DNA of 64,000 bases from positions 11,689 to 75,688 of the forward strand of contig JACRHJ010000028.1 in the NCBI GenBank assembly GCA_016212105.1. Reading direction: 5' to 3'. Position 1 is the first letter of the stretch. Every line of letters begins with the position of its first letter. The notes below the pieces were generated by a model. That model was not told where the DNA came from. It made no database searches and saw only the letters and a program-made list of their open reading frames with translations. This document shows positions 1 through 64,000 of this stretch, piece after piece. The position numbers were made by a program, and so were the translations under genes. Source of the stretch: Nitrospirota bacterium. GTDB lineage: Bacteria > Nitrospirota > JACRHJ01.

Positions 1-613
1 CGGGGACGATCGACGAGAAGGTCGAGGCGGCGGCCCGGATAACCGGTATACTCGCGAGGATCGAGAACGGGGTCGAGCGCAGCCACTACCTGAAGGCCGC
101 GGCGGGCCTCCTTGGAATAGAGGAGTCGGCCATCGCCGAGGAGCTGGGCAAGAAGCTCGGCAAGGACGCGCGGACGGGTGTATTCAGGGCGGCTGGCAGG
201 AAGCCCGCGGCCTCCCCGATGAACAAGATCGAGGAGGAGCTGCTGCACCTCGCGCTGATATACCCCGAGGTTGCATGCCAGGTGCGGGACGAGCTTACTC
301 CGGAGGACTTCTCGGACGGGCGGCTCCGGCCAATCGCCGCCGGTCTGTTCGGCATGATGGACGAGGCCGGTTCGGTGGACGTCCCCAAGCTCCTCGGTTC
401 GATAGAAGACGAGGAACTGAAGAAGGCCCTGTATGGCCTGTCCGTGAAGGAGCGGGAGTTCGACGACCCGCTGGAGACCGCACGCGGCTCCGTCGGCAGG
501 CTGTTGAAGGGCAGGGTGGACCGGAAGCTCGCGGAGCTTTCCGGCCAGATGAGAGAGGCCGAGATACGGAACGATTTGGACCGTTTGAATAAATTACAGA
601 AGGAGTTCGCCGA

Positions 614-2437
<1,824 letters not shown>

Positions 2438-2469
2438 GAGGGCGGCGCCCTCTTTATCGGCTACTGTGT

Positions 2470-2830
2470 TACACATGGTGTCATTGCGAGGAGTCCCGCG
2501 CTTTGCGGGACGACGCGGCAATCCCAGCCTTTAAGAACTGAGATTGCCACGCTTCGCTCGCAATGACAGGCAAAACAAGGGCCGACACACTGAACGGCCC
2601 CAAGTTCCGTCATTCCCGCGAAGGCGGGAATCCAGGAAGTTCGCAATCTGACGTCAAATTCCTGGACCCCCGCCTTCGCGGGGGTGACGTCAAAAGATAA
2701 AGGCAGGGCCGACACACGGGTCGGCCCCTACATAAAAGCAGGTCACTCCACGGAGCCTGCCCTGAGCCCCGGCTTTATGCATGCCGTGGTGAAATCCGCT
2801 GAAGGGGACGGGATGACGACCTGCCTTTAA
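2470..2830. repeat. intergenic palindromic-module cluster R1 (G+M composite, D', A, Q, D, E containing L)
   Basis: Modules: 2478-2524 gtcattgcgagg..gcggcaatc; 2538-2568 its inverted short partner; 2609-2640 gtcattcccgcgaaggcgggaatccagg; 2659-2689 ttcctggacccccgccttcgcgggggtgac; 2701-2740 aggcagggccgacacacgggtcggcccctacataaaagc. Confidence 0.9.
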
Positions 2831-2879
2831 CCTCATTAAAGTTTCTGGGCCGCCTCTTTTCAAAGAGGCGGGACTTTTC
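2831..2879 (+). repeat. T element copy 1 (CCTCA..AAAGTTTyTGGGCCGCC-T-rich loop-GGCGGGAC)
   Basis: cctcattaaagtttctgggccgcctcttttcaaagaggcgggacttttc. A 10-bp stem is followed by a T-rich tail. It lies at the distal end of the rpoD-downstream repeat cluster. Confidence 0.8.
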
Positions 2880-2908
2880 TTCTGCAAGTGTTTGGAGGTT
2901 TATTTCAG

Positions 2909-4264
2909 ATGGCCGAGATTACGCCCTTCAGGGGCCTGAGATACGACATAAAGAAGCTGGGCGGCGTCGAGCCGTTGGGCGGCATCGCGCCGCTGGTCGC
3001 CCCGCCTTACGACGTGATTTCGCCCGCGCTGCAGGAGGACCTGTACGCTCGTCACGAGAAGAACGTGGTGCGCCTCGATTTCGGGAAAAAGTACGACGCG
3101 GATACGGACGCGGACAACCGCTACACGCGCTCGGCGGGCTACCTGAAGCAGTGGTTGGCAGACGGGGTATTGGTGCGGGAGGGGAGGCCGTGCCTCTACT
3201 TTTACGAGGTCTCGTACAAGACCCCGTCAGGTACGCCCAAGACGATGTCCGGGTTCATCTGCATGCTCAGGCTGGAGGAGTGGAGCAAGGGAGTGGTGCT
3301 GCCGCACGAGAGCACGCTCAAGGGGCCGAAGGCGGACCGTATGGAGCTGATGAAGGCTACCGGGGTGTCCGCGAGCCAGATTTTTTCCCTGTACTCGGAT
3401 AAGGCGTGTACGGTCACCGGAGCGATGAAGAAGGCGATTGGCGGGCGGCCTGCCGACGAGGAGGCCGCGGACGACGACGGGGCGGTCCACAGGCTCTGGG
3501 TTGTGGAGGACCCGGCCGCGATAGAGACGGTCAGGCGCGACATGATGGACAGGCCGGTGTTCATCGCCGACGGGCACCACCGCTACGAGACCGCGCTCGC
3601 CTTCCGCGACCACTGCCGTGCGAACGGTGGTGGAGACGGAAAAGAGACGTACAACTACGTCCCGATGTTCCTCGCCAACATGGAGGAGGACGGGCTGACC
3701 GTCCTGCCGACGCACCGCATGATTAAAGACGCCGGAGGGCGCTCGCTGGAAAATATACTCGCCGAGGCGGAGAAGTTCTTCGACGTGCGCGCGTTCTCCT
3801 TCACGCCAGCGGACGAGGGCAGGGTGCGCGCGGACTTTCTTGCAGCCGTACAGGGAGAGAGCAAGCGCACCAACGCCTACGGCTTCTATTTCGGCCGGGG
3901 CTCGTCGTATTATCTCCTGACGCTGAAGGACGTGGACCCGCTGGTCGAGACGCTCCGCTGCCAGCGCTCCGAGACCTACTGCAAGCTCGACGTGTCCATA
4001 CTGCACAACCTGGTCATCGAGCGCGTCCTCGGGATAAACACCGAGAAGATCTCGCAGGACCAGCCTGTGCAGTTCGAGAAGGACGGAGACAGGGCCATCG
4101 GCCGCGTGGCGTCCGGCGAGTTCGCCATGTGCTTTATCCTGAACGCGACGAAGGTGCACGAGGTCAAGGAAGTCGCGCTGGCAAGGGAGATAATGCCGCA
4201 GAAGTCGACGTACTTCTACCCCAAGCTGCTTACGGGGCTGGTTATCGCGCCGCTGGTGGACTGA
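2909..4264 (+). CDS. DUF1015 family protein
   Basis: The ORF is 2888..4264. I prefer the ATG at 2909 (MAEITPFRGLRYD), which is the typical DUF1015 N-terminus. Other family-like motifs are PPYDVIS, LPHE, FIADGHHRYETALAF and LPTHR. Confidence 0.85.
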   Translation: MAEITPFRGLRYDIKKLGGVEPLGGIAPLVAPPYDVISPALQEDLYARHEKNVVRLDFGKKYDADTDADNRYTRSAGYLKQWLADGVLVREGRPCLYFYEVSYKTPSGTPKTMSGFICMLRLEEWSKGVVLPHESTLKGPKADRMELMKATGVSASQIFSLYSDKACTVTGAMKKAIGGRPADEEAADDDGAVHRLWVVEDPAAIETVRRDMMDRPVFIADGHHRYETALAFRDHCRANGGGDGKETYNYVPMFLANMEEDGLTVLPTHRMIKDAGGRSLENILAEAEKFFDVRAFSFTPADEGRVRADFLAAVQGESKRTNAYGFYFGRGSSYYLLTLKDVDPLVETLRCQRSETYCKLDVSILHNLVIERVLGINTEKISQDQPVQFEKDGDRAIGRVASGEFAMCFILNATKVHEVKEVALAREIMPQKSTYFYPKLLTGLVIAPLVD

Positions 4265-4265
4265 T

Positions 4266-4400
4266 TAAGTTGTAGCTGCCCGATTCATCGGGCTGTTTTG
4301 TAGGGCGCGACGCCCTCGGCGCGCCGTATAAGGCAGGGCCGACACGCGGATCGGCCCCTACATAAAAGCAGGTCCCTCCACTTCGGTCGGGACGACAAGG
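4266..4400. repeat. cluster R2 (H, K, D, E)
   Basis: Modules: 4272-4293 gtagctgcccgattcatcgggc; 4300-4325 gtagggcgcgacgccctcggcgcgcc; 4331-4369 D; 4368-4397 gcaggtccctccacttcggtcgggacgaca. Confidence 0.9.
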
Positions 4401-4408
4401 TGCATACA

Positions 4409-4453
4409 CCTCACAAAAGTTTTTGGGCCGCCTTTTTACCAAAAAGGCGGGAC
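4409..4453 (+). repeat. T element copy 2
   Basis: cctcacaaaagtttttgggccgcctttttaccaaaaaggcgggac. Confidence 0.8.
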
Positions 4454-4482
4454 GTTGCAGTTGTCCTCAGCGGGGCGTCCAG

Positions 4483-4965
4483 ATGAAATCAGGCCGACGC
4501 GCATCAGGGTTGTCGCCCCTGGCCGAGGTGCTCGCCAAGGTGCTGGGCGAGCGGGGCATGGCCGGGACCGGCGCGGTCGGGAAGTTGCAGACCGGCTGGG
4601 TGGACGCGGTGGGCAAGGGCCTCGCGTCACACTGCTCGCCGGACTCGCTCAAGGGGAAGCTCCTCTACGTCACGGTGGACAGCTCTGCCTGGATGAACCA
4701 GATCTCGATGCTGCGGCTTACGCTGGTCGGGAGCATCAACGCATACCTCGGTGCCGACACGGTCGAGGACGTCCGGTTCCGGGTGGGCAAGGTCGCGGCT
4801 CCGGGCGCGGCGAAGAAGGCGCGGGCGCCGTTCGTGCCCAGGAGGCGGAAGGTTACAGCGTCCGAGGCGGATGCCATAGACAGCGCCGTTTCGGGTATCA
4901 AGGACGAGGGCGTGCGTGAGCGTGCGAGAAAGCTGCTTGTGACCGCGTGTTCGCGGGAGCCGTAA
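4483..4965 (+). CDS. DciA/DUF721-like protein (possible helicase-loading factor family)
   Basis: The ORF is 4423..4965, but its first 20 codons run through the T-element hairpin, so I start at the ATG at 4483 (MKSGRR). The core LLYVTVDSSAWMNQISMLRLTLVGSINAYLG resembles DUF721. This family call is from memory and was not searched. Confidence 0.65.
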   Translation: MKSGRRASGLSPLAEVLAKVLGERGMAGTGAVGKLQTGWVDAVGKGLASHCSPDSLKGKLLYVTVDSSAWMNQISMLRLTLVGSINAYLGADTVEDVRFRVGKVAAPGAAKKARAPFVPRRRKVTASEADAIDSAVSGIKDEGVRERARKLLVTACSREP

Positions 4966-4967
4966 AA

Positions 4968-5222
4968 CTGTCATTCCGAGGCGCAGCCGAAGAATCCGCC
5001 TGTATCCGGTAAGATGTAGGGGCGCAATTCATTGCGCCCGTCAGAATTATATACAGGCAGATTCTTCGCGTTGCTCAGAATGACACCGTTATAAAAACGG
5101 CAATGACAAGAAGGGCCGACACGCAGGTCGGCCCCTGCAACAGGTAGCAGGGCAATAATATAGATAATCCGGCTTCCACAATCTGTAGGGGCCGTACCAA
5201 GCGAAGCGCGTGTCGGCCCTTT
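4968..5222. repeat. cluster R3 (F, C, inverted F, D, R)
   Basis: 4970-5005 and 5051-5084 are an inverted pair of F modules. They flank 5016-5039 gtaggggcgcaattcattgcgccc. Also present are 5113-5138 (D) and 5185-5219 gtaggggccgtaccaagcgaagcgcgtgtcggccc. Confidence 0.9.
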
Positions 5223-5245
5223 TATCCCACGAGGTATAGGCACAC

Positions 5246-5935
5246 ATGGCCTGCGACTGCAAGAACTGCATAGTGAGAAGCCTGACGATACTCTCCGACC
5301 TGAACTTCGGGGAGCTGGAGAAGGTCTCCTCCCTGATATACCTCAAGTCCTACAAGAGGAAGAAGCTGATATTCCTCGAAGAGTCCCCGAGCAACACCGT
5401 CTACATCATGAAGACCGGGAACGTCAAGACGTACAAGTCGCTCCCGGACGGGCGCGAGCAGATTATCAGCATACTCTCGCCCGGCGAGATGCTGGGCTTC
5501 GACTCGCTGTACGACGACAAGTACTCGAGCACCGCCGAGGTAATACAGGACGCGGAGCTTTGCTGCATAAAGAAGGCGGACCTGGTAGACCTCCTGAAGC
5601 AGAACCCCGAGGTCGGCATGAAGTTCATCAAGATATTGAACAGGGAGCTGAACCGTGCGCAGGACAGGATACGGGACCTGGGGCTGAAGGACGCGCGCGA
5701 GAGGGTGGCGACGCTCCTGATGACGCTCTTCACGTCCGGCCCGGCGGACCGCGGCCCCGGCTTCACTCTGTCGCGCCAGGAAATCTCCGAGATGATAGGC
5801 GTCGCGCAGGAGACGGTAATCCGCATCCTGTCCGAGTTCAAGTCGGACGGGATAATCCATACCGAGGGCAGGAACATAGTCATCACCAACCCGGCAGAGC
5901 TGCGCCGCTGGGCGGGCGACGGGTTCAACTTCTAA
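5246..5935 (+). CDS. Crp/Fnr family transcriptional regulator
   Basis: 229 aa with a cNMP-binding-like beta-roll followed by a C-terminal HTH (SRQEISEMIGVAQETVIRILSEFKSDGII). The N-terminus is Cys-rich (MACDCKNC), as in FNR-type sensors. Confidence 0.9.
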   Translation: MACDCKNCIVRSLTILSDLNFGELEKVSSLIYLKSYKRKKLIFLEESPSNTVYIMKTGNVKTYKSLPDGREQIISILSPGEMLGFDSLYDDKYSSTAEVIQDAELCCIKKADLVDLLKQNPEVGMKFIKILNRELNRAQDRIRDLGLKDARERVATLLMTLFTSGPADRGPGFTLSRQEISEMIGVAQETVIRILSEFKSDGIIHTEGRNIVITNPAELRRWAGDGFNF

Positions 5936-5938
5936 GGC

Positions 5939-6451
5939 TCAAACCTTCCCAATCGCCAGACAGAACTCCGCGTCACGTTTAAGCGGCGGGATGTTTATCG
6001 AACTCTTGCCCGCTGGCGACTTCCTGACGGACATAATGCGCGCTATCGTGTCCCTTGCCACCTGGTTGCACTCCTCTTCGAGCGCCTGCACGAACACCAT
6101 CCTTATGAGCCTGTCGTTTGTAGCCGCTATCTTTGACTTGGAGTTTTCCCACCGCGATACGGAGACAGGGTCCACGCCCAGAAGGGCGGCGAAGTCCTTC
6201 TCGGTCAGGCCCATCTGCTTCCTGATGAACCGCACGCCGCGCCCGGTCAGCGGGTTCTCGTCTCTGACGAGGCTGTACGAAATTTCCTTGTGGATGCGCT
6301 CGATGCCGCGCAGCTCCGGCAGCGAGTCTCCGCATTCAGGGCATTCGTATACCGTCACACCCTTCAGGATAATGTTGTCGAGCCCCGACTCGGTGTAGTG
6401 GTAATCCCTTGTCGTCTTCTTCAGCTTGCTGCCGCATGACGGGCATATCAT
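5939..6451 (-). CDS. MqsA/YgiT-type zinc-ribbon + XRE HTH protein (antitoxin-like)
   Basis: MICPSCG...ECPECG is a four-Cys zinc ribbon. It is followed by an HTH (IRKQMGLTEKDFAALLGVDPVSVSRWENSKSK). The ORF extends to 6478; I prefer the ATG at 6451. It is convergent with the Crp/Fnr gene with a 3-nt gap. Confidence 0.75.
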   Translation of the reverse strand: MICPSCGSKLKKTTRDYHYTESGLDNIILKGVTVYECPECGDSLPELRGIERIHKEISYSLVRDENPLTGRGVRFIRKQMGLTEKDFAALLGVDPVSVSRWENSKSKIAATNDRLIRMVFVQALEEECNQVARDTIARIMSVRKSPAGKSSINIPPLKRDAEFCLAIGKV

Positions 6452-6521
6452 CGTAAATTCCTCTCCGCGCGTGTTCACTTTATAACAGTCACGACGACCA
6501 CCATGCGGTTGTCTTCGTAGT

Positions 6522-7943
6522 CTACCGCCCGAACACGTCGCCCACCCTGTGCACCTTCATCAGATTTGTCTCCGCCTTTCCAGAAACGGGCACGCCGAGG
6601 GTCACGACCACGCGGTCGCCCGGCCTGACGAGGCCCGCCGACAGCGCGGAGCCCTCGACCTCCGCGATCATCCCGTCCGTGTCGGACTGCTGGCGCACCA
6701 TCACCGGCGTCACGCCGTAGTAAAGCCGCATCCGCCTGTATGCGGCCTCGTCCGGGGTCGCGGCTATGACGTGCGTCGCGGGGCGGTACTTGGACACCAG
6801 CAGGGCGGTCGCGCCGGAGCGCGAGAAACAGATGACGGACTTCGCCTTCAGCTCGTCGGCGGTCCTGCACGCGGCCTGCGCGATCGCCTGTGGCGCGGAG
6901 TCCATGGACTCGCACGCGTAACGGCCGTCCGCGAGGTGCCGTTCCGCCTCCCGCGCGATGGCGTTCATCATGGTGACGGATGCCTCCGGGTACGAGCCGG
7001 ACGCGGTCTCGCCGGATAGCATCAGGGCGTCTGTGCCGTCGAAGACCGCACCCGCGACATCGGACGCCTCCGCCCTTGTAGGCCTCGGGTTGGTTATCAT
7101 CGATTCGAGCATCTGGGTCGCGGTGATGACAGGCTTCTTCATCTCGTTGCACAGGCGTATCAGCCGCTTCTGTATCGGGGGCACAAGCTCCGGGGCCATC
7201 TCGACGCCCAAATCCCCGCGCGCGACCATGACGCCGTCCGCGGCCTCCACGATGGATTTTATGTCCTTGACCGCCTCAGGCCGCTCAATCTTTGCAATTA
7301 CAGGTATTGCCCCGCCGAGCGATGCTATGAGGTGCTTCAGCATGACGACGTCGGCAGACGAACGGACGAAGGACAGCGCGACATAGTCCGCCGACTCCTC
7401 GACGAGCATCGCAAGGTCGGCCTTGTCCTTGTCGGTGAGCGACGGAAGCTCGAGCGGCAGGCCGGGGAAGTTGACACCCTTCCTGTCCTTGAGGGTGCCG
7501 CCCTTTACGACCTTGCAGATGACCTCTCCGTGCGAGGCGGACATGACCTTAAGCTCCAGCATCCCGTCGTCGAGCAGCACCTTCGAGCCGCGCCTGAGCC
7601 CCTTGCCGAGCCCCTCGTAGCTGACGTGTATCGAGCCGGCGCTGCCCTCTATCTCCGAGTTGACGAGTGTTACCGTCTTCCCGGAGACAAGCTCGACCCT
7701 TCCGCCGGGGAACCTGCCCACCCTGACCTTGGGGCCGGAGAGGTCGCCTATGATGCCGACCGGGTGTATGCCGTGCGTCTCCGGCAGCGAGCGGATGAGC
7801 CGGATAGACGCGCGGTGGGTCTCCCGGTCTCCGTGGGACATGTTAAGGCGGAAGAGGTCGGCCCCGGCCTTTGCAAGCGATACGATTGCCTCTGGCGTGC
7901 TGGTCGCCGGGCCGAGAGTCGCCACTATCTTGGTCTTTGTCAT
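6522..7943 (-). CDS. pyk: pyruvate kinase
   Basis: The start MTKTKIVATLGPATS is at 7943. The 78 upstream codons of the 6522..8177 ORF are translated repeat modules. Typical motifs are FRLNMSHG, MVARGDLGVE and ATQMLESM. Confidence 0.95.
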   Translation of the reverse strand: MTKTKIVATLGPATSTPEAIVSLAKAGADLFRLNMSHGDRETHRASIRLIRSLPETHGIHPVGIIGDLSGPKVRVGRFPGGRVELVSGKTVTLVNSEIEGSAGSIHVSYEGLGKGLRRGSKVLLDDGMLELKVMSASHGEVICKVVKGGTLKDRKGVNFPGLPLELPSLTDKDKADLAMLVEESADYVALSFVRSSADVVMLKHLIASLGGAIPVIAKIERPEAVKDIKSIVEAADGVMVARGDLGVEMAPELVPPIQKRLIRLCNEMKKPVITATQMLESMITNPRPTRAEASDVAGAVFDGTDALMLSGETASGSYPEASVTMMNAIAREAERHLADGRYACESMDSAPQAIAQAACRTADELKAKSVICFSRSGATALLVSKYRPATHVIAATPDEAAYRRMRLYYGVTPVMVRQQSDTDGMIAEVEGSALSAGLVRPGDRVVVTLGVPVSGKAETNLMKVHRVGDVFGR

Positions 7944-8027
7944 CTGGCCTCCAAAAAGCGTTTGGGTAGACGGTGCGGTTCTGATATAATATAGCACCCG
8001 GCGGCGGGTCAGCGCAAGGAACCATAT

Positions 8028-8200
8028 GCTTGTCATTCCCGCGAAAGCGGGAAACCAGAGGCCTTGCCTGTCATTCCGAGCGAAGCCGAGGAATCTGCTG
8101 TTGGCCTTGAATGCCAAAAGCAGGTCCCTCCACTCCGGTCGGGACGACAACAAGAACGAACGGCCATTGGTTGTCATTCCCGCTTTCGCGGGGGTGACGG
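8028..8200. repeat. cluster R4 (A, J, E, A/Q hybrid)
   Basis: Modules: 8032-8056 A; 8070-8095 gtcattccgagcgaagccgaggaatc; 8120-8149 E; 8173-8198 gtcattcccgctttcgcgggggtgac. Confidence 0.9.
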
Positions 8201-8265
8201 GTTACGAGCAGGGCTGGCACGCGGGCCGGCCCCAACATTGGATGCAATCAACCCTGGACAAACCC

Positions 8266-9318
8266 ATGAAACTCCTTCCGATACTACTTGCAGTCCTGAT
8301 GCTCCTGCCCGCATGCGGGCGGAGGGGCGACCTGATAATACCCGGCACGGTGCTGCCTAAGGCGGTGACCGGCCTCCAGGCCGACCCGAGGGGCGACGCG
8401 GTTATACTCGCCTGGAGCGCGCCCGTGGAGAACTCGGCGGGCGAGCCGCTGACAGGCCTCGCTGGCTATATGGTCGAGAGGGCCGAGCTACCCGGAGATG
8501 GCGGCGACTGCCCGTGCCTGTTCCAGCGGGAGGGATACGTGGACCTGGAGCTGCCCGGAGGGGCGGTAGTCGCGGACGGAAGGGTCGCCTGGCGGGACGG
8601 CTCGCCGGGCCTCAAACCCGGCGGACGTTATGCGTACAAGGTAGTCCCGGTCAACGAGGACGGCTTTTCCGGCCCGGACTCGGAAGTGATAAAGCTCCGG
8701 CTCCTGACGCTGCCGGCCGCTCCCCAAGGGCTCACGGCTACCGCCGGAAACCGGAGGGTTGTCCTGATGTGGGAGTCCCCGTCGAAGGACGTATCTGGCG
8801 CACCCGTGGACACCCTCGCGGGCTACAACGTTTACAGGGCGCTGGACAAAGACGCGTCCCCGGCTATACCGGTCAACCCTACGCCGGTACAGGGAGGCTC
8901 GTTCGAGGACTCAGGCCTTGCGAACGGGCAGACGTATTACTACATCGTATCCGCGCTTCGCGGCACGGAGGGCCCGTATACGGAGGGCGACGCTGCCGGG
9001 CCTGTACAGGCTATGCCCGCCGACACAGAGCCGCCGTCCGTCCCGGCGGGGCTTCGCGCCGTGCCCGGAGAGGGCCGCGTGCTGATGTCGTGGGACCCGT
9101 CCCCGGACATGGACCTCGCGGGCTATGTCGTATACAGGAGAGGCCCCGGGGAAAGCGATGCGAAGGAGCTTGGGAGGACCGGCCCCGGCTGGATAACGTT
9201 CGAGGATGCGGGCGCCGCGCCCGACGGGGAGTACGCTTACTCGGTCAGCGCGTTCGACGACGCGACACCGTCAAACGAGAGCGCGCGGTCGGAGGAGTAC
9301 AGCGTAATATTGCCTTAG
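8266..9318 (+). CDS. lipoprotein with three fibronectin type III-like domains
   Basis: The start is MKLLPILLAVLMLLPAC (signal peptide plus lipobox Cys). There are three repeats of the pattern P..V.GL.A......V.L.W..P......L.GY.V.R. The upstream part of ORF 8026..9318 is repeat-derived. Confidence 0.8.
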   Translation: MKLLPILLAVLMLLPACGRRGDLIIPGTVLPKAVTGLQADPRGDAVILAWSAPVENSAGEPLTGLAGYMVERAELPGDGGDCPCLFQREGYVDLELPGGAVVADGRVAWRDGSPGLKPGGRYAYKVVPVNEDGFSGPDSEVIKLRLLTLPAAPQGLTATAGNRRVVLMWESPSKDVSGAPVDTLAGYNVYRALDKDASPAIPVNPTPVQGGSFEDSGLANGQTYYYIVSALRGTEGPYTEGDAAGPVQAMPADTEPPSVPAGLRAVPGEGRVLMSWDPSPDMDLAGYVVYRRGPGESDAKELGRTGPGWITFEDAGAAPDGEYAYSVSAFDDATPSNESARSEEYSVILP

Positions 9319-9384
9319 AATATATCCGTGGATTATTAAACCGGCAGCTGAATATTTGGATTCATCGCCGATACTTCATAACGC

Positions 9385-9695
9385 CCCCCGGCCCCCGGAT
9401 ATCTTAAGAGGGGGAGTTAGAGGTGGGGGCCAGATTTCAACCTCCCCCTTTGGAAAAGGGGGATTGAGGGGGATTTGGGTTTAATGTGGGGGCAGGTCCC
9501 CGTGCCTGCCCTCTTGCTTTTATGTAGGGGCGGGCCTCTGCGCCCGCCCGCATCTCGGGAGCGCGCTGAAGCGCTCCCCTACAAAAGCGCCCGATGAATC
9601 GGGCAGCTACAAATTCCTGGACCCCGTGTCAAAGCCTGCCCTGAGCCCCGGCCTTAAGCATACCGGGGTAAACTCCGCCGAAGGGGTCGTGACGG
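9385..9695. repeat. cluster R5 (N poly-G/C hairpins, I-like x2, H inverted, B containing L)
   Basis: Modules: 9436-9480 cctccccctttggaaaagggggattgagggggatttgg; 9524-9550 gtaggggcgggcctctgcgcccgccc; 9588-9610 gcccgatgaatcgggcagctac; 9614-9692 B split by an L insert. Confidence 0.85.
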
Positions 9696-9710
9696 CATAC
9701 GTAGAAGCTC

Positions 9711-11732
9711 TCAGTTGTTCTCGCCCGGCTGGTATAGCGGCAGGCGTAGCGTGAACGTCGTGCCCGCGCCCTCCTCTGACGACACGTCTATCGTGCCGCC
9801 GTGCGCCTCGACGACGGCCTTCGCGATTGCGAGTCCGAGGCCTGAGCCCTTCACTCCAGCGGACGCCGACTTGGACCTGAAATACCTGTCGAACACGAAA
9901 GGCATGTCCTGCCTGCTTATGCCCGGCCCGGTATCCGACACCGAGATAGTGACGTAGCTCCGGAAGTTCTTTGTGGCGACGCTTACACGGCCTCCTTCCG
10001 GCGTGTATTTCAGCGCGTTGCCGAGGAGGTTGGCGACCGCCCTGCTTATCTGCGTCTCGTCGACAGAGACGACGGGCGACGGCTCGGCCAGGCAGTAGTC
10101 TAGGGAGATGTCCCTGTTCCTGGCCTCCATCTGGAACTCCAGCACCGCCTTCGTAACCAGGACGTCGAGGCTTATCTCCTGCCGGTTCAGCTTCCGCATC
10201 CCCTCGATGGACGACAGGAACAGGAAGTTTTCCATGATGTTCAGTATCCTGCTCCCCGCGCGAGTTATGGCGTCCAGGCCGGAGCGGACGTCGTCCGAAG
10301 CGCAGCCGCAGTCCTTTGTCTCCTTGCCTATCCACTGGGAAAGGCCTATGATGGTCGAAAGTGGCGACTTGACGTCGTGGGTTATCATGGAGACGAGGTC
10401 GGCCTTCTTCTGGGCGAGCGACTTCTCGACGGTGATGTCGCGCAGGAGCCGTATCTCCTTGAGCCCGTCCTGTCCGGGCCGGCCCACGGGGATGACGAGC
10501 ACCTGGTACGTCTTGTTCCCGATTACCGCCTCGCCGGTCCCTTCTGGTCCGAGAAGGGGCCTGAGGGGGAAGTCGTCTGGCAGCCCGGTCAGGTCCATGT
10601 CGAGCCCGCCCGTGGGTGACACACCGAGTATATCCTTGAGCCTGTTGTTGGCGACCAGGACGCGCCCTTCCCCGTCCAGGAGCATGATGCCGTCCGGTAT
10701 GCTGTTGGTTACCGCAAGGAGCTTCTCCTTCTCGTCCGCGAGCGCCTCGCTCTGGGCCGCGAGCGCGGCGCTGCAGCTTGCCTCGACCTCGGCCTGGTCC
10801 TTTGCCTTGTAGACCCTGAGGAAGTATACCCCGCCCATGGCGAGCGACAGGATGAAGAAACCGCCGGTCAAGAACAGGCTCATGAAGTCGTCACGGGCCA
10901 TCTTGTCGAGGCCGGAAAGCGGCATAACCGTGGCTGTATACCACCTGTAGCCCTCGACCTGGACGGGGTGCATGTGGAGTTTGCCCTGGCCGCCCTCCCC
11001 GGAAACGGGGAACGTGCCGGACACCTCGGCGCCCGCGGCCATCCTGTCCTTGTAGGGCCTGACGTCCGGGCTCGCGCCTGTCGACGGGCAGACGCACTGG
11101 CCGTGCTGGTCGTAGTAGTAGAGCTTTACCGCTGCGTCTATGCCGGCTGAGGTGGAGCAGAGCGACGACAGCGCGTCGCCGTCGAGCTGGGCGAGGGTGA
11201 TGCCGGCGAACTCGCCGGTGCCCTCGGCGCGTACCGGGTATGATATGTAGATTACAGGCTCGCCGTCCGCCAGTTTTGTAAGCGGGGAGAGGTAGGGGAC
11301 CATCGTGAGCTTGGGGGTGGTGAAGAACTCCGCGAAGCGGCAGTCGGCGGGGAGACGGTCGAGCGCCTCGTGGCTCGACACCGAGCCAGACTTCCTTCCG
11401 GATGCGTCGAAGTAGGCTACGGCGTCCACCCTGTCCACAAGTGCCTCGTACGTCCGGGAGACCTCCTCGGACTGGACCGCCTGGTCCTTCGAGGACGCGA
11501 TGACGACTCCAAGCTGTTCGAGCTTCTGGAATACCTCGCGGAAGTTGGCCTGCATCCCGGCCGCGGCCAGGTCGGTAATCAGGTCCTGCTGCCTTTCGAG
11601 CTGGGCCTCGACCCTGTCCCGGTTTACCGCGAGGGTGTTGAAATGCACGAACCCGAGGGCGACGGACAGCACGGCTATAGGCCCGAATATGCTGAGCAGC
11701 ACCTTTGTGTCTCTGCCGGACCTTCCTGTCAT
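9711..11732 (-). CDS. sensor histidine kinase (periplasmic sensor domain, PAS, HisKA, HATPase_c)
   Basis: 673 aa. An N-terminal TM helix is followed by a roughly 270-aa extracytoplasmic region and a second TM helix. The H-box is MITHDVKSPLSTI. The ATPase boxes are NLLGNALKYTP, DTGPGI and GSGLGLAIA. Confidence 0.9.
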   Translation of the reverse strand: MTGRSGRDTKVLLSIFGPIAVLSVALGFVHFNTLAVNRDRVEAQLERQQDLITDLAAAGMQANFREVFQKLEQLGVVIASSKDQAVQSEEVSRTYEALVDRVDAVAYFDASGRKSGSVSSHEALDRLPADCRFAEFFTTPKLTMVPYLSPLTKLADGEPVIYISYPVRAEGTGEFAGITLAQLDGDALSSLCSTSAGIDAAVKLYYYDQHGQCVCPSTGASPDVRPYKDRMAAGAEVSGTFPVSGEGGQGKLHMHPVQVEGYRWYTATVMPLSGLDKMARDDFMSLFLTGGFFILSLAMGGVYFLRVYKAKDQAEVEASCSAALAAQSEALADEKEKLLAVTNSIPDGIMLLDGEGRVLVANNRLKDILGVSPTGGLDMDLTGLPDDFPLRPLLGPEGTGEAVIGNKTYQVLVIPVGRPGQDGLKEIRLLRDITVEKSLAQKKADLVSMITHDVKSPLSTIIGLSQWIGKETKDCGCASDDVRSGLDAITRAGSRILNIMENFLFLSSIEGMRKLNRQEISLDVLVTKAVLEFQMEARNRDISLDYCLAEPSPVVSVDETQISRAVANLLGNALKYTPEGGRVSVATKNFRSYVTISVSDTGPGISRQDMPFVFDRYFRSKSASAGVKGSGLGLAIAKAVVEAHGGTIDVSSEEGAGTTFTLRLPLYQPGENN

Positions 11733-11852
11733 CTCGTGCCCTCCCGGCGCGCGCTTAGGAAACGGACGCGTAATTAGGCAGTATCAGACACAGTATACAA
11801 CAGAGCATAATGTTGCAATAAGCGTGCCAGCAATTGGGGGGCAATGGCGTGG

Positions 11853-12497
11853 CTACCTCAACAGGCCCATTCCGCGCAGTGTGCGGGCAAGGTCGTCGTG
11901 GCCGGTGAAGGTTATCCCGGTGATCCCGAACTCCGCAGCGGCCCGCGTGTTCTCCTCCAGGTCGTCTATGAACACCGCCTCGTGGCCTTTCACGCCCGCC
12001 ATCTCGAGCGCGGCCTCGAATATCTCCGGCTTTGGCTTCTTCGTCTCCATCCTGTAGGACAGGGCGAGGCCGTCCAGCTCGGACAGGACGCCGTAGCGTC
12101 CCTGGATGTACTCCCAGTGAAGCTCGTTCACGTTCGAGAGCAGGTAGGCGGGCCTGTCCGCCCGGACGGCCCGGACGATCTCGGTCACGGCGGCGTCCTC
12201 CGTGAATATGCCGTTCCAGAGGTCAGCGAACTCGCCGAAACCGACGCCAAGCCCGAACCTGCCGTCTATACGCCCGAAGAACTCCTCGGAGCTGACCGCC
12301 CCCTCGTCATAGAGGTTGCACAGCCCGTCCCGGGAGTCGAACAGGAAACGGAACAGCTCGTCCGGCCGCCTGTCAGCCGGCGGCGTGGCGGAGAGCAGCC
12401 TGCCGACTATGTCATCGTGCGAGAAGCTGAGTATCACCTTGCCGAGGTCGAAGAACACCGCGCGTATCCGGGCGCCTTGAGAGCCATTGTTGTCCAT
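11853..12497 (-). CDS. HAD superfamily hydrolase
   Basis: 214 aa. The N-terminal motif I-like segment is AVFFDLGKV. The fold is HAD-IA-like, with the C-terminal motif VFIDDLEEN. Confidence 0.8.
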   Translation of the reverse strand: MDNNGSQGARIRAVFFDLGKVILSFSHDDIVGRLLSATPPADRRPDELFRFLFDSRDGLCNLYDEGAVSSEEFFGRIDGRFGLGVGFGEFADLWNGIFTEDAAVTEIVRAVRADRPAYLLSNVNELHWEYIQGRYGVLSELDGLALSYRMETKKPKPEIFEAALEMAGVKGHEAVFIDDLEENTRAAAEFGITGITFTGHDDLARTLRGMGLLR

Positions 12498-12602
12498 CGG
12501 TATATTCTATGCACAAAGCAGAATATAGTCAACCTGAAATAGAGGGGGCCGGACTCCGGATTTCTTTTGACGCAGGGGCGTTTATCGGATAATATTGTCA
12601 GC

Positions 12603-13541
12603 ATGGAAACTAAGAAGGCTATAGACGCCCTGGTCGGCAACGTCGGCAGGGTGATAAAGGGCAAGCCGGACGCGGTCAAGCTCGCGGTGGTCGCGCTTAT
12701 CGGCCGTGGGCATTTGCTCATCGAGGACGTGCCGGGCATCGGCAAGACGACGCTCGGGTACAGCCTGGCCCGGTCGGTCAACTGCTCCTTCCACAGGATA
12801 CAGTTCACGTCCGACCTCCTGCCTTCGGACATCACAGGCGTGACGATATTCAACCAGACGACGCAGGAGTTCGAGTTCAAGGAGGGGCCGATATTCGCCA
12901 ACATCGTACTCGCGGACGAGATTAACAGGACGTCTCCCAAGAGCCAGTCCGCGCTGCTTGAGGCCATGAACGAGGGGCAGGTGACGGTCGAGAAGACGAC
13001 CTTCCCGCTGCCCCGGCCGTTCATGGTAATAGCGACGCAGAACCCGCTCGAGTACCACGGGACGTTCCCGCTTCCGGAGTCCCAGTTGGACCGGTTCATG
13101 ATGCGGATAAAGCTCGGCTACCCGGACATGGAGCACGAGAAGGAGATACTGAAGGCGTCTTCCGAAAGATATATAAAGGACGGGCTGGAGCCGGTGCTTG
13201 CCGGCGCGGACGTGCTGAAGCTTCAGGACCTCGTGGACGGGGTGAAGATGGACGACGCCCTGCTCGACTACATACTCGCGATAGTGGATGCGACGAGGCG
13301 GTCGGACAAGCTCGCGCTGGGTGTCAGCCCGCGCGGCGCGCTGTTTCTCCAGAAGGCCGCGCGCGCGATGGCGATGGTATCGGGGCGCGACTACTGCATC
13401 CCGGACGACATAAAGGGTCTCGCGGTGCCGGTGCTTTCGCACCGTGTAGCGCTCAATGCGCGCGGCGGTTTCGGCAGGCGCGCGGGCGACGCGGAGGACG
13501 CGGTCGCGGACATCGTGGAGGCGGTGGAGGTGCCGGTTTAG
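12603..13541 (+). CDS. MoxR-family AAA+ ATPase
   Basis: Walker A is VPGIGKTTLG and Walker B is VLADEINR. The family signature TSPKSQSALLEAMNEGQVTV is present, as is the C-terminal AAA lid. The ATG at 12603 (METKKAID) is preferred over 12567. Confidence 0.93.
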   Translation: METKKAIDALVGNVGRVIKGKPDAVKLAVVALIGRGHLLIEDVPGIGKTTLGYSLARSVNCSFHRIQFTSDLLPSDITGVTIFNQTTQEFEFKEGPIFANIVLADEINRTSPKSQSALLEAMNEGQVTVEKTTFPLPRPFMVIATQNPLEYHGTFPLPESQLDRFMMRIKLGYPDMEHEKEILKASSERYIKDGLEPVLAGADVLKLQDLVDGVKMDDALLDYILAIVDATRRSDKLALGVSPRGALFLQKAARAMAMVSGRDYCIPDDIKGLAVPVLSHRVALNARGGFGRRAGDAEDAVADIVEAVEVPV

Positions 13542-13544
13542 CTA

Positions 13545-13895
13545 AGTGTGTCATTCTGAGCCCCGGCTTTGAGCATGCCGGGGCAGGCTCCCCGAAGAAT
13601 CCGCCTGTATCTATAATTGTTGTAGGGGCGCAATTCATTGCGCCCGCACCTTATTGCTTGTCGCCCCGTGCTCGACACGTGGTCCAGGAAGTTGTAGTTG
13701 CCCGATTCATCGGGCAGTTTTAAATCAGGGCGGGCACGGGGACCCGCCCCTACAGCAAAGAAGGGCCGACACACGGGTCGGCCCCTGCATAAAATCAAAG
13801 TCGCTGGATTCCCGCCTTCGCGGGAATGACAACCATTCGTCCCCCTCTCCCGGCCCTTCGGGCCACCCTCTCCCGCAAGGGGAGAGGGGGTTATT
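13545..13895. repeat. cluster R6 (F containing L, C, B, H, I, D, A, P)
   Basis: Eight or more modules lie back to back. Examples: 13623-13646 gtaggggcgcaattcattgcgccc; 13729-13753 gggcgggcacggggacccgcccctac; 13801-13829 A (inverted). Confidence 0.9.
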
Positions 13896-15291
13896 TTCCC
13901 CCCAGAACCTTCTCCGCCACCCGGTACGCCTCCCGCACGCAGTCGTTAATCCCCACGCCCCGGTACGCGTTACCTGCAAAGAACAGGCCGGGGTACTTCG
14001 CCTCCATCCCGTCCAGGCGCTCAAGGTTCCTTGAGTGCCCCACGATATACTGCGGTATAGCCTGCTCGTGACGGAAGACCTTCACGAACTCCGGCTCCGT
14101 ATGAAGCCCCATGATGTCCTTCAGGTCGTTCTTCACGATGCGCGCGATGTCCTCCTCCGGCAGGTAGGGCGTCTCGATGTCGCGGCCGCCGCCCGCCATG
14201 CTGCGGAGCGAGCACTTCCCGACCGGCGCGCGTCCGGGGAATATGCTCGAATCCCAGAGCGTGCCGAGGACCTTGCGCCTCTCCTTGAGTCCCACGAGGA
14301 AGCCGAAGCCGTCCAGCTCGACGCCCAGGTCGTCCTCGGTCAGACCGAAGCAGACGATGGCCATAGGCGCGTATGGTATCTTGTCCAGCGTATCGGGTAT
14401 GGCCGGGGCAACCGGCGCGAGGAACTTCGAGGCCGCATATGACGGCGCGGCAGTTATGAACACGTCCGCCTCGACCGGGGTGCCGGATGCGCCCGCGTGT
14501 ATGATGAACCCGCCGCCGGGCTTCGCCTCGACCTTCGTCACGGGGCAGTCGAGGAGCAGGTCACCCTTGAAGGCGGCCTGGAGCGCCCTGGTCAGGACCT
14601 CAAGCCCGCCCTCGAAGGAGGTCAGGATGCCGCCCGGCCCGGCAGGCCCGGAGGCCTCACCGCCCGCCTTCTTTTCCTTCCGCTTCTTGTTGGCGAGCAT
14701 TATCATCGCCCGGAACAGGCCGCCGTACTCCTGCTCAAGCTCGTGTATGCGCGGGAAGCAGGACTTGAGCGACATTGTCTCCGGGTCTCCGCCGAAGACG
14801 CCGGAGGCCATAGGCCCGATGAGGCGTTCAAGAGCCATCGGCCCGAGCCTGCGCCGTGCGAACTCCGCAAGCGTCTGGTCGTTGTCTGGTGGCGCGGGCG
14901 GTATGAACAGCTCGCCCATCAGACGGAACTTCGCCGACCAGGGCAGGAGCCTGGACTTGAGGAACGATGGAGGGGACTCCGGCAGCCGGTGCAGCTCGCC
15001 GCCGGCGTATATGTAGCGCTTCCTAGCCGCGTCGTTGCTCGGGAGCATCAGGTCGTCTATGCCGAGCTTCCTGCACAGCTCAAGCGTATCCGGCTTGTTG
15101 TTCAGGAAGCCGTTCGGCCCCCACTCGACCAGGTAGCCGTCGTCCTTTATCGACTGGACCTTCCCGCCCGTCCTGCCCTCGGACTCGAACAGCGCAATCT
15201 GTGCGTGCCTGCCCGTGGCTTCGAGCTTCTCCTGAAGTGCGTGGCAGAGCGACAGGCCGGACAGGCCCGCGCCGGCGACCGCTATCCTCAT
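13891..15291 (-). CDS. hemY: protoporphyrinogen/coproporphyrinogen III oxidase (HemY-type FAD oxidase)
   Basis: 466 aa. The N-terminal dinucleotide fold is MRIAVAGAGLSGLS. The family-like C-terminus is GLFFAGNAYRGVGINDCV. Confidence 0.88.
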   Translation of the reverse strand: MRIAVAGAGLSGLSLCHALQEKLEATGRHAQIALFESEGRTGGKVQSIKDDGYLVEWGPNGFLNNKPDTLELCRKLGIDDLMLPSNDAARKRYIYAGGELHRLPESPPSFLKSRLLPWSAKFRLMGELFIPPAPPDNDQTLAEFARRRLGPMALERLIGPMASGVFGGDPETMSLKSCFPRIHELEQEYGGLFRAMIMLANKKRKEKKAGGEASGPAGPGGILTSFEGGLEVLTRALQAAFKGDLLLDCPVTKVEAKPGGGFIIHAGASGTPVEADVFITAAPSYAASKFLAPVAPAIPDTLDKIPYAPMAIVCFGLTEDDLGVELDGFGFLVGLKERRKVLGTLWDSSIFPGRAPVGKCSLRSMAGGGRDIETPYLPEEDIARIVKNDLKDIMGLHTEPEFVKVFRHEQAIPQYIVGHSRNLERLDGMEAKYPGLFFAGNAYRGVGINDCVREAYRVAEKVLGGK

Positions 15292-15377
15292 GGCTACCTC
15301 CGGATGGTGTGTGCTTTAATCCATAAAGTATATGGGACGGCCGCGCCCAAGTCAAACGAAAACGGGGAATACGTGCG

Positions 15378-15418
15378 CTCCCCTCCCTTGAGGGGAGGGG
15401 ATTAAGGGGAGGGTGAAT
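15378..15418. repeat. single N/P-type G/C-tract hairpin
   Basis: ctcccctcccttgaggggaggggattaaggggagggtgaat. Confidence 0.7.
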
Positions 15419-15428
15419 CCATTTTAAG

Positions 15429-15457
15429 TTGACATGCGGACGGGCAGGTTTTATTAT
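15429..15457 (+). promoter_or_regulatory. sigma-70-like promoter upstream of nadA
   Basis: TTGACA (15429-15434), a 17-nt spacer, then TATTAT (15452-15457). It lies about 70 nt upstream of the TTG start. Confidence 0.55.
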
Positions 15458-15527
15458 AGTCTTTTACGGGGCGGACGAGACGCCGCCTCGCCTAAGACAC
15501 GCGGTATGCAATACTGGAGGCCCGGCC

Positions 15528-16523
15528 TTGAAGATAGGATCAGACGAGTTCAACGAGATCGCGACGAAGATCGCCCGGCTCAAAAAAGATAAAAACGCGG
15601 TAATCCTAGCCCACAACTACCAGAGGGACGAGGTGCAGTACATCGCCGACCTGACAGGGGACTCTCTGGAGCTGTCCCGCGCGGCGGCCGAGACGGACTA
15701 CGACGTCATTATATTCGCGGGCGTCCACTTCATGGCCGAGTCCGCTTCCATCCTCTCGCCGGACAAGACCGTCGTCCTGACCGAGTCCGAGGCCGGCTGC
15801 CCGATGGCCGAGATGGTCACGGTGGAGGGGCCGCGCTTCTACGGTACGCACTTCCCCGGCGCGGGCCGGGAGTTCTGCTACACCTACCCCGAAGAGTTCT
15901 CCCTTCGGGACATAAAGGCGAAGTACCCCGGCGTGCCGGTGGTCTCATACGTCAACACGACCGCCGCGGTAAAGGCCGAATCTGACGTCTGCTGCACGTC
16001 CGCGAACGTCGTCAAGGTGGTCAACTCGCTCGATTCCAAACGCGTGATATGCGTCCCGGACAAGAACCTCGCCGCCTGGGCGGCAAAGCACACCGACAAG
16101 GAGATAATCTCCTGGGACGGCTTCTGCAACGTCCACGACAGGGTCTCCGCCGAGGACGTCCGGAAGGCGCGTGAGGCGCACCCCGGCGCGCTCGTCGTCG
16201 CGCACCCGGAATGCCCGATGGACGTGCTTGAGCTGTCCGACCACGTGACCTCGACCTCCGGGATGCTCAGGTTCTGCAAGTCGTCCGACGCCAGGGAGTT
16301 CATCATCGGCACGGAGCTTGGGCTCATGTACCGCCTGAAGAAGGACAACCCCGACAAGCTGTTCCACGCGCTGAACCCGACGATGCTCTGCCCGAACATG
16401 AAGAAGACCACGATAAAGTCCGTGCTCCGCGCGCTTGAGGACCTCGACTGCGTGATAAAGGTTCCGGAGGAGATTCGAGTGCCCGCGAAGAGGGCGCTGG
16501 ACAGGATGCTGGAGATAGGGTAG
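15528..16523 (+). CDS. nadA: quinolinate synthase NadA
   Basis: A TTG start at 15528 lies 7 nt after GGAGG (15516-15520). Motifs are [35 protein letters not shown] and HPECP. The ORF upstream of 15528 has no NadA-like sequence. Confidence 0.93.
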
Positions 16524-16530
16524 GTTTTGT

Positions 16531-16560
16531 TTGACATGCCCGCCCGGTATGTGGTATCAA
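16531..16560 (+). promoter_or_regulatory. sigma-70-like promoter upstream of the DUF5678 gene
   Basis: TTGACA (16531-16536), an 18-nt spacer containing TGn, then TATCAA (16555-16560). Confidence 0.4.
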
Positions 16561-16597
16561 GGTATATAGCAGTCAATATCCGTCAGGGGTTTTAGTC

Positions 16598-16789
16598 ATG
16601 CCGATAAAAGAGATAGTAAAAGACAGCCGGAAATACGCGGGGCAGTACGTCGCCACGAAGTCCTTCAGGAGCAGGACCGTCGTGAGCCACGGAAAGGACC
16701 CGCTCGCCGTCTGGGACGACGCGGAGAAGAAGGGCGTCAAGGACCCGGTCGTGTTTTTCATACCGCGTTCTGATATGAAATTGCATTAG
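16598..16789 (+). CDS. small DUF5678-like protein
   Basis: 63 aa. The pattern YAGQYVA....VVSHGKDPLAVWDDAEKKGVKDPVVFFIP matches my recollection of DUF5678. A promoter-like element lies at 16531-16560. Confidence 0.6.
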   Translation: MPIKEIVKDSRKYAGQYVATKSFRSRTVVSHGKDPLAVWDDAEKKGVKDPVVFFIPRSDMKLH

Positions 16790-16929
16790 ACCCACCGAAT
16801 CTTAATAAGTCCGACAATAAGACAATTTGGCGAGATAGAACCAACGGTAGCTCGTAATCGGGATGCAATATTGACGCGCTGTCGGCTATAATGTATTCTT
16901 GTAGTTAACTTACTGGTAAATCTCCTACT

Positions 16930-17379
16930 ATGAGCGCAGAGTATAATCCGCTACTTACACCTGGCTTTCACGATATTCCAACCGATGATCTGGAGCAAGT
17001 TTTCGTCGCGCCTTTTCCCGACCCGACTCATAGGAGCTATTTGGTAGAACGATTGAAAGTTCTTTTATCAATAGTGAACGATGTTGGCATTGCTTTTGAA
17101 ATATGGATAGACGGATCATTTACAACCGAAAAACCCCAACCATCTGACATAGACATAGCTTTCTTTTTCGACCCACAAGAAGTTAACGATTTGCCAAAGG
17201 ACAAATTGGACATTTTAATGGACGTGTTTTCAAATCCCACGCAGACAAAGTATAGGTATAAATGCGATGTTTATTTTGTACCCAACAACGCAATAAATGA
17301 TCGTAGTTATTGGCGTGGTTGGTTTGGCTTTTCAAGAAATGAGCAGCCAAAGGGAATCGCTAGAATCATACTGAATTAA
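16930..17379 (+). CDS. minimal Pol-beta-fold nucleotidyltransferase (DUF6932-like)
   Basis: 149 aa in the AT-rich island. The NTase signature hG[GS]-x9-DxD is present as WIDGSFTTEKPQPSDIDIAFF. A third acidic residue is in YKCDVYFV. The N-terminal TPGFHDIPTDDLEQVF and C-terminal KGIARI resemble small stand-alone NTases. The DUF6932 label is from memory. Confidence 0.75.
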   Translation: MSAEYNPLLTPGFHDIPTDDLEQVFVAPFPDPTHRSYLVERLKVLLSIVNDVGIAFEIWIDGSFTTEKPQPSDIDIAFFFDPQEVNDLPKDKLDILMDVFSNPTQTKYRYKCDVYFVPNNAINDRSYWRGWFGFSRNEQPKGIARIILN

Positions 17380-17394
17380 GGCACCGGTAATAAC

Positions 17395-18327
17395 ATGAAT
17401 ATAATAGAAAAACTTAATAACCAAATCGTAGCCGCTAATGATATGTTAGCTCGTTACGAAACCGTTCTTGATAAAGAGCCCAAGAATATTGCGTATCAAC
17501 TAAGCGCTATTAGTGTCAAAAGTCACATTTCGGAACTACAGCATCAGTTGCAGCGCGAAAAGATTCTTCGAGAAAAAGAAGTATTGGAGATACGCTTAAA
17601 AGGAGTAACTGCTAACGGAAGCATACCCCTGTCCGTGTTATCCGAATTGTCACTTTACCTATCCGATGCATTACAGGCAACTTCTCAGAAAGTGAAAACT
17701 GGGTTAGATGCAAAGAGACGAATATTGAAAGATATTGTTAATACCCTTGACCTAAGACTTGCTGGTTTAGCTACAGGTTCGACTCGTTTAATAATTACGG
17801 GTAACTCCTCACCAGATCTATTCGGACAAAGTCTTTTAGAAAGCAGTCTAGAGAATACCTTTGCATTATTAGAATCTCGTTCTGCTGAAGAATTAACAGA
17901 AGGTGTTTCTAAAGTTGGTATACGTAGCGCGAATAAGTTTAACAAATTCCTAAAAACAATTTCCGATTCTGGTTATGAAGTTGACATTTCATGGGTATCG
18001 CCTACGAAACATGAATATGATTGGAAAGCCAGCATGGATGATATACGTAGTCTATCTAATTCTCTGGACAGTATAACAATGTCTCAGAACGAAATTTTCG
18101 AATTTAAAGGTAAATTAGTTATGGCTAGCTTAAAAGGCGCCTTTGAGATAGAGACCGACGCCGAAGAAACAATAAAGGGGAAATTCCCAACACAATTAAC
18201 AGAGTATGTCAAAAAGCTTCATATCGGAGATAAGTGCAACGGTATGATAGAAAAGGAAACGATTACTAATCGAACCACGGGACTTGAAAAAGTATACTAT
18301 ACATTGCTTGAAATAGAAGCCATCTAA
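17395..18327 (+). CDS. hypothetical protein, partner of the NTase (no recognisable domain)
   Basis: 310 aa, starting 15 nt after the NTase stop, with the same AT-rich composition. The N-terminal 65 aa or so are heptad-like and Q/E/L-rich. No TM helices, no P-loop and no Rx4-6H motif were found. Confidence 0.75.
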   Translation: MNIIEKLNNQIVAANDMLARYETVLDKEPKNIAYQLSAISVKSHISELQHQLQREKILREKEVLEIRLKGVTANGSIPLSVLSELSLYLSDALQATSQKVKTGLDAKRRILKDIVNTLDLRLAGLATGSTRLIITGNSSPDLFGQSLLESSLENTFALLESRSAEELTEGVSKVGIRSANKFNKFLKTISDSGYEVDISWVSPTKHEYDWKASMDDIRSLSNSLDSITMSQNEIFEFKGKLVMASLKGAFEIETDAEETIKGKFPTQLTEYVKKLHIGDKCNGMIEKETITNRTTGLEKVYYTLLEIEAI

Positions 18328-18372
18328 TTCCTGGCCTGTTTTAACATTCCGGGAATCAAAACCACGCAGACC

Positions 18373-18398
18373 AAAATGGCCGCCCTCCCGGGCGGCCA
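18373..18398. repeat. 26-nt hairpin AAAATGGCCGCCCTCCCGGGCGGCCA, copy 1 (terminator-like, downstream of hicA and of the island operon)
   Basis: Identical to 18982..19007. The stem is ATGGCCGCCC/GGGCGGCCAT with loop TCCC. A T-run follows on the minus strand. Confidence 0.85.
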
Positions 18399-18452
18399 GT
18401 CGCATTTTATAATTCACTCTTTTCTGAAGATACACACGTGAGGCATGCCTTC

Positions 18453-18683
18453 TTAAACCATCTCCTCAAACTCCTCCACCGTCATCCCCGCATCCTTCAA
18501 AATCGCCTTCAACGTCTTTGGCGGGATAACCTGCCCTGCGTGCATCGCAACCACCACGCGCCGCTTGCCGTCTTCGCTCTTGAATACCGCATGGCTACCA
18601 GTCTGGTGGTGCAGGGCGAAGCCCTTCCTGTTCAGGACGCGCACGAGGTCCTTGTCGGTGACGCGCGGCAGGCGCGGGGTCAT
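18453..18683 (-). CDS. hicA: type II toxin HicA (mRNA interferase)
   Basis: 76 aa. LVRVLNRKGFALHHQTGSHAVF is the HicA signature. It overlaps hicB by 4 nt. Confidence 0.9.
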   Translation of the reverse strand: MTPRLPRVTDKDLVRVLNRKGFALHHQTGSHAVFKSEDGKRRVVVAMHAGQVIPPKTLKAILKDAGMTVEEFEEMV

Positions 18684-18895
18684 GCCGCCACTTCCACCTT
18701 CTCGGCGGAGTCCTCAGGGAACGGCAGCCCGTCCTTCTTGAGGCTTTCGAGATAAGCCTCTATCGCCTCGCGTATGTTCGCAAGCGCCTCGTCCTTCGTG
18801 CCGCCGTAGGAATGACAGCCGGGAAGCGCGGGACAGTAAACATGGAACCCGCCCCCTTCCTCGTCCTCGAAGATAACCGTATATCTTACAGACAT
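18680..18895 (-). CDS. hicB: type II antitoxin HicB-like (UPF0150 fold)
   Basis: 71 aa. YTVIFEDEEGGGFHVYCPALPGCHSYGGTKDEALANIREAIEAYLE is typical of the HicB N-terminal domain. Confidence 0.88.
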   Translation of the reverse strand: MSVRYTVIFEDEEGGGFHVYCPALPGCHSYGGTKDEALANIREAIEAYLESLKKDGLPFPEDSAEKVEVAA

Positions 18896-18981
18896 TACAA
18901 CCTCCAGAATTAAAGCCTGCCTGTATGTTAAGCCATACCGGAAACTTTTTCAACCAAAATGTAGTTGATAGCCAGCGCACA

Positions 18982-19007
18982 AAAATGGCCGCCCTCCCGG
19001 GCGGCCA
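18982..19007. repeat. 26-nt hairpin AAAATGGCCGCCCTCCCGGGCGGCCA, copy 2 (terminator-like, downstream of the SnoaL-like gene)
   Basis: Identical to 18373..18398 and in the same orientation. TTTTT follows on the minus strand. Confidence 0.85.
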
Positions 19008-19035
19008 TCCACACAAGCAACAACCAAATTCAACT

Positions 19036-19506
19036 TCACGCCGCGTCCGCCATCTCCTCCGGCAGCTCGTCCGGGAACGACCGGCCGACCTCCTGCCCGA
19101 CGGCGGGCAGCGAGAAGTGCGTCTGCACGAAAAGCCAGACGTCCCCGCGCTTCTCCATGACAGCGGTCGCCCGCCCGATGAAGGCCTTAGCCCGGCCTCC
19201 CACCTCCGCCCGGACAACGATGTCGGCGGCTATCCAGCAGAGCGTCTCCGAACCGGGCGCCTGCGACACCTGCAGGTTGCTGAACCCGAACTCGATTGCG
19301 TCGCCCTGTTCGAGCGTCCTCTCGAACTGCTCCTGCAGCTCCGCGACTCCGTTGCACCACTCGTCCACCCCGGTGCCGATATGCACCACGTCCGGGTCCG
19401 GCGCGAAGAACGCCATCATCTTGCCCAGCTCTCTCCGGCTGAACGCCTCGGCATAACCGTCGAGCGTCTCCCATATCTCGGATACAGTCATCGCGTCCGC
19501 TTTCAT
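19036..19506 (-). CDS. NTF2/SnoaL-like fold protein
   Basis: 156 aa from the ATG at 19506 (MKADAM). The length and alpha+beta pattern fit SnoaL/DUF4440-like proteins. The function is unknown. Confidence 0.65.
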   Translation of the reverse strand: MKADAMTVSEIWETLDGYAEAFSRRELGKMMAFFAPDPDVVHIGTGVDEWCNGVAELQEQFERTLEQGDAIEFGFSNLQVSQAPGSETLCWIAADIVVRAEVGGRAKAFIGRATAVMEKRGDVWLFVQTHFSLPAVGQEVGRSFPDELPEEMADAA

Positions 19507-19660
19507 GTCCCGCCTCCTCAAGAGTGTTGACTTGAAGCCCTCTCACCTGTAGAGTATACCACTACGGGGGGGATTGACAACCCGGCCAGTTTTGGGGTAG
19601 AGTAGGATACAGGACTAATCCTGTCCGGGGTAATATTGAAACAAGGAATGAGAGGGGAAA

Positions 19661-20215
19661 ATGAAGGTTCTTGCGATACTCGGGAGCGCGCGGCGCGGCG
19701 GCAACACCGAGCTTCTGATGAAGGAGGCGCTCCGGGGCGCGGGGGTGGAGGCGGAGGTCCTGGACCTGGCCGAGCTGAACTACGTCGGCTGCCAGGGCTG
19801 CAAGGCGTGCCGCCAGGCCGGCGCGGACGGCTGCATGTTCCAGGACGACATGCAGATGCTGTACGATAAGATGAAGGAGGCGGACGCGCTCATCCTCGGC
19901 TCGCCGGTCTACTACGGCGAGGTGACCGGCCAGATGAAGTCCTTCATGGACCGCTGGTACGCGCTCCGGGACGGGGACAGGAGGCTGCGGCTGCCCGCGG
20001 GCAAGAAGGCGCTGTTCATACTCGTGCAGGGCGCGGACGGAGACGACCGGTACGAGTCGGCGGTCAGGCGTCTTGAGAAGGTCCTGACCAGCTACGAGAT
20101 GTCGCCGAGGCTTGTAGTCGCGGCCGGGCTTGAGAAGAAGGGCGCGGTCAAAGAGCACCCGGAACTTCTTGCGGCCGCCTTCGCGACGGGCCGGTGGCTG
20201 GCGGAGAGGCCGTGA
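19661..20215 (+). CDS. flavodoxin-like NAD(P)H-dependent FMN reductase / iron-sulfur flavoprotein family
   Basis: MKVLAILGSARRGGNTELL is the FMN_red-type N-terminus. GSPVYYGEVTGQMKSFMDR is also present. A Cys cluster (CQGCKAC) suggests the Isf-like subgroup. Confidence 0.85.
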   Translation: MKVLAILGSARRGGNTELLMKEALRGAGVEAEVLDLAELNYVGCQGCKACRQAGADGCMFQDDMQMLYDKMKEADALILGSPVYYGEVTGQMKSFMDRWYALRDGDRRLRLPAGKKALFILVQGADGDDRYESAVRRLEKVLTSYEMSPRLVVAAGLEKKGAVKEHPELLAAAFATGRWLAERP

Positions 20216-20231
20216 TACGTGTTCGTGAAGG

Positions 20232-20442
20232 CTCTTATGTAGGGGCGGGTCCCCGTGCCCGCCCTGCCTTGTATTTGATTTTGTAGGGGCCGACCCGTGT
20301 GTCGGCCCTGCCTTTGGTTTATGGTTGTCATTGCGAGGAGCCGAAGGCGACGCGGCAATCTCGGCCTTTAAGTACTGAGATTGCCACGCTTCACTCGCAA
20401 TGACATAATAAAGGTCCTACACCCGCTTCGCTTGGTACGGTT
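20232..20442. repeat. cluster R8 (I, D, G+M composite, R)
   Basis: Modules: 20239-20264 gtaggggcgggtccccgtgcccgccc; 20283-20308 gtaggggccgacccgtgtgtcggccc; 20327-20404 G+M composite; 20416-20440 R (inverted). Confidence 0.9.
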
Positions 20443-20452
20443 GCTGCATATT

Positions 20453-21760
20453 ATGACGAAAATACACCCCACATACGACGTCGCCGTAATCGGCGGCGGC
20501 CCGGCCGGGATGATGGCCGCGGGCCGCGCGGCGGAACTTGGCGCGCGGGTCGTCCTCGTCGAGGGGAACCGGCGTCCCGGCACAAAACTCCTGATGACCG
20601 GGAACGGCAGGTGCAACCTGACGAACGTTGGCCATGACACCCGCGGCCTTGCGTCCATGTTCGGCGCAGGCGGGAAGTTCCTGTTGTCCGCGTTCACGGC
20701 CTTCGGCGTGGAGGCGACTATCGCGTTCTTCGAGGCGCGTGGCGGCCGCACGAAGACGGAGCCGGGCGGCCGCGTATTCCCAGTGTCCGACAGGGCGGCG
20801 GACGTCCTCGCCTCGCTGACGAGGTACATGTCGCAGGGCGGCGTCACTGTGATGGCCGGCGCGCGCGTGACGGGCCTCGATGCCGACGGCGGGCGCATAA
20901 CACGGGCAAGGCTTTCGGACGGCGGGACGGTCGAGGCGAATAACTTTATCGTCTGCACCGGTGGGCGGTCTTTCCCCAGGACCGGCTCGGACGGCGCGGG
21001 CCACGGCTGGCTTTCTGCATTGGGGCATACTGTGACCGCGCTCACGCCCGCGCTCGCGCCGTTGAAGGTGTCCGAGGCGTGGGTGCGCGAGCTTGAAGGC
21101 GCGAGCCTTGCCGGAGCCGTCCTGAGGGCATACCATGGCGGGAAGCTGCGTGGCGAAAGCGCGGGCGAGGTCGTCTTCACCAGGAACGGCATATCCGGCC
21201 CGGCGGCGCTGAACATGAGCGGCGCGGCGGGCGAGCTTGCTGGGCGCGGAGCGGTGTCGCTTGCAATAGATCTTATGCCGGACACGGACGAGGCCGAACT
21301 CGATGCAAGGCTTCAGGATCTGTTCCGGGAGAAGCAGAACAAGACGGCCATCAACTGCGTGACCGGGTTACTCACGCCCAAGCTCGCGCCTGTGTTTCTG
21401 AAATTAGCGGGGATTGTGGAGGACGAGCAGATCAACCGGATAAACCGGGCGCAGAGGCTCGCGCTGGCGAGGCTCCTGAAAGGGCTGCCGTTCACGGTGA
21501 CAGGCGTCGGCGGGTTCGACCGCGCGATGGTAACGCGGGGCGGCGTCTCGCTCAAAGAGGTGGACGGGAAGACGATGCGCTCCAAGCTCGTCGAAAACCT
21601 GTACCTCGCGGGCGAAGTGCTGGATCTGGACGGCCCGTCCGGCGGGTACAACCTCCAGATGTGCTGGAGCACGGGCTACGTCGCGGGCGATAATTCGTCA
21701 CCAGCAAGAAAACACAGCAGCAGATTCCTCGACTTCGCTCGGAATGACAAGCAAGGATAA
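20453..21760 (+). CDS. HI0933-like (BaiN/aminoacetone oxidase family) FAD flavoprotein
   Basis: YDVAVIGGGPAGMMAAGRAAELG is a Rossmann fold. The C-terminus GGYNLQMCWSTGYVAG is typical of the family. The last roughly 13 codons (SRFLDFARNDKQG) are read from a J-type repeat module. Confidence 0.9.
   Translation: MTKIHPTYDVAVIGGGPAGMMAAGRAAELGARVVLVEGNRRPGTKLLMTGNGRCNLTNVGHDTRGLASMFGAGGKFLLSAFTAFGVEATIAFFEARGGRTKTEPGGRVFPVSDRAADVLASLTRYMSQGGVTVMAGARVTGLDADGGRITRARLSDGGTVEANNFIVCTGGRSFPRTGSDGAGHGWLSALGHTVTALTPALAPLKVSEAWVRELEGASLAGAVLRAYHGGKLRGESAGEVVFTRNGISGPAALNMSGAAGELAGRGAVSLAIDLMPDTDEAELDARLQDLFREKQNKTAINCVTGLLTPKLAPVFLKLAGIVEDEQINRINRAQRLALARLLKGLPFTVTGVGGFDRAMVTRGGVSLKEVDGKTMRSKLVENLYLAGEVLDLDGPSGGYNLQMCWSTGYVAGDNSSPARKHSSRFLDFARNDKQG
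21723..21748. repeat. single J module (inverted) embedded in the 3' end of the flavoprotein CDS
   Basis: gattcctcgacttcgctcggaatgac. Confidence 0.8.
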
Positions 21761-21775
21761 CTCACGTCATCCACG

Positions 21776-22246
21776 TCAGCCCGGCCTGGCCGCAATCCTC
21801 CGTGACTCGGCGAAATCCAGCAGCTTTATAAGGTGGGCCTGGTCCTCCAGGACTATCTTGTGGAACCTGCCGGACGTGGGGTTCGCATACGCAAGGTCTA
21901 TCGCGTTCGACAGCTCCGCGCAGTTGACCTCCATGTCCATGGCGAACTTCATCGCCTCTTCCATTGTCTCCGTCCTGTCGGAGCAGATCTCGGCGTCGAC
22001 CCGGTCGAGGATGCGGGACAGCGTGTCGATGTCCACGTCGATAGGCTGGAACGAGCCGGGGCTCTTCTTGTAGTCGGCCAGCGTGTCCGCCACTATCAGC
22101 ATGTGCTGGCTCTCGTCGTTGCCGAGTGACGTGAACAGCCTCGCGGCCTCTTCGTCGTCCCTGAACGTATCGGCAATCCGCCTGTAATACCTTGCCATCC
22201 GGTCATCGAGCCCCTCGTACGCGTACAGTATGCTGAATACGCTCAT
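21776..22246 (-). CDS. ferritin-like four-helix-bundle protein (tentative)
   Basis: 156 aa with one ExxH (DESQH) and a DxxH/ExxxH (EDQAH). The start overlaps the RND stop (ATGA at 22243-22246). Confidence 0.6.
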   Translation of the reverse strand: MSVFSILYAYEGLDDRMARYYRRIADTFRDDEEAARLFTSLGNDESQHMLIVADTLADYKKSPGSFQPIDVDIDTLSRILDRVDAEICSDRTETMEEAMKFAMDMEVNCAELSNAIDLAYANPTSGRFHKIVLEDQAHLIKLLDFAESRRIAARPG

Positions 22247-25200
22247 GCTGTCTCCTTCGCGGCAGCCCTGCCGGATACGCGCGCCCGGAAGGACTCCATG
22301 TATGTGTAGAACACCGGCGTGATGTAAAGCGTAAGCACCTGCGAAACGACCAGGCCGCCGACGACCGCTACGCCGAGCGGACGCCTCGACTCCGCCCCGG
22401 CCCCGAAACCGACCGCGAGCGGGAGAGTCGCCATCAGCGCGGCCATCGTCGTCATCATGATGGGCCGGAACCTCACCATCGCGCCCTGGAATATCGCGTC
22501 GGCGGGGGCGAGCCCCCGGTTCCGCTGCCCGTCCAGCGCGAAGTCGATCATCATTATCGCGTTTTTCTTGACTATGCCGAGCAGCATTATTACGCCGACG
22601 AACGCGTAGACGTTGAGGTCGTAACCGAACGCCATAAGCGTCAGGAGCGCGCCGAGCCCTGCTGCCGGCAGCCCGGACAGTATCGTTATGGGATGTATAT
22701 AGCTCTCATAAAGTATACCAAGCACGATGTATATTACAAGTATCGCCATCACGAGCAGGAGCCACAACCCCTGCGTCGAGGACTGGAATGCCTGAGCAGC
22801 GCCCTGGAAGCTTGTCGTTATCCGGGGCGGCAGCGTCTCCGAGGACGCCTGCTGGACCTCCCCGAGGGCGTCTCCGAGCGATACCCCCGGCGCGAGGTTG
22901 AACGATATGGTGACCGACGGTATCTGGCCCAGGTGGTTCACGGTCAGCGGCCCGACGCCCCGGCTAATGCCCGCGAGGGCGTCCATCGGGACGAGCCGCC
23001 CGCTGTCGGAGCGGACGTAAAGCATGGACAGCGCCGCCGGGTCCATCTGGTACTCCTCGTCCAGCTCCATCAGCACCCTGTACTGGTTGTCCGGGGCGAG
23101 TATCGTCGAAACCTGGCGCGTGCCGTATGCGTAATAAAGCGCGTCCTCGATGCGCTGGACGGACACGCCGAGCGAGGCCGCCTTCTCGCGGTATATCGTG
23201 ACGCGCGCCTCCGGGTTGGCTATCTGGAGGTCGTTCGTCACGTCCTGGAGGCCGTGCAACTCCGACATCCTGTCCGTCAGCATGGCCGCGTATTTATAAA
23301 GCTCGTCCGTGTCCGGGCTGGTCAGCGTCCACTGGTACATGCTCTTCGACGACTGCCCTCCGATGCGCACCGGAGGCGGGTTCTGGAGGAAGACGTTCAC
23401 GCCGGGCACGGCCGCGAGCCTGGGGCGGAGCTCCTGTATCAGCTCGTCCGCGCCCAGCTTTCGCTCCGCGCGGGGCCTCAGCCGCATGAGTATCCTGCCG
23501 GAGTTGGACGAGTCTCCGCCCACCCGCAGGTAGTACGACTCGACGTTCTCGTCCTTGCCCACGATCTCTCCGAGCGCGAGCATGTGGTCCTTCATCGCGC
23601 CGAAGGATATGCCCTGCACGGCCTCGACGTTGGCCGTGATGAAGCCGGTGTCCTCGGACGGCAGGAAGCCCATCGGCATGACCGTGAAGAGGTACAGGCT
23701 CGCGGCGAGCGAGGCCGCCGTAACGAGCATCGTCGCGGGGCGGTGACGGAAGACGAAGGAGAGGCTCCGGCGGTACGTCTCCAGCATCCAGGCGAAGACA
23801 CGCTCGGACGCGGCGTAGACGCTCCCGTGCCTGACCTCGCCGGGGGCCTTCAGGAACCTGCTGCAAAGCATCGGCGTGAGCGTCAAGGAGACGACGCCGG
23901 ACACGAGTATAGCCGAACCTATCGTGACAGCGAACTCGTGCAGGAGCCGGCCAAGTATGCCGCCCATGAACAAGACCGGTATGAATACCGCGACCAGCGA
24001 GGTCGTCATGGATATGATGGTGAAGCCTATCTCGCGCGAGCCGGTGAAGGCGGCCTTCATGGGCGGCTCGCCCTGCTCCATGTGCCGGACGATGTTCTCG
24101 AGCATGACGATGGCGTCGTCCACGACGAACCCGATGGAGAGCGTCAGCGCCATCATGGACAGGTTGTCCACGCTGTAGTCCAGCATGTACATCACGGAGA
24201 ACGTCCCGACGAGCGAGACCGGCAGCGCAAGGCTCGGTATGACGGTCGCGGACAGGTTCCTGAGGAACAGGAATATCACGAGGACTACCAGGCAGAGCGA
24301 CAGAAGCAGCGTGAACTTCACGTCCCGCACGGACTCCCGGATGGACTCGGAGCGGTCGTTGAATATGTCGAGCTTTATCGATGCGGGCATCTGCTCCGTA
24401 AACTCCGGCAGGAGCCTCCTGATGCCGTCAACAACCTCGACCGTGTTCGTGCCCGGCTGGCGCTGTATGGCGAGCATGACGGAACGCCTGTCCATGAACC
24501 AGCCCGCCGACTTGTCGTTCTCGACGGAGTCCTCGACCCGGCCAAGCTCGCCCAGGTATACCGGCGAGCCGTCCCTGTACGAAACGACGATGGGGCGGTA
24601 TCCGGCCGCCTCGGTAAGCTGGCCGTTCGTCTGGACGGTGTACGAGCCGGACCTCCCGTAGAGCGTCCCGGTCGGCATGTTCACGTTCGCGCTGTCTATC
24701 GCGGAGGCGACCTCGTCGATGCCGATACCACGACCAGCGAGCGCCCTGGGGTCGAGTTCCACCCTGACCGCGTACTTCTGGGAGCCGAAGACCTGTACCT
24801 GCGCGACCCCGCTGACCATCGAGATTCGCTGTGCCATCGTCGTCTGCGCGAAGTCGTCCACCTGCGACAGCGGCAGGGTCGGCGAGCTTACTGCTATGTA
24901 CAGCACCGGCCGGTCTGCCGGGTTGACCTTCTGGTATGAGGGCGGGCTCGGCATGTCGCGCGGCAGGAGGCGCGCCGCCTTCGCAATCGCCGCCTGCACG
25001 TCCTGCGCTGCCGCGTCTATGTCTCTTTCGAGCGCGAACTGTATGGTTATCTGTGTATTGCCGAGCGAGTTGGCCGAGGACATGGAGTCTATGCCCGCGA
25101 TAGTGGAGAACTGCTTCTCCAGCGGCGTGGCGACCGCGGACGCCATCGTCTCCGGAGAAGCGCCCGGCAGGCTCGCAGAGACGCTTATCGTCGGGAAGTC

Positions 25201-25320
25201 CACGTTCGGCAGGTCGGAGACCGGCAGCTTCGTGTAGCCCGCGATGCCGAATATGACCACCGCCAGCATCACCAGCGATGTCATTATAGGGCGTCTAATG
25301 AAGAGGTCGGAGATGGACAT
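22243..25320 (-). CDS. RND efflux transporter, inner-membrane permease (AcrB/MdtB-like)
   Basis: 1025 aa with a canonical ACR_tran N-terminus (MSISDLFIRRPIMTSLVMLAVVIFG). It has 12-TM architecture with two large periplasmic loops. Confidence 0.97.
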   Translation of the reverse strand: MSISDLFIRRPIMTSLVMLAVVIFGIAGYTKLPVSDLPNVDFPTISVSASLPGASPETMASAVATPLEKQFSTIAGIDSMSSANSLGNTQITIQFALERDIDAAAQDVQAAIAKAARLLPRDMPSPPSYQKVNPADRPVLYIAVSSPTLPLSQVDDFAQTTMAQRISMVSGVAQVQVFGSQKYAVRVELDPRALAGRGIGIDEVASAIDSANVNMPTGTLYGRSGSYTVQTNGQLTEAAGYRPIVVSYRDGSPVYLGELGRVEDSVENDKSAGWFMDRRSVMLAIQRQPGTNTVEVVDGIRRLLPEFTEQMPASIKLDIFNDRSESIRESVRDVKFTLLLSLCLVVLVIFLFLRNLSATVIPSLALPVSLVGTFSVMYMLDYSVDNLSMMALTLSIGFVVDDAIVMLENIVRHMEQGEPPMKAAFTGSREIGFTIISMTTSLVAVFIPVLFMGGILGRLLHEFAVTIGSAILVSGVVSLTLTPMLCSRFLKAPGEVRHGSVYAASERVFAWMLETYRRSLSFVFRHRPATMLVTAASLAASLYLFTVMPMGFLPSEDTGFITANVEAVQGISFGAMKDHMLALGEIVGKDENVESYYLRVGGDSSNSGRILMRLRPRAERKLGADELIQELRPRLAAVPGVNVFLQNPPPVRIGGQSSKSMYQWTLTSPDTDELYKYAAMLTDRMSELHGLQDVTNDLQIANPEARVTIYREKAASLGVSVQRIEDALYYAYGTRQVSTILAPDNQYRVLMELDEEYQMDPAALSMLYVRSDSGRLVPMDALAGISRGVGPLTVNHLGQIPSVTISFNLAPGVSLGDALGEVQQASSETLPPRITTSFQGAAQAFQSSTQGLWLLLVMAILVIYIVLGILYESYIHPITILSGLPAAGLGALLTLMAFGYDLNVYAFVGVIMLLGIVKKNAIMMIDFALDGQRNRGLAPADAIFQGAMVRFRPIMMTTMAALMATLPLAVGFGAGAESRRPLGVAVVGGLVVSQVLTLYITPVFYTYMESFRARVSGRAAAKETA

Positions 25321-25369
25321 TGATTCCTTGTAAGAGAAAAACTATGATAAAACGAGGGTCGTCCCCATA

Positions 25370-25605
25370 AAACCAAATCCCCCTCATTCCCCCTTTTTCA
25401 AAGGGGGAGGTGAAGTCTTGTCCCCACTTTGTAAAAGGGGGGACTACAGGGGGGATTTGCCTTTATCCGTCATTCCCGCGAACGCGGGAATCCAGTGACT
25501 TTTTCAATCTTCCCCCTCCCCACCTGCGGGGAAGGGGGGCAGGGGGGCTGGGGGTGTCTCTTCCAGTCTTCATCCCCTTTATGGGAGAGGGGTCAGGGGT
25601 GAGAA
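25370..25605. repeat. cluster R10 inside the MFP-RND intercistronic gap (N, A, P)
   Basis: 25375-25420 ccaaatccccctcattccccctttttcaaagggggagg is the inverse of the copy at 9436. 25469-25495 is an A module. 25511-25600 is G-tract hairpins. Confidence 0.85.
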
Positions 25606-25613
25606 CTCTGCTC

Positions 25614-26759
25614 CTATAGCCCCGCCTTAACCTCCACCGCCGTCCCCGGCACCAGTCGGAGCTGTCCGTCGGTAACTACCGTCTCGCCGGTCCTGACACC
25701 GGAGAGCACGACGGTGTACCCGTCCACCGTGCCGTCCGTCCCGACAAGCCTTTCCTCGGCCGTGTTGTCCGGCTTGACGACGTAGACGTACTGCCCCTTC
25801 TGGCCGGACAGTACCGCCGCCTCCGGCACGACCGTCGCCCCGGCGCGCGTGGACATAAGCACCGAGACGTCCACGAACTGGCCCGGCCAGAGCCTGCCGT
25901 CGGAGTTGTCGAAGACCGCCTTCAGCCTTATCGTCGCCGTCGCCGGGTCCACCGCGTTGTCTATGAACGAGAGACGGCCGGCGGCCGGCGGGCCGGGGTC
26001 GCCCGTGGGCCTCGCCGTGACGGAAAGGCGCGACCTCGCGTCCAGCCTGCGTACCTCCGATAGCGCGCCGCCCGGCACCGAGAACGTTACGTATATGGGC
26101 CGGAGCTGGTTTATCGTAACGAGGTCTGGCGCGTCGTTCGCCCTCACGACGTTGCCCATGTGCACGCCGATTGCCCCGGTACGCCCCGACACCGGCGCGA
26201 ATATCCTCGTGTAGCCGAGCTGGACCTTGATGCGGCCTATCTCCGCCCGGTCCGCGCCCACTACCTCCTTCAGGGAAGCGGCGAGCGTCCTCGCCTGGTC
26301 GTACTGCTGGCGGGAGACCGCGCCCCTGTCGAGGAGCGCCTTGTACCTCGCCGCGTCGGTCTCGGCGTTCTCCGCCTCGACCATGTCCTCTGCAAGCTCG
26401 GCCTCCGCCTTCATCAGCTCCGCCTCAAGGGGCCTTGCGTCTATCGTGAACAGAAGCTCGCCCTTCCTCACGTCCTGGCCCTCGCGGAAGTGCACGCCGG
26501 TCACCTCGCCGCCGACGAGCGAACGGACGTTCACCGTCGAATATGCCTCCACGTTGCCAATCGCGGCGAGCGTAACCGGCACGTCCCGCGTCTCCGCCTT
26601 CGCCGCGAGCACAGGCGCCGGCTTCTTGTCCTTCTTCTTCTCGTCCTTCTTCGCGCAGCCGGTAAACGTCGCCGTGCACGACATGACGAGCATCAGGAGC
26701 AGTGCGCCAATCAGGCCGCCGGCAAGGCGGCGTCCCGCCGGGACGCGAGTGCTTTTCAT
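25614..26759 (-). CDS. RND efflux periplasmic adaptor (membrane fusion protein)
   Basis: 381 aa. A signal peptide plus lipobox-like FTGC is present. The alpha-hairpin is LEAELMKAEAELAEDMVEAENAETDAARYKAL. The beta-barrel segments are HlyD-like. Confidence 0.93.
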   Translation of the reverse strand: MKSTRVPAGRRLAGGLIGALLLMLVMSCTATFTGCAKKDEKKKDKKPAPVLAAKAETRDVPVTLAAIGNVEAYSTVNVRSLVGGEVTGVHFREGQDVRKGELLFTIDARPLEAELMKAEAELAEDMVEAENAETDAARYKALLDRGAVSRQQYDQARTLAASLKEVVGADRAEIGRIKVQLGYTRIFAPVSGRTGAIGVHMGNVVRANDAPDLVTINQLRPIYVTFSVPGGALSEVRRLDARSRLSVTARPTGDPGPPAAGRLSFIDNAVDPATATIRLKAVFDNSDGRLWPGQFVDVSVLMSTRAGATVVPEAAVLSGQKGQYVYVVKPDNTAEERLVGTDGTVDGYTVVLSGVRTGETVVTDGQLRLVPGTAVEVKAGL

Positions 26760-26866
26760 CCAGGTCCTCCTAGGTATGCTTGTCCGCCGTCGCCGGGATG
26801 CCGCGCAATGTTTCGCGCGGATGCCCGGACGACCATTATACTACATGCGCCGCTCCGGAGTGCAAC

Positions 26867-26898
26867 AAAAAAAGGCCCCATCCATGCCGGACGGGGCC
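26867..26898 (-). terminator. possible intrinsic terminator after the REC-GAF-PAS-HD-GYP gene
   Basis: GGCCCCATCC...GGACGGGGCC forms a hairpin. It is preceded on the plus strand by a run of A, which is a U-tract on the minus strand. Confidence 0.45.
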
Positions 26899-26949
26899 TC
26901 TGACTGCTGACAAAGTCCAGAATCAATTGGATGACGTTTCAGAATGCCT

Positions 26950-27047
26950 GACGTCGTCCCGACCGAAGTGGAGGGACCCACAGTAAGTCTTTGATTGTAA
27001 TAGAGCCAAGTCAAAGGTAGGTTCCTCGACTTCGCTCGGAACGACGG
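26950..27047. repeat. cluster R11 (E inverted, J inverted)
   Basis: Modules: 26952-26978 cgtcgtcccgaccgaagtggagggacc; 27022-27045 ttcctcgacttcgctcggaacgac. Confidence 0.8.
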
Positions 27048-27114
27048 TCTTCGCTGCCCTATATTTTGCGACGGCGGTTTGTCAACGCTCCGAGGCCCCC
27101 TCCAAGCCGGACGC

Positions 27115-30100
27115 CTACCCGGTCTTCTTGAGCATCTCGGCGAAGACCCGCGCCACCTCGGGGTCGAACTGGCTGCCGGCGCAGCGGGCTATCTCCTCGA
27201 CCGCGAACTCGAAACCGAGGGACTTCCTGTACGGCCTGTCCGCGGTCATGGAGTCGAACGAGTCCGCGACGCAGAGTATCCTGGCGAGGAGCGGGATGTC
27301 CTCGCCCGCGAGCCCGGCCGGGTACCCCCTGCCGTCCCACCGCTCGTGGTGGTGCCTTATTATGGGGATCATATCCTTGAACTGCTTTATCGGCCCCAGG
27401 ATGTTCGCGCCCGCGTCCGGGTGTTTCCTAATCAGGCCGAACTCCTCGTCCGTCAGCTTCCCGGCCTTGTTGAGTATCTCGTCGTAGGTGCCTATCTTGC
27501 CGATGTCGTGGAGCAGCCCGCCCAGCCGCAGCGCGTCCAAATCCTTCTGGCCGAGGCCCATCCTGGCCGCGGTCATCATCGCGTAGTTCGTGACCCGCTC
27601 CGAGTGGCCCTTGGTCCAGGGGGACTTCGCGTCTATCGCCGATGCCATCGCGGTGACTACGCCTATGAACATCTCCTCGACGTCCGATATCAGGCGGGTG
27701 TTCTCGATGGCGATGCCCATCTGGCGGGCGAGGTTCTCTATGGTCTCCACGTCCTCCGGCGAGAAGCCCGCGACCCTGTAGCTGCCCACGTGCAGCAGGC
27801 CGAAACCCTTGTCCTTGCAGACTATCGGGACGAATATGTCGGACTTGATGCCGCCCTCCAGGAAAAACCTGTCCATGACCGACGGGTCGGGTTCGTCCGC
27901 GAGGTCCAAGCGGACGAGCGTCTTGCCGGCCTTCAGCGTCTGGTAGCCAGCGCAGTGGGCGAACGGTACGGTATCGCCTATGTTCATGCCCAGGCACCAG
28001 CCGTAGGCGAAACGGAGGACGCCCGCGTCATCGTCGGCCAGCAGGACGCCCGCGATGTCCGCCGGGGCGACCCGCCTTATCTGCGACAACGCGCCCGTCA
28101 TCATCTCGTCCCGGTCGAGCGTGGAGAGTATCTTCTTGTCTATCTCGGAGAGTACCTTCAGCGTCTCGACCGAGCGGGCGAGCTCGATGCCCTTGTTCCG
28201 CGTCTCGGCGTACAGGCGGCTGTTGTCGTGCGCGACGCCAAGCTGTCTTGCGATGCCCTCGATTATCTCCGCCACGCGCGGGTCGTCCGGCAGGCTGTCG
28301 TGGTTTGTCAGGATGAACCCGACTACGCCGTCACGCACCGGTATCGGGGTCACGACCGCCTCCTTCAGCCGGAGCGGCCCTGCGTAGGCGGCGTCGATGT
28401 ACATCGGGAGCGAGTCAGTGTCGAACCGGAGCGTCTTTTTCGCCGAGATAGTCATCCGGAACAGGCCTATGTCACTCGCCCTGCCCCTCATCGCGTGGAA
28501 GGACGTCTGGTTTTCCTCCGGGATCCCGGCCGCCTTCTTGGGGATCAGCATCCCGTCCCTCGCCAGGGTGAAGATGAAGACGCCTTTCGCGCCGGTGAAC
28601 CTCAGCAGGAGGCCGGCCATGCTCTCGGCTACCTCGTCCCAGACGAGGTTGCCGCCCGCGACTTTGGACGCCTCCAGCAGCGCGCCGCTGACGGCGGCCT
28701 CGTTCTTGAGCGCCTCCTCCGCCAGCATCTGCTCCGTGATGTCTAAACCCATCTCGAGGATGGATATGGTCCCGTCGGAGTTTGTGAACGGGAAGTCGAA
28801 CACGTCGTAATGCCTGCCGTCCGGCCCGCTCCACAGCCACTTGTGCGGCGACATGGTCTCCAGCGCCTTGAACGTCTCACACATCTCGCACGGCTTGGTG
28901 CGGCCGAATATGAACTCGTAGCAATGCCTGCCGCCCGACTCGCCGAAGTACTCCCTGAATACGCGGTTGGCGAAGGAGACGCGGTAGTCGGGCGTCAGTA
29001 TGCCAATGTAAACGGGGAGCGTCTCAAGGACGTCGTTGAACCGCTCGCGCTCCGCCTTCACCGCCTCCTCGGCGCGCTTGCGTTCAGTTATGTCCCTTGC
29101 GTAATGCACCGAGCCGATGAGCCGGCCCTCCTGGTCGTGCAGGGGCGAGACCGAGACGAGGAAGTATCCGCCGAGCCGCTCCTCGTAAATCTCCGTGGAA
29201 TGCGGCTGTCCGTCCGCAAGCAGCAACTGGTGTGGACACATCGGGTGCGGCTTGTCCAGGCCGTGGACCTCCCTGTAGCAGGTCATGCCGATAGCGCCTT
29301 TCACGGTCGTCCCCAGCTTGTCCGCCATCGCCCTGTTCACGCGGGTCATCCGGAAGTCTGTGTCGAGGAGCATTATCGGGTCGGTGATGGCGTCGAAGGT
29401 CTGCTCCCACTCCTCCTTGCCCCGCTTTATGACCCCTTCCATGTGCGTGCGCCGCTTTTCCTGCTCGATGGACAGCAGCGCGAAAGACAGGTCTCCCGCA
29501 AGCTCGTCCAGCAGGCTTACCTCGTCGTCGTCGAAGAAGCCCGCCTCTCCGGAGTACACCATGAAGGCGCCGACTATTACTTCACCGTCAGTCAGCGGGA
29601 AGGCCGCGCTGGACAGGTAGCCGCGCGCAAGCGCGGCCTCCCTCCACGGCGCCATCGCGGGGTTTGTCGCGGTGTCGTTGTTTATGCAGTGCGTCCCGGT
29701 GCGTACCGCGGTACCGGTCGGCCCCCTGCCCAACAGCACGTCCTCGACGGTTATGTTTATGTTTTCGAGGTAACTATCCTCGCAGCCATGATAAGCGGCA
29801 GGCCTTACGGACCTCCCGTCCTCGTCCAGCAGGCCGACCCAGGCCATCCTGAAGAGGCCCCTGTCCACCGCGATGCGGCATACACCGTCGAAAAGCGACT
29901 TTCTGTCCGCTACCCTGACGATAAGCTGGTTTACAGACCTCAGGAAGGCGTAGAGCCTGTTGAGCTTTACCAGCGCCGCTTCCGCGTGCCTGCGGCCCCG
30001 CCGGACCGCCGCCTCGGCCAGCTCCCTGTCGATGGCGGGCGCGAGCCTGGACAGCCGGTCCTTCATGATGTAGTCGTGCGCCCCGGCCTTCATGCACGCG

Positions 30101-30381
30101 ACGGCGGCCACCTCGCCTATGCTCCCGGACACAATTATGAAGGGTATGTCCAGGCCCTTCCCGTGCAGCAGTTCGAGCGCGGCCGGCCCTGAGAACCGTG
30201 GCATGGTGTAATCGCAGAGGACGACGTCCCACCGCCCGGATTCCAGCGCATCGGCAAACGCATCCGGGGTGTCCACCCTTTCATATGCGAGGTCATAGCC
30301 CGAACGTCTCAGCTCCCTCGCGACCAGCAGGGCGTCCTCCTCGGAGTCCTCGACCATGAGCGCCTTCAAACTCTTTTCCAT
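27115..30381 (-). CDS. multidomain c-di-GMP phosphodiesterase: REC-GAF-PAS(x2-3)-GAF-HD-GYP
   Basis: 1088 aa. The receiver has ALMVEDSEEDALL and DVVLCDYTMPRFSG. The HD-GYP domain has LLHDIGKIG and HHERWDGRGYPAGL. Confidence 0.92.
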   Translation of the reverse strand: MEKSLKALMVEDSEEDALLVARELRRSGYDLAYERVDTPDAFADALESGRWDVVLCDYTMPRFSGPAALELLHGKGLDIPFIIVSGSIGEVAAVACMKAGAHDYIMKDRLSRLAPAIDRELAEAAVRRGRRHAEAALVKLNRLYAFLRSVNQLIVRVADRKSLFDGVCRIAVDRGLFRMAWVGLLDEDGRSVRPAAYHGCEDSYLENINITVEDVLLGRGPTGTAVRTGTHCINNDTATNPAMAPWREAALARGYLSSAAFPLTDGEVIVGAFMVYSGEAGFFDDDEVSLLDELAGDLSFALLSIEQEKRRTHMEGVIKRGKEEWEQTFDAITDPIMLLDTDFRMTRVNRAMADKLGTTVKGAIGMTCYREVHGLDKPHPMCPHQLLLADGQPHSTEIYEERLGGYFLVSVSPLHDQEGRLIGSVHYARDITERKRAEEAVKAERERFNDVLETLPVYIGILTPDYRVSFANRVFREYFGESGGRHCYEFIFGRTKPCEMCETFKALETMSPHKWLWSGPDGRHYDVFDFPFTNSDGTISILEMGLDITEQMLAEEALKNEAAVSGALLEASKVAGGNLVWDEVAESMAGLLLRFTGAKGVFIFTLARDGMLIPKKAAGIPEENQTSFHAMRGRASDIGLFRMTISAKKTLRFDTDSLPMYIDAAYAGPLRLKEAVVTPIPVRDGVVGFILTNHDSLPDDPRVAEIIEGIARQLGVAHDNSRLYAETRNKGIELARSVETLKVLSEIDKKILSTLDRDEMMTGALSQIRRVAPADIAGVLLADDDAGVLRFAYGWCLGMNIGDTVPFAHCAGYQTLKAGKTLVRLDLADEPDPSVMDRFFLEGGIKSDIFVPIVCKDKGFGLLHVGSYRVAGFSPEDVETIENLARQMGIAIENTRLISDVEEMFIGVVTAMASAIDAKSPWTKGHSERVTNYAMMTAARMGLGQKDLDALRLGGLLHDIGKIGTYDEILNKAGKLTDEEFGLIRKHPDAGANILGPIKQFKDMIPIIRHHHERWDGRGYPAGLAGEDIPLLARILCVADSFDSMTADRPYRKSLGFEFAVEEIARCAGSQFDPEVARVFAEMLKKTG

Positions 30382-30393
30382 GTCTTCCCCCGG

Positions 30394-30831
30394 TTACATC
30401 GTCGGCGGAACGTTCAGCAACAGCCAGTAAAGCCCTATCTGGCGCACCGTGTCGGAGAACTGGGTGAAGTCCACCGGCTTCCTTATGTAGCTGTTGCAGC
30501 CCAGGCTGTACCCCTTGATCAGGTCGGACTCCTCTTTGGACGACGTGAGGATTATAACCGGCAGCATCTTCGTCGCCTCGTTTTCGCGCAACATTTTCAG
30601 CACCTCTATGCCGTCCATCCTGGGCAGTTTCAGGTCCAGGAGGACTATCATCGGCAACTCGCTTATGTCGCGGCCCTCGTAACTTCCGGTGCCGAAGACG
30701 TAGTCCACCGCCTCCACGCCGTCCCTGGCGACGACCACCTCGTTCAGGATGTTGTTCTTCTTGAGCGCGCGTAGCGTAAGCTCCACGTCGTCGGGGTTGT
30801 CTTCCACCAGGAGTATCCTTTTGTCCTTCAT
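30394..30831 (-). CDS. single-domain response regulator (CheY-like)
   Basis: 145 aa with ILLVEDNPDDVEL, IVLLDLKLPRMDG, ILTSS and IRKP. It overlaps the upstream kinase gene by 4 nt. Confidence 0.93.
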   Translation of the reverse strand: MKDKRILLVEDNPDDVELTLRALKKNNILNEVVVARDGVEAVDYVFGTGSYEGRDISELPMIVLLDLKLPRMDGIEVLKMLRENEATKMLPVIILTSSKEESDLIKGYSLGCNSYIRKPVDFTQFSDTVRQIGLYWLLLNVPPTM

Positions 30832-32966
30832 GCCGCCTCCTTTAATATTGCCGGTACGTCCTGTCCTATCGTGAAGTAGAACGTCGCGCCCTTCTCAACC
30901 GCCCCTTCCGCCCATACCTTCCCGCCGTGCCGCGCAATGATGCGCTGGACGGTAGCGAGGCCTATGCCCGTACCGGGAAAGTCCGTGACGGCGTGCAGCC
31001 GCTGGAACGGCCCGAACAGTTTGTCGCTGTACGCCATGTCGAACCCCGACCCGTCGTCCCTGACAAAATAGGCCTGCCTGCCGTCTTTGACGGTGCCGCC
31101 GACCTCTATCCTCGCGCTTGCGTGCTTCGAGGTGAACTTCCAGGCGTTGCCGATCAGGTTGTCCATTACGACCCTCAGGAGCTGCGGGTCGCCGTCCACG
31201 GACAGCCCATCCTGTACAATCAACTCGACCTGCCGTCCGGCCTGCGTTTCACTCAGCCCCTCGGCGGCTTTCCGCGCGACGGCGCTCAGGTCCACGCTCT
31301 CCCGCTGCATCTCGCCCCGCGTCACGCGGGAGAGCTTCAGGAGGTCGTCGATGAGCTGCCCCATCCTCTGGCTGGCCGCGCGCACACGGTGCAGGCAGTC
31401 CCTGCCCTGGTCGTCCAGTTTGTCCTCGTAGTCCTCGAGCACGGCCTGGCTGAATCCGTCTATGCTCCGGAGCGGGGAGCGGAGGTCGTGTGAGACAGAG
31501 TAGCAGAACGCCTCCAGCTCCTTGTTCGCGGAGGTAAGCTGGGACGTGCGCTCTGCGACACGCAGCTCCAGTTCCTCGTTAATCCTCCTGACGGCGTCCT
31601 CCGCCTTCTTGCGTTCGGTGATGTCGCGCGTGACCTTCAGGAAGCCGCGCAGTCCGCCGTCATCGTCCTTTAACGCGGTGATGACAACATTTGCCCAGAA
31701 GGCCGAGCCGTCCTTCCTGACCCTGTAGCCCTCGTCCTCGTATCTGCCGGCCAGGGCCACCAGCTCAAGCTCGCGCGCGGGCTTCCCGGCGTCTCTGTCC
31801 CCGGCGGGATAAAAGCAGGAGAAATGCCTGCCAATGGCCTCGCTGGAGGTATAGCCCTTTATCCTCTCCGCGCCTTCGTTCCAGCTGGCAATATTGCCGT
31901 CCGGGTCCAGCATCACGATCGCATAGTCCTTTACGGCCTTCACCATCAGGCGGAACCGCTCCTCGCTTTTTATCAGGTCCTTCTCCGCAAGCCTGCGCTC
32001 CCTGGCCTCCGCCATCAGGTGCTCGTTGGTGACGGTCAGTTCCGCAGTCCTCTCATCCACCAGCTCCTCGAGCCGCTCGCGGTGTTCGCGCAGCTCGTCC
32101 TCTGAGCGTTTCAGCGCCCGCGCCGCCAGGACGAAAAAACCGACGACGAAGCAGAGGTTGACAAGCGTGGTAAGCGCGGCCCCGTATTCGCGCGTCACCA
32201 GGTCCCTGTCTCTCAGGTAAAGCCTGAACCAGCCGGTGGATATTTCCAGCGCAATTACGGCGGGCAGGAGCCGCCTGGCCAACAGCCCCGCGGCCCCCTC
32301 GTCAGAGACGACCTTCATGATCCCGTAGCCCGGACGCGAGAAGATTATGCCGAGGAACATAAGGACGAAGGCTATGGAGGTATGGACCGCTATGTTCGTA
32401 TACCTCGCCAGCGGGACGAGCGGGATGGCCCCGTAAAGGGCGCTGATGACGCCGAGCAGGGAGAAGGCTCCCGCGACGGCCGTCAGCGCGTTGACGACGG
32501 CGAGTTTGCGGTCATCGCTGTGATAATAGAGCGCGACCCCGAAAAGGACGAAGTTCAAGGCGGTCACGGGCGACATCCTGCCGGGGTACGGCGACTGCGC
32601 GGTAACCTGCGGGTCGGTGAACAGCATCTGGTCTATACCAAAATCGATGCCGGCGGCATACTCCAAGGCGTTGAGCGCGCCGAGCGACACGGCTACGAGC
32701 GCAAGCGCCCGAGCGAATATAACCGGTGCGGAGGTCCCCTTGCCGCCGTATACCGTGAGAGTCGAAAGCGCGGTCCCGATGCATATGAACGAGACAGCCG
32801 TGTTCGCCTTCATCGAGACGTGGCCGGGTATGAGCACGGTCAGGGATTCGAGGCCCAGGGCCCATCCCGCGAGCACGGCCAGGCCGATGGCCGCGACCGA
32901 GATGCCGAGCCAGACGGACGCCCTTATGAAGGCGCCTTTGTTCAAGGCCGTTTCCAGTTTTGCCAT
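30828..32966 (-). CDS. sensor histidine kinase with polytopic N-terminal membrane domain, PAS, HisKA, HATPase_c
   Basis: 712 aa. The first roughly 280 aa contain several TM helices. The H-box is SVSHDLRSPLRSI. The ATPase boxes are NLIGNAWKFT, DDGSGF and GTGIGLATV. Confidence 0.92.
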   Translation of the reverse strand: MAKLETALNKGAFIRASVWLGISVAAIGLAVLAGWALGLESLTVLIPGHVSMKANTAVSFICIGTALSTLTVYGGKGTSAPVIFARALALVAVSLGALNALEYAAGIDFGIDQMLFTDPQVTAQSPYPGRMSPVTALNFVLFGVALYYHSDDRKLAVVNALTAVAGAFSLLGVISALYGAIPLVPLARYTNIAVHTSIAFVLMFLGIIFSRPGYGIMKVVSDEGAAGLLARRLLPAVIALEISTGWFRLYLRDRDLVTREYGAALTTLVNLCFVVGFFVLAARALKRSEDELREHRERLEELVDERTAELTVTNEHLMAEARERRLAEKDLIKSEERFRLMVKAVKDYAIVMLDPDGNIASWNEGAERIKGYTSSEAIGRHFSCFYPAGDRDAGKPARELELVALAGRYEDEGYRVRKDGSAFWANVVITALKDDDGGLRGFLKVTRDITERKKAEDAVRRINEELELRVAERTSQLTSANKELEAFCYSVSHDLRSPLRSIDGFSQAVLEDYEDKLDDQGRDCLHRVRAASQRMGQLIDDLLKLSRVTRGEMQRESVDLSAVARKAAEGLSETQAGRQVELIVQDGLSVDGDPQLLRVVMDNLIGNAWKFTSKHASARIEVGGTVKDGRQAYFVRDDGSGFDMAYSDKLFGPFQRLHAVTDFPGTGIGLATVQRIIARHGGKVWAEGAVEKGATFYFTIGQDVPAILKEAA

Positions 32967-33197
32967 GCGTCACCCTGACAGCGACGAGTTCCGTCGCGGG
33001 AAGTAATAACGTGCCGGTTGAGCGTATCCATGGAGGAGAGACATTTGGTGCGTAAAACTCGGTCGAGCTTTCCTGATAATATTATAGCACAATTATATTT
33101 ATGCGCATCCCGGTCTGTAAAACATGTTTAGTTCGGGGCGCGCCCCCCGCCGCCCCGGACGAATCTCGCCGCATCCTTATAAAAAACATCAATAAAG

Positions 33198-33225
33198 TTG
33201 CCTCTGGCGGACTCTGTGGTATAAT
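33198..33225 (+). promoter_or_regulatory. extended -10 promoter upstream of galT-glgA
   Basis: TTGCCT (33198-33203), a 16-nt spacer ending in TGg, then TATAAT (33220-33225). Confidence 0.55.
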
Positions 33226-33280
33226 CAATAAATGCGGCGGACCAAAAAAACAACATGGCCATCCACCCGGAGGTAAGTTT

Positions 33281-34282
33281 ATGCCCGAGCTGAGGAAAGA
33301 CCCCATCATAGGCAGGTGGGTAATCATATCGTCCGAGAGGGGGAAGCGGCCCTCGGACTTCACGGACGGCGGCGAGCGCAAGCGGAAGGGCGGCTTCTGC
33401 CCGTTCGACATAGGCAACGAGCACACGACCCCGCCTGAGATACTGTCGTACCGCGAGGACGGAACCGCGCCGAATACGCCGGGCTGGAACCTCCGCGTCG
33501 TGGCGAACAAGTTCCCAGCGCTCCAGATAGAGGGCGACCTCAACAAGCAGGGCGAGGGCGTCTTCGACAAGATGAACGGCGTCGGGGCGCACGAGGTCAT
33601 AATCGAGACCCCGCTCCACGACGCGACGCTCTCGACCATGGCCCTGAAGGACGTGGAGAACGTCCTGTGGGCCTACCGGGACCGCATAGTGGACCTCAAG
33701 AAGGACAAGCGCTTCCAGTACGTCCTGATATTCAAGAACGAGGGCGAGGCGGCCGGGGCGTCGCTTGAGCACTCGCACTCCCAGCTCATAGCGCTGCCCA
33801 TCGTCCCCAAACGCGTCCGCGAGGAGATAGACGGCGCGAAGCAGTACTACGACTACAAGGAACGCTGCGTATTCTGCGACATTATAAGGCAGGAGCTTAA
33901 CGCGGGCATACGGGTCGTGAGCGAGAACAAGGACTTCGTCGCGCTTGAGCCGTTCACGCCGCGCTTCCCGTTCGAGACCTGGATACTGCCCAAGAAGCAC
34001 GACTCCTGCTTCGAGGACGCGAGGACGCACGAGTTCCCGTCGCTCGCGGAGATACTCCAGACGACGCTCAGGCGCATAGACAAGGTGCTGAACGTCCCGC
34101 CTTACAACTACATACTGCACAGCTCGCCGTTCCGCGAGCCGGACAACGACTACTACCACTGGCACATGGAGATAATGCCCAAGCTGACCAAGGTCGCGGG
34201 ATTTGAGTGGGGCTCGGGATTTTACATAAACCCGACCGCTCCGGAGGAGGCCGCGAAGTTCCTCAGGGAGGCGAAGATATAG
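33281..34282 (+). CDS. galT: galactose-1-phosphate uridylyltransferase family (GalT/HIT superfamily) enzyme
   Basis: The ATG at 33281 lies 6 nt after GGAGGT. The N-terminus MPELRKDPIIGRWVIIS is typical. The active-site HxHxQ is present as HSHSQL. The upstream part of ORF 33101.. is non-homologous. Confidence 0.9.
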   Translation: MPELRKDPIIGRWVIISSERGKRPSDFTDGGERKRKGGFCPFDIGNEHTTPPEILSYREDGTAPNTPGWNLRVVANKFPALQIEGDLNKQGEGVFDKMNGVGAHEVIIETPLHDATLSTMALKDVENVLWAYRDRIVDLKKDKRFQYVLIFKNEGEAAGASLEHSHSQLIALPIVPKRVREEIDGAKQYYDYKERCVFCDIIRQELNAGIRVVSENKDFVALEPFTPRFPFETWILPKKHDSCFEDARTHEFPSLAEILQTTLRRIDKVLNVPPYNYILHSSPFREPDNDYYHWHMEIMPKLTKVAGFEWGSGFYINPTAPEEAAKFLREAKI

Positions 34283-34284
34283 GG

Positions 34285-34512
34285 GCGCATGCCATGGTGT
34301 CGCCCCGTGCTTGACACGGGGGCCAGGAAGTTGCCTTGTCCGTCATTCCCGCCCCGGCTTTAGGCATACCGGGGTAAACTCCAGCGGGAATCCAGGAAGT
34401 AGATTTAATGTAGGGGCGGGTCCCCGTGCCCGCCCAGGTGTTAAAGGCAGGGCCGACACACGGGTCGGCCCCTGCATAAAAGCAGGTCCCTCCGATTCGG
34501 TCGGGACGACGG
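34285..34512. repeat. cluster R12 in the galT-glgA gap (B, A containing L, I, D, E)
   Basis: Modules: 34298-34331 B (inverted); 34342-34400 A interrupted by L; 34410-34435 I; 34446-34482 D; 34482-34510 E. Confidence 0.9.
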
Positions 34513-34526
34513 ACTTGCATGTATTA

Positions 34527-34571
34527 CCTCTGAATAGTTTTTGGGCCGCCTTTTTTCCAAAAAGGCGGGAC
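34527..34571 (+). repeat. T element copy 3
   Basis: cctctgaatagtttttgggccgccttttttccaaaaaggcgggac, followed by tttgcgtttgttg. Confidence 0.8.
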
Positions 34572-34622
34572 TTTGCGTTTGTTGCGTTCCCCCCCAATGT
34601 TCTTGAATTAAAGGAGGCAAAA

Positions 34623-36101
34623 ATGAAGGTAGCCCTAATTTCCCCGGAGGTCGTGCCGTTCGCCAAGACAGGCGGTCTCGCGGACGTCTCCGGCGCGCTG
34701 CCCAAGGCGCTCGCCAGGATCGGCGTCGAGGTCGCGGTCGTCATGCCCCGCTACCGGGCGGTGGACGAGAAGAAGTTCGGCCTGGTGCGGCACGCGCGGA
34801 AGGTCACGGCGAAGGTGGACGGCAGGGAGGTCGAGTCCGGCATCTTCGAGGGGAGCCTGCCCGGCGGGGTGAAGGTCTACTTCCTGGACAACCCGGCATA
34901 CTACGGCCGCGACCAGCTATACGGCACGCCGCAGGGCGACTACCCGGACAACGCCGAGCGGTTCACGTACTTCTGCAAGGCGGTCCCGGAGGTCCTGAAG
35001 GCGGTCGGCTTCAAGCCGGACGTCATGCACGTCAACGACTGGCAGTCCGGGCTGGTGCCGCTGTACCTCAAGGAGTTCTACGGCGCGGACCCTGACTTTA
35101 CGGGCACCGGCACGGTAATCACGGTGCACAACCTCGGCTACCAGGGCGTCTTCTGGGCGGAGGACATGCACCTGACGGGGCTCGGCTGGGAGCACTTCAC
35201 CCCGGACGGCATAGAGTTCTACGGCAAGATAAACTGCCTGAAGGCGGGCCTTGTCCACTCGGACATAATAAACACGGTGTCGAAGACGTACGGCAAGGAG
35301 ATCCAGACCCCGGAGTACGGATGCGGCCTGGAAGGTGTATTGACGGCGCGGGACGCCGACCTCTACGGCATAGTCAACGGCATAGACTACGACGAGTGGG
35401 ACCCGGAGAAGGACAAGAACCTCGCGCAGAACTTCGGCGCGGGCGACGTGAAGGGCAAGCTCGCCAACAAGAAGGCGCTCCTGAAAGAGCTTGGCCTGCC
35501 CGCGACGGGCAACAGGCCGCTGTTCGGGATAATCTCCCGGCTCGCCGACCAGAAAGGCCTCGACATCCTGTCCGAGTCCATGGACGAGATGCTCGGGCTG
35601 GGCGTCCAGTTCGTCATGCTCGGGACGGGAGAGGAGAAGTACCACAAGCTCTTCACCGAGCTTGCGAAAACGAACCCCAGGCAGGTCTCGGTCAACATCG
35701 GGTTCGACGCGAAGCTCGCGACGAGGATATACGCGGGCACGGACGTATTCCTCATGCCGTCCCGGTACGAACCGTGCGGGCTGGGCCAGCTCATAAGCCT
35801 CAGGTACGGCACCGTGCCGCTCGTCAGAAAGACCGGCGGCCTCGCGGACACGGTCAAGAACTACAGCGTCAGGACTGGCAAGGGCAACGGGTTCGTCTTC
35901 ACGGACTACTCGTCCAGGGCGCTGATGAAGGCGGTAAAGGCCGCGGTCGCCGCGTATGAGGACAAGGCGGCCTGGAAGGGGCTTGTCGAGCGCGGCATGA
36001 ACGAGGACAACTCCTGGGAGCGCTCGGCCAGGGAGTATGTCAAGCTATACAGGAAGGCGATGGACAAGGCGGCGGCCAAGGAGGAGGACGCGGCGGCGTA
36101 G
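34623..36101 (+). CDS. glgA: glycogen (starch) synthase GlgA
   Basis: The start MKVALISPEVVPFAKTGGLADV carries the KTGGL motif and has GGAGG upstream. The gene encodes 492 aa. The 104 upstream codons of ORF 34311.. are repeat modules. Confidence 0.95.
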   Translation: MKVALISPEVVPFAKTGGLADVSGALPKALARIGVEVAVVMPRYRAVDEKKFGLVRHARKVTAKVDGREVESGIFEGSLPGGVKVYFLDNPAYYGRDQLYGTPQGDYPDNAERFTYFCKAVPEVLKAVGFKPDVMHVNDWQSGLVPLYLKEFYGADPDFTGTGTVITVHNLGYQGVFWAEDMHLTGLGWEHFTPDGIEFYGKINCLKAGLVHSDIINTVSKTYGKEIQTPEYGCGLEGVLTARDADLYGIVNGIDYDEWDPEKDKNLAQNFGAGDVKGKLANKKALLKELGLPATGNRPLFGIISRLADQKGLDILSESMDEMLGLGVQFVMLGTGEEKYHKLFTELAKTNPRQVSVNIGFDAKLATRIYAGTDVFLMPSRYEPCGLGQLISLRYGTVPLVRKTGGLADTVKNYSVRTGKGNGFVFTDYSSRALMKAVKAAVAAYEDKAAWKGLVERGMNEDNSWERSAREYVKLYRKAMDKAAAKEEDAAA

Positions 36102-36630
36102 GGGCGTCCCTCACTCGGCGCGGGACGCCCGCACCTGATGCTGTCATTCCCGCGAAAGCGGGAATCCATTGTTTCCGTAGGGGCCGCACCAAGCGAAGCG
36201 CGTGTCGGCCCTTTCATAGAATTCCTGGACCCCCGTCTTCACGGGGGTGACGGTCAGGGCCGACCCGTGTGCCGGCCCCATAAACTTCCTGGACCCCGTG
36301 TCAGGCACGGGGCGACATGGATATTTCGGTTGTCATTCCCGCATCGCGGGAACAGATGTATTTGTAGGGCGCGACGCCCCCGGCGCGCCGGGTTTTTACT
36401 CGGTTGTAGCTGCCCCATTTATGGGGCGAATTTAAAACGCCCGATGAACCGGGCAGCTACATTGCAGTTGTAGGGGCGCAATTATTGCGCCCGCACCGAT
36501 TTGTACAAAAGCAGATTCTTCGCTGCGCTCAGAATGACACCGTTTAATACAAAAGCAGGGCCGGCACACGGGTCGGCCCCTGCATAAAGGCAACTTCCTG
36601 GACCCCGTGTCAGGCACGGGGCGACATGTA
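36098..36630. repeat. cluster R13, the densest array (about 13 modules: K', A, R, Q, D, B, A, K, H', H, C, F, D, B)
   Basis: Modules are contiguous from the glgA stop to the kinase start. Examples: 36143-36167 A; 36178-36212 R; 36364-36389 K; 36470-36493 C; 36594-36625 B. Confidence 0.9.
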
Positions 36631-39073
36631 TAAAGAATCCGGGTGTCGCATGGTCACCTCCGAAAAGGTGGAACTGGAGATACTGAGCGAGGTCAGCAAG
36701 GTAGCCAACTCCACCCTCGAGTACAACGTGAAGCTGGAGAAGATCGTCAGTGCCATAGCCGGCAGGCTCGGCAGGGACGTCTGTTACGTCGTGCTCAGGG
36801 ACCGTGACCGGGACACCCTCGTCCTGAAGGCGGCGGTCGGGCTCAACCCGGACTCCATAGACCGCGTCATGCTCCGGATGGGAGAGGGGGTAACCGGCTG
36901 GGCGGCAGAGCACAAGGAGCCGGTCGCGCTCGCCGTGGCGAGGGACGACCCGAGGTTCCGGCTGGTCAGGCAGACCGGCGAGGAAAGGTACACCTCGCTC
37001 CTCGCGGTGCCGATACTCTACGACCAGCGGTGCATCGGCGTCATGGCGGTCCAGACGGTCGAGCCGCACGAGTACTCGCAGGACGAGATAACGCTCCTGT
37101 CCACGATAGCGAACGACGTGGGCGGGATAATAAACTCCGCGCAGCTCTACCAGGACGCGAAGACGAACCTGGAGGCGCTGTCCGCGCTGTACGACGTCAG
37201 CCAGGCGCTGATGTCCACGCTCGACCTGCCGACACTGCTCGACAGGATAGCGAGGTCGAGCGCGGAGGTCATAGGCGCCAAAGGCTGCATCCTGAGGCTC
37301 CTGAACAAGGAGTCCGGGCTCCTCGAGATAAAGGCCTCGCACGGCTTCGCCGCGGAGCTTGGCAGGAAGACGGAGCTTCGCATCGGCGAAAGCATCGCGG
37401 GGATGGTCGCGGCCGACGGCAAGCCGATGCTCATCAAGGACGTATACGAGCACCCGGAGTTCCTTAACGCGACCGGGGCGGTGGTCCGCTCGCTCCTCTG
37501 CGTGCCGATGATAGCCAAGGACAAGGTCATCGGCACCATCGCGCTGTACGACAAGGAGGAGGAGGGCAGGCACGGGGAGCAGCCGTTCAACGACGACGAC
37601 CTGCACCTGCTCACGACGCTCGCTACCCAGGCCTCGATGGCGGTCGAGAACGCGTTCATATTCGAGCGGGCGGAGGACCTCGCCCAGGAGAACGAGAAGA
37701 AGGCGGCCGAGCTGTCTTTCCTGTACGACGTGGCGTACGCGATGCGCTCGACGCTCAAGCTCGACCGGCTGTTGCACACCATCCTGACCGCGATGACCAT
37801 AGGCGGCGGGATGAGCTTCAACCGGGCGATACTCTTCCTCGTGAACGAGAGGACGAAGACGATGCAGGGCATGCTCGGCGTCGGGCCGTCCTCGGCGTGG
37901 GAGGCGGGCGAGATTTGGTCCCGGCTGGGCGACCGGCCGGTGAACTTCCGGGAGTGGACGCTCACGGACACGGAGCTTGCCGCCCAGAACGAGTCCGCGT
38001 TCAACCGGATGGCGAAGAGCCTCAGGGTGTCCTACGAGGAGGAGACCGGCGTCTTCGCCGCCGCGATCCGCGAAAGACGCGCTATACTTATAGAGGACGC
38101 GGAGAAAGACCCGCTCGCCGGGCCGGACATACTGGAGCTTATGGGGGTCAGGAGCTTCGCGGCGGTCCCGCTCGTGGCCAAGGACAAGGTGACCTCGCTC
38201 GTCGTCGTGGACAACAAGTTCACCGGCAGGCCGATAACGATGGAGGGCCTCAGGTTCCTGATGATGTTCGCCAACCAGGCCGGGCTCGCCATAGAGGCCG
38301 CGATGGCCTACTCCAACCTCGAACGGACGAACCGCGACCTCAAGGAGGCGCAGGCGAGGCTGATACAGTCCGAGAAGATGGCAGCGCTGGGCGAGATGGC
38401 CGCGTCCATCGCGCACGAGATAAAGAACCCGCTGACCGTCATCGGGGGTTTTGCGACCAGGCTCGCGAGGAAGGCGGCCGAGGGCGACGAGGCCAGGTAC
38501 GCGAGGATCATAAAGGACGAGGCGCTGAGGCTCGACAAGATATTACAGGAGGTGCTGGACTTCTCGCGCGACATGAAGCCGAACCTCCAGAAGAGCAGCC
38601 TGAGGGAGCTGTGCGAGGAGACGCTCGACATGTACGCCGAGCAGCTCCGGGAGAAGGGCATCAGGGTGGGCGTCGAGCTGTCGTCCGAGATGGGGGACGT
38701 GATGCTCGACCCCCAGCAGATGAAGCAGGCGGTGATAAACATACTGGCGAACTCGATGCAGGCGATGGAGGCCACCGGCGGGCGCGAGATAAGGATAAGG
38801 GCCTACCGGGACGCGGACGCGGACAGGATGGTCCTCGAGGTGGAGGACACCGGCGGCGGTATACCCGCCGACATGATGGAGAACATTTTCAACCCGTTCT
38901 TCACGACGAAGGAGAAGGGCACGGGCCTGGGGCTCGCGATAACCAGCAAGATAATAAAGAACCACGGCGGCGAGATAGAGGTCGTCAACAGGGAGGGCGT
39001 CGGGGCGACATTCAGGATAAAGCTGCCGCCCGTGCGCGAGGAGATAATAGACGATGTCGAAAGCGAAGGGTAA
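36626..39073 (+). CDS. cytoplasmic multi-GAF sensor histidine kinase
   Basis: 815 aa with no TM helices and at least three GAF-like segments. The H-box is ASIAHEIKNPLTVI. The ATPase boxes are NILANSMQAM, DTGGGI and GTGLGLAI. The start is uncertain: the ATG at 36626 lies inside a B repeat module, and 36650 is the alternative. Confidence 0.9.
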   Translation: MYKESGCRMVTSEKVELEILSEVSKVANSTLEYNVKLEKIVSAIAGRLGRDVCYVVLRDRDRDTLVLKAAVGLNPDSIDRVMLRMGEGVTGWAAEHKEPVALAVARDDPRFRLVRQTGEERYTSLLAVPILYDQRCIGVMAVQTVEPHEYSQDEITLLSTIANDVGGIINSAQLYQDAKTNLEALSALYDVSQALMSTLDLPTLLDRIARSSAEVIGAKGCILRLLNKESGLLEIKASHGFAAELGRKTELRIGESIAGMVAADGKPMLIKDVYEHPEFLNATGAVVRSLLCVPMIAKDKVIGTIALYDKEEEGRHGEQPFNDDDLHLLTTLATQASMAVENAFIFERAEDLAQENEKKAAELSFLYDVAYAMRSTLKLDRLLHTILTAMTIGGGMSFNRAILFLVNERTKTMQGMLGVGPSSAWEAGEIWSRLGDRPVNFREWTLTDTELAAQNESAFNRMAKSLRVSYEEETGVFAAAIRERRAILIEDAEKDPLAGPDILELMGVRSFAAVPLVAKDKVTSLVVVDNKFTGRPITMEGLRFLMMFANQAGLAIEAAMAYSNLERTNRDLKEAQARLIQSEKMAALGEMAASIAHEIKNPLTVIGGFATRLARKAAEGDEARYARIIKDEALRLDKILQEVLDFSRDMKPNLQKSSLRELCEETLDMYAEQLREKGIRVGVELSSEMGDVMLDPQQMKQAVINILANSMQAMEATGGREIRIRAYRDADADRMVLEVEDTGGGIPADMMENIFNPFFTTKEKGTGLGLAITSKIIKNHGGEIEVVNREGVGATFRIKLPPVREEIIDDVESEG

Positions 39074-39081
39074 ACCGTAAA

Positions 39082-39130
39082 GCCCCGCCTTCTTGAAAGA
39101 AGGCGGCCCAAGAACTTTTGAACGGGTGAG
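39082..39130 (-). repeat. T element copy 4 (inverted orientation, between the GAF kinase and its response regulator)
   Basis: The reverse complement reads cctcacccgttcaaaagttcttgggccgccttctttcaagaaggcggggc. Confidence 0.75.
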
Positions 39131-39165
39131 GAGTTGCACCCTGTTAATCCCGAGAAGGGGGTGAC

Positions 39166-39525
39166 ATGATGGGCAAGAGGATACTGGTGGTGGACGACGA
39201 GGAGAACATCCGCCAGCTCTACAAGGAAGAGCTGCTGGAGGACGGGTACGAGGTCTTCCTTGCGACGAACGGCGAAGAGGCCATCCGGATGGTGGACGAG
39301 GTCATGCCGGACCTGGTCACGCTCGACGTACGCATGCCGGGCATGGACGGCATAGAGGCGCTCCGCGCCATCAAGGAAAAGAACCGCGAGCTGCCGATGA
39401 TAATGTGCACGGCATACCCGGAGTACAAGCACGACTTCGGCGTCTGGGCATCAGAGGCCTACGTGGTCAAGTCCTCAGACCTCAAGGAGCTGAAGGACGC
39501 GATAAAGAAGATACTCGGGACTTGA
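39166..39525 (+). CDS. single-domain response regulator (CheY-like)
   Basis: 119 aa with ILVVDDEENIRQL, DLVTLDVRMPGMDG and MCTAY, and a conserved Lys in VVKS. Confidence 0.92.
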   Translation: MMGKRILVVDDEENIRQLYKEELLEDGYEVFLATNGEEAIRMVDEVMPDLVTLDVRMPGMDGIEALRAIKEKNRELPMIMCTAYPEYKHDFGVWASEAYVVKSSDLKELKDAIKKILGT

Positions 39526-39530
39526 GCCAT

Positions 39531-40184
39531 ATGATCGAATACGCCGAGAAATTCGAGGACATCTTCGAGACGATGAAGGGCGGCGACACGCGCGAGCTTG
39601 CCACCGCGTGCGACCTCGTCGTGCGCTCCTGGAAGGACGTGCCCGTGGAGCCGCTGCTCGCGCTGAAGGCCCTGTTCAGCAAGGTCGGCCTGGAGGACAG
39701 GGAGGCGCACATAGACGAGGCGCTCGCGAGCATTGCGGAGAAAAGGCCGGAGCCCTTCACGAAGATAGCCACCGAGCCGGAGAGCCCGCTCTGGCTGTCC
39801 GCGGTCGAGGTACTGTCCCTTACGGGGGACGAGGAGTACCTGGACCTCTTCGTCAGCCTCCTGCCGCTCTGCCCCAAGAGGAAACTGCCGGGCCTGGTGC
39901 GCTCTATCGGGCGCTACCGGTGCGCCAAAGCCGCCGAGGCAGTATCGCCTTACCTGAACTCGTCAGACGAGGCGCTTTTCTTCGAGGCGCTGTTGTCTCT
40001 CGAGGACGACGGGGGGCCGGAGGCGCTCGCCTGCCTGAGGGCCGCGCGCGACGCACGGCGGCGCGAGGGCTCCGAGATGGCCGCAGTGCTCGAGAGGGTG
40101 GTCGAGAAGATGGAAAGGGCGGCAGGCGGGCCGGAAGGCCCGTCCGGCTTCGGTCAGGGTGCGGGCGGCGCGTCCGCCGGCTGA
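39531..40184 (+). CDS. hypothetical alpha-helical (HEAT-repeat-like) protein
   Basis: 217 aa from the ATG at 39531, 5 nt after the response regulator stop. It is helical and Leu/Ala-rich with a Gly-rich tail. The 3' end overlaps the convergent GGDEF gene by 31 nt. There is no confident family. Confidence 0.5.
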   Translation: MIEYAEKFEDIFETMKGGDTRELATACDLVVRSWKDVPVEPLLALKALFSKVGLEDREAHIDEALASIAEKRPEPFTKIATEPESPLWLSAVEVLSLTGDEEYLDLFVSLLPLCPKRKLPGLVRSIGRYRCAKAAEAVSPYLNSSDEALFFEALLSLEDDGGPEALACLRAARDARRREGSEMAAVLERVVEKMERAAGGPEGPSGFGQGAGGASAG

Positions 40185-41482
40185 CCGGCGACCGCCTTTT
40201 TGTCCTTCTTGGCCCTGTACATGAACGAGTCCGCCTTCTTGATGGTCGTGTAGAGGTCGGTCCCGTATATCGACGTGCCGAGCCCGTATGAAACGCTGAG
40301 GTTCAGCCCGAGCAGGTTCTCCGAGAGGTCCTTCGTCTCGTTCCATTCATCCGCCTGACGCTTGAACCGGCTGATGAGCACCTCGCCCTCCTCCGGCCCG
40401 CTGTGCGGGAGAATTATCACGAACTCGTCCCCGCCCACCCTCGCTATTATGTCCTCGTGCCTGGTGTTGTCCTGGAATATCTGCGACATCTTCTTCAGCA
40501 GTATGTCGCCCGCCTCGTGGCCGTAGGTGTCGTTCGCGTCCTTGAGGTTGTCGAGGTCGGCGTAGATTATCGTGTACGGCCCCCTCTTCCTCTTGTCGTT
40601 TATGTTCTTCTTCTCCTCGTTTTCGAGGTAGAGGTTCAGGTAGTGCTTGTTGTAGACGCCGGTAAGCGCGTCCCTGTTGGCCCGGCGCTTCAGCTCGTCC
40701 TCTTCCTTCCGCCTCGCTGTCGCGTCCGTGACTATCTGGAGGACGTGGGTGACGACGCCCTCGGCGTTCTTGACGGGTATGCTCTTGTTCTCCGTGACCA
40801 CCGTCCTGCCCTTTATCTCCGTGGTGCGCGAGTGGGTCGCCTCCTTGCCGGTCTGGAACGCCTTCCTCGCGGCGCAGTCCTCAATGCAGACGTCGTCCTT
40901 GCCGCCCAGGACCTCGTAGCACTTGTGGCCGAGTATGTCCACGAGCGGCTTGCCGAGGAACTGCCGCGCGCCGTACTCGTTCATCTCGACGTAGGTCATG
41001 TTCGCGTCGAGGAGCGCGAGGAGAGACGGGACGTTGCCCGCGATCTTCCGCTGTATCTCTATCTGCCGGAGCAGCTTTGCGTTCGCCTCCTTGAGCTTGC
41101 GGGAAGACTCGACAAGCTCCTCCCGGCCCTCGACCACCTTCTTCTCGAGGTTCTCTGTGAGGTCCTTCAGCTCCGCCTGGGACCTCTCCAGCTCCAGGTT
41201 CTTGGCGAGTATCTCGGACTGGTGCATCACGTCGTCCTCGCGCAGCTTCCCGACCAGGACGCCGACCGCGCCGACGACGAATATGGAGCCCGCGATGAAG
41301 ACGTGCGTGATGATGTTCTCTGGGGAGCTGAGCACGACGTCGCGGAGGTAGGCGGAGAAGGTTTTATCGCCGTGGAAGAGGTTGAAGTCCACGAGGGTGT
41401 ACATGAGCGGGGCGGTGGCGCCCACGAGCGCGCCCGTCACGCCGTACTTCAGCTTCTCGCTCGTTTTTACAAGGGAGGTCAT
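40154..41482 (-). CDS. membrane-anchored PAS-GGDEF diguanylate cyclase
   Basis: The active site is RVGGDEFVIIL. An RxxD I-site (RHED) lies exactly 5 residues upstream. The protein also has two N-terminal TM helices, a coiled coil and a PAS domain. The start could be 41482 or 41524. Confidence 0.9.
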   Translation of the reverse strand: MTSLVKTSEKLKYGVTGALVGATAPLMYTLVDFNLFHGDKTFSAYLRDVVLSSPENIITHVFIAGSIFVVGAVGVLVGKLREDDVMHQSEILAKNLELERSQAELKDLTENLEKKVVEGREELVESSRKLKEANAKLLRQIEIQRKIAGNVPSLLALLDANMTYVEMNEYGARQFLGKPLVDILGHKCYEVLGGKDDVCIEDCAARKAFQTGKEATHSRTTEIKGRTVVTENKSIPVKNAEGVVTHVLQIVTDATARRKEEDELKRRANRDALTGVYNKHYLNLYLENEEKKNINDKRKRGPYTIIYADLDNLKDANDTYGHEAGDILLKKMSQIFQDNTRHEDIIARVGGDEFVIILPHSGPEEGEVLISRFKRQADEWNETKDLSENLLGLNLSVSYGLGTSIYGTDLYTTIKKADSFMYRAKKDKKAVAGQPADAPPAP

Positions 41483-41581
41483 CTGGCAACCCGGATGTGG
41501 ATTGAGGTTATCATAAGCATCCATATATTATAAAAGGTTGCGCGCTTTGTCAAGGAATAAGGGGCAGGGCCTAAAATTCAG

Positions 41582-41610
41582 TTGACAAAGAAAAAATCAT
41601 GTTGTATGCT
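41582..41610 (+). promoter_or_regulatory. sigma-70-like promoter of rho (long leader follows)
   Basis: TTGACA (41582-41587), a 17-nt spacer, then TATGCT (41605-41610). It lies about 215 nt upstream of the rho start. Confidence 0.5.
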
Positions 41611-41825
41611 TTTTTAAAGAGAAAGCCTGCCACCCGCGGCATCTCCATACTTAGCGCCTCGTAGTACATCCAAGAACACAATAGGCTCGCAACAATCCAA
41701 GCAGCTTCAGCCTGTTTCAAATCAAGGGTAAACTTAGCGCCTGAACACCCCATTTCCCTTGTTTGGTTTCCGGACCTTTCGCATTATACACACGCCCTAA
41801 ACAACAATTCAAAGGTGACGACTTC

Positions 41826-43091
41826 ATGGACGAGCAGGTAATACAGATGAACATCGTGGAACTTAAGGAAAAGAACATCAGCGACCTCGCGAACATCGCC
41901 AAGGACCTGAAGGTCGAGGGCGCGAGCGGCCTCAGGAAGCAGGAGCTGATCTTCGCGATACTCCAGGCCCAGACCGAGAAGAACGGCCAGATATACGGCG
42001 CGGGCGTCCTCGAGACGCTTCCCGACGGCTTCGGCTTCCTCCGCGCGCCGGACTACAACTACCTGCCCGGCCCGGACGACATCTACGTCTCGCCGTCCCA
42101 GATCAGGCGGTTCAACCTTCGGACCGGCGACACCGTCGAGGGCCAGATACGCCCGCCCAAGGAGGGCGAGCGCTACTTCGCGCTGCTCAAGGTCGAGTCG
42201 GTCAACTTCGAGGCGCCAGAGGAGACGCGGGACAAGATACTTTTCGACAACCTCACGCCGCTCTACCCGGACGAGCGCATCAACATGGAGGTCATGGGCG
42301 ACATGAGCACCCGCGTCATGGACCTCGTCACCCCGGTCGGCAAGGGTCAGAGGGGCATGATCGTCGCCCAGCCCCGCACCGGCAAGACCATGCTGCTCCA
42401 GTCCATCGCAAAGGCCATCACGAAGAACCACCCCGAGATAGTCCTCATCGTCCTGCTCATCGACGAGCGGCCGGAAGAAGTCACCGACATGACCCGCCAG
42501 GTAAAGGCGGAGGTCATCTCCTCGACCTTCGACGAGCCGCCACAGAGGCACGTGCAGGTGGCCGAGATGGTCATAGAGAAGGCGAAGCGCCTCGTCGAGC
42601 ACAAGAAGGACGTCGTCATCCTGCTCGACTCCATAACCAGGCTCGCGCGGGCGTACAACACCATCGTCCCGCCGTCCGGCAAGGTGCTCTCGGGCGGCAT
42701 CGACGCGAACGCGCTCCAGAGGCCCAAGCGGTTCTTCGGGGCCGCGAGGAACATCGAGGAGGGCGGAAGCCTTACCATCATCGCGACCGCGCTGGTGGAC
42801 ACCGGCTCCCGCATGGACGACGTCATCTTCGAGGAGTTCAAGGGCACCGGCAACATGGAACTGCACCTGGACAGGAAGCTCGTCGAGAGGCGCGTCTTCC
42901 CGGCGATAGACATCAACTCCTCCGGCACCAGGAAGGAAGAGCTGCTCATCGACCAGCTCACGCTCAACAAGATGTGGGTGCTAAGGAAGGTCCTGAACCC
43001 GCTCTCGACCGTCGAGTCTATGGAGTTCATGATAGACAAGCTCCGCGTCACGAAGACCAACAAGGACTTCATCGAGTCGATGAACAAGTAA
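41826..43091 (+). CDS. rho: transcription termination factor Rho
   Basis: [21 protein letters not shown] aligns with the E. coli Rho N-terminus. The RNA-binding domain is GFGFLR...[16 protein letters not shown]. The P-loop is [10 protein letters not shown]. The start is either 41826 (AGGTGA 7 nt upstream) or 41847. Confidence 0.96.
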
Positions 43092-43102
43092 GGGGCTATG
43101 GC

Positions 43103-43292
43103 CACACGGTTGTCATTCTGAGCAAAGCGAAGAATCTGCCTATATACAACAGAATGGGGCGCGGGAAACCGCGCCCCTTCCATTTGCAGGGGCCGACAGT
43201 CGTGTCGGCCCTGCTTTTAAAATCGCCCGATGAATCGGGCAGCTACAACCAGACCAAAAGAAAAGGGCCGACACGACGGCCGGCCCCTGCAA
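43103..43292. repeat. cluster R14 downstream of rho (F, GC hairpin, D, H, D)
   Basis: Modules: 43112-43145 gtcattctgagcaaagcgaagaatctgcctatat; 43156-43177 ggggcgcgggaaaccgcgcccc; 43186-43214 D; 43225-43246 H; 43265-43290 D. Confidence 0.9.
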
Positions 43293-43315
43293 CAAGGTAT
43301 CTGACCTTTTTAATT

Positions 43316-44281
43316 TCAGAACCCCGCCGCCTTCTTCATCTCGGCCGGCGCAAGCTCTATGCCGAGCGCGCGGAGCGCCTCGGGCACGCCCTCGATGTAG
43401 CTCTGGTACATGGGGGCGAAGCCGGCCTCGTTCCTGGCCTTGACGTTCGACACCCTTATGGACGAGCCGAACGCCTCCGCCATCAGCTCGCCGTGGAGCT
43501 TGGCGAAGGTGTTGTAGTCCACCGTCTTGGGCGGCGCCGCGCCCATCAGGCCCGCGACGTAGTCGAGGAACGTCTTCTGTGTCACGGGGTGGTTGTCAGC
43601 CAGGCAGAACCGCTCGCCCAGCGGCATCCTGTCCACTATGCGCTTGATGCCCTCGGCCAGGTCGTCGATGTGTATCAGGCTGTTGTAGTTGACGCCCGCC
43701 TCCATTACGCGCAGCGTCCCGGCCTTGATACCGTCCACGATGTAGTGCTCGAACCAGCCGCCCGGACCGTATACCCATCCGGGGAAGACCTCGATGGTAG
43801 GAAGCCCCGCCTTCTTGGCCGCCTTGTCTATCGCCCAGTACGCGCCGCCTACCGGCCTCGCGAGGCCGACCGGGTCTACCGTCAGGACCTCGCTGCCCCA
43901 GCGGTCGCCGTGGTTGCCGAGCGCCGTGACATGGTAGGTCAGCAGTATCGCCTCCACCCTCGAATACCTGGTGGCATTTATCAGGTTGGTGACCATCTCC
44001 TTGTGCGCCTCGGACCTGCGCTCCGCATCCTTGATGGACATCGCCTCGTTCACCCGGAACGGGGACGACGCGCTGATGACCAGCTCGCAGTCCTTCACGC
44101 TGTCGGCCCAGGGCTCGGGGACGAGCAGGTCGCCGTGCACCGGGATGCCGCCCGCCCTCTTCACCATGTCGGCCTTCGCGGCGTCCTGGATCAGACCCTT
44201 GACGGTATGGCCCGCGGCCGTCAGCCTCTTAAGTACGGCCGAGCCGACGAAGCCGGTCGCACCTGTCAGAAATACCTTCAT
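43316..44281 (-). CDS. NAD-dependent epimerase/dehydratase (extended SDR)
   Basis: MKVFLTGATGFVGSAV is a Rossmann TGxxGxxG motif. The gene encodes 321 aa and is a paralogue of 45929..46876. Confidence 0.88.
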   Translation of the reverse strand: MKVFLTGATGFVGSAVLKRLTAAGHTVKGLIQDAAKADMVKRAGGIPVHGDLLVPEPWADSVKDCELVISASSPFRVNEAMSIKDAERRSEAHKEMVTNLINATRYSRVEAILLTYHVTALGNHGDRWGSEVLTVDPVGLARPVGGAYWAIDKAAKKAGLPTIEVFPGWVYGPGGWFEHYIVDGIKAGTLRVMEAGVNYNSLIHIDDLAEGIKRIVDRMPLGERFCLADNHPVTQKTFLDYVAGLMGAAPPKTVDYNTFAKLHGELMAEAFGSSIRVSNVKARNEAGFAPMYQSYIEGVPEALRALGIELAPAEMKKAAGF

Positions 44282-44529
44282 AACACACCTCCTGAAATCG
44301 CGTCGTTGATGTAACCTCGCCGCGGCGACTTTTCAGCCGTCTTTATTATATTATATCATTTCGGGGGCCGCGTACAAGCCGGCCGAGAGCGGTCACGACC
44401 GCAGTGCCACCCCCGCCCGACGGGCATATATGCATAAATATCTTGTTAATCAGGGCTAAATAGTGTAGCCTTGCAAGAGGGGCGATAACGCCCGTACGCA
44501 TCAACCAGAACAACGAGGGAGTTACATCG

Positions 44530-45297
44530 ATGAAGAGATTTTCCAGTCCGTGGGTAATGGGCGCGGCGGCTATATTTTCCGTGACACTGTGCATGCAGCC
44601 CGTCCCGGCTGCGGCCGAGGGCGCCGGCCACCACGGCGGCATGGGTTCCATGGGAGACGCAGGCGGGGCATCGATAGGGGAGTCGGTCATCTCCGGCAAG
44701 GTGGCCGAGACAATGAACTCGGGCGGGTACACATACGTCCGGCTTGAGAAGGGCGGCAAGGAGGTATGGGTCGCGGTCCCGGCGATGAAGGTCAAGGTCG
44801 GCGAGGAGATGGTGTTTTCGCCAGGCAACCCGATGTACGACTTCAACAGCCCGTCTCTCAAGAAGACCTTCGACTTGATCTACTTCTCACCGGGCACGGT
44901 AACGCTGCCAGGTACCAAGGCCGACACGAAGACAAAGGCCGCGGAGGGGGGCGCGAAGGCCAAGGGCGAGGCTGTAAAGGTGAACAAGGCCGAGGGCCCG
45001 GACGCCTATACCGTTGGAGAGGTTTATTCCGAGGCGGCCAAACTGAACAACAAGACCGTGAGGGTCAGGGGCAAGGTGGTCAAGGTCTCGCAGGGCATAC
45101 TGGGCTCAAACTGGGTGCACGTGCAGGACGGAACCGGCGACGCGGCCAAGGGCACGGCAAACCTGGTCTGCACCACCGACGGCCTGCCAGAGGTAGGCGA
45201 CGTGGTCGAGGTATCCGGCATCCTCTCCAAGGACAAGGACTTCGGCTACGGCTACAAGTACGACTGCATCGTCGAGAAGTCGACGATAAAGAAGTAG
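44530..45297 (+). CDS. secreted protein with two OB-like repeats (function unknown)
   Basis: A signal peptide (…CMQPVPAAAEG) is followed by a His/Met/Gly-rich linker (AGHHGGMGSMGD). Two segments follow, beginning GKVAETMNSGGYTYVRL and GKVVKVSQGILGSNWVHV. GAGGGA lies upstream. Confidence 0.7.
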   Translation: MKRFSSPWVMGAAAIFSVTLCMQPVPAAAEGAGHHGGMGSMGDAGGASIGESVISGKVAETMNSGGYTYVRLEKGGKEVWVAVPAMKVKVGEEMVFSPGNPMYDFNSPSLKKTFDLIYFSPGTVTLPGTKADTKTKAAEGGAKAKGEAVKVNKAEGPDAYTVGEVYSEAAKLNNKTVRVRGKVVKVSQGILGSNWVHVQDGTGDAAKGTANLVCTTDGLPEVGDVVEVSGILSKDKDFGYGYKYDCIVEKSTIKK

Positions 45298-45386
45298 CGG
45301 CGCGGACCAATAAAGCTCATAACACCCCAGCCCCCTCTTAATCTTAAGAGGGGTTCATAATTAATTTTCAACGACGAGGTGAAGCG

Positions 45387-45716
45387 ATGGGCGCAGGTCT
45401 CCCTGAAAAGTTCGACGGCGTGAGCGTTGTCCTGAAGGCAAACGTGTACTTCGACGGGAAGGTGGTCAGCCACACCGTGCTGTTCCCGGACGGCACGAAG
45501 AAGACGCTCGGCCTTATTTACCCCGGCACGTACAACTTCGGGACCGGCGCGCCGGAGAGGATGTCCTTCGTCGCGGGCTCATGCAGGTACAGGCTTGCGG
45601 GCCAGGACGCATGGTCTGTCTGCGCTGCGGGGAGCTTCTTCGACGTCCCCGGCGACTCTTCCTTCGACATCGCCGTCGAGGACGGCATAGCCGAGTACGT
45701 CTGCTCGTTCGGCTGA
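45387..45716 (+). CDS. ppnP: pyrimidine/purine nucleoside phosphorylase PpnP (UPF0345/DUF1255)
   Basis: 109 aa. [14 protein letters not shown]...[16 protein letters not shown]....L......W.....[12 protein letters not shown] is the family pattern. Confidence 0.88.
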
Positions 45717-45743
45717 CAATATCCGACATCTAAATAGAGCAAC

Positions 45744-45816
45744 TTCCTGGCCCCCGTGTCAAGCACGGGGCGACAATAAGAGACCGTCATTCCCGCGAAA
45801 GCGGGAATCCAGCGAC
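45744..45816. repeat. cluster R15 (B, A)
   Basis: Modules: 45744-45775 ttcctggcccccgtgtcaagcacggggcgaca; 45786-45816 gtcattcccgcgaaagcgggaatccagcgac. Confidence 0.9.
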
Positions 45817-45860
45817 TTATATTGTGTTGCTGGGTTGGCCTGATGGATTGCCGGATAAAT

Positions 45861-45890
45861 AAAGCGGCCCTGCGTTACCGGGGCCGCTTT
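45861..45890. terminator. bidirectional intrinsic terminator between ppnP and the SDR gene
   Basis: AAAGCGGCCC-tgcgttacc-GGGGCCGCTTT forms a hairpin with A/T-rich flanks on both sides. Confidence 0.6.
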
Positions 45891-45928
45891 ATTGTATATT
45901 ATCCACCTTTGCCCGGGCCTGGGCGCGG

Positions 45929-46876
45929 CTACGCCGCCTTCTCTTCCTTCATCATGAGCCCCATCCCGTCGATTACCTGGGCGAGCCCTTCCCGCCAGTC
46001 CGGGTACCTGAGCTTCAGGCCGAGCATGCGCGTCGTGCGCTCCGAGGACACCCTTGTGGAGCAGGTCATGGACTCGGCCGCCAGCTCGCCTAATGCTTGC
46101 GCGTAGGCATCGGGGTCGATTCCCCTCGGGGGCGGGCAGCCTATGAGCTTCGCGGCATAGCCGAAGAATGACTTCTGTGTTACCGGGTGCTCGTCGGTCA
46201 GGCAGAGCCTGGAGCCGGTCGGCACTTTGGCGGCGATTATGGACCATGCCTCGGAGACGTCGTCGATGTGGATGAAGCTCATGTGGTTGCCGCCGTCACC
46301 CGCGAGCCGGAACGAGCCCTCCCGCATCGCGTCGAGGGACCTGCCGAACCAGCCGCCGGGGCCGTAGGCCCAGCCGGAGAACACGTTGATGAGCGGGACC
46401 TTGGTCTTCCGGGACGTCTTGTCTATGTGCCAGTACGCGCCGGTTATCGAACGCTCGTAGCCCTTGGGGTCGAGGTCGCTGAACTCGTCCGCGGCCTTCT
46501 CGCCCGTGTCGCCATAGCCGAGGATACCGTAGTTCAGGGCGATGGCCCTGACCTTGCTCCCCTGCGCGGCCAGGAAGAGGTTCCCGGTCATCTGGCCGTG
46601 CAGGTATGAACGGCGCCTCGCGTCCGGTAAGGAGAGGACCTCGCCCATGCGGACCGGTGAGGACGCGCTGATGATGAGGTCCATCCTCGCGGCCGTGGAC
46701 TTCCAGGTATCGGGTTCTAACAGGTCGCCCCGGATTATTGACGCGCCGGCCGCCTCGGCCGCGCCCGCGTCCGAGCCCGGCCGGACAAGGCCTGTGACCT
46801 TGTGGCCGTCCGCCGAGAGACGCCTCGTGATGGTTGACCCGATGAACCCGTTTGCCCCGGTTACGAAGATGTTCAT
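45929..46876 (-). CDS. NAD-dependent epimerase/dehydratase (extended SDR), paralogue
   Basis: The start is MNIFVTGANGFIGSTI. It shares ISASSP.R, GWFE/GWFG and IHIDD blocks with 43316..44281. Confidence 0.88.
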   Translation of the reverse strand: MNIFVTGANGFIGSTITRRLSADGHKVTGLVRPGSDAGAAEAAGASIIRGDLLEPDTWKSTAARMDLIISASSPVRMGEVLSLPDARRRSYLHGQMTGNLFLAAQGSKVRAIALNYGILGYGDTGEKAADEFSDLDPKGYERSITGAYWHIDKTSRKTKVPLINVFSGWAYGPGGWFGRSLDAMREGSFRLAGDGGNHMSFIHIDDVSEAWSIIAAKVPTGSRLCLTDEHPVTQKSFFGYAAKLIGCPPPRGIDPDAYAQALGELAAESMTCSTRVSSERTTRMLGLKLRYPDWREGLAQVIDGMGLMMKEEKAA

Positions 46877-47058
46877 TGCCAGACCTCCGCTTATAGCTTT
46901 TTGGTTGATATGCCTCCGGACATGTACTATAACAGTATAACAGCATTTTTTTATTCGGCAAGCAGGACAGAAACGGTGGTATTATGGCGTTTTGAGGGCC
47001 GGTCTGTTATAATATCAATACAGCAAGTAAGTAGGTCAATCAGACGATGCAAGATAAA

Positions 47059-47129
47059 GTCGCTGGATTCCCGCTTTCGCGGGAATGACGTGCAGTTAGG
47101 TGTCACCCCGTGCTTGACACGGGGCCCAG
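47059..47129. repeat. cluster R16 (A inverted, B inverted)
   Basis: Modules: 47059-47089 and 47101-47129. Confidence 0.9.
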
Positions 47130-47201
47130 TGACTTTGCTCAATATTGTTGCCGTACTAATCGTGTAACCGGTATTAAAATAATAGCGTCCAAGGAGGAGT
47201 A

Positions 47202-47690
47202 ATGCTAAAGGGAAACGAGTCGCTCTTGGAGTCGATACTCTTCGCGTTCGGGCTGGAGAAGGGTTCCAACGCGTTTTACGCGAAGGCCGCGGAGAAGGTG
47301 GACGATCCCAAGTGCAGGGAGTTCTTTAATGCAATGGCGGACGTCGAGCTTGGCCACATGGCCAACCTCAGGCTTATGTACTGCTCGATGGAGGACGATA
47401 TGTGCCCGGTCTCGCTCGAAGAGTTCACGAGCACCATACCCGGCCCGTACGTCGAGGGCGGCAAGCTCCTGGAGAACGCGCTCCGCGAGCTCGACGTCGC
47501 CTTCATCGACGAGATGGACGCGATGAAGGTCGCGGTCCGGCACGAGGGCGAGGCCTACGGCTTCTATGTCAAGGCCGCGAAACGTATGGAGGACCCGATG
47601 GTCAAGGTCCTGTTCGAGAACCTCGCGGGCGAGGAGCAGAGGCACTTAAACGAGGTCTCGAAGCGGATGAAGGCGATGGGCGGGGAATAA
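47202..47690 (+). CDS. rubrerythrin/ferritin-like diiron protein
   Basis: 162 aa with two E...ExxH half-sites (EKGSNAFY...VELGHM and EGEAYGFY...EEQRHL). AGGAGG lies upstream. Confidence 0.8.
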   Translation: MLKGNESLLESILFAFGLEKGSNAFYAKAAEKVDDPKCREFFNAMADVELGHMANLRLMYCSMEDDMCPVSLEEFTSTIPGPYVEGGKLLENALRELDVAFIDEMDAMKVAVRHEGEAYGFYVKAAKRMEDPMVKVLFENLAGEEQRHLNEVSKRMKAMGGE

Positions 47691-47724
47691 AACCTGGCCT
47701 CTCACTGGGCAGGGGTGGGGGTTG

Positions 47725-47982
47725 GTTTAAGTGCAGGGCCGAGCAGAGCCCGTCCTGATCGTAGCTGAAGGATGTCGGCCCTTTTTATATCCCGGCGCGC
47801 CGGGGGCACAGCTTGCCCCGGTATGCCTGAAGCAGGGGCGGGAATGACAGGCAAGGGCGGATATTGCCTCGTCGCCCCGTGACTCGGGGCGACTTGCAAC
47901 GAATGACATGGCGGGCACGGGGACCCGCCCCTACATTTTATTCGTATACAGGCGGATTCTTCGCTCCGCTCAGAATGACACC
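47725..47982. repeat. cluster R17 (D with insert, K fragment, L+A half, perfect GC palindrome, I, F)
   Basis: Modules: 47870-47892 gtcgccccgtgactcggggcgac; 47911-47934 I (inverted); 47946-47979 F (inverted). Confidence 0.85.
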
Positions 47983-47999
47983 GTTATACCGGACACGTA

Positions 48000-49145
48000 T
48001 CACGCGCCATCCCCCAGCACAACGTCCAGCGCCCTCTTCGCAGAGTCCGCCCTGCCGAGCCGGAGCGCGTTCGCACTGAGCGCGTCCATGCGCGCCGGGT
48101 CGTCCATTAGCATTCGCACCCGGTATATCAGCGCGTCCGGGTCGGAGGCCTTGACAGCCGCGCCGTTTTCGAGCAGGTAGTCGGAGTTACGCTCCTCCTG
48201 GCCCGGTATGGGCGACACGACAATCATCGGCAGCCCGACCGCGAGGCATTCGGAGGTCGTGAGCCCGCCGGGCTTCGTGACGGCAATGTCGGACGCGGTC
48301 ATCAGCCGCTCGATGACGTTGGTGTAGCCCATCGGGAACAGGCGGCCGGGGTTCGCGTCAGCGACCTTCTGAAGCTCCGCGAGGAGCCCCGCGTTCCTGC
48401 CCGCGAGCGCGATGACCTGGAAGTCCCCGTCAATCTTCATCAGCTCCGCCGCCAGGGTCTCTATGCCTCCGACGCCCGCGCCTCCGGACATCATAAGGAG
48501 CGTCCTCTTCTTGGGGTCGAGTCCGAACTCGGCGGCGCAGGCCGCCCGGTCACGTCTCTCCCCGAAGACGGGCATGATGGGAATGCCGGTCGCGTGTACG
48601 GTGGACGCCGGTATGCCGCGCCGGGCGATGCGCCACGCGACCTCGTCGTTCGCGGCGAAGTAGCCGGATATGTGGTCGTACAGCCAGAGCGCATGCACGT
48701 CGAAGTCCGTCACCGTCACCCATACAGGTTTCGTGAACCGGCCCTTCCTGACCTTGCGGGAGAAGAGCTGGGCCGGCATGAAGTGCGTGCATATGACGTG
48801 GTCGGGGTCGAGCTGCGCGAGCGCGCTGTCGAGCTTCTTCGTGTTCAGGCGCTCGACGAGCCTCCAGAGCTGGTTGCCCGGGGAGTCCGGCCTTTCGTGG
48901 TCGGCCCTGTCATACAGGTAGCCCCATAGCGCGGGCGCGTCCTCGACGACCCTCATGTACGACTCGATGTAGACCTTCCTGAAGAGCCTGGGCACCAGCT
49001 CCATCACGTCCATGTGTACTACCTGCGCGTCCGGGTAGTACCGCTCCGCGGCGGCGGCGAGCGCCTGGGCCGCGCGCACGTGGCCCGCACCGGCGGACAC
49101 GCTGAAGATGGCTATCTTTGTCTTGGACACGGGGGGCTCCTTCAT
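48000..49145 (-). CDS. MGDG-synthase-like glycosyltransferase (GT28 family, diacylglycerol glycosyltransferase type)
   Basis: The N-terminal KIAIFSVSAGAGHVRAAQAL is the MGDG_synth motif. The C-terminal GT-B half has TKPGGLTTSECLAVGLPM. Confidence 0.88.
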   Translation of the reverse strand: MKEPPVSKTKIAIFSVSAGAGHVRAAQALAAAAERYYPDAQVVHMDVMELVPRLFRKVYIESYMRVVEDAPALWGYLYDRADHERPDSPGNQLWRLVERLNTKKLDSALAQLDPDHVICTHFMPAQLFSRKVRKGRFTKPVWVTVTDFDVHALWLYDHISGYFAANDEVAWRIARRGIPASTVHATGIPIMPVFGERRDRAACAAEFGLDPKKRTLLMMSGGAGVGGIETLAAELMKIDGDFQVIALAGRNAGLLAELQKVADANPGRLFPMGYTNVIERLMTASDIAVTKPGGLTTSECLAVGLPMIVVSPIPGQEERNSDYLLENGAAVKASDPDALIYRVRMLMDDPARMDALSANALRLGRADSAKRALDVVLGDGA

Positions 49146-49153
49146 TTAGCGCC

Positions 49154-49224
49154 GTCATTCCCGCGAAGGCGGGAATCCAGGAATTTGATAAATCCCTGGG
49201 CCCCGTGTCAAGCACGGGGCGACA
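49154..49224. repeat. cluster R18 (A, B)
   Basis: Modules: 49154-49181 A; 49194-49224 B. Confidence 0.9.
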
Positions 49225-49327
49225 ATAGTTATGAGTTATGAGATGTTATCCCCTTCCCCGCCAAATGTCAAAATATTTGAAACCTTTTTGGGTTGTCAGT
49301 TTACCTGCTCTGTGGTATCTTATCGGC

Positions 49328-49816
49328 ATGTCTAAACAGGAAATAAAGCTGGTCGCGACGAACAAGAAGGCCTACCACGACTTCTTTATCGAGGAAACGT
49401 TAGAGGCGGGCATCGCGCTCATGGGCACCGAGGTCAAGTCACTGCGCGAGGCGCGCGTGAACATGAAGGACAGCTACGCCCAGGTGAAGGGCGAGGAGAT
49501 TTTCCTTGTCGGCTGTCACATATCGCCCTACTCGCACGGGAACATCAACAACCCGGACCCGGAGAGGACGAGGAAGCTCCTCTTGCACAAGTCCGAGATA
49601 AAGCGGCTCGGCGGGCTTCTGACGATCAAGGGCTATACCGTCGTGCCGCTGAAGATATACTTCAAGGGCAGCAACGCGAAGCTTGAACTCGGGATCGCCA
49701 AGGGCAAGAAGCAGTATGACGTGCGGGAGACCATCAAGGAGAAAGAGGCGGACAGGGAGGTCGCCAGGGCGCTCCGGGACAGGACGAAGGGGGCGGGGGA
49801 GCAGGGGCGGGAGTAA
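49328..49816 (+). CDS. smpB: SsrA-binding protein SmpB
   Basis: VATNKKAYHDFFIEETLEAGIALMGTEVKSLR is nearly invariant in SmpB. The ATG at 49328 is preferred over the 49238 ORF start. Confidence 0.95.
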   Translation: MSKQEIKLVATNKKAYHDFFIEETLEAGIALMGTEVKSLREARVNMKDSYAQVKGEEIFLVGCHISPYSHGNINNPDPERTRKLLLHKSEIKRLGGLLTIKGYTVVPLKIYFKGSNAKLELGIAKGKKQYDVRETIKEKEADREVARALRDRTKGAGEQGRE

Positions 49817-49828
49817 CCGCTCACCCGA

Positions 49829-50342
49829 TTGTCATTGCGAGGAGTCCCGCGTCTCGCGGGACGACGCGGCAATCTCCTCCATTGTCTGTCATTCCGAGCG
49901 AAGCCGAGGATTCCGCTGTTGCCTTATTAATAATTCGGCAATTATACAGGTCAATCAGGCAATACAATATAAGTCCCTGGATTCCCGCTGGAGTTTACCC
50001 CGGTATGCCTAAAGCCGGGGCGGGAATGACGGTCCCATTTTGTCGCCCCGTGCCCGTTCGGCTTCGATCAGGGCAGGCTTTGACACGGGGTCCAGGAAGT
50101 TGCCCTACTTGGTTGCCGGATTAATAATTCAACAGCAGGTCCCTCCACTACGGTCGGGACGACATGATATAAGAAGGAGCGGGCGCAATGAATTGCGCCC
50201 CTACAATTGATCGTATACAGGCGGATTCTTCGCGGAGTATACCCTGAGCGAAGTCGAAGGGCACAGAATGACAACGAAGAGGGCGGGCACAGGGACCCGC
50301 CCCTACATGAAAACAAGAGGGCCGACACGCTGACCGGCCCTT
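49829..50342. repeat. cluster R19 downstream of smpB (G, J, A containing L, B containing L fragment, E, C, F with insert, I, D)
   Basis: Modules: 49831-49875 G; 49888-49913 J; 49977-50030; 50041-50100; 50135-50164 E; 50181-50204 C; 50215-50272; 50281-50306 I; 50319-50340 D. Confidence 0.9.
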
Positions 50343-50355
50343 TAGGTTATCTCTA

Positions 50356-50970
50356 TTACCAGTCTATCCTGCTCCCCTTCGCCTCGCCGAACATTATCGC
50401 CCAGCGGTCGAACGTGCGCAGCTTCGCCGGGCCGTAGGGCTCGATTGTCTTCCGCGCCTCCTCAAGCGTTATCTCCGTCAGCATCCTCTCCGGGTCCACT
50501 GGGAAGAACTTGTCCGCGAAGCAGATTATCTCCTCTTCGAGTATCAGTGGGAACATGTTGCGCGCGGGGAGCGGAAGACCCTTCGATATTATCTCTTCCT
50601 TCGTAAGACCCACGCCGACGTGCCGTTCGCAGACGAGCGCGTGGAGCGGGTAGCCCTCATCCTCCATTATCTGACGCCCGAGGTATCCGTGCGCGATGTA
50701 CGGGTATTCGCCGGTGCAGCCGAGGTGCGGCGCTTCGGTCATGAATATGCCGACGTCGTGGAGCATCGCGGCCTCCTCGATGAAGATCTCGCCCGGCGGG
50801 AGCCAGTGCACCTTGGCCGCGATTGCGAGCGCCTTGTCCGCGACCATCCGGCCGTGCCGTGTGACGTAGTCGTGCGCCTTCGTGCCGGGCTCGTAGTAGG
50901 CGTCTATAATCTTTATCGGGTCGGGCCTGAGGCCGCTGTCTATCCCGGTTACGTCCTTTATTGTGGTCAT
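50356..50970 (-). CDS. HD-domain phosphohydrolase
   Basis: 204 aa from the ATG at 50970. An HD motif (MLHDVG) and further His/Asp ligands (AHGYLG, ERHVG) are present. Confidence 0.8.
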   Translation of the reverse strand: MTTIKDVTGIDSGLRPDPIKIIDAYYEPGTKAHDYVTRHGRMVADKALAIAAKVHWLPPGEIFIEEAAMLHDVGIFMTEAPHLGCTGEYPYIAHGYLGRQIMEDEGYPLHALVCERHVGVGLTKEEIISKGLPLPARNMFPLILEEEIICFADKFFPVDPERMLTEITLEEARKTIEPYGPAKLRTFDRWAIMFGEAKGSRIDW

Positions 50971-50989
50971 GTGTTCCCTAAAAGCAAGA

Positions 50990-51060
50990 AGGGCGGCCAC
51001 AGGGGGCCGCCCCTACATAAAGAAAGAAGAAGGGCCGACACATGGGCCAACCCCTGCATT
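50990..51060. repeat. cluster R20 (I-like, D)
   Basis: Modules: 50991-51016 gggcggccacagggggccgcccctac; 51032-51057 gggccgacacatgggccaacccctgc. Confidence 0.8.
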
Positions 51061-51070
51061 TAAAAGCAGC

Positions 51071-52261
51071 CTATTTCTTGTCCGTCAGGCTGACCAGCCC
51101 CGGCAGTTCCTTGCCTTCGAGGAGCTGGAGCGACGCGCCGCCGCCGGTGGATATGAACGACATGTTCTCGGTCTCGCCGGCCTTGTGGACGGCGAGGTCG
51201 GTGTCGCCGCCGCCGACTATGGACAGCGCGTAGGAGTCCGCGACCGCGTGCGCGACGGCCATCGAGCCGCGCGAGAACGCGTCCATCTCGAAGACGCCCA
51301 TCGGGCCGTTCCATATTATGGTCTTGGCGTTTCCGAGCGCCTCGGAGAAGAGCCTGACCGAGGCCGGGCCGATGTCGAGCGCCTTCCAGCCCGCTGGTAT
51401 CTCCTGCGAGGTGACTATCTTGGTCTCCGCGCCGGGTGACATGCTCTGGGCGACGACGCAGTCCACCGGCAGGTAGAATTTTACCCCTCGTTCCTTAGCC
51501 TTGTCGGCGATGCGCAGCGCGATGTCGAGCATGTCCGGCTCGACCAGCGAGTCGCCGACCTCGTGACCCATCGCCTTGAGAAAGGTGAAGGCCATGCCGC
51601 CGCCTATGATGACCTTGTCCACCTTGTCCTGGAGGTTCTCTATCACCCCGATCTTGCCGGAGACCTTCGCGCCGCCGAGTATTGCCACGAACGGGCGGAC
51701 GGGGTTGGCGACCGCGCCCTGGAGGTAGTCCACCTCTTTTTTCAGCAGGAAGCCGGCGACGGACTTCAATACGTGCTTCGTGATGCCCGCGGTGGACGCG
51801 TGCGCCCTGTGCGCCGTGCCGAAGGCGTCGTTGACGTAGTAGTCGCAGAGACGCGCGAGCGCCTGCGCGAAGAGGTCGTCGTTTTTCTCCTCGCCCTCGT
51901 GGTAGCGCAGGTTTTCGAGCAGGGCGACGTCGCCGGGCTTCATCGCGGCGACCGCGGCCTCGGTCTCCGTGCCGACCGCGTCGGGCAGGAACGCGACCTC
52001 GCGGTCGAGCAGCCTCTGGAGCCTCTTGGCGACGGGCAGGAGTGAGTACTTGGGGTCCTTCTTCCCCTTGGGGCGGCCCAGGTGCGAGGCGAGTATTATC
52101 TTCGCGCCCGCGTCTATCGCGTAGTTTATCGTCGGGAGCGACGACCGGATGCGGGTGTCGTCCGTTATGTTCATGTTCTCGTCGAGCGGGACGTTGAAGT
52201 CCACGCGGATGAATACCCGCTTGTCTTTCAGGCCCAGGTCTTCGATAGTCATCTTGTCCAT
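51071..52261 (-). CDS. pgk: phosphoglycerate kinase
   Basis: 396 aa with [25 protein letters not shown] and [14 protein letters not shown]. Confidence 0.97.
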
Positions 52262-52289
52262 GTCTGGCTCTCCTTGTGCGGTAAACTGG

Positions 52290-53465
<1,176 letters not shown>

Positions 53466-53542
53466 TTAGAAGAAAGGGTTTCAGCAGGGCATGCGTGTAA
53501 TTATGCCAGATAAAGCGGGAAACGTAAAGGCGGGGGGATAAT

Positions 53543-53613
53543 TGTCGCCCCGTGCCTGACACGGTGCCCAGGAATTAATCAACTTCCTGGATTCCCGCTT
53601 TCGCGGGAATGAC
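53543..53613. repeat. cluster R21 (B inverted, A inverted)
   Basis: Modules: 53543-53574 and 53587-53613. Confidence 0.9.
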
Positions 53614-53651
53614 GGTGTTTACCGTGCCCCGCACTATTTTGAACTTTTCTC

Positions 53652-53684
53652 TTGCATTCTATGATTATTTCATTATAATGAAAT
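53652..53684 (+). promoter_or_regulatory. gntR promoter with overlapping 18-bp perfect palindrome (candidate operator)
   Basis: TTGCAT (53652-53657), a 16-nt spacer, then TATAAT (53674-53679). The -10 sits in the centre of the perfect palindrome ATTTCATTATAATGAAAT (53667-53684). Confidence 0.5.
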
Positions 53685-53712
53685 TGAAGACAGCGTGTTC
53701 CAATGTGAAACT

Positions 53713-54465
53713 ATGGAGCGTTCCCAGATGCAACCCGACAAGCTCGACGGCGAGAAGCTGTACGTACAGCTGACCAACATACTGCTGGCCAGGATACGCT
53801 CGGGCGAGTGGCGCACCGGGAGGCAGATACCCACCGAGGAGGACCTCTGCAAGGGGTTCGGCGTCTCCAAGATAACGGTCAGGCGGGCGATAAACAACCT
53901 GGTCATGGAGGGCTACCTCGAAAAGATACAGGGCAAGGGGACGTTCGTAAGACAGAGCCCGTCCAGGACCGGCATGCCGATGAAGACCTCGCTTATCGAG
54001 TCCGTCTTCCTGCCCGGCGATTCCGGGGACATATCCGTTGTCGAGAGGAAGGTCGTGCATTCCGTGGACGACGAGGTTATAAGGCGGATGGGGCCGGTCA
54101 TCGACCGCGACCTGTTCTACCTGGAGCGGATCCAGAGTGCGGAGGGCGTCCCGGTCCTGGTGAACGAGGTCTACGTGCCCCTGAGGGTCTGCCCGGAGAT
54201 CATGGGGTGGGACCCCGAATCAGGCCCGTTCTTCGAGTACCTCCGCGAGCGCGCGTCCACGAAGATTACGGCCGTCTCGCAGACGGTCGAGGTCGGCAAG
54301 GCGGGCGAGCGGCTCGCGGGGCTTCTCAACTGCCGCCCGACCTCCGCCTGCATGGTCATCCACAGGCTTTTCACGTCCGCGGGCGACCTCGCGGTGGCGT
54401 ACTCGATGACGACCGCGCGTGGCGACAGGTTCCATCTCGACTCCGAGTACAGCCTGATCCGATAA
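53713..54465 (+). CDS. GntR-family transcriptional regulator, HutC subfamily (UTRA effector domain)
   Basis: The winged HTH is LPTEEDLCKGFGVSKITVRRAINNLVMEGYLEKIQGKGTFV. The C-terminus is UTRA-like. The ATG at 53713 is preferred over the GTG at 53695. Confidence 0.9.
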   Translation: MERSQMQPDKLDGEKLYVQLTNILLARIRSGEWRTGRQIPTEEDLCKGFGVSKITVRRAINNLVMEGYLEKIQGKGTFVRQSPSRTGMPMKTSLIESVFLPGDSGDISVVERKVVHSVDDEVIRRMGPVIDRDLFYLERIQSAEGVPVLVNEVYVPLRVCPEIMGWDPESGPFFEYLRERASTKITAVSQTVEVGKAGERLAGLLNCRPTSACMVIHRLFTSAGDLAVAYSMTTARGDRFHLDSEYSLIR

Positions 54466-54659
54466 CGGCCCGGGCACGCGATATGTGATTATAATGTTAT
54501 ATTGTAATGCATGTTGCAATAATACAAAAAGGATGTATCCTTGAGGTAGTATACTGAAAGGGGGGATAGTCAATGCCGGGCTGAACGGCCTGCTTCCGGA
54601 CTCTTGCAAGGTATCATGGGGATTAAGGGAATACGACAGATCATCAGGAGGATATCGAG

Positions 54660-55745
54660 GTGAAAACATCAAGTCTTATTAAAAGCATCCTGCCGGCGGC
54701 GGCTGTGCTGTTCATACTGCTGGGCGCGTACCCGGCGGCCGCATCTACGGAGGCCGCTGCTCCGGCGCCGGCGGCGGAGGCCGCAGCCACGGCAGAGCAT
54801 GCCGGCATGGCGATGGACCAGGCGGCCCCCGAGGGCCATGCCGCCGAGGCGGCGGGCGAGCCTGCCGCGGCAGACGCCGCGGCTGAGGGCATGCCCAAGT
54901 CCAGCATGCCCTGGTGGGGCTGGCCCGCCCTGCTGTTCGTGGTCACGTTCGTGATGGGCATCGCGGCGGTCCTCGCGGGCGTCGGCGGCGGCGTCCTGTT
55001 CGTCCCGATCATAGGCGGGTTCTTCCCGTTCCATATGGACTTCGTCAGGGGCGCGGGCCTGCTGGTCGCGCTCGCGGGCGCGGTCGCGGCCGGGCCGGGC
55101 CTCCTTAAGAGGAACATGGCCAACCTGAGGCTCGCGGTGCCGGTCGGGCTCATAGCCTCCGCCTGCGCCATCATGGGCGCGATGGTCGGCCTCGCCCTTC
55201 CGGAGAAGTATGTCCAGATAGGACTGGGCACGGTCATCCTGTTCATCGTCGCCATAATGCTGAAGGCCAAGAAGTCCGACTACCCGAACGTCCCGCAGGC
55301 CGACCCGCTCTCCCAGGCGCTCGCCATCAGCGGCATATACCACGACGAGGCCTCCGGCAAGGACATCGACTGGAAGATACACAGGACGCCGCTCGGCCTG
55401 TTCATGTTTATCTTCATAGGCTTCATGGCGGGCATGTTCGGCCTCGGCGCGGGCTGGGCGAACGTCCCGGTCCTGAACCTAATGATGGGCGCGCCCCTCA
55501 AGGTCTCGGTCGCTACCTCCAAGTTCCTGCTCTCGATAACGGACACCTCGGCCGCGTGGGTATACATAAACAAGGGCGCGGTCTTCCCGATGATAGCCGT
55601 CCCTTCCATCCTCGGCATTATGCTCGGCTCGTTCGTCGGCGTGAAGCTACTCGCCAAGGCGAAGCCCGCCTTCATCAAGTGGATGGTCATAGGCCTCCTG
55701 CTCTTCGCGGGCGGCAAGGCGCTGTCTAAGGGCCTGGGCATGTAG
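54660..55745 (+). CDS. TauE/SafE (TSUP, DUF81) family membrane transporter with Ala-rich N-terminal extension
   Basis: A GTG start lies 8 nt after AGGAGG. GVGGGVLFVPIIGG and a second GLGAGWANVP repeat are typical of TSUP proteins. The first roughly 85 aa are a signal-like helix plus a low-complexity Ala/Glu/His/Met region. Confidence 0.88.
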   Translation: MKTSSLIKSILPAAAVLFILLGAYPAAASTEAAAPAPAAEAAATAEHAGMAMDQAAPEGHAAEAAGEPAAADAAAEGMPKSSMPWWGWPALLFVVTFVMGIAAVLAGVGGGVLFVPIIGGFFPFHMDFVRGAGLLVALAGAVAAGPGLLKRNMANLRLAVPVGLIASACAIMGAMVGLALPEKYVQIGLGTVILFIVAIMLKAKKSDYPNVPQADPLSQALAISGIYHDEASGKDIDWKIHRTPLGLFMFIFIGFMAGMFGLGAGWANVPVLNLMMGAPLKVSVATSKFLLSITDTSAAWVYINKGAVFPMIAVPSILGIMLGSFVGVKLLAKAKPAFIKWMVIGLLLFAGGKALSKGLGM

Positions 55746-55805
55746 CTCCGGCGAGGCATGCACAGGGATATTCTGGTACAATAAATATAAAGGCTGGAGG
55801 TTGAA

Positions 55806-56225
55806 ATGGCTGAATCGAAACAGAAGGCGTCCGAGGAGCAGCTGGTATACGCCGGTATCCTCGAGAAGGGCATGCAGCTGGGGCTGCTGGGCCTGATAAT
55901 CACGTTCGTAATATACATGTCGGGCATACTGCCCGCGAAGATACCGGTGGACCAGGTGGGCAACTACTGGGGGATGTCCGTCCACGAATACCTTGCCGCG
56001 ACCGGCATGTCGCCCGGCTGGACATGGGTCCGGTTCATCGGCAACGGGGACTTCATAAACTTCATCCCAATCGCCATACTCGCGGGCGTGACGATACTGT
56101 GCTACATGGCGGTCATACCGGTCTTCCTGAAGAAGAAGGACAAGGTATACGCGATAATCGGCACTCTCGAAGTGCTCGTCCTGGTCCTGGCCGCGTCCGG
56201 CGTACTCAAGGGAGGTGGACATTAA
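55806..56225 (+). CDS. small integral membrane protein (possibly DUF1634, a frequent TauE neighbour)
   Basis: 139 aa with 3-4 hydrophobic helices. Its stop overlaps the usp start (TAATG). The family label is tentative. Confidence 0.6.
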   Translation: MAESKQKASEEQLVYAGILEKGMQLGLLGLIITFVIYMSGILPAKIPVDQVGNYWGMSVHEYLAATGMSPGWTWVRFIGNGDFINFIPIAILAGVTILCYMAVIPVFLKKKDKVYAIIGTLEVLVLVLAASGVLKGGGH

Positions 56226-56656
56226 TGTACAAGAAGATACTTTTCTGCACCGACGGCTCCGCCAACTCGATGTGCGCGCAGCGTGAGGCCATCAAGATAG
56301 CCAGGGAGTGCGGCTCGAAGCTCTACGTCCTGTCGGTCGTGGACCTGACCGACGAGTTCGAGGACCTGGCGCCCGGCCTCACCGAGAAGATGATAGCGAA
56401 GGCGAAGGAAGTCGTGGCCGGCGTGGCCGCCGCCGCCAAGGCGGCGGGCGTGGACGCGGAGGGCCTGGTCAGGGACGGAGAGGCCAACCGTATGATACTC
56501 GGCGCGGCGAAGGAAGCCGGCGCCGAGGCGATCATGCTCGGCACGCACGGCAGGAAGGGCTTCATGAACGCGGTCATGGGCTCCGTCACCCGCAAGGTCA
56601 TCGCGGAGGCGCCGGTCCCGGTCATAGTAGTGCATTCGAAGTTCTGCGCGTTGTAG
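56225..56656 (+). CDS. universal stress protein (UspA family)
   Basis: MYKKILFCTDGS is at the N-terminus. IMLGTHGRKGFMNAVMGSVTRKVIAEAPVPVIVV is the ATP-binding G-2x-G-9x-G(S/T) region. Confidence 0.9.
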   Translation: MYKKILFCTDGSANSMCAQREAIKIARECGSKLYVLSVVDLTDEFEDLAPGLTEKMIAKAKEVVAGVAAAAKAAGVDAEGLVRDGEANRMILGAAKEAGAEAIMLGTHGRKGFMNAVMGSVTRKVIAEAPVPVIVVHSKFCAL

Positions 56657-56712
56657 GCGTCCCTCGCGGGGCCGGGGATGCGGCCCGCCTGCCGGAGGGA
56701 AGCGTATTTATG

Positions 56713-56743
56713 AGGGGCGGACATATTGGTCCGCCCCTTTTTT
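56713..56743 (+). terminator. intrinsic terminator after usp
   Basis: AGGGGCGGAC-atattg-GTCCGCCCCT is followed by TTTTT. Confidence 0.8.
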
Positions 56744-56773
56744 CGCGCCTGGTTCCGGCGATGAATTCAACCC

Positions 56774-56802
56774 TTGACATGCCGCTATAAATAATCAATA
56801 AT
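56774..56802 (+). promoter_or_regulatory. sigma-70-like promoter upstream of the GAF-HD-GYP gene
   Basis: TTGACA (56774-56779), a 17-nt spacer, then AATAAT (56797-56802). Confidence 0.45.
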
Positions 56803-56840
56803 AAAACAATTATAGCATCTTTCTGTCAAGGGAGGTGACA

Positions 56841-58163
56841 ATGTTCGGGAAGAAACCAACCCAGCTCCGTCCCCGCGACGATACCGGCATCAGCCACAAG
56901 CTCAAGGTCTCGTACTTCGTGGCGTCCATCATACCCATCCTCGTAATGACCTACCTGTACCTGAAGTACATCTCGCCCGAGGTGTTCAAGGAAGGCCAGG
57001 ACGTCATAGCAATAGTCGTAGCCGTCCTCATGCTGCTCACCATCTCCCTGTCAGTGATGGGGCTCATGCTGACGAGCCGCGCGGCGAACGACTCCATCCA
57101 CACCCTCCAGAAGCTGAACAACAGGATGGACAGCCTGCTCGACCTGACCAAGAACTTCCGGGAGAGCATGTACGTCGACGTCCTGCTCGACTCCATAGCG
57201 AACTCGGCAAGCCAGATACTTAACGCGGAGGCGAGTTCCATCCTCCTCTACGACGAGGCCGGAAACCTGCGGTTCGAGCATATAACAGGCGAGAGCGCGA
57301 ACGCCCTCAAGGGCAAGATAGTCAAGCCCGGCGTGGGCATTACCGGCTGGGTCGCACAGGAGGGCAAGCCCGTGGTGGTCAACGACGTCGCCTCGGACCC
57401 CCGCTTCGCCTCCATGTACGACAAGGACAGCGGGTTCGTCACAAGGTCGATGCTGTGCGTCCCGCTCGTCATAGAAGGCGTGAACATCGGCATACTCGAG
57501 GTCATCAACAAGAAGGACGACGAGCCGTTCACCGAGCAGGACATGAAGATACTGTTCTCGCTCGCCGACCATGCCGCGCTGTCCATCAGCAGGAGCAAGA
57601 ACTACGAGTCGTCACACAGCGACTTCATACAGGTGACGGAGATACTCGTCACCGCGATGGACTACCACGTCCCGGAGAAGAAGGGCCATGCGAGGCGGGT
57701 CGCGCAGTATGCCGTTAAGCTCGCCAAGGGGCTCGGCCTCAACGAGCAGGAGCAGAAGAGGATATACTTCGGCTCGCTCCTGCACGACATAGGGCTCCTG
57801 AAGTACAACCAGGACGACTACTGGGGTCTGAAGAAGTTCGAGATGCACCCGAACCTGGGCTTCGAGATGATAAAGGCAATAACCATATGGCAGCCGGTCG
57901 CGCCGCTTATACTCTCTCACCACGAGCGGTTCGACGGCAGCGGCTACCCGAGGGGGCTCGCCGGCAGCGAGATACCGCTCGGGGCGCGTGTTATCGCGGT
58001 AGCCGAGGTGTTCGACTCACTGGTCAGCGCCCGCTCCTACAAGCCGTCCGTCTCCTATACCGAGGCGCTTGAGGAACTGAAGAAGAACGCCGGCAGCCAG
58101 TTCGACCCCCACGTCGTCAGCATGTTCGTGTCCATCTTCCGCAAGGAGGACGTGGTCGAGTAG
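56841..58163 (+). CDS. membrane-anchored GAF-HD-GYP c-di-GMP phosphodiesterase
   Basis: The ATG at 56841 lies 5 nt after GGAGG. Two TM helices and a GAF domain are followed by HD-GYP (LLHDIGLL, HHERFDGSGYPRGL). Confidence 0.9.
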   Translation: MFGKKPTQLRPRDDTGISHKLKVSYFVASIIPILVMTYLYLKYISPEVFKEGQDVIAIVVAVLMLLTISLSVMGLMLTSRAANDSIHTLQKLNNRMDSLLDLTKNFRESMYVDVLLDSIANSASQILNAEASSILLYDEAGNLRFEHITGESANALKGKIVKPGVGITGWVAQEGKPVVVNDVASDPRFASMYDKDSGFVTRSMLCVPLVIEGVNIGILEVINKKDDEPFTEQDMKILFSLADHAALSISRSKNYESSHSDFIQVTEILVTAMDYHVPEKKGHARRVAQYAVKLAKGLGLNEQEQKRIYFGSLLHDIGLLKYNQDDYWGLKKFEMHPNLGFEMIKAITIWQPVAPLILSHHERFDGSGYPRGLAGSEIPLGARVIAVAEVFDSLVSARSYKPSVSYTEALEELKKNAGSQFDPHVVSMFVSIFRKEDVVE

Positions 58164-58186
58164 GCTTCCGCACAGTACGACGCAAA

Positions 58187-58217
58187 TAAAAGGGCGTCCC
58201 GCCGGGGACGCCCTTTT
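58187..58217. terminator. bidirectional intrinsic terminator between the HD-GYP gene and the Cys-repeat protein gene
   Basis: AAAAGGGCGTCCC-gccg-GGGACGCCCTTTT is a perfect stem flanked by A and T runs. Confidence 0.75.
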
Positions 58218-58238
58218 ATCGTCCGCTGATGCGGACGG

Positions 58239-59048
58239 CTATTTGGCGACCTTTATCTCCCTGATACAGGACTTGCCGTCGACGTCGAGGCAGTAGGCCT
58301 TGACCTTGGAGCCTACCGCAAGCTCGTCCATGGCCGCGCCTCTGGTCACGTCCTGGTAATACAGCGTCTTCTCTCCTGCCGCGGTCTTTATGACCACGGT
58401 CTTTCCGGCCGGGTCGAGCGAGACGACCTCGCCCTCCACCTCGCCAGGCTGCATCGATTTGGCAGCCGCCTTGCTGGCGAACACTGTCACTTTGTTCGCG
58501 CAGAACTTGCCGTCGCTGTCGAAACACTCCGCGGTCACATAGGAGCCGGGGGCTATCAGCCTAACTGGCAGCAACTCGCAGGCAAGCATCTTGGAGCCCG
58601 CCACGTTGGCCGGGGCGCCGCAGACGGATACCATATCGACCGTCGCGGCGGTCACCTTGATGGTCATCTTCTCGCCCTTGGGGTTGACGATGACCACCGT
58701 CTTGCCCTCAGGGTCGATAGATACAACCTCGCCTTCGAACGTCTTCGTCGGGGCCCCGGAGCCCGCTACGGATATTACCTCGACGGTCTTCGCGCAGGCC
58801 TTCCCCTCGAGGTCGATGCAGGTCATCTCGACGCTCATCCCCGGCTTGACGTCCTTGAAGCCGACGGTCTCGTCCTGGAAGTTGACGGTTTTGTGGCCAG
58901 CCTCAGTGTCGATTACAACCGTCTTTCCGGACGGGTCTATGGACACCACCTTGCCTGTTACCGAGTACTCGCCCCCGGCGAAAGACACCGCGGCCACCAT
59001 GCAGGTAACGGCCAGCGCGGCCAACATCGTGTAAAGCGGCTTTTTCAT
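58239..59048 (-). CDS. secreted protein with three tandem beta-rich repeats, each ending in a CxDxxGKxC motif
   Basis: The signal peptide is MKKPLYTMLAALAVTCMVAAVSFA. The repeats start GKVVSIDPSGKTVVI, GEVVSIDPEGKTVVI and GEVVSLDPAGKTVVI. They end TCIDLEGKAC, ECFDSDGKFC and YCLDVDGKSC. Confidence 0.75.
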   Translation of the reverse strand: MKKPLYTMLAALAVTCMVAAVSFAGGEYSVTGKVVSIDPSGKTVVIDTEAGHKTVNFQDETVGFKDVKPGMSVEMTCIDLEGKACAKTVEVISVAGSGAPTKTFEGEVVSIDPEGKTVVIVNPKGEKMTIKVTAATVDMVSVCGAPANVAGSKMLACELLPVRLIAPGSYVTAECFDSDGKFCANKVTVFASKAAAKSMQPGEVEGEVVSLDPAGKTVVIKTAAGEKTLYYQDVTRGAAMDELAVGSKVKAYCLDVDGKSCIREIKVAK

Positions 59049-59156
59049 GCTCTGCCTCCAAGTCTCTCCTCTTGCAAGAGGTGATAGGGGAAAAATACTG
59101 CATAATCCTCCATTCACTTAAAGTTAGCAATGGATATGTTATTTGTCAAGGAGGGC

Positions 59157-59187
59157 AAAAAAAGGCCCCGTCCTGAAGGGCGGGGCC
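59157..59187 (-). terminator. intrinsic terminator after the triheme cytochrome gene
   Basis: On the minus strand, the hairpin GGCCCCGCCC-ttca-GGACGGGGCC is followed by TTTTTTT (plus-strand A-run 59157-59163). Confidence 0.7.
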
Positions 59188-59214
59188 GTGAAAAACGAGG
59201 TTATGAGAGGTTTA

Positions 59215-59535
59215 TTACTTTACGTGGCACTTCGGGCAGCTGTCCGGGGACTTGACCGCGAAGGCCTTCTCGCCGTTGTGGCAGGCGCCGCAGTTCTTGC
59301 CGGCCTCCATGTCCGCCATGGTGAGCTTGTCGCCGCCCTTCTTCATCTTGAAGAGGCCGGGATGGCAGTCCGGGCACTTGAAGCCCTTCTTCTCTGTGTG
59401 GTTCTCGTGCGAGAAGACGACCTTGCCCTCATCACCGACGGCCGGGAACTCGACGTCCTTCTTGAGCGCGAAGCTGAGGCTCGCGAAAGAGAGGGTCATT
59501 ATCACGGCCAGTGCGAATACAGTAAGCTTTTTCAT
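59215..59535 (-). CDS. periplasmic triheme c-type cytochrome (c7/c3 family)
   Basis: 106 aa with a signal peptide and three CxxCH haem sites (CPDCH, CGACH, CPKCH). Extra His residues (FSHENH) could serve as distal ligands. Confidence 0.88.
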   Translation of the reverse strand: MKKLTVFALAVIMTLSFASLSFALKKDVEFPAVGDEGKVVFSHENHTEKKGFKCPDCHPGLFKMKKGGDKLTMADMEAGKNCGACHNGEKAFAVKSPDSCPKCHVK

Positions 59536-59684
59536 CGTATGGTTTTACCTCCTTCCTCTTATAGTAGTGTTGCCTGTCTCTTCAGGTCCGTACTCTGTTG
59601 TTATTTTTGTAATATGCAATAACACTGCCAGACGAAGGCCCCGGCACGCAAATAAAGCCTGCGCGCCCGGTTTGGTAATTAGAA

Positions 59685-59713
59685 ATATTAAGTCATAAAC
59701 TCGAAAATGTCAA
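59685..59713 (-). promoter_or_regulatory. possible promoter of the triheme cytochrome gene
   Basis: On the minus strand, TTGACA (59713-59708), a 17-nt spacer, then TAATAT (59690-59685). This implies a roughly 140-nt leader. Confidence 0.3.
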
Positions 59714-59863
59714 CCTAAAACATCATGCCCGCACTCCCGCCGGGACACAAAATACAGCACAAAAACTGACATATGTCATCGCCGGGAGGCCGGGGTGGTG
59801 TATAATGGAACCATAAAACGGACACAAACGGCTGACACAGGCTATAATAACAGGAGGTGGAAT

Positions 59864-60079
59864 ATGACGGCTCTCATCAAGGTGGACAAGAATACAATAA
59901 TCGGCGACATCGTGAAGTCCTGTCCGGAGGGCAAGGAGGTCATCCAGAAGTATTTCGGCACCGGCTGCTTCACATGCCCGGGCATCAACATGGAGTCCAT
60001 AGGCTTCGGCTCGATGATGCACAACCTCGACCCGCAGCTCATCGTGGACGAGGTGAACGCCGCCCTCGAAAAGAAATAA
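59864..60079 (+). CDS. DUF1858 / hybrid-cluster-protein-associated redox disulfide domain protein
   Basis: 71 aa from the ATG at 59864, 6 nt after AGGAGG. TIIGDIVKSCPEGKEVIQKYFGTGCFTCPG...ESI matches the family pattern, including CxxC. Confidence 0.8.
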   Translation: MTALIKVDKNTIIGDIVKSCPEGKEVIQKYFGTGCFTCPGINMESIGFGSMMHNLDPQLIVDEVNAALEKK

Positions 60080-60425
60080 TATCAGGAAAGAAAAGCAGGT
60101 GTTCCGGCCCCCCGGACATCCCCGCACGACGGCCTCCGGCTCCCCTGCCTGGAGGCCGTCGTGCATTCCGCGTCCTTACGTCAGGTCAACTCCAAGAACA
60201 GCATAGCAGGCCAGGATGCCGGTACAGCCGGCAAACCCGGCGGTTCAGGTTATCTTCTTGCATTATAACGCAAATCCTGGCCAGTGAGCGATTTCGTGCA
60301 TGCGTGGGCGCCGCTGTCAAATTATGCTCAGTGTCTGCGCGAATTTTCGCCACCCCAGTCGGAAAGCTGTCCAACATGCTGATTTGCCTGTGTATTTACA
60401 GGTGCGCATTTTTGCGAAATACTGC

Positions 60426-60454
60426 TTGTTAATAAATGGGGCGTGATGTATAAT
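60426..60454 (+). promoter_or_regulatory. sigma-70-like promoter upstream of pilC
   Basis: TTGTTA (60426-60431), a 17-nt spacer, then TATAAT (60449-60454). It lies 32 nt upstream of the ATG. Confidence 0.4.
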
Positions 60455-60485
60455 TACCGGTAAAACCAGACATCCGAGGCGGCTG

Positions 60486-61697
60486 ATGCCCGTTTTTCAT
60501 TATAGGATAGGGAAAGAGGACGGGAGTGTCCTCGACAAGGAAACGGAGGCGGAGAGCGAAGACTCGCTCAGGCGCGACCTCGAGGACTCGGGTTACCTGG
60601 TCCTTGAGATAAGCAAGCGCCGCGTTGCCGCCCTAGGCCAGGGGCTTGGCGGTTTCTCCAGGAAGCAGAAGTCTGAGGAGTTCCTGGTCTTCAACCAGGA
60701 GATCCTTGCGCTCATCAAGGCCGGTCTCCCCATAGTACAGTCGCTCGACATCCTTATGGAGCGGACGCCAAACCCGGGGTTCAAGGACGCGCTCGCGGAC
60801 GTCAGGGCCGAGGTCAGGGGTGGCAAGGCGCTGTCAGACTCGATGGCCAGGCACTCCCGGTACTTTCCGGAGCTGTACTCGAACTCGCTCCGCTCCGGAG
60901 AGCGCACCGGCAGTCTTGCAGAGGTCCTGGAGCGGTACATCGCCTATCAGAAGCGGATGCTGACCGTAAAGAGAAAACTCAAGAGCGCGCTTACTTACCC
61001 GCTTTTCCTCATGGGTTTTACGTCCGGGGTCCTCGCGCTGCTCTTGCTGTATGTCGTCCCGGTTTTCTCGGAGATTTACGGGGACTTCAAGGGTGAGCTG
61101 CCGTTGCCGACGGTGATACTGATGAACTCCACCAGGTTCATCAAGAACTATCTTCCTCTTTTTGCAGCCCTTGCCATTGGGTGCTTCTTCATGCTCCGGG
61201 CATGGTACAGGACGGACAGGGGGCGTCTCGTGCTGGACGGCTACCTGCTAAAGCTGCCCCTCGTGGGCGGCCTGATAAAGGGGTACTTCATCAGCACCAT
61301 GGCCCGCACGCTCGCCACGATTCTCTCTGGCGGCATACCCATGCTTCAGGCGCTCGAAATGGTGTCGAGGTCCGTCACCAACAGGGTGCTCGCCTCCAAG
61401 CTCAGCTACGCGCAGGAGAGGGTGCGCGAGGGAAGCAGCCTGGCGGGGGCGTTCGAGGAGACCGGCATCATGCCGGCCATGACCATACGGATGATAGAGG
61501 TTGGCGAGGCCACGGGCTCGCTCGAGGTGATGCTGGACGACATATCCACATTCTATGAGGAAGAGGTCGACGTCAGGCTGAACGGCATGCTTAGCCTCAT
61601 GGAGCCGGTCATGCTGGCCACGATGGGAGTCCTGATAGGCAGCATAGTCGTAATCATGTACCTGCCCATATTTGAGCTGGCGGGCACGGTCAAATAA
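60486..61697 (+). CDS. pilC: type IV pilus / type II secretion platform protein (PilC/GspF family)
   Basis: 403 aa with two T2SSF repeats, three TM segments and the C-terminal LPIFELAG. Confidence 0.93.
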   Translation: MPVFHYRIGKEDGSVLDKETEAESEDSLRRDLEDSGYLVLEISKRRVAALGQGLGGFSRKQKSEEFLVFNQEILALIKAGLPIVQSLDILMERTPNPGFKDALADVRAEVRGGKALSDSMARHSRYFPELYSNSLRSGERTGSLAEVLERYIAYQKRMLTVKRKLKSALTYPLFLMGFTSGVLALLLLYVVPVFSEIYGDFKGELPLPTVILMNSTRFIKNYLPLFAALAIGCFFMLRAWYRTDRGRLVLDGYLLKLPLVGGLIKGYFISTMARTLATILSGGIPMLQALEMVSRSVTNRVLASKLSYAQERVREGSSLAGAFEETGIMPAMTIRMIEVGEATGSLEVMLDDISTFYEEEVDVRLNGMLSLMEPVMLATMGVLIGSIVVIMYLPIFELAGTVK

Positions 61698-61708
61698 TAG
61701 GTGATATA

Positions 61709-63886
61709 GTGGACGGCATGGAACCAGACGACAGGCTTCAGGACGCAGTGCAGGCGGTTGGCGGCACCGTACTGGTGGTCGACGACGAGCGTGACGTGCA
61801 GGCGGTCATCTCGATAATACTCGGGAAGGCGGGCTTCAGGACCATGACCGCATCCTCCGGCCGGGAGGCGCTGGACAAGGTGCGCGAGAACGCTCCGGAC
61901 ATCGTGCTGCTCGACTACATGATGCCCGGCATGAACGGCCTCGACACCCTGAAGGAGATAAGGAAGCTCCGCCCCGAGACGGCCGTGGTTATAGTGACCG
62001 GCCGGGGCAGCGAGTCTACCGCCGCTGACTCGATAAAGATGGGCGCCGACGACTACATAGCGAAACCCTTCGACAATGAAGGGTTAGTCGCGTCGGTAAA
62101 GAGGGTGCTGGGCGAGAGGCGGGAGAAGATGGCCGCCGAGCAGGAAGAGATGTCCATGATGTCGCGGATGGCCGGCAAGAAGCGCCTGGGCGACGTGCTC
62201 GTCGCCAAGTGCTACGCGACAGTCTCAGAGATAGAGGACGCGGTCGAACGCTCGGGCAAGCCCGGAAAGAGGATAGGCCAGGTGCTCGTGGAAGACGGCG
62301 TCATCTCGGAGGAGCAGCTCGCCAGGAGCCTCGCCTACCAGTACGGCGCGAAGTTCGTCAACCTCTTCAACTTCCACATAGAGCCTCGCTATTTCGAGTT
62401 CATATCCTACGAGCTGATGGATCGTTACCAGTTCGTCCCGTACGACGAGGAGGGCGGCAGGCTCGTCGTCGCGGTGTCAGACCCGTCCAACATCATAATG
62501 GTGGACGAGCTGGAACTGCTGCTCTCCCGCCCCTTGAGCATATGCGTCGCGACCAGGCAGGCAATAACCGAGGCGCTCAAGCGCAGCGAGGGCTCGCAGA
62601 GGGTGCTGAAGGAGGTCACGGAGGAGTTCAAGCTCCACCTGGTCAAGGAGACGGACGAGGGTGAGGAGACGCTCTCCATGGACAGGCTGGACGAGGAGAT
62701 AAGCCCTATAATAAGGCTGGTAGACACCATCCTGTTCTCCGCCGTCCAGAAGCGGGCCAGCGACATCCATATTGAGTCCGACGAGAAGTTCGTCATAGTC
62801 AAGTACAGGATAGACGGGGTGCTCTACCAGGCGATGGACCCGATAGATTTCCGGTTCCACAGTACTATCATCTCGCGCATAAAGATCATGTCCGAACTGG
62901 ACATCGCCGAGAAGAGGATACCCCAGGACGGCCGGTTCAAGATACGGTTCAAGGACAAGAAGATAGACTTCCGCGTCTCCATCATGCCGGCGATATTCGG
63001 CGAGGACGTGGTCATCAGGATCCTCGACAAGGAGTCGATCACCGCCGACCTGCACGAGCTGAGGCTGGAGAGGCTGGGCTACAGCGAGGACGACCTGAAG
63101 GGCTTCAGGAAGGCGATATCCGAGCCGTACGGCATGGTGCTCGTCACCGGGCCGACCGGCTCGGGCAAGACGACGACGCTCTACGCCGCCGTGTCCGAGA
63201 TAAACTCCTCCGAGGACAAGATAATAACCATCGAGGACCCGGTCGAGTACCAGCTCCCCGGCGTGGTCCAGATACCGGTCAACGAGAAGAAGGGGCTGAC
63301 ATTCGCCAGGGGGTTGCGCTCAATACTCCGGCACGACCCGGACAAGATAATGGTCGGCGAGATAAGGGACTCCGAGACCGCCCAGATAGCGGTGCAGTCC
63401 GCGCTTACCGGCCACCTGGTCTTCACCACGGTGCACGCCAACAACGCCTTCGACGTCATAGGCCGCTTCACGAACATGGGCGTCGAGCCGTACAACTTCG
63501 TCAGCTCGCTCAACTGCATCCTGGCCCAGCGGCTCATCAGGACGATCTGCCAGAACTGCAAGGCGCCAGCCAAGATGTCCAGGCAGCTCATAGAGGACTC
63601 CGGCCTGGACTACGAAGAGATGGTACGCAGGGGTGTTGTCTTCTACGAGGGGAAGGGCTGCTCGGAGTGCAACGGGACCGGGTACAAGGGCAGGAAAGCG
63701 ATCACCGAGTTCCTGGACCTCACCGACAGGATAAGGGAGATGATACTCGACAGGCGGCCGAACTCCGAGATGCAGAAGGTCGCGCTCGAGGAGGGCATGA
63801 GCACGCTCCGCCAGTCCGCGCTCAAGAAGGTCTTCGCGGGCGATACCACGCTCCGCGAGATAAACCGCGTAACGTTCGTGGAGTGA
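61709..63886 (+). CDS. receiver-domain-fused PilB/GspE/MshE-type secretion ATPase (REC-MshEN-T2SSE)
   Basis: 725 aa. The REC domain has VLVVDDERD, DIVLLDYMMPGMNG, IVTGRG and AKP. The MshEN-like region spans 62183-62341. Walker A is GPTGSGKTTT. The tetra-Cys motif is CQNC...CSEC. Confidence 0.93.
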   Translation: MDGMEPDDRLQDAVQAVGGTVLVVDDERDVQAVISIILGKAGFRTMTASSGREALDKVRENAPDIVLLDYMMPGMNGLDTLKEIRKLRPETAVVIVTGRGSESTAADSIKMGADDYIAKPFDNEGLVASVKRVLGERREKMAAEQEEMSMMSRMAGKKRLGDVLVAKCYATVSEIEDAVERSGKPGKRIGQVLVEDGVISEEQLARSLAYQYGAKFVNLFNFHIEPRYFEFISYELMDRYQFVPYDEEGGRLVVAVSDPSNIIMVDELELLLSRPLSICVATRQAITEALKRSEGSQRVLKEVTEEFKLHLVKETDEGEETLSMDRLDEEISPIIRLVDTILFSAVQKRASDIHIESDEKFVIVKYRIDGVLYQAMDPIDFRFHSTIISRIKIMSELDIAEKRIPQDGRFKIRFKDKKIDFRVSIMPAIFGEDVVIRILDKESITADLHELRLERLGYSEDDLKGFRKAISEPYGMVLVTGPTGSGKTTTLYAAVSEINSSEDKIITIEDPVEYQLPGVVQIPVNEKKGLTFARGLRSILRHDPDKIMVGEIRDSETAQIAVQSALTGHLVFTTVHANNAFDVIGRFTNMGVEPYNFVSSLNCILAQRLIRTICQNCKAPAKMSRQLIEDSGLDYEEMVRRGVVFYEGKGCSECNGTGYKGRKAITEFLDLTDRIREMILDRRPNSEMQKVALEEGMSTLRQSALKKVFAGDTTLREINRVTFVE

Positions 63887-63888
63887 CG

Positions 63889-64000
63889 ATGTCGCTATTA
63901 TTCGGTAGAGGGCCGGGCATCGGCCTCGAGGTCGGCCAAAGGGCGCTCCGGGCAGCGAAGCTCGCTGGGCGGACCGGCGAGAGGCGCGTGGAATGGGCGG
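63889..64000 (+). CDS. possible PilM-like pilus assembly protein, N-terminal fragment (runs off the window)
   Basis: An ATG lies 3 nt after the ATPase stop. Only 37 codons are visible (MSLLFGRGPGIGLEVGQRALRAAKL). The call rests on position and a weak resemblance to PilM N-termini. Confidence 0.35.
   Translation, partial: MSLLFGRGPGIGLEVGQRALRAAKLAGRTGERRVEWA

Follow-up and report, generated by a model that had tools for sequence, protein, structure and literature searches.

What is the AT-rich, two-gene islet that interrupts an otherwise GC-rich stretch of a Nitrospirota genome? It lies in a window of 64,000 nucleotides (GCA_016212105.1 JACRHJ010000028.1:11689-75688), between a DUF5678 gene and a hicAB module. 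An earlier note on this DNA had proposed an undescribed toxin–antitoxin (TA) or defence module made of a minimal nucleotidyltransferase (NTase) and an orphan partner. The two co-directional ORFs were confirmed, both starting with ATG on the + strand: ORF1 (16930-17379, 149 aa) and ORF2 (17395-18327, 310 aa), with the 15-nt gap that had been described between them (17380..17394, + strand, GGCACCGGTAATAAC). The abrupt shift in composition, first noticed in spot counts, persists in a windowed calculation. In 300-nt windows, GC is 0.35-0.43 over 16800-18450, against 0.60-0.69 on both flanks. In 1.5-kb windows, the minimum is 0.387 at 16801, against a background mean of 0.617 (sd 0.023); with z = -10, this is the sole such outlier within the 64 kb.

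Third codon positions narrow the foreign segment to the two ORFs. GC3 is 0.39 in ORF1 and 0.32 in ORF2, while the neighbours, at 0.69-0.91, are host-like (nadA 0.85, DUF5678 0.78, hicA 0.82, hicB 0.69 and snoaL 0.88), so only these two ORFs are compositionally foreign. The DUF5678 gene (16598-16789, E 3e-9) and the minus-strand hicA (18453-18683) and hicB (18680-18895) do adjoin the islet as reported, but their GC3 places them outside the same recent acquisition, and in this the earlier reading of the neighbourhood is not supported. The left edge falls in the AT-rich leader 5' of ORF1 (16790..16929, + strand), where GC drops from 0.55 to 0.42 near 16800. The leader has a single sigma-70-like match, TTGACG-17-TATTCT at 16871-16899, which we treat as a candidate promoter, given that two such sites were found and 3.5 are expected in shuffled sequence. 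At the right edge, GC recovers from ~18300, and there is a GC-rich hairpin, ATGGCCGCCCTCCCGGGCGGCCA (18376..18398), which is terminator-like on the minus strand, with eight G-C among its nine pairs. It looks like the terminator of hicA and may also stop transcription from ORF2. Flanking direct repeats, a tRNA and an integrase were sought around the islet in the window, and none was found. At most of the related loci described below, the pair is likewise lower in GC than its flanks, the difference in the window being -0.24. The evidence supports an operon-like gene pair that was recently acquired by horizontal transfer.

ORF1 (A, 16930..17379) is a predicted enzyme, a minimal Pol-beta-fold NTase of the DUF6932 family with its catalytic residues intact. 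Residues 5-146 match positions 5-141 of the 142 in Pfam DUF6932 (PF22014; E 4.8e-33, 115 bits for a cutoff of 27), and residues 3-148 match positions 4-149 of the 152 in the PADLOC model PDC-M63A (PDLC04744; E 1.6e-56). It also matches phrog_9194 (E 7.7e-34). The general Pfam Polbeta model is sub-threshold (20.1 bits, cutoff 26.9), and sequence searches of the PDB with ORF1 gave noise only. The AF2 model (pLDDT 95.6) has the Pol-beta-type alpha/beta fold. Its top PDB folds by Foldseek, with E ~8e-3 and TM ~0.38, are MNT antitoxins, HI0073, LinB, Pol beta and AadA. Nearly all of the top matches, Cid1 also among them, are Pol-beta-fold NTases, although the E values are weak (8e-3 to 0.1). The nearest solved structures are the weakly similar MntA/MNT antitoxins 7ae9, 7bxo and 6m6u and not NTase toxins.

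The superfamily motif, hG[GS]-x9-13-Dh[DE]h together with a third carboxylate from a strand further along, appears in A as G62-S63-x9-D73-x-D75 (17113..17154, + strand; regex match GSFTTEKPQPSDID, with D73-I-D75) and as D113 within KCDVYFV (17266..17268, + strand). This is the signature picked out in the earlier note. In a 64-sequence alignment of A, the motif columns are invariant or nearly so and D113 is conserved in at least 90% of the homologues; among the homologues from the loci examined, G62, S63, D73, D75 and D113 are invariant in 23/23. A second conserved stretch, characteristic of DUF6932, is the C-terminal S126-Y-W-R-G-W-x-G-F-x-R-x-E-x-x-K-G142 (17305..17355, + strand), in which S126, Y127, W128, R129, G130, W131, G133, F134, R136, E138, K141 and G142 are invariant or nearly so. 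It is looser in divergent copies and may form a substrate or partner surface. No transmembrane segment is predicted in A (maximum 19-aa hydropathy 1.58).

ORF2 (B, 17395..18327, + strand) is a PDC-M63B protein without a Pfam family. Residues 1-307 match positions 1-308 of the 309 in PADLOC PDC-M63B (PDLC04747; E 4.3e-90), five other M63B models also match, and phrog_6603 matches at E 2.1e-49. Far from being the orphan it was taken for, it belongs to a family with at least 1,505 representatives or clusters at 50% identity (E<=1e-3); a further homologue search with the deep alignment gained only unannotated 'hypothetical' proteins. The AF2 model (pLDDT 95.6, pTM 0.89) divides B into three parts. 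Residues 1-59 (17395..17571, + strand) form an N-terminal antiparallel hairpin of helices 3-27 and 32-59. Residues 60-229 (17572..18081, + strand) form a central alpha/beta core, common to PDC-M02B and PDC-M32A; it is the most conserved part, with the entropy minimum at residues 61-150, while the hairpin and the C-terminal domain are variable. The core includes G128-S129 (17776..17781, + strand), and in an alignment of 137 B sequences, no residue other than S129 is invariant. Residues 230-310 (18082..18324, + strand) are modelled as an OB-like five-stranded barrel (b1-b2-b3-helix-b4-b5), for which OB-fold matches recur (IF1, SSB, eIF5A, the LigE OB domain, DUF3127 and S1-like). In this domain, 3/81 positions are at least 80% conserved, one basic and two aromatic positions are conserved, and the net charge has a median of 0. 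With a charge-neutral domain and so few conserved basic or aromatic positions, nucleic-acid binding is not established, and we regard the domain as a candidate specificity or sensor domain.

Other searches gave B little further identity. There was no full-length PDB match to ORF2: its sequence retrieved nothing, the sole matches of the family profile were to coiled-coil keratins, over the hairpin, and Foldseek gave only OB-folds. No transmembrane segment is predicted (maximum 19-aa hydropathy 1.03), and a regex check agrees with the earlier observation that the Rx4-6H motif is absent. A SUKH_5 (SUKH, SMI1/KNR4) match was sub-threshold (23.4 against 27 bits) and was seen in one of the 137 family members, and a CTD3/ABC-3C match (E 0.026) did not recur across the family; both were set aside. 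In BFVD, the top structural match (E 2.6e-16) is annotated 'DUF6575 domain-containing protein', and DUF6575 is present in a validated system of Vassallo et al. (PMC9519451). At the sequence level, neither DUF6575 nor a Vassallo PD-* model was found for ORF2 or its family among the matches listed, and we keep this connection as a lead only.

The islet pair is identified by these matches as PDC-M63, a candidate already catalogued in PADLOC: the window contains an M63A match followed by an M63B match, in the order A>>B on the + strand with the 15-nt spacer. The earlier reading of an acquired, operon-like NTase–partner pair of a TA or defence kind therefore stands in its architecture and, as will be seen, in its defence-like company, but not in its claim to be undescribed, since both proteins match PDC-M63 models at full length and fall in PHROG families 9194 and 6603. 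The window copy is set apart just by its host and its extreme GC contrast. In Payne et al., the cassette is FAM_00167>>FAM_00523, one of 145 untested 'guilt-by-embedding' candidates, proposed because copies lie within restriction–modification (RM) or BREX loci (10.1101/2024.01.29.577857). We could reproduce the type I RM embedding at one locus, L008. The sole experiment on record is a deletion of PDC-M63AB in its native host, E. coli NILS69, which gave no defence phenotype with 10 virulent dsDNA phages (10.1101/2024.12.20.629700). Our literature search found no paper mentioning DUF6932 and none on the function of gp41/gp42 of phage mEpX1. A mention of MNT in a BREX paper concerns HEPN-MNT fusions rather than the A-B pair.

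Is the pairing itself conserved? The earlier note had asked for a conserved partner of the ORF1 homologues, and A precedes B throughout the loci examined. At all 13 genome loci for which upstream DNA was available (13/13), A comes immediately before B, with both genes on one strand. The same order holds in three phages, one metagenome prophage, E. coli G3/10, the window and one IMG/VR contig, the only locus from the IMG/VR scan. Elsewhere, the two genes overlap by up to 8 nt or lie up to 15 nt apart, most commonly with a 4-nt ATGA-type overlap or a 2-nt gap. When loci were seeded from A homologues instead, a hairpin-bearing partner was present in 8/8. Distant solo copies of A, with neither a B nor a TPR partner, occur in Streptococcus phages. 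At one locus, L017, A is intact beside a frameshifted B. An effector that needs a trigger to become active would explain this more easily than a toxin that is always on, although the case is a lone frameshift in a T-run of a draft assembly.

Elsewhere, the pair keeps the company usual for defence genes and for mobile elements. In five lambdoid phages or prophages (mEpX1, Eho59, PhiR30_1, L020 and E. coli G3/10), the pair is immediately 3' of cI, ahead of nutL/N or kil-gam-bet, a position that we take from the established lambda map to be the rexA-rexB slot. It is co-oriented with cI in all five, which implies expression in the lysogen. In Flavobacterium, the pair is embedded in a type I RM operon, as hsdM-hsdS-[A-B]-hsdR, and in Vibrio mexicanus, it is in an apparent integron cassette. 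A type I methyltransferase adjoins it at locus L005 and a NERD protein at L011, and elsewhere, it adjoins a NACHT-HEAT STAND protein, adjoins HEPN_RES_NTD1+RES and PLD-like genes, or lies ~6 kb from a CBASS operon. Some copies are beside IS elements, and some are in TA-rich patches, as the window copy is beside hicAB. Others have housekeeping neighbours (glnE, imuAB-dnaE2 and a pyrimidine operon). Overall, the copies are mostly outside recognisable prophages, plain chromosomal sites included, and span at least five phyla.

The relationships of B to other partner proteins are modular. In the PDC-M02 candidates (for example, genes 0038/0037 of Leptospira phage LE1), a small upstream enzyme abuts or overlaps a large downstream partner, as in M63, but the small enzyme is a DUF4365 PD-(D/E)xK-type nuclease where M63 has an NTase. 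Foldseek matched ORF2 to the LE1 protein Q6NE06 at E 4.9e-8. By hhalign, residues 55-274 of B align with PDC-M02B with a probability of 95.2% (E 2.7e-8); this is significant only with the 5-sequence M02B alignment, and against the single LE1-0037 sequence, the probability is 0.26. In the alignment, G128-S129 of B falls on the invariant G156-S157 of PDC-M02B. M02B is ~70 residues longer than B, and the hairpin of B is outside the aligned region. Among the 137 B family members, PDC-M32A is matched by 37/137 and PDC-M02B by 11/137. The window pair is not itself a PDC-M02 system, as ORF1 is DUF6932, without DUF4365, and only the core of B is homologous. The hairpin has a complementary distribution. 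Some close relatives of A pair with proteins in which the rest of B is replaced by TPR repeats; these TPR-type partners of DUF6932 NTases, of which we have three examples, keep only residues 1-52 of B (E 4e-10 to 4e-12).

The nuclease in PDC-M02 is of a kind established in defence: in SPARDA, DUF4365 has been validated as the domain of a nuclease effector (PMC10810196, PMC12205087). There, a sensor protein is coupled to the DUF4365 effector; in PDC-M02, DUF4365 is paired with a B-like core. No similarity of B to Argonaute or APAZ was detected by Foldseek against the PDB or by the B family profile searches, and the link between SPARDA and the window pair is indirect, via PDC-M02.

Our best explanation, which we favour tentatively, is that the islet is a recent copy of the mobile PDC-M63 cassette, with phage defence or superinfection exclusion by a sensor/effector mechanism as its most likely role. 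In this mechanism, the hairpin of B would dock A, a role suggested solely by domain co-occurrence, in that the hairpin is the part kept in the TPR partners and lies outside the region aligned with the nuclease-paired M02B. The body of the partner, whether core plus OB-like domain or TPR array, would be a sensor or regulator recognising a cue of infection, and the small enzyme would be the effector. Once activated, the NTase would nucleotidylylate a cellular or phage target, and this modification would halt growth or phage replication. By analogy to the toxins MenT and AbiEii, the most plausible target would be the 3' end of a nucleic acid, for instance tRNA. We count for this explanation the full-length matches, the strict pairing, the invariant catalytic triad, the genomic context, the foreignness of the pair and its modularity. 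The negative NILS69 deletion and the housekeeping surroundings at some loci count against a defence role, and the nearness of A, if weak, to MNT antitoxins rather than to NTase toxins counts against A as the effector. A broader version is more doubtful. DUF6932 NTases may be the effectors of an unrecognised modular immune family in which a hairpin of ~55 residues docks the enzyme onto interchangeable sensor bodies (B core plus OB-like domain, or TPR array). The B core, coupled in PDC-M02 to a DUF4365 nuclease of the SPARDA type, would probably also be present in PDC-M32A and DUF6575-type proteins. That would amount to a new sensor superfamily and a minimal-NTase abortive-infection mechanism, occupying the rexAB slot in lambdoid phages.

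The same observations can be assigned to A and B in the opposite sense. In type VII TA systems, the NTase gene mntA comes first and that of its partner, hepT, second. A is likewise a minimal Pol-beta NTase in the first position of a two-gene operon, its best folds are MntA/MNT antitoxins, the pair is often in TA-rich regions, and the invariant Ser129 of B could accept a nucleotide. Thus B might be a toxin and A an enzymatic antitoxin that nucleotidylylates it, as MntA does HepT. We consider this unlikely. B has neither the HEPN motif nor a recognisable toxic domain, and across its 137 family members, two HEPN-type models matched one member each at a weak E-value. The NCBIfam MntA match of A (NF047752) is weak, at 15.8 bits for a cutoff of 60, and the structural similarity stays at TM ~0.38. 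The G-S pair is also invariant in PDC-M02B, whose partner is a nuclease, so Ser129 is not an acceptor site specific to an NTase, and we have downgraded the idea of a nucleotidylylation site there. Moreover, the TPR proteins that pair with close relatives of A lack the whole B core and are unlikely toxins. If A is instead the toxin, the pair could be a classical addiction module with no dedicated phage role, in which a constitutive MenT- or AbiEii-type enzyme is held by the partner hairpin as a stoichiometric antitoxin, mainly to stabilise mobile elements. The genes are tightly coupled or overlapping, and prophages, an integron cassette and the vicinity of IS elements are among their locations. 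All partners of A have just the hairpin in common, and the native deletion had no phage phenotype. Nevertheless, this seems to us quite unlikely, because an intact A persists beside the frameshifted B of L017, distant copies of A stand alone in the Streptococcus phages, partner bodies as large and sensor-like as an OB domain or TPR array would be superfluous in a simple antitoxin, and both the rexAB slot and the placement among type I RM genes speak for immunity. AbiEii and MenT are Pol-beta-fold NTases that act as growth-arresting components by modifying tRNA 3' ends, and they are the precedent for the mechanism that we propose for A. However, A is about half the size of these DUF1814 proteins, B is unrelated to AbiEi or MenA, and no AbiEii/MenT-type DUF1814 NTase appears among the Pfam or PADLOC matches of ORF1 or of 64 homologues. 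The initial impression that this pair resembles none of MNT-HEPN, AbiE and MenT thus agrees with the motif and model searches, which set the pair apart from CBASS as well.

A CBASS-like arrangement, in which A makes a nucleotide second messenger and B binds it and acts, would suit the predicted intact NTase and the modelled ligand-binding-type fold of B. Yet A, at 149 aa, is a minimal NTase that lacks the C-terminal half of a CD-NTase, marginal 'Cyclase' matches (E 0.002-0.003) appear in 1/64 members of its family, B has no recognisable effector domain or transmembrane segment, and the small partner in the homologous M02 is a nuclease, which makes no signal. We find it scarcely credible. In Hailong, an NTase (HalB) is paired with a channel (HalA), and the transmembrane effector is gated by oligodeoxyadenylate that the NTase makes. 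B lacks a transmembrane segment, and judged by that description, membership is unlikely; we cite Hailong only as a functional parallel, another defence system built on an NTase. The cI-downstream slot bears on one more possibility, that the pair benefits the prophage other than by defending the host, through control of lysogeny or induction or through counter-defence, with chromosomal copies as remnants or domesticated forms. The placement just 3' of cI, in the orientation of cI, in five lambdoid phages or prophages, the PHROG membership of both proteins and the absence of a defence phenotype in the native deletion all fit. Still, we judge this very unlikely. Most copies are outside recognisable prophages (within type I RM genes, as an integron cassette, close to CBASS or at chromosomal sites), the homology to M02B, which is paired with a nuclease effector, fits defence better, and the genes of the cI-rex slot in lambdoid phages, which are expressed in the lysogen, are classically exclusion genes. 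The likeness to RexA and RexB is in the slot only, directly 3' of cI, co-oriented and before nutL/N. RexB is a multi-pass membrane protein; A and B have no transmembrane segment and gave no Rex match in PADLOC, Pfam or structural searches.

The window locus is one more copy of a catalogued candidate and is no discovery in itself. It is the comparison of related loci that hints at a modular design, "small enzyme plus sensor", which lends itself to testing. The strict pairing, the rexAB slot, the homology of the core and the hairpin+TPR partners turn an anonymous pair of genes into a set of specific experiments. If the sensor/effector reading is true, the PADLOC candidates M63, M02 and M32 would be one modular superfamily, and a minimal, protein-docked NTase would join the list of defence effectors.

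The AT-rich islet at ~16790-18440 holds two co-directional genes on the forward strand, ORF1 (16930-17379, 149 aa) and ORF2 (17395-18327, 310 aa), separated by a 15-nt spacer, exactly as an earlier note made from the sequence alone had placed them. The abrupt change of composition reported there holds in a windowed calculation. In 300-nt windows, the GC content is 0.35-0.43 within the islet versus 0.60-0.69 beyond it, and windows of 1.5 kb put the islet 10 SD under background (mean 0.617, SD 0.023), the sole such outlier in the 64 kb. The neighbours encode DUF5678, HicA, HicB and a SnoaL-like protein. The note was right that hicBA and the DUF5678 gene adjoin the islet, but their GC3 is host-like: it is 0.69-0.91 in every neighbour, these three included, versus 0.39 in ORF1 and 0.32 in ORF2. 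The recent arrivals are therefore ORF1 and ORF2 only, and the adjacent toxin–antitoxin (TA) genes are native by composition. The DUF5678 gene (63 aa, 16598-16789), alone between nadA and the islet, has a GC3 of 0.78, near the host value, and so did not arrive with the AT-rich pair. No tRNA or Rfam family was found in the window, nor any repeats flanking the islet on both sides. A 29-nt direct repeat (97% identity, 18370-18398 and 18979-19007) does flank the hicA-hicB module. Both copies, the only two in the whole 64 kb where none is expected by chance, hold a GC-rich hairpin ATGGCCGCCCTCCCGGGCGGCCA and sit where a minus-strand terminator would be expected, behind hicA in one case and behind the SnoaL-like gene in the other. 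The repeat may be a terminator, or a target site, that was duplicated when hicAB inserted. After the islet, the lowest GC in the window is at ~58900-60200 (0.527-0.537 in 1.5-kb windows), where two ORFs lack a Pfam match (59143-59622, forward, and 59723-60166, reverse); an ORF at 58239-59117 (reverse) has only weak small-beta-barrel matches (CusF, TOBE, LSM).

The pair had been proposed as an undescribed TA or defence module. It is not undescribed, since both proteins match PADLOC PDC-M63 over their full length (E 1.6e-56 for ORF1 and 4.3e-90 for ORF2), and ORF1 belongs to Pfam DUF6932 (115 bits; cutoff 27). Matches of ORF1 to Polbeta and NTP_transf_2 are sub-threshold, and to MntA far sub-threshold. 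ORF1 and ORF2 also match two PHROG families with no annotated function. The PDC systems are 145 phage defence candidates, chosen for having copies inside BREX, DISARM or type I restriction–modification (RM) loci, and PDC-M63 is cassette CAS_00189, FAM_00167>>FAM_00523 (Payne et al., bioRxiv 10.1101/2024.01.29.577857). FAM_00167 also forms a commoner cassette with FAM_01519 (269 instances), which those authors rejected. Deleting PDC-M63AB from an E. coli NILS69 prophage left sensitivity to ten virulent phages unchanged (10.1101/2024.12.20.629700); the literature searched yielded no other functional test of PDC-M63 and no mention of DUF6932. Given this record, the module is already catalogued, with no mechanism assigned. 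The locus agrees with PDC-M63 and DUF6932 in every testable feature and lacks the defining features of HEPN-MNT, AbiE/MenT, CBASS, RexAB, SUKH and PDC-M02. The earlier view of the pair as unlike MNT-HEPN, AbiE or MenT is thus upheld, as is the lack of an Rx4-6H motif in ORF2. The locus is a further copy of a known, uncharacterised candidate system.

We refer to ORF1-type small nucleotidyltransferases (NTases) as A and to their ORF2-type partners as B. The model of A (pLDDT 95.6) has as its best PDB matches almost exclusively Pol-beta-fold NTases, with the MNT antitoxins of HEPN-MNT systems first. These matches are weak (E ~8e-3, TM ~0.38), so A is a divergent minimal NTase without a close solved relative. 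The catalytic signature described for ORF1 is present as G62-S63-x9-D73-x-D75 plus D113, and its residues are invariant in 23/23 copies of A; a SYWRGWxGF motif near the C-terminus is also conserved. No transmembrane segments were found in A or B. The B gene of Salinisphaera sp. G21_0 (8001-8958) carries a +1 frameshift that splits it at a T-run in the conserved PDLFG motif; this could be a true pseudogene or an assembly error. The A gene 5' of it is intact with all catalytic residues.

ORF2 is no orphan. An exhaustive profile search recovers 1,505 cluster representatives at E<=1e-3, 204 of them below 1e-30, nearly all stand-alone proteins of 305-320 aa; none carries a Pfam domain or a protein name. 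DUF6932 homologues are likewise numerous. The conserved partner sought beside ORF1 homologues was found with HMMs of the two families: A is the gene directly 5' of B, on the same strand, in 13/13 reference-genome loci that include upstream DNA (Nitrospirae, Ignavibacteriota, Desulfobacteraceae, Flavobacterium, Lacihabitans (Bacteroidota) and Gammaproteobacteria). The order is the same in three phages, one metagenomic prophage, one IMG/VR contig and E. coli G3/10. The two genes overlap by up to 8 nt or lie up to 15 nt apart, and the frequent 4-nt overlap suggests that translation of A and B is coupled. At most loci, the pair is lower in GC than its flanks. Of 5,426 complete E. coli genomes, 18 carry the mEpX1-type allele, on the chromosome every time, where RefSeq labels its genes only 'DUF6932 family protein' and 'hypothetical protein'. 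A Motiliproteus MAG carries A and the 5' part of B at one contig end (L018, 7504-8231), and the 3' part of B opens another contig (L016, 28-747), which apparently puts an assembly break within B; the GC contrast at this locus is -0.20.

The surroundings of the pair are defence-like in part. Five independent lambdoid (pro)phages (mEpX1, Erwinia phage Eho59, PhiR30_1, a metagenomic contig and the E. coli G3/10 prophage) share a layout of divergent Cro-like HTH gene, cI/S24 repressor, A, B, and then nutL/N or kil-gam-bet. On the established lambda map, the slot after cI filled here by A-B is the position of rexA-rexB, exclusion genes that are transcribed together with cI in the lysogen. The pair of Flavobacterium laiguense lies inside a type I RM operon (hsdM-hsdS-[A-B]-hsdR). 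Elsewhere, a type I methyltransferase follows directly 3', a NERD protein is encoded 5', or a CD-NTase/Cap15 CBASS operon lies ~6 kb away, and the closest relative, in a Nitrospirae MAG, adjoins HEPN_RES_NTD1+RES and PLD-like genes. In Vibrio mexicanus (NZ_JYJP01000018.1, 4376-7511), attC/VCR-like repeats of ~120 nt, spaced 570-690 nt apart, precede the pair. The last stops 38 nt short of A, and the contig ends just past B, before any downstream attC. Because the array ends so close to A, the pair looks like one cassette of a sedentary chromosomal integron. Some loci adjoin IS elements or lie in TA-rich patches; others lie among housekeeping genes.

The model of B (pLDDT 95.6, pTM 0.89) comprises a helical hairpin (residues 1-59), an alpha/beta core (60-229) and a C-terminal b1-b2-b3-helix-b4-b5 barrel (230-310). 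It has no full-length PDB match. The recurrent PDB matches are OB-folds (IF1, SSB, eIF5A, the LigE OB domain), and the pattern recurs in a viral structure library. Conservation centres on residues 61-150, with S129 the sole invariant residue among 137 sequences. Sequence varies most in the hairpin and in the OB-like domain, the latter neutral in charge.

The core of B also occurs with another enzyme. PADLOC PDC-M32A is matched by 37 of 137 B-family members (best E 7e-8) and PDC-M02B by 11 of 137. The second-best viral structural match of B is the PDC-M02B protein of Leptospira phage LE1 (Q6NE06, LE1-0037), and 2 nt 5' of its gene is LE1-0038, which is PDC-M02A and belongs to Pfam DUF4365. In the short-Argonaute defence systems known as SPARDA, DUF4365 serves as the nuclease effector domain (PMC10810196, PMC12205087). 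Homologues of M02B were found at five plasmid loci, and RefSeq annotation places DUF4365 directly 5' in three; the 5' ORF in Pigmentibacter has transposase-like matches only, and the Methylobacterium record carries no annotation. Compared by profile with five M02B sequences, the B family aligns over 219 columns (probability 95.2%, E 2.7e-8), with G128-S129 of B on the invariant G156-S157 of M02B. On the Entomospira culicis plasmid p28 (1-5268), the DUF4365 and M02B pair has two DUF262 (GmrSD-like) genes on one side and, on the other, a HicA toxin gene with its HTH partner. Together they form a compact islet of defence and TA genes on this 28-kb plasmid.

Conversely, among the eight loci seeded from A homologues, three have another kind of partner, 336-349 aa long (L026, 7480-8529; L035, 4487-5530; L036, 4454-5464). 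It shares only the first ~52 residues of B (E 4e-10 to 4e-12); the rest is a TPR protein, and only its hairpin matches the B-family profile. NTases with TPR-type partners, at 48-50% identity, are no farther from ORF1 than those with B-type partners (44-46%). At L035 (1-3883), a 1,674-aa NACHT-HEAT (STAND NTPase) protein is encoded immediately 5' of the pair on the same strand. At L036 (Pyrinomonadaceae MAG DATHHW010000019.1, 350-7510), the pair lies amid a pyrimidine-biosynthesis cluster, with PRTase/UPRTase-family, OTCase/ATCase-family and dihydroorotase genes to one side of it and genes for dihydroorotate dehydrogenase and OMP decarboxylase to the other, an unusual place for a putative defence cassette to insert. 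Streptococcus phage MissE1 (3941-4581) and satellite Javan304 encode distant DUF6932 NTases whose triad is intact but which have neither a B nor a TPR partner. In MissE1, an overlapping 55-aa ORF without a Pfam match follows, and the NTase gene lies between those for a RelE-family toxin and an ImmA peptidase. From the M02B homology of the core and the TPR-type partners that keep the hairpin, the two parts are doubly dissociated, the hairpin being there whenever the partner is an NTase and the core occurring with NTase or nuclease. From this dissociation we infer that the hairpin docks A, that the partner body (core plus OB, or TPR) may be a sensor or regulator, and that the small upstream enzyme may be the effector.

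The best-supported reading of the pair is a mobile defence or exclusion cassette. Carried by a phage, it would be expressed in the lysogen; the partner would sense an infection cue and release or activate the NTase, which in turn would nucleotidylylate a target. The most plausible target would be the 3' ends of nucleic acids, on which MenT and AbiEii act. Against this reading we count the unaltered phenotype of the NILS69 deletion (10.1101/2024.12.20.629700), the absence of a conserved basic surface on the OB-like domain, the housekeeping surroundings of some loci, and the antitoxin identity of the nearest folds of A. A type VII-like TA system, in which A neutralises B, is a possibility we regard as doubtful. 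Somewhat less probable again is a classical TA system with A as the toxin; the intact A beside the frameshifted B of Salinisphaera speaks weakly against a constitutive toxin that needs B. A benefit to the phage other than defence is improbable, and CBASS-like signalling, by a locus that lacks the defining features of CBASS, very improbable. The comparison yields a concrete, testable architecture and ties together the PADLOC candidates M63, M02 and M32.

Follow-up and report, generated by a model that had tools for sequence, protein, structure and literature searches.

The 310-aa protein encoded at positions 17395 to 18327 of the window (the whole stretch of 64,000 nucleotides analysed here) is a new member of PDC-M63, a catalogued, uncharacterised candidate defence family. 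Very probably, this protein is the dedicated partner of a nucleotidyltransferase (NTase) in a mobile conflict or toxin-antitoxin-like module, and follows a three-domain plan. The main new observation is the modularity of the payload. The N-terminal helical hairpin of the protein travels with the NTase whatever payload follows, and the core behind the hairpin is portable, since it is also found where the head is DUF6575-like and the neighbouring partner is PD-T4-10A-like. The features of the locus, with the domains as modelled, are:

16871..16899, plus strand: promoter-like site TTGACG-17-TATTCT, 31 nt before the NTase start codon (consensus scan, pattern match only)
16930..17379, plus strand: PDC-M63A gene, a 149-aa DUF6932 minimal pol-beta-type nucleotidyltransferase with active-site residues G62-S63, D73, D75 and D113
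17395..18327, plus strand: PDC-M63B gene, 310 aa, ATG start, stop codon included (PADLOC PDC-M63B, E 4.3e-90)
17395..17574, plus strand: helical hairpin, residues 1-60, with antiparallel model helices 3-27 and 32-59
17575..18072, plus strand: ferredoxin-like alpha/beta domain with a helical insert, residues 61-226 (model)
17779..17781, plus strand: codon TCG of Ser129, which sits in the turn linking strands 2 and 3 and is the family's single invariant residue
18073..18324, plus strand: OB-fold beta barrel, residues 227-310, with SSB-like structural matches
18376..18398, no strand assigned: GC-rich hairpin, 49 nt past the PDC-M63B stop codon

Six PADLOC PDC-M63B models matched the 310-aa protein. 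The best of them, PDLC04747, aligned with residues 1-307 over profile positions 1-308 of 309. The upstream NTase was matched by PADLOC PDC-M63A (E 1.6e-56) and by Pfam DUF6932 (E 4.8e-33). Each of the two genes is matched by PDC-M63 along its whole length, and they agree with that system in gene order and shared strand; at the family level the pair differs in nothing from PDC-M63, which is itself a computational candidate only. In PHROG, the 310-aa protein matched phrog_6603 (2e-49) and the NTase also fell into a family, both being of unknown function. A word-seeded search returned ten relatives of PDC-M63B with 40-57% identity. The profile built from these ten sequences was run against 1.84 billion cluster representatives (50% clusters), and retrieved 1505 representatives with E<=1e-3; of them, 615 reached <=1e-10 and 204 reached <=1e-30. 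With few exceptions, these homologues are approximately 305-320 aa long and match end to end; no longer fused forms (595-2000 aa) scored, in what was a weak search. The initial annotation had presented the protein as an orphan, which is contradicted by the PDC-M63B match (E 4e-90), by phrog_6603 and by the 1505 homologue representatives. Its remark that no motif could be recognised was borne out, as no Pfam or NCBIfam family passed the cut-off. Two matches below the cut-off were set aside as chance: SUKH_5 (E 5.6e-5), because just one of the 134 family members has it, and ABC-3C CTD3 (E 0.026), seen in 0 of 134. Sequence searches against solved structures returned nothing for either the NTase or the 310-aa protein. 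In the literature searched, DUF6932 is not mentioned, and PDC-M63 is given neither a domain description nor a mechanism.

The open reading frame proposed for the plus strand, 310 aa long, was confirmed with its ATG start. Homologues align from residue 1, indicating that this start codon is correct. The end of the NTase gene and the start codon of PDC-M63B, on the same strand, are separated by 15 nt, and the genome carries a single copy of PDC-M63B. The GC content of the two-gene stretch is 38.5%, versus approximately 60-65% in the rest of the window and approximately 63% in the genome. A DUF5678 gene is located upstream of the pair and a convergent hicA/hicB pair downstream. Around this island, no convincing flanking direct repeats or att-like sites were detected. 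The copy of the pair in the window is not surrounded by a recognisable prophage. The consensus scan that gave the promoter-like site returned fewer sites than in shuffled sequence. The GC-rich hairpin resembles a terminator on the minus strand, and the operon on the plus strand may end there as well; a second copy of it lies at 18986-19008, past hicBA. For the source genome, the result is a modest one: a recently acquired two-gene accessory cassette beside hicAB. The sequencing runs listed for it were three DNA runs from a single groundwater study, with no RNA run among them.

The structural models divide the 310-aa protein into three unlike domains: a helical hairpin, a ferredoxin-like domain and an OB fold. 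The model of the whole protein (11 sequences) had a mean pLDDT of 87.4 and a pTM of 0.84, and the model of residues 61-226 (134 sequences) reached a pLDDT of 96.4 and a pTM of 0.90. The first residues had been described as heptad-like, and this head is indeed modelled as two antiparallel helices (H3-27 and H32-59) that form a hairpin. In the PDB, any helical hairpin matches it, the top match in VIA-align being the coiled-coil arm of FemA (Z 10.0 over 60 aa). The ferredoxin-like domain is modelled in the order strand-helix-strand-strand-helix, helical insert, two strands and helix. Compared with 48,161 solved chains in VIA-align, it gave a best Z of 5.5 with top rows that were all generic ferredoxin-like folds, and in Foldseek the TM score did not exceed 0.29 (<=0.29). 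Thus, no specific solved relative was found for this domain. Neither Foldseek nor VIA-align revealed a recognisable catalytic fold in it. A relationship to palm or cyclase domains is not claimed; the adenylyl-cyclase rows have an rmsd of approximately 10 A. The C-terminal 84 residues superpose on the OB folds of Rim1, SSB and PriB at Z 8.6-9.5. In VIA-align, the five-stranded barrel (residues 231-310) aligned best with the Rim1 SSB (Z 9.5, rmsd 2.0, 75 aa aligned), and also with the SSB of M. leprae (Z 9.2), SilB/CusF (Z 8.9) and PriB (Z 8.6). Foldseek retrieved CusF, SSB, IF1 and the LysRS N-domain at E values of approximately 6e-3 to 3e-2. However, the 310-aa protein has no sequence-family match to the SSB or PriB folds, and the metal-binding proteins CusF and SilB score about equally.

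The initial annotation read the protein as a coiled coil followed by three similar beta-rich segments forming an internally repeated fold. Part of this description holds, as segments 1 (residues 64-81) and 2 (residues 118-136) share a weak motif, LRLxG-x3-4-GS, which is found family-wide (consensus kEVielRLxG..GSiPL for segment 1 and ldLRLagl.GSTrL for segment 2). Segment 3 matches neither. Profile-profile alignment of segments 1 and 2 covered 26 columns, with a P value of 0.0047 and an HH probability of 7.5%. In the models, these two segments are strands 1 and 2 of one and the same ferredoxin-like domain, each followed by a Gly-Ser turn; past the turn, a helix follows in one segment and a strand in the other. 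The separate OB barrel contains segment 3. The likeness of the first two segments is real, yet according to the models there is no repeated fold. With three different domains in the models, an unmatched third segment and a large family of homologues, an orphan with a threefold repeat is very improbable as a description of this protein.

Conservation was analysed in 141 members with 23-45% identity to the 310-aa query. Ser129 was conserved in 100% of the sequences, both in this set and in a set of 134, and it is kept in the relatives that carry a DUF6575 head. Twelve further positions are 85-99% conserved (E62, G75, P78, L79, G128, D141, G144, S146, G175, W200, W210 and G239), and all of them except G239 belong to the ferredoxin-like domain. 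Ser129, Glu62, Asp141 and Ser146 constitute a candidate active or ligand site, their clustering being deduced from the topology of the model only. In the NTase, the GS, DxD and third-Asp positions were invariant in 14 sequences and 98% conserved in 81. No Ser, Thr or Tyr is invariant in the hairpin, which alone is common to all the partners of the NTase.

Pairing with the NTase was assayed from both sides. Anchoring on PDC-M63B gave 15 loci from Nitrospirota, Ignavibacteriota, Desulfobacterota, Bacteroidota and Gammaproteobacteria. A DUF6932 gene was found immediately upstream, on the same strand, in 13/13 of those with upstream DNA, and ended within a few bases of the PDC-M63B start. Anchoring on the NTase profile gave 80 loci, adding Acidobacteriota, CPR groups, Clostridia, Planctomycetota, Verrucomicrobiota, Myxococcota and others; the downstream ORF on the same strand began with the hairpin in 80/80. 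The syntenic loci are spread over at least 12 phyla. The commonest junctions between the two genes were overlaps of 4 nt (28 loci) and 8 nt (13 loci). These data show that the pairing is obligate and translationally coupled. They also support this protein as the dedicated partner of the NTase: the two genes are adjacent at all 13 loci anchored on PDC-M63B, the junction is most often an overlap, and the NTase motif is conserved. No third gene recurs beside the pair, the nearest flanking genes being heterogeneous. Neighbours include a few restriction-modification (RM) methylase or specificity genes, HTH genes, phage genes and transposase genes. Gene decay was encountered in both directions, with PDC-M63B split and PDC-M63A whole in two loci (L045 and L060) and the converse in another one (L115).

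What follows the hairpin varies between loci. The ferredoxin-like and OB core was present at approximately 60 of the NTase-anchored loci. Elsewhere, the hairpin was followed by a protein of approximately 855 aa with ResIII, Helicase_C and EcoEI_R_C domains (12 loci, Bacteroidota), by TPR repeats in a 340-aa protein (3 loci) or by an OB fold alone in proteins of approximately 133 aa (2 loci). In the 855-aa helicase, the 340-aa TPR protein and the 133-aa OB-only proteins, the hairpin is the sole region matched. At one locus (L035), the DUF6932 gene was coupled to a protein with an Xre-HTH and an ImmA/IrrE M78 peptidase domain, whose match to the hairpin was too weak to establish the hairpin there (P 0.0086, probability 4.7%).

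Conversely, the core was also found without the hairpin or the NTase. Residues 191-441 of one protein (from genome G155) align to residues 55-310 of the 310-aa protein with an HH probability of 97% (E 8e-11), and keep E62, GS129, the PDLFGxS motif and W200. This G155 protein has a DUF6575-like head (E 4e-5 in Pfam, and E 0.1 over positions 12-121 of PD-T4-10_B). Its upstream neighbour matches PD-T4-10_A (E 1.3e-6), and a PD-T4-10A-like gene stands upstream in 15/15 relatives of this locus. Structural searches pointed in the same direction: the best match to the 310-aa protein in BFVD was a 370-aa DUF6575 protein (E 1e-15), and the nearest named look-alikes in the ESM Atlas were DUF6575 clusters (scores 0.87-0.88, to be taken as leads only). 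In one pair with a PD-T4-10A-like first gene, the second protein consists of a DUF6575-like head and a restriction-endonuclease-like tail, which fits the C-terminal position being the slot of the effector. Thus, there are two heads, each with its own small partner and interchangeable tails, and the ferredoxin-like and OB core is one such tail.

Three closer relationships were rejected. The PD-T4-10A-like proteins are not homologous to the DUF6932 NTase (hhalign probability 0.06%), and the core is homologous neither to the C-terminal domain of the true PD-T4-10B (profile-profile probability 0.8%, 77 homologues) nor to the DUF6575 and REase-like protein of another locus (L032). In E. coli PD-T4-10, protein B is toxic and is neutralised by A, and the system protects against T-even phages by abortive infection (Vassallo et al. 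2022, PMC9519451). PD-T4-10 and PDC-M63 are both two-gene operons in which a small first gene precedes a larger second one, with overlapping junctions in PD-T4-10 and in most PDC-M63 pairs. In addition, the ferredoxin-like and OB core of the 310-aa protein recurs in the subclass that has a PD-T4-10A-like gene and a DUF6575-like head. In contrast, the 310-aa protein has the hairpin and no DUF6575 hit in Pfam, the C-domain of PD-T4-10B is unrelated, and the first gene of the window matches PDC-M63A models only, not PD-T4-10A. As the C-domain and the first gene are both unrelated, the analogy with PD-T4-10 comes down to an architecture shared in one subclass.

The best overall explanation, to which we give an even chance of being correct, is a toxin-antitoxin-like or abortive-infection module in which the hairpin couples the NTase to the protein and the core is a nucleic-acid-directed payload. 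The hairpin would be the interface by which the NTase binds or controls the 310-aa protein. The core would be the working payload, with single-stranded nucleic acid, bound by the OB fold, as its most likely target. By analogy with PD-T4-10 and MntA-HepT, PDC-M63B would be a growth-arresting effector and the upstream NTase its neutraliser. We propose this last assignment tentatively, at slightly below even chance, from the gene order, from the place of the core in PD-T4-10-related pairs, and from the invariant Ser together with the conserved acidic residues. The lack of a recognisable catalytic fold in the middle domain speaks against it. For the module as a whole, the place of the pair just after cI in two lambdoid phages counts in favour. 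The likeness to MntA-HepT lies in a minimal pol-beta NTase with a GS...DxD motif just upstream of its partner, and in a contact region that is helical in HepT and would be so here. However, the 310-aa partner has no HEPN hit in Pfam and the hairpin consensus lacks the Rx4-6H motif; a HEPN_AbiU2 hit (E 0.005), seen in 1 of 134 PDC-M63B members, is at chance level. The NTase scores 15.8 bits on the NCBIfam model MntA_antitoxin, against a cut-off of 60, and through the catalytic motif only. It also differs from the enzymes of AbiE and MenAT, as it has no DUF1814 hit and belongs to Pfam DUF6932, with Polbeta and NTP_transf_2 below their cut-offs.

A broader proposal, which we put forward as speculative, is that DUF6932 and the hairpin form a general chassis. 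The hairpin would be a tag that recruits the minimal NTase to interchangeable payloads, which the NTase would turn on or off by nucleotidylylation or by contributing to a shared, composite site. Under this proposal, the ferredoxin-like domain that holds the invariant Ser would be a new nucleic-acid-directed effector, shared with the DUF6575-headed, PD-T4-10-related subclass. If the hairpin does act as a recruitment tag, otherwise unrelated pairs, such as those with an HsdR-like helicase or TPR repeats, would fall under one rule. The dissection also provides parts that can be tested: an NTase-bound hairpin, a portable core and a link, via a related subclass, to an abortive-infection system with experimental validation.

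The roles of the two proteins could also be reversed. NTase toxins are established, MenT and AbiEii being examples, and the DUF6932 enzyme might be the effector, for instance through MenT/AbiEii-like addition of nucleotides to the ends of tRNA or other nucleic acids. The 310-aa protein would then be a sensor, specificity or antitoxin subunit that docks by its hairpin, with the OB fold recognising phage single-stranded nucleic acid or presenting the substrate. The enzyme is indeed the constant part of the pairs and has conserved catalytic residues, while its partners swap modules of the binding type (OB alone, TPR, SF2 helicase). These payloads look sensor-like rather than toxin-like, which favours the reversed roles, as does the coupling of one DUF6932 gene to an Xre-HTH and M78 protein, typically a regulator. 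The FemA arm as top structural match of the hairpin also counts on this side, but the matches of the hairpin are to generic helical hairpins. Moreover, the NTase belongs to DUF6932 and not to DUF1814, and a small gene that comes first and overlaps a larger one is the usual order of antitoxin then toxin, as in PD-T4-10. The core recurs without the NTase in PD-T4-10-like pairs, and in PD-T4-10 itself the toxin is the second protein. An activity of its own is suggested for the core by the invariant Ser and the conserved acidic positions. Altogether, we consider the NTase as effector a possible but doubtful assignment.

A role outside defence and toxin-antitoxin systems must also be weighed, in which the pair would be an accessory of prophages or mobile elements, acting for example in the control of lysogeny or, as an NTase with an OB-fold cofactor, in the processing of DNA ends or RNA. 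Two temperate, lambdoid phages carry the pair: in Escherichia phage mEpX1 as in Erwinia phage vB_EhrS_59, it is located between cI and N, right behind cI and in the orientation of that gene. These copies consist of a DUF6932 gene and a homologue of the 310-aa protein with 27-28% identity, and show no other Pfam family. The slot just after cI is that of rexAB in lambda, and the likeness to rexAB in these two phages is one of position only. In bacteria, the immediate neighbours of the pair are mostly housekeeping genes. The only published test also speaks for a role of this kind and against the preferred reading: deletion of PDC-M63AB in E. coli NILS69 left infectivity unchanged for 10/10 phages, with no measurable defence (bioRxiv 10.1101/2024.12.20.629700). 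On the other hand, PDC systems, which are untested candidates, were picked by the PADLOC authors among genes lying within BREX, DISARM or type I RM loci (bioRxiv 10.1101/2024.01.29.577857). The swaps of HsdR-like or restriction-like payloads and the kinship with PD-T4-10-like pairs are typical of conflict systems. The sporadic distribution, the foreign GC content and the adjacency of the cassette to hicAB in the window likewise argue against a non-defence accessory, which we regard as unlikely. The probability left over by the effector role of PDC-M63B, by the reversed roles and by this accessory role goes to other readings.

The preferred reading of a conflict module is accompanied by a scattered occurrence in genomes. 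In samples of each group, PDC-M63B occurred in 3 of the 300 other genomes from this phylum and in 0 of 11 from the same family. The pair is best read as a self-contained, horizontally mobile two-gene module. The mEpX1 version was found in 18 of 5426 complete E. coli genomes, where the two genes are annotated as 'DUF6932 family protein' and 'hypothetical protein'.

The N-terminal helical hairpin of PDC-M63B, the 310-aa protein of the window, is found with other C-terminal parts in proteins encoded 3' of DUF6932 nucleotidyltransferase genes, at the following loci from other genomes:
L092:3461-6040, L107:3453-6020 and L099:3450-6029, hairpin-bearing HsdR-like proteins of about 855 aa
L075:3465-4502 and L041:3454-4464, hairpin and TPR repeats, 336-345 aa
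L074:3441-3848 and L084:3441-3842, hairpin and OB fold only, 133-135 aa

The class of about 855 aa comprises these three loci and 9 further ones, from Bacteroidota. In this class, the hairpin is followed by an HsdR-like ResIII / Helicase_C / EcoEI_R_C arrangement, and a conserved NEATSTD motif is placed C-terminal to the hairpin. The arrangement looks like an R-subunit-like protein of type I restriction coupled with a minimal nucleotidyltransferase.

One further DUF6932 gene overlaps its partner gene by 4 nt:
L035:185-1935, minus strand, DUF6932 gene and gene for a 425-aa HTH-M78 protein

In the partner, an ImmA/IrrE M78 peptidase domain is combined with an HTH of Xre type. Its N-terminus resembles a hairpin, but the match to the PDC-M63B hairpin was non-significant (P 0.0086).

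Genes resembling the first gene of PD-T4-10, an E. coli abortive-infection system, were also found in pairs whose second protein has a head like DUF6575, the head domain of the second PD-T4-10 protein:
L022:770-2277 (genome G155), also L119-L133, PD-T4-10A-like gene and gene for a DUF6575-like head with a PDC-M63B-like core (ferredoxin-like domain and OB fold)
L032:1028-2706, PD-T4-10A-like gene, then gene for a 428-aa protein

The first of these arrangements occurs in MAGs of Nitrospirales, Latescibacterota, Verrucomicrobiota and Planctomycetota, with a PD-T4-10A-like protein of 125 aa. Because the long ORF annotated as gene 2 shares about 200 nt with gene 1, its real start is probably near the gene 1 stop, giving about 377-399 aa. 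In L032, the DUF6575-like head is joined to a region with weak resemblance to type II restriction enzymes (E 4e-4 for PADLOC REase_II); therefore the tail behind this head is variable too.

Apparent frameshifts were detected at three loci, which could reflect genuine decay or assembly errors:
L060:3450-4407 (= L014) and L045:3444-4216, PDC-M63B-like gene split, nucleotidyltransferase gene whole (one Salinisphaera genome and one Ignavibacteriae MAG)
L115:3001-3436, nucleotidyltransferase gene split, PDC-M63B-like gene whole (Alcanivorax nanhaiticus)

In the window itself, the cassette is flanked by:
16598-16789, DUF5678 gene, 63-aa protein (Pfam E 3e-9)
18370-18398 and 18979-19007, GC-rich hairpin DNA repeat, two 29-nt copies

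The DUF5678 gene has native GC content, and its end coincides closely with the onset of the low-GC cassette. The repeat copies, 97% identical, lie on either side of a hicB-hicA pair. The first copy, 43 nt past the stop of the 310-aa gene, is by score a terminator on the minus strand.

Follow-up and report, generated by a model that had tools for sequence, protein, structure and literature searches.

A discrete unit with constant ends, here termed L, has come many times to occupy the tips of other hairpins, as its junctions, hosts and sequence variants establish, and the pattern supports targeting of such tips; a single-strand substrate, an enzyme, and gain rather than loss of the unit are what we infer. 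The window (the whole 64-kb stretch of DNA analysed) is ordinary bacterial chromosome with a G+C content of 62%, assigned to Nitrospirota by its GalT homologues, in which short G+C-rich hairpins of a few families pack nearly every spacer, forming REP/BIME-like mosaics whose palindromic elements carry a CGTC/TGTC tag (modules A, B, F, G and H) or a GTAG tag (modules C, D and E). The site at which L first drew attention lies within the 301-bp spacer separating galT (33101-34282) from glgA (34584-36101).

Host hairpins and filled tips in the window

The host at that site is module A, (C/T)GTC-ATTCCCGC-GAAA-GCGGGAAT-CCAG, whose 5' half GTCATTCCCGC occurs 15 times in the window at up to one mismatch (14 exact) against 1.8 occurrences expected. 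The GTC head is present in 14/14 exact copies, preceded by C in eight and by T in six, and all 12 A loci in the 64 kb fall in spacers between called genes, with a CCAG tail and a loop that reads GAAA, GAAG or GAAC at nine of the 12 and ATC at one. Judged by its sequence (the tag, an 8-bp stem with A + T first, a 4-nt loop, the CCA tail and a multicopy extragenic distribution), A is a textbook CGTC-1 REP as defined by Di Nocera, De Gregorio and Rocco in 2013, in a family that includes Neisseria dRS3 (PMC3733652), and the 23-mer GTCATTCCCGCGAAAGCGGGAAT of A appears letter for letter in a paper on Neisseria gonorrhoeae. The GTC head recurs in the related modules B, F, F2, G and H; C, D and E have the GTAG head followed by a G+C-rich hairpin (GTAGGGGCGGG..CCCGCCC, GTAGGGGCCGAC..GTCGGCCC and GTAGGGGCGCAAT..ATTGCGCCC) of GTAG REPs, the class associated with RAYT genes, CGTC REPs being without a known transposase (PMC3733652). 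Filled loops are regarded as derived, because the form of CGTC REP that is found widely is a simple one with a 4-5-nt loop (PMC3733652).

L itself comprises a 23-nt hairpin, CCCCGGC-TTTAAGCAT-GCCGGGG, and a following tail, CAGGCTYY, for a whole unit of 29-31 nt. Its core occurs six times in the window against 0.01 expected, and a covariance-model search finds exactly six L there, none free-standing, four on the forward and two on the reverse strand, with no strand bias visible at n=6. The ends of the unit were drawn from an alignment of 39 distinct junctions (window and species genomes), in which position -1 is C in 39/39 contexts, giving L the extent stated above, with 7 bp in the stem of copies that have the closing pair; the first six tail positions read C32 A38 G30 G34 C37 T36 of 39, followed by two pyrimidine-rich bases, and position -2 and positions from +9 onwards track the host. 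Target-site duplication is absent from all 39 L junctions, as is a conserved target tetranucleotide 5' of L, and the 5' complement of the tail (AGCCTG) is nearly always missing from L contexts, the exceptions being loci L048 and L025, where the tail is mirrored to give a perfect 22-bp palindrome. Three stem pairs are altered on both sides, with a score that 0/500 shuffles matched (model alignment), and the loop TTYARGCNT and tail CAGGCT are conserved across phyla; the hairpin is maintained, since its stem pairs change in compensation while loop and tail stay constant.

A second cassette, M (CCCTTCGRC-TTCG-MTCAGGG), corresponds to the ~20-nt core of the F-type REP hairpin and also bears an L-type tail of 6-8 nt (CAGGCT, CAGGCTCC, CAGGCTTT, TATACTCC or CGGGCTCT). 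B, D, F and G all have copies that carry it at the loop, in inverted orientation; none of the five M units in the window stands alone, and cassettes nest within cassettes to a depth of up to three levels (Table 1).

Table 1. Filled, truncated and reference hairpins in the window (slashes separate host arms from cassettes; nt, nucleotides)
Feature	Position	Strand	Composition
A-L composite	34342-34396	+	GTCATTCCCG / CCCCGGCTTTAGGCATACCGGGG TAAACTCC / A GCGGGAATCCAGG; arms 34345-34352 and 34384-34391; 31-nt L (34352-34382) replaces GAAA loop
Second A-L composite	49976-50030	-	Copy of the first composite (100% identity across 55-57 nt); flanks unrelated
F-L composite	13550-13608	+	GTCATTCTGAGC / L (13561-13591, tail CAGGCTCC) / CCGAAGAATCCGCCTGT
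Three-level nest in B	9614-9693	-	Degenerate B holds M with tail CAGGCT; M holds L (9646-9676, +)
Three-level nest in G	2738-2820	-	G holds M with tail CAGGCTCC; M holds L (2767-2797, +)
Truncated A-L	47808-47848	-	A 5' arm and diverged L (tail CAAGCTGT); A 3' arm missing, fused to right part of another GTAG-type module
B-M composite	50042-50098	+	GTCGCCCCGTG / CCCGTTCGGCTTCGATCAGGG CAGGCT / TTGACACGGGG
F-M composite	50217-50272	-	GTCATTCTGTGC / CCTTCGACTTCGCTCAGGG TATACTCC / GCGAAGAATCC
D-M composite	47736-47781	-	GGGCCGAC...CTCGGCCC; 30-nt M-like insert with tail CGGGCTCT
H with inner hairpin	2480-2523	+	A-like central hairpin TCCCGCG-CTTT-GCGGGA
H with inner hairpin, second	49831-49874	+	Inner A-like hairpin
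H with short centre	20327-20360		Centre CCGAAGGC
GTAG-type D with 17-nt centre	5185-5219	+	TACCAAGCGAAGCGCGT replaces usual 6-nt loop
GTAG-type D with 17-nt centre, second	36177-36211		
Empty A (reference)	36143-36168	+	GTCATTCCCGC-GAAA-GCGGGAATCCA; DNA fold -9.0 kcal/mol, z = -4.8

At the site between galT and glgA, the earlier note had an A module split exactly at its loop by L (34342-34400); L does sit at the tip, but it takes the place of the loop, of which no more than the final base survives. Both A arms are intact around a loop of 31 nt in place of the usual 4, and ten other A copies have the same arms closed by a 3-4-nt loop (GAAA, GAAG, GAAC or ATC). Folded as single-stranded DNA, the composite is predicted to have its 8-bp outer stem stacked on a 5-bp inner one, the tail bulging out on the 3' side (-12.2 kcal/mol, z = -2.2). 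An arm-to-arm search of the window gave, for host A, 10 empty copies and two with L; for F, four empty (paralogues with a 3-nt loop), one with L and one with M; for B, about nine empty (5-nt loop), one with M and one with M containing L; for D, about 12 empty (6-nt loop), one with an M-like insert and two with a 17-nt centre; for G, five empty and one with M containing L; and for H, one empty and two with the inner A-like hairpin.

Nesting was confirmed at all seven places where it had been proposed, with several changes of content. The L within F (13550-13610) is a 31-nt unit between F arms, as described, and the insert in a D-like module at ~47735-47790 is present (47736-47781), being M-like with tail CGGGCTCT. 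The L reported inside B at 9614-9692 exists, but within an M that is itself in B, making three levels. What had been read as an L fragment in B (50041-50100) is M with the L-type 8-nt tail CAGGCTTT, and the insert in F called unrelated (50215-50272) is M with tail TATACTCC. The three-level nest in G (2738-2820) and the truncated A-L (47808-47848) are additions to that list. L lies in the unlike hosts A, F and M, but the A-L at 49976-50030 is not an independent event and duplicates the first composite; as the two copies are identical, they are counted as one event, subsequently amplified. Placement at hairpin tips, for L in 6/6 and for M in 5/5 window cases, together with flank complementarity above controls elsewhere, shows that the position of the units is far from random. 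Of the two outcomes named in the earlier note as contrary to it, mostly free-standing copies and duplication of a single composite, the former describes 0/6 window L; the latter holds for the two identical A-L copies but not for the other hosts, or for the mixing of arms and L variants.

Comparisons within the window and with a close strain place the changes at hairpin centres. An array of D, G and a T-rich terminator-like hairpin occurs three times, one of the three being filled: the copy at 2690 carries M containing L in its G loop, which is empty in the paralogous arrays at 4320 and 34434. A dimer of GTAG-REP, spacer and F occurs six times, with four empty (3-nt loop), one M-filled and one L-filled copy. 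In these paralogous arrays the flanks are conserved on both sides and the difference is confined to the loop, which makes them the nearest thing to occupied/empty pairs obtained. An orthologous pair was not found in a 99%-identical strain or in relatives at 86-89% GalT identity: in the strain (contig JACRQC010000004.1 of GCA_016222885.1, locus L067) 21 kb are colinear and bear the same inserts, and in the relatives the whole REP array is absent between galT and glgA. The sole REP-array difference between the 99% strains over these 21 kb is a patch (window 34493-34535 versus L067 11140-11185) in which a G hairpin centre (GACCGAATCGGAG versus GAGCGAAATCGAG) and the adjoining spacer are replaced, which fits conversion or turnover at hairpin centres. 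The galT gene of GCA_016222885.1 has a 69-nt in-frame deletion (window 33437-33505), with a called product of 310 aa versus 332 in relatives. An assembly artefact was dropped as an explanation, A-L being present also in this independent assembly and the structure in more than 100 contigs.

Other features of the spacers were recorded alongside. The T-rich hairpin of the arrays (~55 nt, GTTTTTGGGCCGCCTTTTTTCCAAAAAGGCGGGAC; 2830-2886, 4408-4464 and 34526-34582) lies just upstream of three genes and comes after the D and G REP pair every time; it may be a terminator or leader element travelling with the REP block. A separate palindrome family of C-runs and G-runs (CCCCCTC...GGGGGAG, for example CCCTCTCCCGCAAGGGGAGAGGGGG), at 9400-9470, 13840-13890 and 25380-25600, differs from the CGTC and GTAG modules. 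An island of low G+C content (16600-18900; 0.47 against ~0.62) has open reading frames with DUF6932 (16930-17379) and, as a weak match, SUKH_5 (17395-18327), together with a toxin-antitoxin pair of the HicA/HicB type (18453-18895), and was probably acquired horizontally. An Rfam covariance-model scan of the window at gathering score gave 0 matches and a tRNA/tmRNA scan none, and with both RNA scans empty the reading of the repeats as tRNA or other RNA genes was dropped; a CRISPR reading was dropped for the irregular spacing of the repeats, and an integron attC reading because attC recombines at the base of its hairpin, not the tip.

L in other genomes and metagenomes

A pattern scan of species genomes (one genome per species), with the L stem held fixed, returned at least 66 loci. 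About 20 of the 66 listed loci are chance matches inside genes, and the remainder place L in metagenome-assembled genomes (MAGs) of Burkholderiales, Nitrospirota, Coxiellaceae, Casimicrobiaceae, Usitatibacteraceae, Acidiferrobacterales and others. Among the listed loci, nearly all L lie between complementary arms of CGTC-, F-, H- or GTAG-type hairpins, and identical arms with ordinary GAAG, GCAG or GTAG loops are found in those same genomes. The host arms differ from one another (ATTCCCGC, ATTCCGGC, ATCCCGGC, GCCCCGGC, GTCCCGGC and GTCCCCGC, besides F-, H- and GTAG-type arms), and 13 copies of L sit directly against a host stem of 8 bp or longer, compared with 6 of 2000 control positions. A second scan, of metagenome contigs with three stem pairs left free, gave 115 loci, in which the free pairs were CGA/TCG (48), GGC/GCC (31), GGC/ACC (12), AGC/GCT (5), GGA/TCC (2) and a few others, all three pairs forming in 90/116 units. 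Runs of perfect flank complementarity of at least 8 bp accompany 26% of 121 unique L contexts, drawn from genomes and metagenomes, versus 0.7% of controls, and runs of at least 6 bp accompany 52% versus 9%. These abutting-stem and flank-complementarity tests replaced a minimum-free-energy enclosure test, which was set aside (67% of real L enclosed, 55% by chance and 56% of mismatched-flank controls); it did not discriminate because G+C-rich flanks fold anyway.

L variants and host arms are shuffled with respect to each other, one L variant occurring in at least six kinds of arm and the same arms occurring with different variants, and both orientations of L relative to the GTC head are common and occur within a single variant too. 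One Burkholderiales MAG has L in A-type, GTCGTCCCCGC-type and other hosts. The composites of each genome make up multicopy families that share junctions; dozens of A-L unitigs are present in the metagenome, and A-L copies from distant samples combine one and the same ...CTCC-A-GCGGGAAT junction with unlike L variants, a pattern that descent of the composite from a shared ancestor, with L diverging later, fits equally well. Some L hosts are not obvious hairpins (CCGAGGACGCAGAGA-type repeats), and a CCGTTCGC...CGAAGGG hairpin host has kept its loop, which is complementary to the L tail. In metagenome contigs L070, L100, L102, L110, L154 and L169 this last host reads CCGTTCGC, then L with CAGGCT, then CTGAGCCTGTCGAAGGG, and the GAGCCTG of the kept loop is complementary to the L tail at every base; the tail may have originated in this host. 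A plasmid collection gave no significant match to L, viral contigs none to the L pattern, and a literature search no paper with the L sequence or a description of the conserved cassette.

The groundwater metagenomes examined are public runs containing the window sequence. In Logan unitigs of four such runs, REP words reach depths 100-1000x that of unique DNA, an excess that maps at window positions 34305-34405 and 36123-36223 in comparison with flanking unique genes (runs X1-X4). The unitigs end inside REP modules and yield information on depth, not on excision or polymorphism; REP modules are common to many genomes of the community and fragment their assemblies.

The search for a cognate enzyme was negative in the 64-kb window, which holds no transposase, Y1/HUH types included, and no RAYT (Y1_Tnp) gene flanked by cognate REPs. 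Comparison of E. coli RayT with all open reading frames of the collected loci gave one match, a Y1_Tnp protein adjoining the L copy in locus L028, where an L hairpin without the CAGGCT tail lies directly beside the 3' end, an arrangement seen only in that locus. The protein belongs to a 240-aa RAYT-like Y1_Tnp family of betaproteobacterial contigs (L028 1230-2140; L187, L189 and L191 1400-2300). It was rejected as the L enzyme because the family is flanked by conserved inverted ends of its own (TAATAGGGGACAGACCACG) and six homologues are without L.

Routes to the hairpin tip

The favoured reading, held tentatively, is that the unit is transferred as single-stranded DNA by a hairpin-recognising nuclease. 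During replication or repair, REP hairpins would fold out of the single-stranded DNA, and a trans-acting nuclease/strand-transferase of HUH/Y1-like geometry would bind the cassette hairpin, cut at its 5' foot and at a fixed distance of ~8 nt 3' of the hairpin, and join the excised unit to a second folded hairpin at its tip, with most of the host loop lost; as the host is a near-palindrome, either strand could serve as target, hence both orientations. Composites such as A-L then multiply as repeat families in their own right. Binding of a hairpin combined with a cut at a fixed short distance is the geometry of Y1 transposases and relaxases. Simple insertion is opposed by the replacement of the loop, the lack of duplication and junctions that vary by 0-2 nt, the known integration of IS200/IS605 elements being precise and leaving the target in place. 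These same features are among the strengths of the main rival, considered possible though on the unlikely side, in which no dedicated element takes part and broken tips are repaired by template switching: at stalled or SbcCD-type-cut tips, the nascent strand or repair synthesis would copy another REP centre, or the complementary strand, and return within the stem, swapping the loop contents, with L and M as the centres most often copied. Such repair would replace the host loop without duplicating a target and vary the junction by 0-2 nt, C or GC runs being shared between junction and host arms; it would accommodate M as an F-type REP core, inverted inside F, B, D and G, and the mirrored tails of L048 and L025 (the 22-bp palindrome), which are as in quasi-palindrome correction. 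The only REP difference between the strains, a replaced hairpin centre and spacer (34493-34535), also agrees with it, as do CGTC REPs without a known transposase (PMC3733652). Ragged ends would be expected from this process, however, and L both starts and ends at the same bases in more than 10 unrelated host arms from several phyla; only the 3' tail accompanies it, the 5' half (AGCCTG) being nearly always absent, and transfer between unlike arms would have to rest on 1-2 nt of homology. Template switching explains loop loss, junction variation, mirrored tails and the strain difference better, and the invariant ends less well.

Two further explanations dispense with repeated insertion or with mobility, and each is thought improbable. 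One ancient L-tipped composite could have spread vertically and horizontally, L being selected and the outer arms drifting by compensation to each genome's REP type, with empty hairpins either unrelated or made by deletion of the centre. The identity of the two window A-L copies, the multicopy families with shared junctions inside each genome, the common 3' A-L junction bearing different L stem variants in distant samples and a stem covariation that suggests long-term selection would all be at home in that history. The paralogous arrays nonetheless contradict it, and so does the mixing seen between variants and arms: host arms occur with L variants in many combinations, hosts that differ by more than a few substitutions coexist in one genome (A, F and M in the window, and likewise in the Burkholderiales MAG), one L variant takes both orientations to the GTC head, and the arrays differ only in an empty, L- or M-filled loop. 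CGTC REPs with 4-5-nt loops are, moreover, widespread in taxa in which L was not found (PMC3733652). Alternatively, L could be a structured motif under functional selection, whether a site bound by a conserved host protein or a 3' UTR RNA terminator or stabiliser, and its place inside other hairpins would then mirror function and not origin. The cross-phylum conservation of loop TTYARGCNT and tail CAGGCT over a covarying stem would speak for this, as would the 6/6 window L whose strand allows a sense reading with respect to an upstream or convergent gene. REPs in E. coli act on mRNA decay and bind IHF or gyrase. The sense orientation is uninformative, since only 2/6 window L lie between co-directional genes, and L has neither an Rfam match nor a particular gene link, is seen on both strands and in a multitude of unrelated spacers, and reaches hundreds of copies per community; selection of this kind accounts for conservation, not for arrival in many hosts.

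Transfer by a hairpin-recognising nuclease invites a more specific proposal, doubtful as it stands, that L and M are minimal (~30 nt) non-autonomous single-stranded DNA elements, hairpin plus CAGGCTYY, moved in trans to REP tips. If true, they would give a first glimpse of the machinery dispersing the 'orphan' CGTC REPs present from Neisseria to Nitrospirota, repeats that are among the most widespread in bacteria and for which no mobilising enzyme is known (PMC3733652). A tip cassette with constant ends leads to testable predictions: that strands are used unequally, that some gene family accompanies the cassette across genomes, and that cleavage falls ~8 nt 3' of the hairpin. Hairpin tips as the site of REP change bear on the growth of REP arrays, and in practice the units break metagenome assemblies, whose unitigs end there, and seed spurious small open reading frames.

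Relation to known systems

Processing of hairpins as single-stranded DNA by a Y1 HUH enzyme, without target duplication, is characteristic of the REPIN-RAYT and IS200/IS605 (IS608) systems. By analogy, the L hairpin and its conserved ~8-nt 3' tail resemble the ends of such elements; L differs in being a single hairpin, in having no tetranucleotide target, in the loss of the target loop and in the lack of a cognate RAYT among the genes searched. In place of the different left and right subterminal hairpins of IS200/IS605 elements it has one hairpin and a 3' tail, and in place of a fixed tetra- or pentanucleotide target that is kept intact, position -2 and the bases upstream vary and the loop is lost. 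Nor does the unit resemble miniature inverted-repeat elements (MITEs), with IS-derived terminal inverted repeats and a duplication, as it is asymmetric, has its tail only at the 3' end and shows 39 junctions without duplication; a known RNA family finds no counterpart in the 0 Rfam matches of the window.

IS1397 inserts in the loop of a palindromic unit. Like IS1397 and ISKpn1 (IS3 family), elements of the IS110/IS1111 family have a REP palindrome as target, IS1111 being inserted in the GTAG REP of Coxiella QMITE2 (PMC5896051). These REP-targeting elements are of kilobase size, encode a transposase and have defined ends, and IS1397 duplicates 3-4 bp of its target, whereas L and M are non-coding inserts of 27-31 nt that leave the host arms 30 nt apart, with the loop removed and no duplication.

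The closest likeness is to the REP arrays themselves. The hosts share with CGTC and GTAG REPs an extragenic, clustered occurrence in head-to-head dimers, with C, D and E headed by GTAG, and REPs inside small palindromes have been noted in passing in T. roseum, H. neapolitanus and A. variabilis (PMC3733652). What distinguishes the present case is a 29-31-nt hairpin-plus-tail, headed by neither CGTC nor GTAG, that replaces the REP loop, a unit found across phyla, nested to three levels and joined by a second cassette type with a common tail. The BIMEs of E. coli and NIMEs of Neisseria are likewise intergenic palindrome arrays interleaved with short motifs and repeated as whole blocks, but their extra motifs stand between the palindromic units and not, as here, inside the hairpin at its tip. 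The arrangement is best filed as new: conserved loop cassettes nested in REP hairpins, a variant of the REP/BIME mosaics.

Follow-up and report, generated by a model that had tools for sequence, protein, structure and literature searches.

A receiver-MshEN-PilB/PulE-type assembly ATPase in Nitrospirota, a candidate motor for combined phosphorylation and c-di-GMP input

The assembly ATPase and its gene cluster

In this study, a 64,000-nucleotide stretch from a Nitrospirota bacterium (hereafter the window; GenBank assembly GCA_016212105.1, contig JACRHJ010000028.1, positions 11,689 to 75,688 of the forward strand) was analysed around an open reading frame at 61709..63886 on the + strand, which starts with GTG and encodes 725 amino acids. 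Public gene calls (P0001) place the start instead at an ATG at 61718, giving 722 amino acids, and an exact-sequence look-up matched this shorter form while the 725-aa GTG form returned no match. Pfam profile scans with curated thresholds, NCBIfam equivalog cutoffs, motif positions and the public gene calls identified the whole ORF as a REC-MshEN-PilB/PulE-type assembly ATPase, with a receiver domain (REC) at residues 21-130, an MshEN domain at 159-298 and a PilB/GspE-type ATPase at 330-720. An earlier sequence-only reading of the window had described a pilus or type II secretion ATPase fused to a receiver; Response_reg, MshEN and T2SSE were all recovered by Pfam in one polypeptide, every residue which that reading had cited was found where it had been placed, and the identity and three-domain architecture of the ATPase can be held with very high confidence.

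The motor part (N2D and C-terminal ATPase, residues 330-720, 62696..63868, + strand) matches T2SSE with an E-value of 3.8e-133 (PF00437, 444 bits), and carries a Walker A motif GPTGSGKT at 481-488 (nt 63149-63172), an Asp box ITIEDP at 506-511, a Walker B motif IMVGE at 547-551, a His box LTGH at 566-569 and the tetracysteine CQNC 614-617/CSEC 651-654. In Foldseek comparisons its fold matches PilB, PilF and GspE; sequence identity is 47-48% with Geobacter PilB and 43-44% with EpsE and PilF. Since the scores against both the PilB equivalog (TIGR02538; 599.3, cutoff 675.65) and the GspE equivalog (TIGR02533; 554.7, cutoff 630.25) fell below cutoff, the ATPase is assignable to neither.

The upstream neighbour encodes a 403-aa platform protein of the PilC/GspF/PulF type (60486..61697, + strand; Pfam T2SSF, E 4e-59), which scored 323 bits against NCBIfam GspF and 311 bits against PilC, both below cutoff, and whose stop codon lies 11 nt upstream of the ATPase GTG. 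Downstream, domain scans and synteny identified the 5' end of a pilM/pulM-like gene cut by the window edge (63890..64000, + strand), thus the proposed pilC-like gene before and pilM-like gene after the ATPase were both confirmed. In the locus of a 99.5%-identical strain the order continues with PilM, PilN, PilO, a 297-aa Pro-rich protein, a secretin lipoprotein and three prepilin-like genes, followed by a HAMP histidine kinase and a sigma-54 response regulator. The earlier remark that no pilin gene is visible holds inside the window, but reflects only where the window ends, as the downstream genes place the three prepilin-like genes just beyond it. The gene order had also been called atypical, which did not hold, because the F-E-M-N-O-P-Q-pseudopilin order is found in dozens of REC-less relatives from three phyla and is that of the Pelobacter Pul system. 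The locus of the 99.5%-identical strain shows this same order, with the secretin lipoprotein at Q, and by gene order the cluster is putatively a Pul-type 'atypical T2SS', a class intermediate between the type IVa pili and the classical T2SS.

Further upstream lies a gene for a membrane-anchored GAF-HD-GYP protein, a putative c-di-GMP phosphodiesterase recognised by domain scan and synteny (56835..58163, + strand), whose HD is at residue 317 and whose HHERFDGSGYP spans 362-372. The window encodes a GGDEF gene and two HD-GYP genes. Rfam scans of the window and of the 99.5%-identical strain's locus detected no c-di-GMP riboswitch and no other family, and no tRNAs were found.

The receiver domain and its linker

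The CheY-like REC (residues 21-130, 61769..62098, + strand) was delimited by Pfam, CheY alignment, conservation and an AF2 model, and covered the full length of the Response_reg profile (PF00072; 111.2 bits, cutoff 30.2, E 3.8e-32), with a pLDDT of about 85-90 across the domain in the full-length model. It carries VVDDE at 23-27, LLDYMM at 67-72, VTGRG at 96-100 and AKPF at 118-121. D25/D26, D69, T97, Y116 and K119 aligned with D12/D13, D57, T87, Y106 and K109 of CheY; D69, the candidate phospho-acceptor, is encoded at nt 61913-61915. In a set of 22 homologues D25, D26, D69, Y116 and K119 are invariant (22/22) and T97 is kept in 21. The complete receiver proposed earlier, with its DD pair, phospho-acceptor Asp, T and K, is therefore present and conserved across the homologues, and from its residues the domain looks fully phosphorylatable.

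The linker (residues 131-158, 62099..62182, + strand) was defined by AF2 secondary structure, in which alpha5 of the REC extends as one long helix up to about residue 152 (helix 120-149 in 722-aa numbering), and a short low-confidence hinge, visible as a pLDDT dip at 146-153 (722-aa numbering), precedes the first MshEN helix. The full-length model has a pTM of 0.42 and is not informative on how REC docks on MshEN. A word-indexed search with the REC and MshEN portion as query yielded mostly generic REC proteins; the closest database REC domains, at 43-50% identity, belong to hybrid kinases and NtrC-type regulators. The REC of the ATPase shares only about 36% identity with that of the cluster's sigma-54 response regulator, and most alpha1 positions differ between the two; the idea that the former arose by recent duplication of the latter was therefore rejected, and a kinase shared by the two receivers likewise gains no support from the sequences.

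The MshEN domain

Two 24-residue motifs separated by five residues make up the N-terminal part of the MshEN domain. Motif I (residues 159-182, 62183..62254, + strand), RLGDVLVAKCYATVSEIEDAVERS, was placed by gapless alignment to MshE R9-Q32 and by the clade profile; the spacer GKPGK (62255-62269, + strand) is five residues long in 22/22 homologues; and motif II (residues 188-211, 62270..62341, + strand), RIGQVLVEDGVISEEQLARSLAYQ, aligned with MshE R38-Q61. They are followed by the alpha/beta subdomain MshEN_C (GSPII/N1D; residues 212-298, 62342..62602, + strand; PF05157, E 5.7e-18), whose model matches 5HTL and PilF GSPII-B. With phmmer, residues 157-218 aligned gaplessly to MshE residues 7-68 in the c-di-GMP co-crystal 5HTL; an E-value of 2e-6 for the 70-aa piece that was compared puts the match far above chance level, and the whole domain gave E-values of 1e-9 to 1e-38 against PilF, PilB and MshE. 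The register agrees also with PilF and with M. xanthus and Geobacter PilB, and the worry that the motif match might be out of register was settled by a 24+5+24 layout in true register with MshE R9-Q61.

An AF2 model of MshEN alone (pLDDT 89.8) has helices at 160-166, 172-182, 189-195 and 201-211, that is, an N-terminal four-helix bundle followed by an alpha/beta C-subdomain. Its top PDB match in Foldseek was c-di-GMP-bound MshE 5HTL (TM 0.74/0.82, rmsd 2.5 A); it also matches holo PilF GSPII-B, while the non-binding GSPII-A scored lower at 0.62/0.64. The domain is a genuine MshEN/GSPII domain.

The two motifs differ in how well they keep the published consensus, RLGxx(L/V/I)(L/V/I)xxG(L/V/I)(L/V/I)xxxxLxxxLxxQ, to which motif II conforms at all key positions with Ile for Leu at position 2 as the sole deviation. 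The relaxed pattern of Wang et al. is passed by motif II in 21/22 homologues and by motif I in none of the 22 clade members. Motif I keeps R-L-G-D, but has C168 at position 10 (outside [GAS]), Y169-A170 at positions 11-12, S182 at position 24, where the Gln that binds ribose and phosphate is expected, and I175 and V179 in place of Leu17 and Leu21. Thus the 'intact' MshEN motif of the sequence-only reading holds for motif II, whereas motif I is degenerate and fails even the relaxed pattern; the same reading had itself noted a degenerate first copy, which corresponds to C168 for Gly10 and S182 for Gln24. As both motifs are needed for binding, 'intact motif' overstates the c-di-GMP half of the claim, and with motif I deviating in this way c-di-GMP binding by the domain is only plausible.

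Across the clade, Gly occupies position 10 of motif I in 9/22 members and Gln position 24 in none. The turn Gly10 is kept in 87/98 REC-less relatives as against those 9/22, and Gln24 is missing in the REC-less relatives too, while positions 11-12 in the clade became Tyr/Phe-Ala. Little or no variation is seen in motif II or in the R-L/I-G-D that opens motif I, while neighbouring motif I surface positions are variable (n=22). The x positions of motif II are conserved as strongly as its contact positions (n=22), and the conservation of motif II may reflect another interface.

Origin of the fusion

The REC-fused ATPases are monophyletic (24/24) and form a single 50% cluster in an exhaustive representative search, whose matches were otherwise mostly multi-REC proteins; their REC fusion was a single event within a narrow clade of Nitrospirota. 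A scan of GTDB genomes recovered REC-less relatives only, with matches beginning at residue 122 or later, and these served as controls for synteny. Independent fusions exist elsewhere, as REC-MshENx3-T2SSE and MshEN-T2SSE-RECx3, which suggests recurrent origins. A conserved Met lies some five residues ahead of RLGD, at the ancestral start position, and internal initiation there could yield a REC-less isoform; the one REC-less gene call within the clade (P0024) was rejected as such an isoform, since the call is mis-started and its locus holds an uninterrupted 720-aa REC-fused ORF.

A HAMP histidine kinase and sigma-54 response regulator directly follow the pseudopilin genes in 4/4 of the REC-fused loci extending far enough downstream, as against 0/33 REC-less loci, and the GAF-HD-GYP gene lies upstream in 4/5 REC-fused loci as against 0/56 REC-less ones; each contrast comes from one clade and counts effectively as one evolutionary event. 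The REC fusion, the kinase/sigma-54 pair and the remodelling of motif I, in which the turn Gly was lost, Tyr/Phe-Ala appeared at positions 11-12 and helices 3-4 became near-frozen, appeared together in one lineage.

Discussion

That phosphorylation and c-di-GMP would be integrated in this one motor protein, as first proposed from the sequence, is a reasonable interpretation, and a motor that responds to a two-component signal as well as to the level of c-di-GMP is the reading that we favour, by somewhat better than an even chance. The protein would be a hexameric assembly ATPase serving a type IV filament machine of the Pul type, driving pseudopilin or pilin polymerisation via the PilC/PulF platform, with REC and then MshEN/GSPII as sensory modules in series at its regulatory N-terminus. 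Asp69 would be phosphorylated, with the cluster's own kinase as the leading candidate, and phosphorylation would reposition the alpha5 linker, which in turn would alter the contacts of MshEN and the motor with PilM/PulM, with the platform or with the ligand. The MshEN_N bundle would still bind one c-di-GMP, probably more weakly than MshE: the predicted first guanine pocket is canonical (R159/L160/G161 with L204/L208/Q211), and the second would keep its hydrophobics (R188/I189/G190 with I175/V179) and lack its Gln.

Support for this dual-input reading comes from the co-occurring kinase/regulator pair and GAF-HD-GYP gene, from the GGDEF and two HD-GYP genes of the window, which point to c-di-GMP signalling in the organism, and from the long alpha5 linker helix of the full-length model. 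Precedents indicate that deviations such as those of motif I can be tolerated: PilF Q190E, altered at the position of S182, retains c-di-GMP binding (about 500 nM) and has a ligand-bound crystal structure (9gl5); Ile for Leu in the motif costs about 2.4-fold; and M. xanthus PilB, which has Asn at motif position 10 in our alignment, binds c-di-GMP (review PMC11656802). Against it count the derivation of both co-occurrences from one clade and the failure of motif I in all 22 members. Binding does not strictly require the complete motif, nor does the motif guarantee it; in the GSPII-A study a perfect motif was insufficient and packing between subdomains could block binding, and because GSPII-A carries a perfect motif without binding, sequence alone cannot establish that c-di-GMP is bound. 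A stricter version, in which REC physically gates the MshEN pocket via the alpha5 linker so that c-di-GMP is bound or its signal transmitted only in one phosphorylation state, is doubtful, though if true the motor would act in cis as an AND/NOT gate on two signals, which has been demonstrated for no type IV filament ATPase.

The failure of motif I in the whole clade speaks for a motor controlled by phosphorylation only, in which MshEN would have lost c-di-GMP binding and serve as a structural N1 domain docking onto PilM/PulM-PulL-like partners, the REC having replaced the c-di-GMP input. The absence of Gln24 inside and outside the clade fits this, the drop in Gly10 and the Tyr/Phe-Ala at positions 11-12 look as if constraint was relaxed or changed once the fusion had formed, and PilF GSPII-A and the N-domains of XpsE and X. 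citri PilB share the fold without binding c-di-GMP. Yet R-L/I-G-D of motif I and all key positions of motif II, Q211 included, are invariant in the clade, one complete guanine pocket is canonical, PilF tolerates the loss of a single Gln, the MshEN model is nearer to ligand-bound forms than to GSPII-A, and the GAF-HD-GYP gene is syntenic with the cluster; we therefore regard loss of binding as a serious but clearly less probable outcome. The converse, by analogy with FimX, would make REC a phosphorylation-independent localisation or oligomerisation module on a motor sensing c-di-GMP only. The REC attached to the pilus regulator FimX does work without phosphorylation (review PMC11656802), and the cognate kinase is not assignable from sequence; unlike in FimX, all catalytic residues are present here and conserved across the clade, and every REC-fused locus extending far enough has a histidine kinase in its cluster, which makes this quite improbable. 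An artefact, in which a separate upstream REC gene was joined by assembly or annotation error or the motif matched by chance, has next to no chance despite the GTG start and the REC-less P0024 call, given the uninterrupted ORF at that locus, the same-frame fusion in about 24 independent metagenome assemblies and the E-values of 1e-9 to 1e-38 against solved MshEN domains.

Comparison with known systems

The REC-MshEN-T2SSE architecture was already tabulated by Wang et al. 2016 (Nat Commun 7:12481, Supplementary Table 4), with Geobacter metallireducens Gmet_3473 as an example, which reduces the novelty implied by the sequence-only reading. As a comparison of listings, the domain order is identical to that of the present ATPase; the listed members come from beta-, gamma- and delta-proteobacteria, whereas the clade described here belongs to Nitrospirota. 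With an architecture catalogued since 2016 and an uncultured lineage of Nitrospirota as host, the ATPase is of modest practical value. A full-text literature search found no experimental study of any REC-fused member, and the word 'receiver' is absent from a 2024 review of PilB cofactors (PMC11656802).

V. cholerae MshE (5HTL) and T. thermophilus PilF GSPII-B (8PDK) share the fold (TM 0.70-0.82), the 24+5+24 layout and the register of this MshEN, with motif II canonical, but here Cys replaces Gly10, Ser replaces Gln24, and REC and a long helix stand before helix 1. The ATPase could also help to find out which departures from the MshEN motif are compatible with binding of c-di-GMP. At the level of the cluster, the closest likeness is with the Pul systems of Geobacteraceae and Pelobacter (pulF-E-M-N-O-P-Q-pulG-oxpG), on which OmpB secretion in G. 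sulfurreducens depends (Mehta et al. 2006, as cited in PMC3543383), and which share the gene order, PilMNO-like components, secretin lipoprotein and tandem GspG-like pseudopilins. The syntenic Geomonas homologue, a protein distinct from the canonical PilB, shows 58% identity over the matched region and 67% over the ATPase part. In contrast to the present ATPase, PulE of Geobacteraceae and Pelobacter and the REC-less relatives have no REC.

In the literature, including the review (PMC11656802), PilB is described as controlled in trans by PilG/PilH, by the PATAN-REC regulators of Synechocystis, by Xanthomonas DrdR and in the FimX-PilZ-PilB complex, and these examples follow the same logic, with two-component and c-di-GMP signals converging on the extension ATPase. 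Such control has so far been worked out via separate adaptors (PilG/H, PilZ-FimX and the PATAN-REC regulators), whereas here both predicted sensor modules lie within the motor polypeptide and no adaptor would be needed. A motor with both modules in one chain offers a compact setting in which to study the joint action of the two signals on an assembly ATPase.

Domain architecture

The assembly ATPase is encoded by an ORF at 61709-63886 (+) with a GTG start and 725 codons, exactly where the sequence-only reading had placed it, and the receiver and motif residues cited there all hold their positions; public gene calls (P0001, a public protein) start at an ATG at 61718, three codons downstream of the GTG, and give 722 aa. 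The domain profiles suggested as a check recovered three Pfam domains in this one ORF, namely Response_reg (residues 21-130, E 3.8e-32), MshEN/PF05157 (212-298, E 5.7e-18) and T2SSE (330-720, E 3.8e-133). Judged by motif positions, the Walker A, Asp box, Walker B and His box of the ATPase part and its tetracysteine motif are all present. In the receiver (REC), D25/D26, D69, T97 and K119 align with CheY D12/D13, D57, T87 and K109. The full-length AF2 model predicts REC confidently and extends its alpha5 as a ~30-residue helix, followed by a short hinge and then MshEN helix 1.

The Pfam MshEN model represents only the C-terminal subdomain, from residue 212, thus its match is no test of the region holding motif I (159-182) and motif II (188-211), and this region was tested directly. 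A 70-aa piece spanning both motifs aligned without gaps to residues 7-68 of Vibrio cholerae MshE (chain of 5HTL, MshE with c-di-GMP). In motif I, R159/L160/G161 pair with R9/L10/G11, C168 with G18, I175 with L25, V179 with L29 and S182 with Q32; GKPGK stands in place of MshE's 5-residue spacer; and in motif II, R188/I189/G190 pair with R38/L39/G40, G197 with G47, L204 with L54, L208 with L58 and Q211 with Q61. The entire domain also matched PilF, Myxococcus xanthus PilB, Geobacter PilB and MshE with E from 1e-38 to 2e-9. An AF2 model of residues 148-306 (pLDDT 89.8, pTM 0.81) contains four helices (160-166, 172-182, 189-195 and 201-211), and its top PDB match was 5HTL (TM 0.74/0.82, rmsd 2.5 A), followed by PilF GSPII-B structures with c-di-GMP bound, whereas the non-binding GSPII-A fits worse (TM 0.62/0.64, rmsd 4.0 A). 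Alignment, domain matches and fold together place the motif in register, which disposes of an out-of-register match, and these residues form a true MshEN/GSPII domain.

The predicted c-di-GMP site

MshE grips each guanine between the RLG that opens one motif and the LxxxLxxQ that closes the other (PMC5013675). By this scheme, the pocket of R159-L160-G161 with L204, L208 and Q211 is fully canonical. The second predicted pocket, R188-I189-G190 with I175, V179 and S182, retains its hydrophobic character but has S182 where the Gln hydrogen-bonding ribose and phosphate should be, and the Gly of the alpha1-alpha2 turn is replaced by Cys. Among 22 REC-fused homologues, motif II is near-invariant and passes the relaxed pattern of Wang et al. 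2016 in 21, while no homologue passes it with motif I: Ala, Val, Gly, Ser or Asp but no Gln is seen at position 24, Gly occupies position 10 in just 9 of the 22, and positions 11-12 are Tyr/Phe-Ala, specific to this clade. Motif I R1, L/I2, G3, D/E4 and I17 are invariant or nearly so and adjacent surface positions vary, the pattern that ligand contact would predict.

Published mutants and structures are relevant to these changes. An Ile-for-Leu exchange costs ~2.4-fold, the Arg at position 1 and the Gly at position 3 are critical, and even a perfect motif is insufficient where subdomain packing blocks the pocket (PMC12002112). In PilF GSPII-B, Q190E, equivalent in position to S182, moved binding from low-nM to ~500 nM, and only the double Gln mutant abolished it (PMC11731258); a Q190E PilF structure with ligand, 9gl5, was among the PDB matches of our model. 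M. xanthus PilB, reported as a c-di-GMP binder (review PMC11656802), aligns with Asn at position 10. We therefore lean modestly towards c-di-GMP binding by this domain as plausible, though binding, if any, is probably weaker than that of MshE. The "intact motif" first proposed thus survives for motif II, which is canonical, and not for motif I, which is degenerate at C168 and S182.

Origin of the REC fusion

About 24 public sequences (76-86% identity) carry REC; they are strictly monophyletic among 120 relatives and fall in one 50%-identity cluster of a 1.84-billion-protein library. The next relatives (62-68% identity) are REC-less proteins of ~572 aa, among which no separate REC gene lies between pilC and pilB. 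By these observations, the fusion took place a single time, in a narrow Nitrospirota lineage. P0024 (573 aa), a public protein that might pass for a REC-less clade member, was rejected as a mis-started gene call, since its locus (L086, 1848-4010) holds an uninterrupted 720-aa REC-fused ORF whose GTG start immediately follows the pilC stop. The ATG chosen for P0024 is a conserved Met just before RLGD, the ancestral start position in REC-less relatives, and a REC-less isoform from this internal start is conceivable.

Gene cluster and type of machine

Only the first 111 nt of the next gene lie within the window, and the region past 64000 was followed in the corresponding locus of a 99.5%-identical strain (L001). 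There, pilC/pulF and the ATPase are followed by PilM, PilN, PilO, a 297-aa Pro-rich protein in the PilP position (14356-15249; no family match), a secretin lipoprotein (15268-17763), two N-methyl prepilins with GspG-like N-termini, a third prepilin-like protein, a HAMP histidine kinase and a sigma-54 response regulator. The secretin has a LAGC lipobox, an N-terminal TPR region and, unusually compared with PilQ or GspD, a C-terminal Pro-rich linker and cohesin-like domain. The pilins missed earlier are thus a window-edge effect. Nor is the gene order atypical, as had been suggested: F-E-M-N-O-...-secretin-pseudopilin is repeated in the loci of dozens of relatives without REC (Nitrospirota, Acidobacteriota and Desulfuromonadota), and is identical to Pelobacter carbinolicus Pul-1 (pulF, pulE, pulM, pulN, pulO, pulP, pulQ encoding a secretin lipoprotein, pulG, oxpG; PMC3543383). 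The Pul system is needed for OmpB secretion in Geobacter (PMC3543383).

The ATPase core shares 47-48% identity with Geobacter PilB and 43-44% with EpsE and PilF, and scores under the NCBIfam equivalog cutoffs of both PilB and GspE. The syntenic Geomonas homologue reaches just ~452 bits against the crystallised Geobacter PilB, thus it is a paralogue, distinct from the canonical pilus motor, consistent with a separate PulE in G. sulfurreducens. No PilT-type and no second PilB-type ATPase was found within the window. On the cluster order, the sub-cutoff scores and this absence, we assign the protein as the motor driving a Pul-type type IV filament system, a machine that may build a pilus or secrete proteins.

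Signalling context

The kinase/sigma-54 regulator pair directly follows the pseudopilins in 4/4 REC-fused loci versus 0/33 REC-less loci, and a membrane GAF-HD-GYP gene lies ~3.5 kb upstream of the cluster in 4/5 versus 0/56; these counts are suggestive and not statistically independent, as all come from one clade and essentially one evolutionary event. In the window this gene (56835-58163, +) encodes a membrane-anchored, putative c-di-GMP phosphodiesterase with intact HD and HHERFDGSGYP motifs; in L001 it carries an in-frame TAG (INKKDDE to INK*DDE) and is split into two gene calls. With a putative GGDEF diguanylate cyclase (40154-41524, -) and a second HD-GYP protein (HHERWDGRGYP, ORF of ~1092 codons; 27118-30393, -), both recognised by motif only, it indicates at sequence level that the organism uses c-di-GMP. 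For D69, the natural candidate phosphate donor is the cluster kinase. The ATPase-fused REC and that of the sigma-54 regulator match at only ~36% identity, with most alpha1 positions different, so the sequences lend no support to one kinase serving both; one REC-fused locus has a REC-PAS-PAS kinase immediately upstream instead.

Signalling genes are dense in the window, including, by motif only, a GAF-rich histidine kinase (36626-39073, +) and two ORFs with histidine-kinase H-box motifs (30831-32969 and 9714-11783, both -), and a single-domain REC after the GAF-rich kinase (39169-39519, +). Between the GAF-HD-GYP gene and pilC lie genes for a CusF-like repeat protein (58239-59117, -), a small cytochrome c7 (59215-59535, -) and a DUF1858 protein (59795-60079, +), all kept in 3/5 REC-fused loci; a fourth (L082) keeps the latter two, with a Fic gene replacing the CusF-like gene. 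A low-GC island (16930-18327, +; GC ~0.47 versus 0.61 across the window) appears to be a horizontal acquisition. It encodes a 149-aa DUF6932 nucleotidyltransferase-like protein and a 310-aa protein whose sole match, to SUKH_5, is weak, and the two may act as a toxin/immunity or defence pair. Codon usage is very strongly biased throughout the window (e.g. 62100-62820; rich in GAG, AAG and GAC, with ATA Ile and AGG Arg frequent), giving rise to numerous long ORFs in other frames that are spurious and to ~75%-identity blastn matches between unrelated genes.

Comparison with known architectures

The proposal that one motor integrates two signals holds unevenly: REC has the catalytic residues of CheY and phosphorylation input is very likely, while c-di-GMP input is plausible and rests on a half-degenerate site. 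A cis mechanism, with REC gating access to the MshEN pocket, seems unlikely to us. No experimental study of a REC-fused member turned up in our full-text literature search, and a 2024 review of PilB regulators does not mention them (PMC11656802). How response regulators and c-di-GMP adaptors control PilB in trans is well documented. Independent fusion variants, REC-MshENx3-T2SSE and MshEN-T2SSE-RECx3, occur in the protein library. The founding MshEN paper states that MshEN co-occurs with REC, and its Supplementary Table 4 gives "REC - MshEN - T2SSE", exemplified by Geobacter metallireducens Gmet_3473, with a distribution over beta-, gamma- and delta-proteobacteria (Wang et al. 2016; PMC5013675). 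The ATPase described here shares that architecture but comes from Nitrospirota, and is thus a Nitrospirota addition to an already catalogued, uncharacterised architecture.
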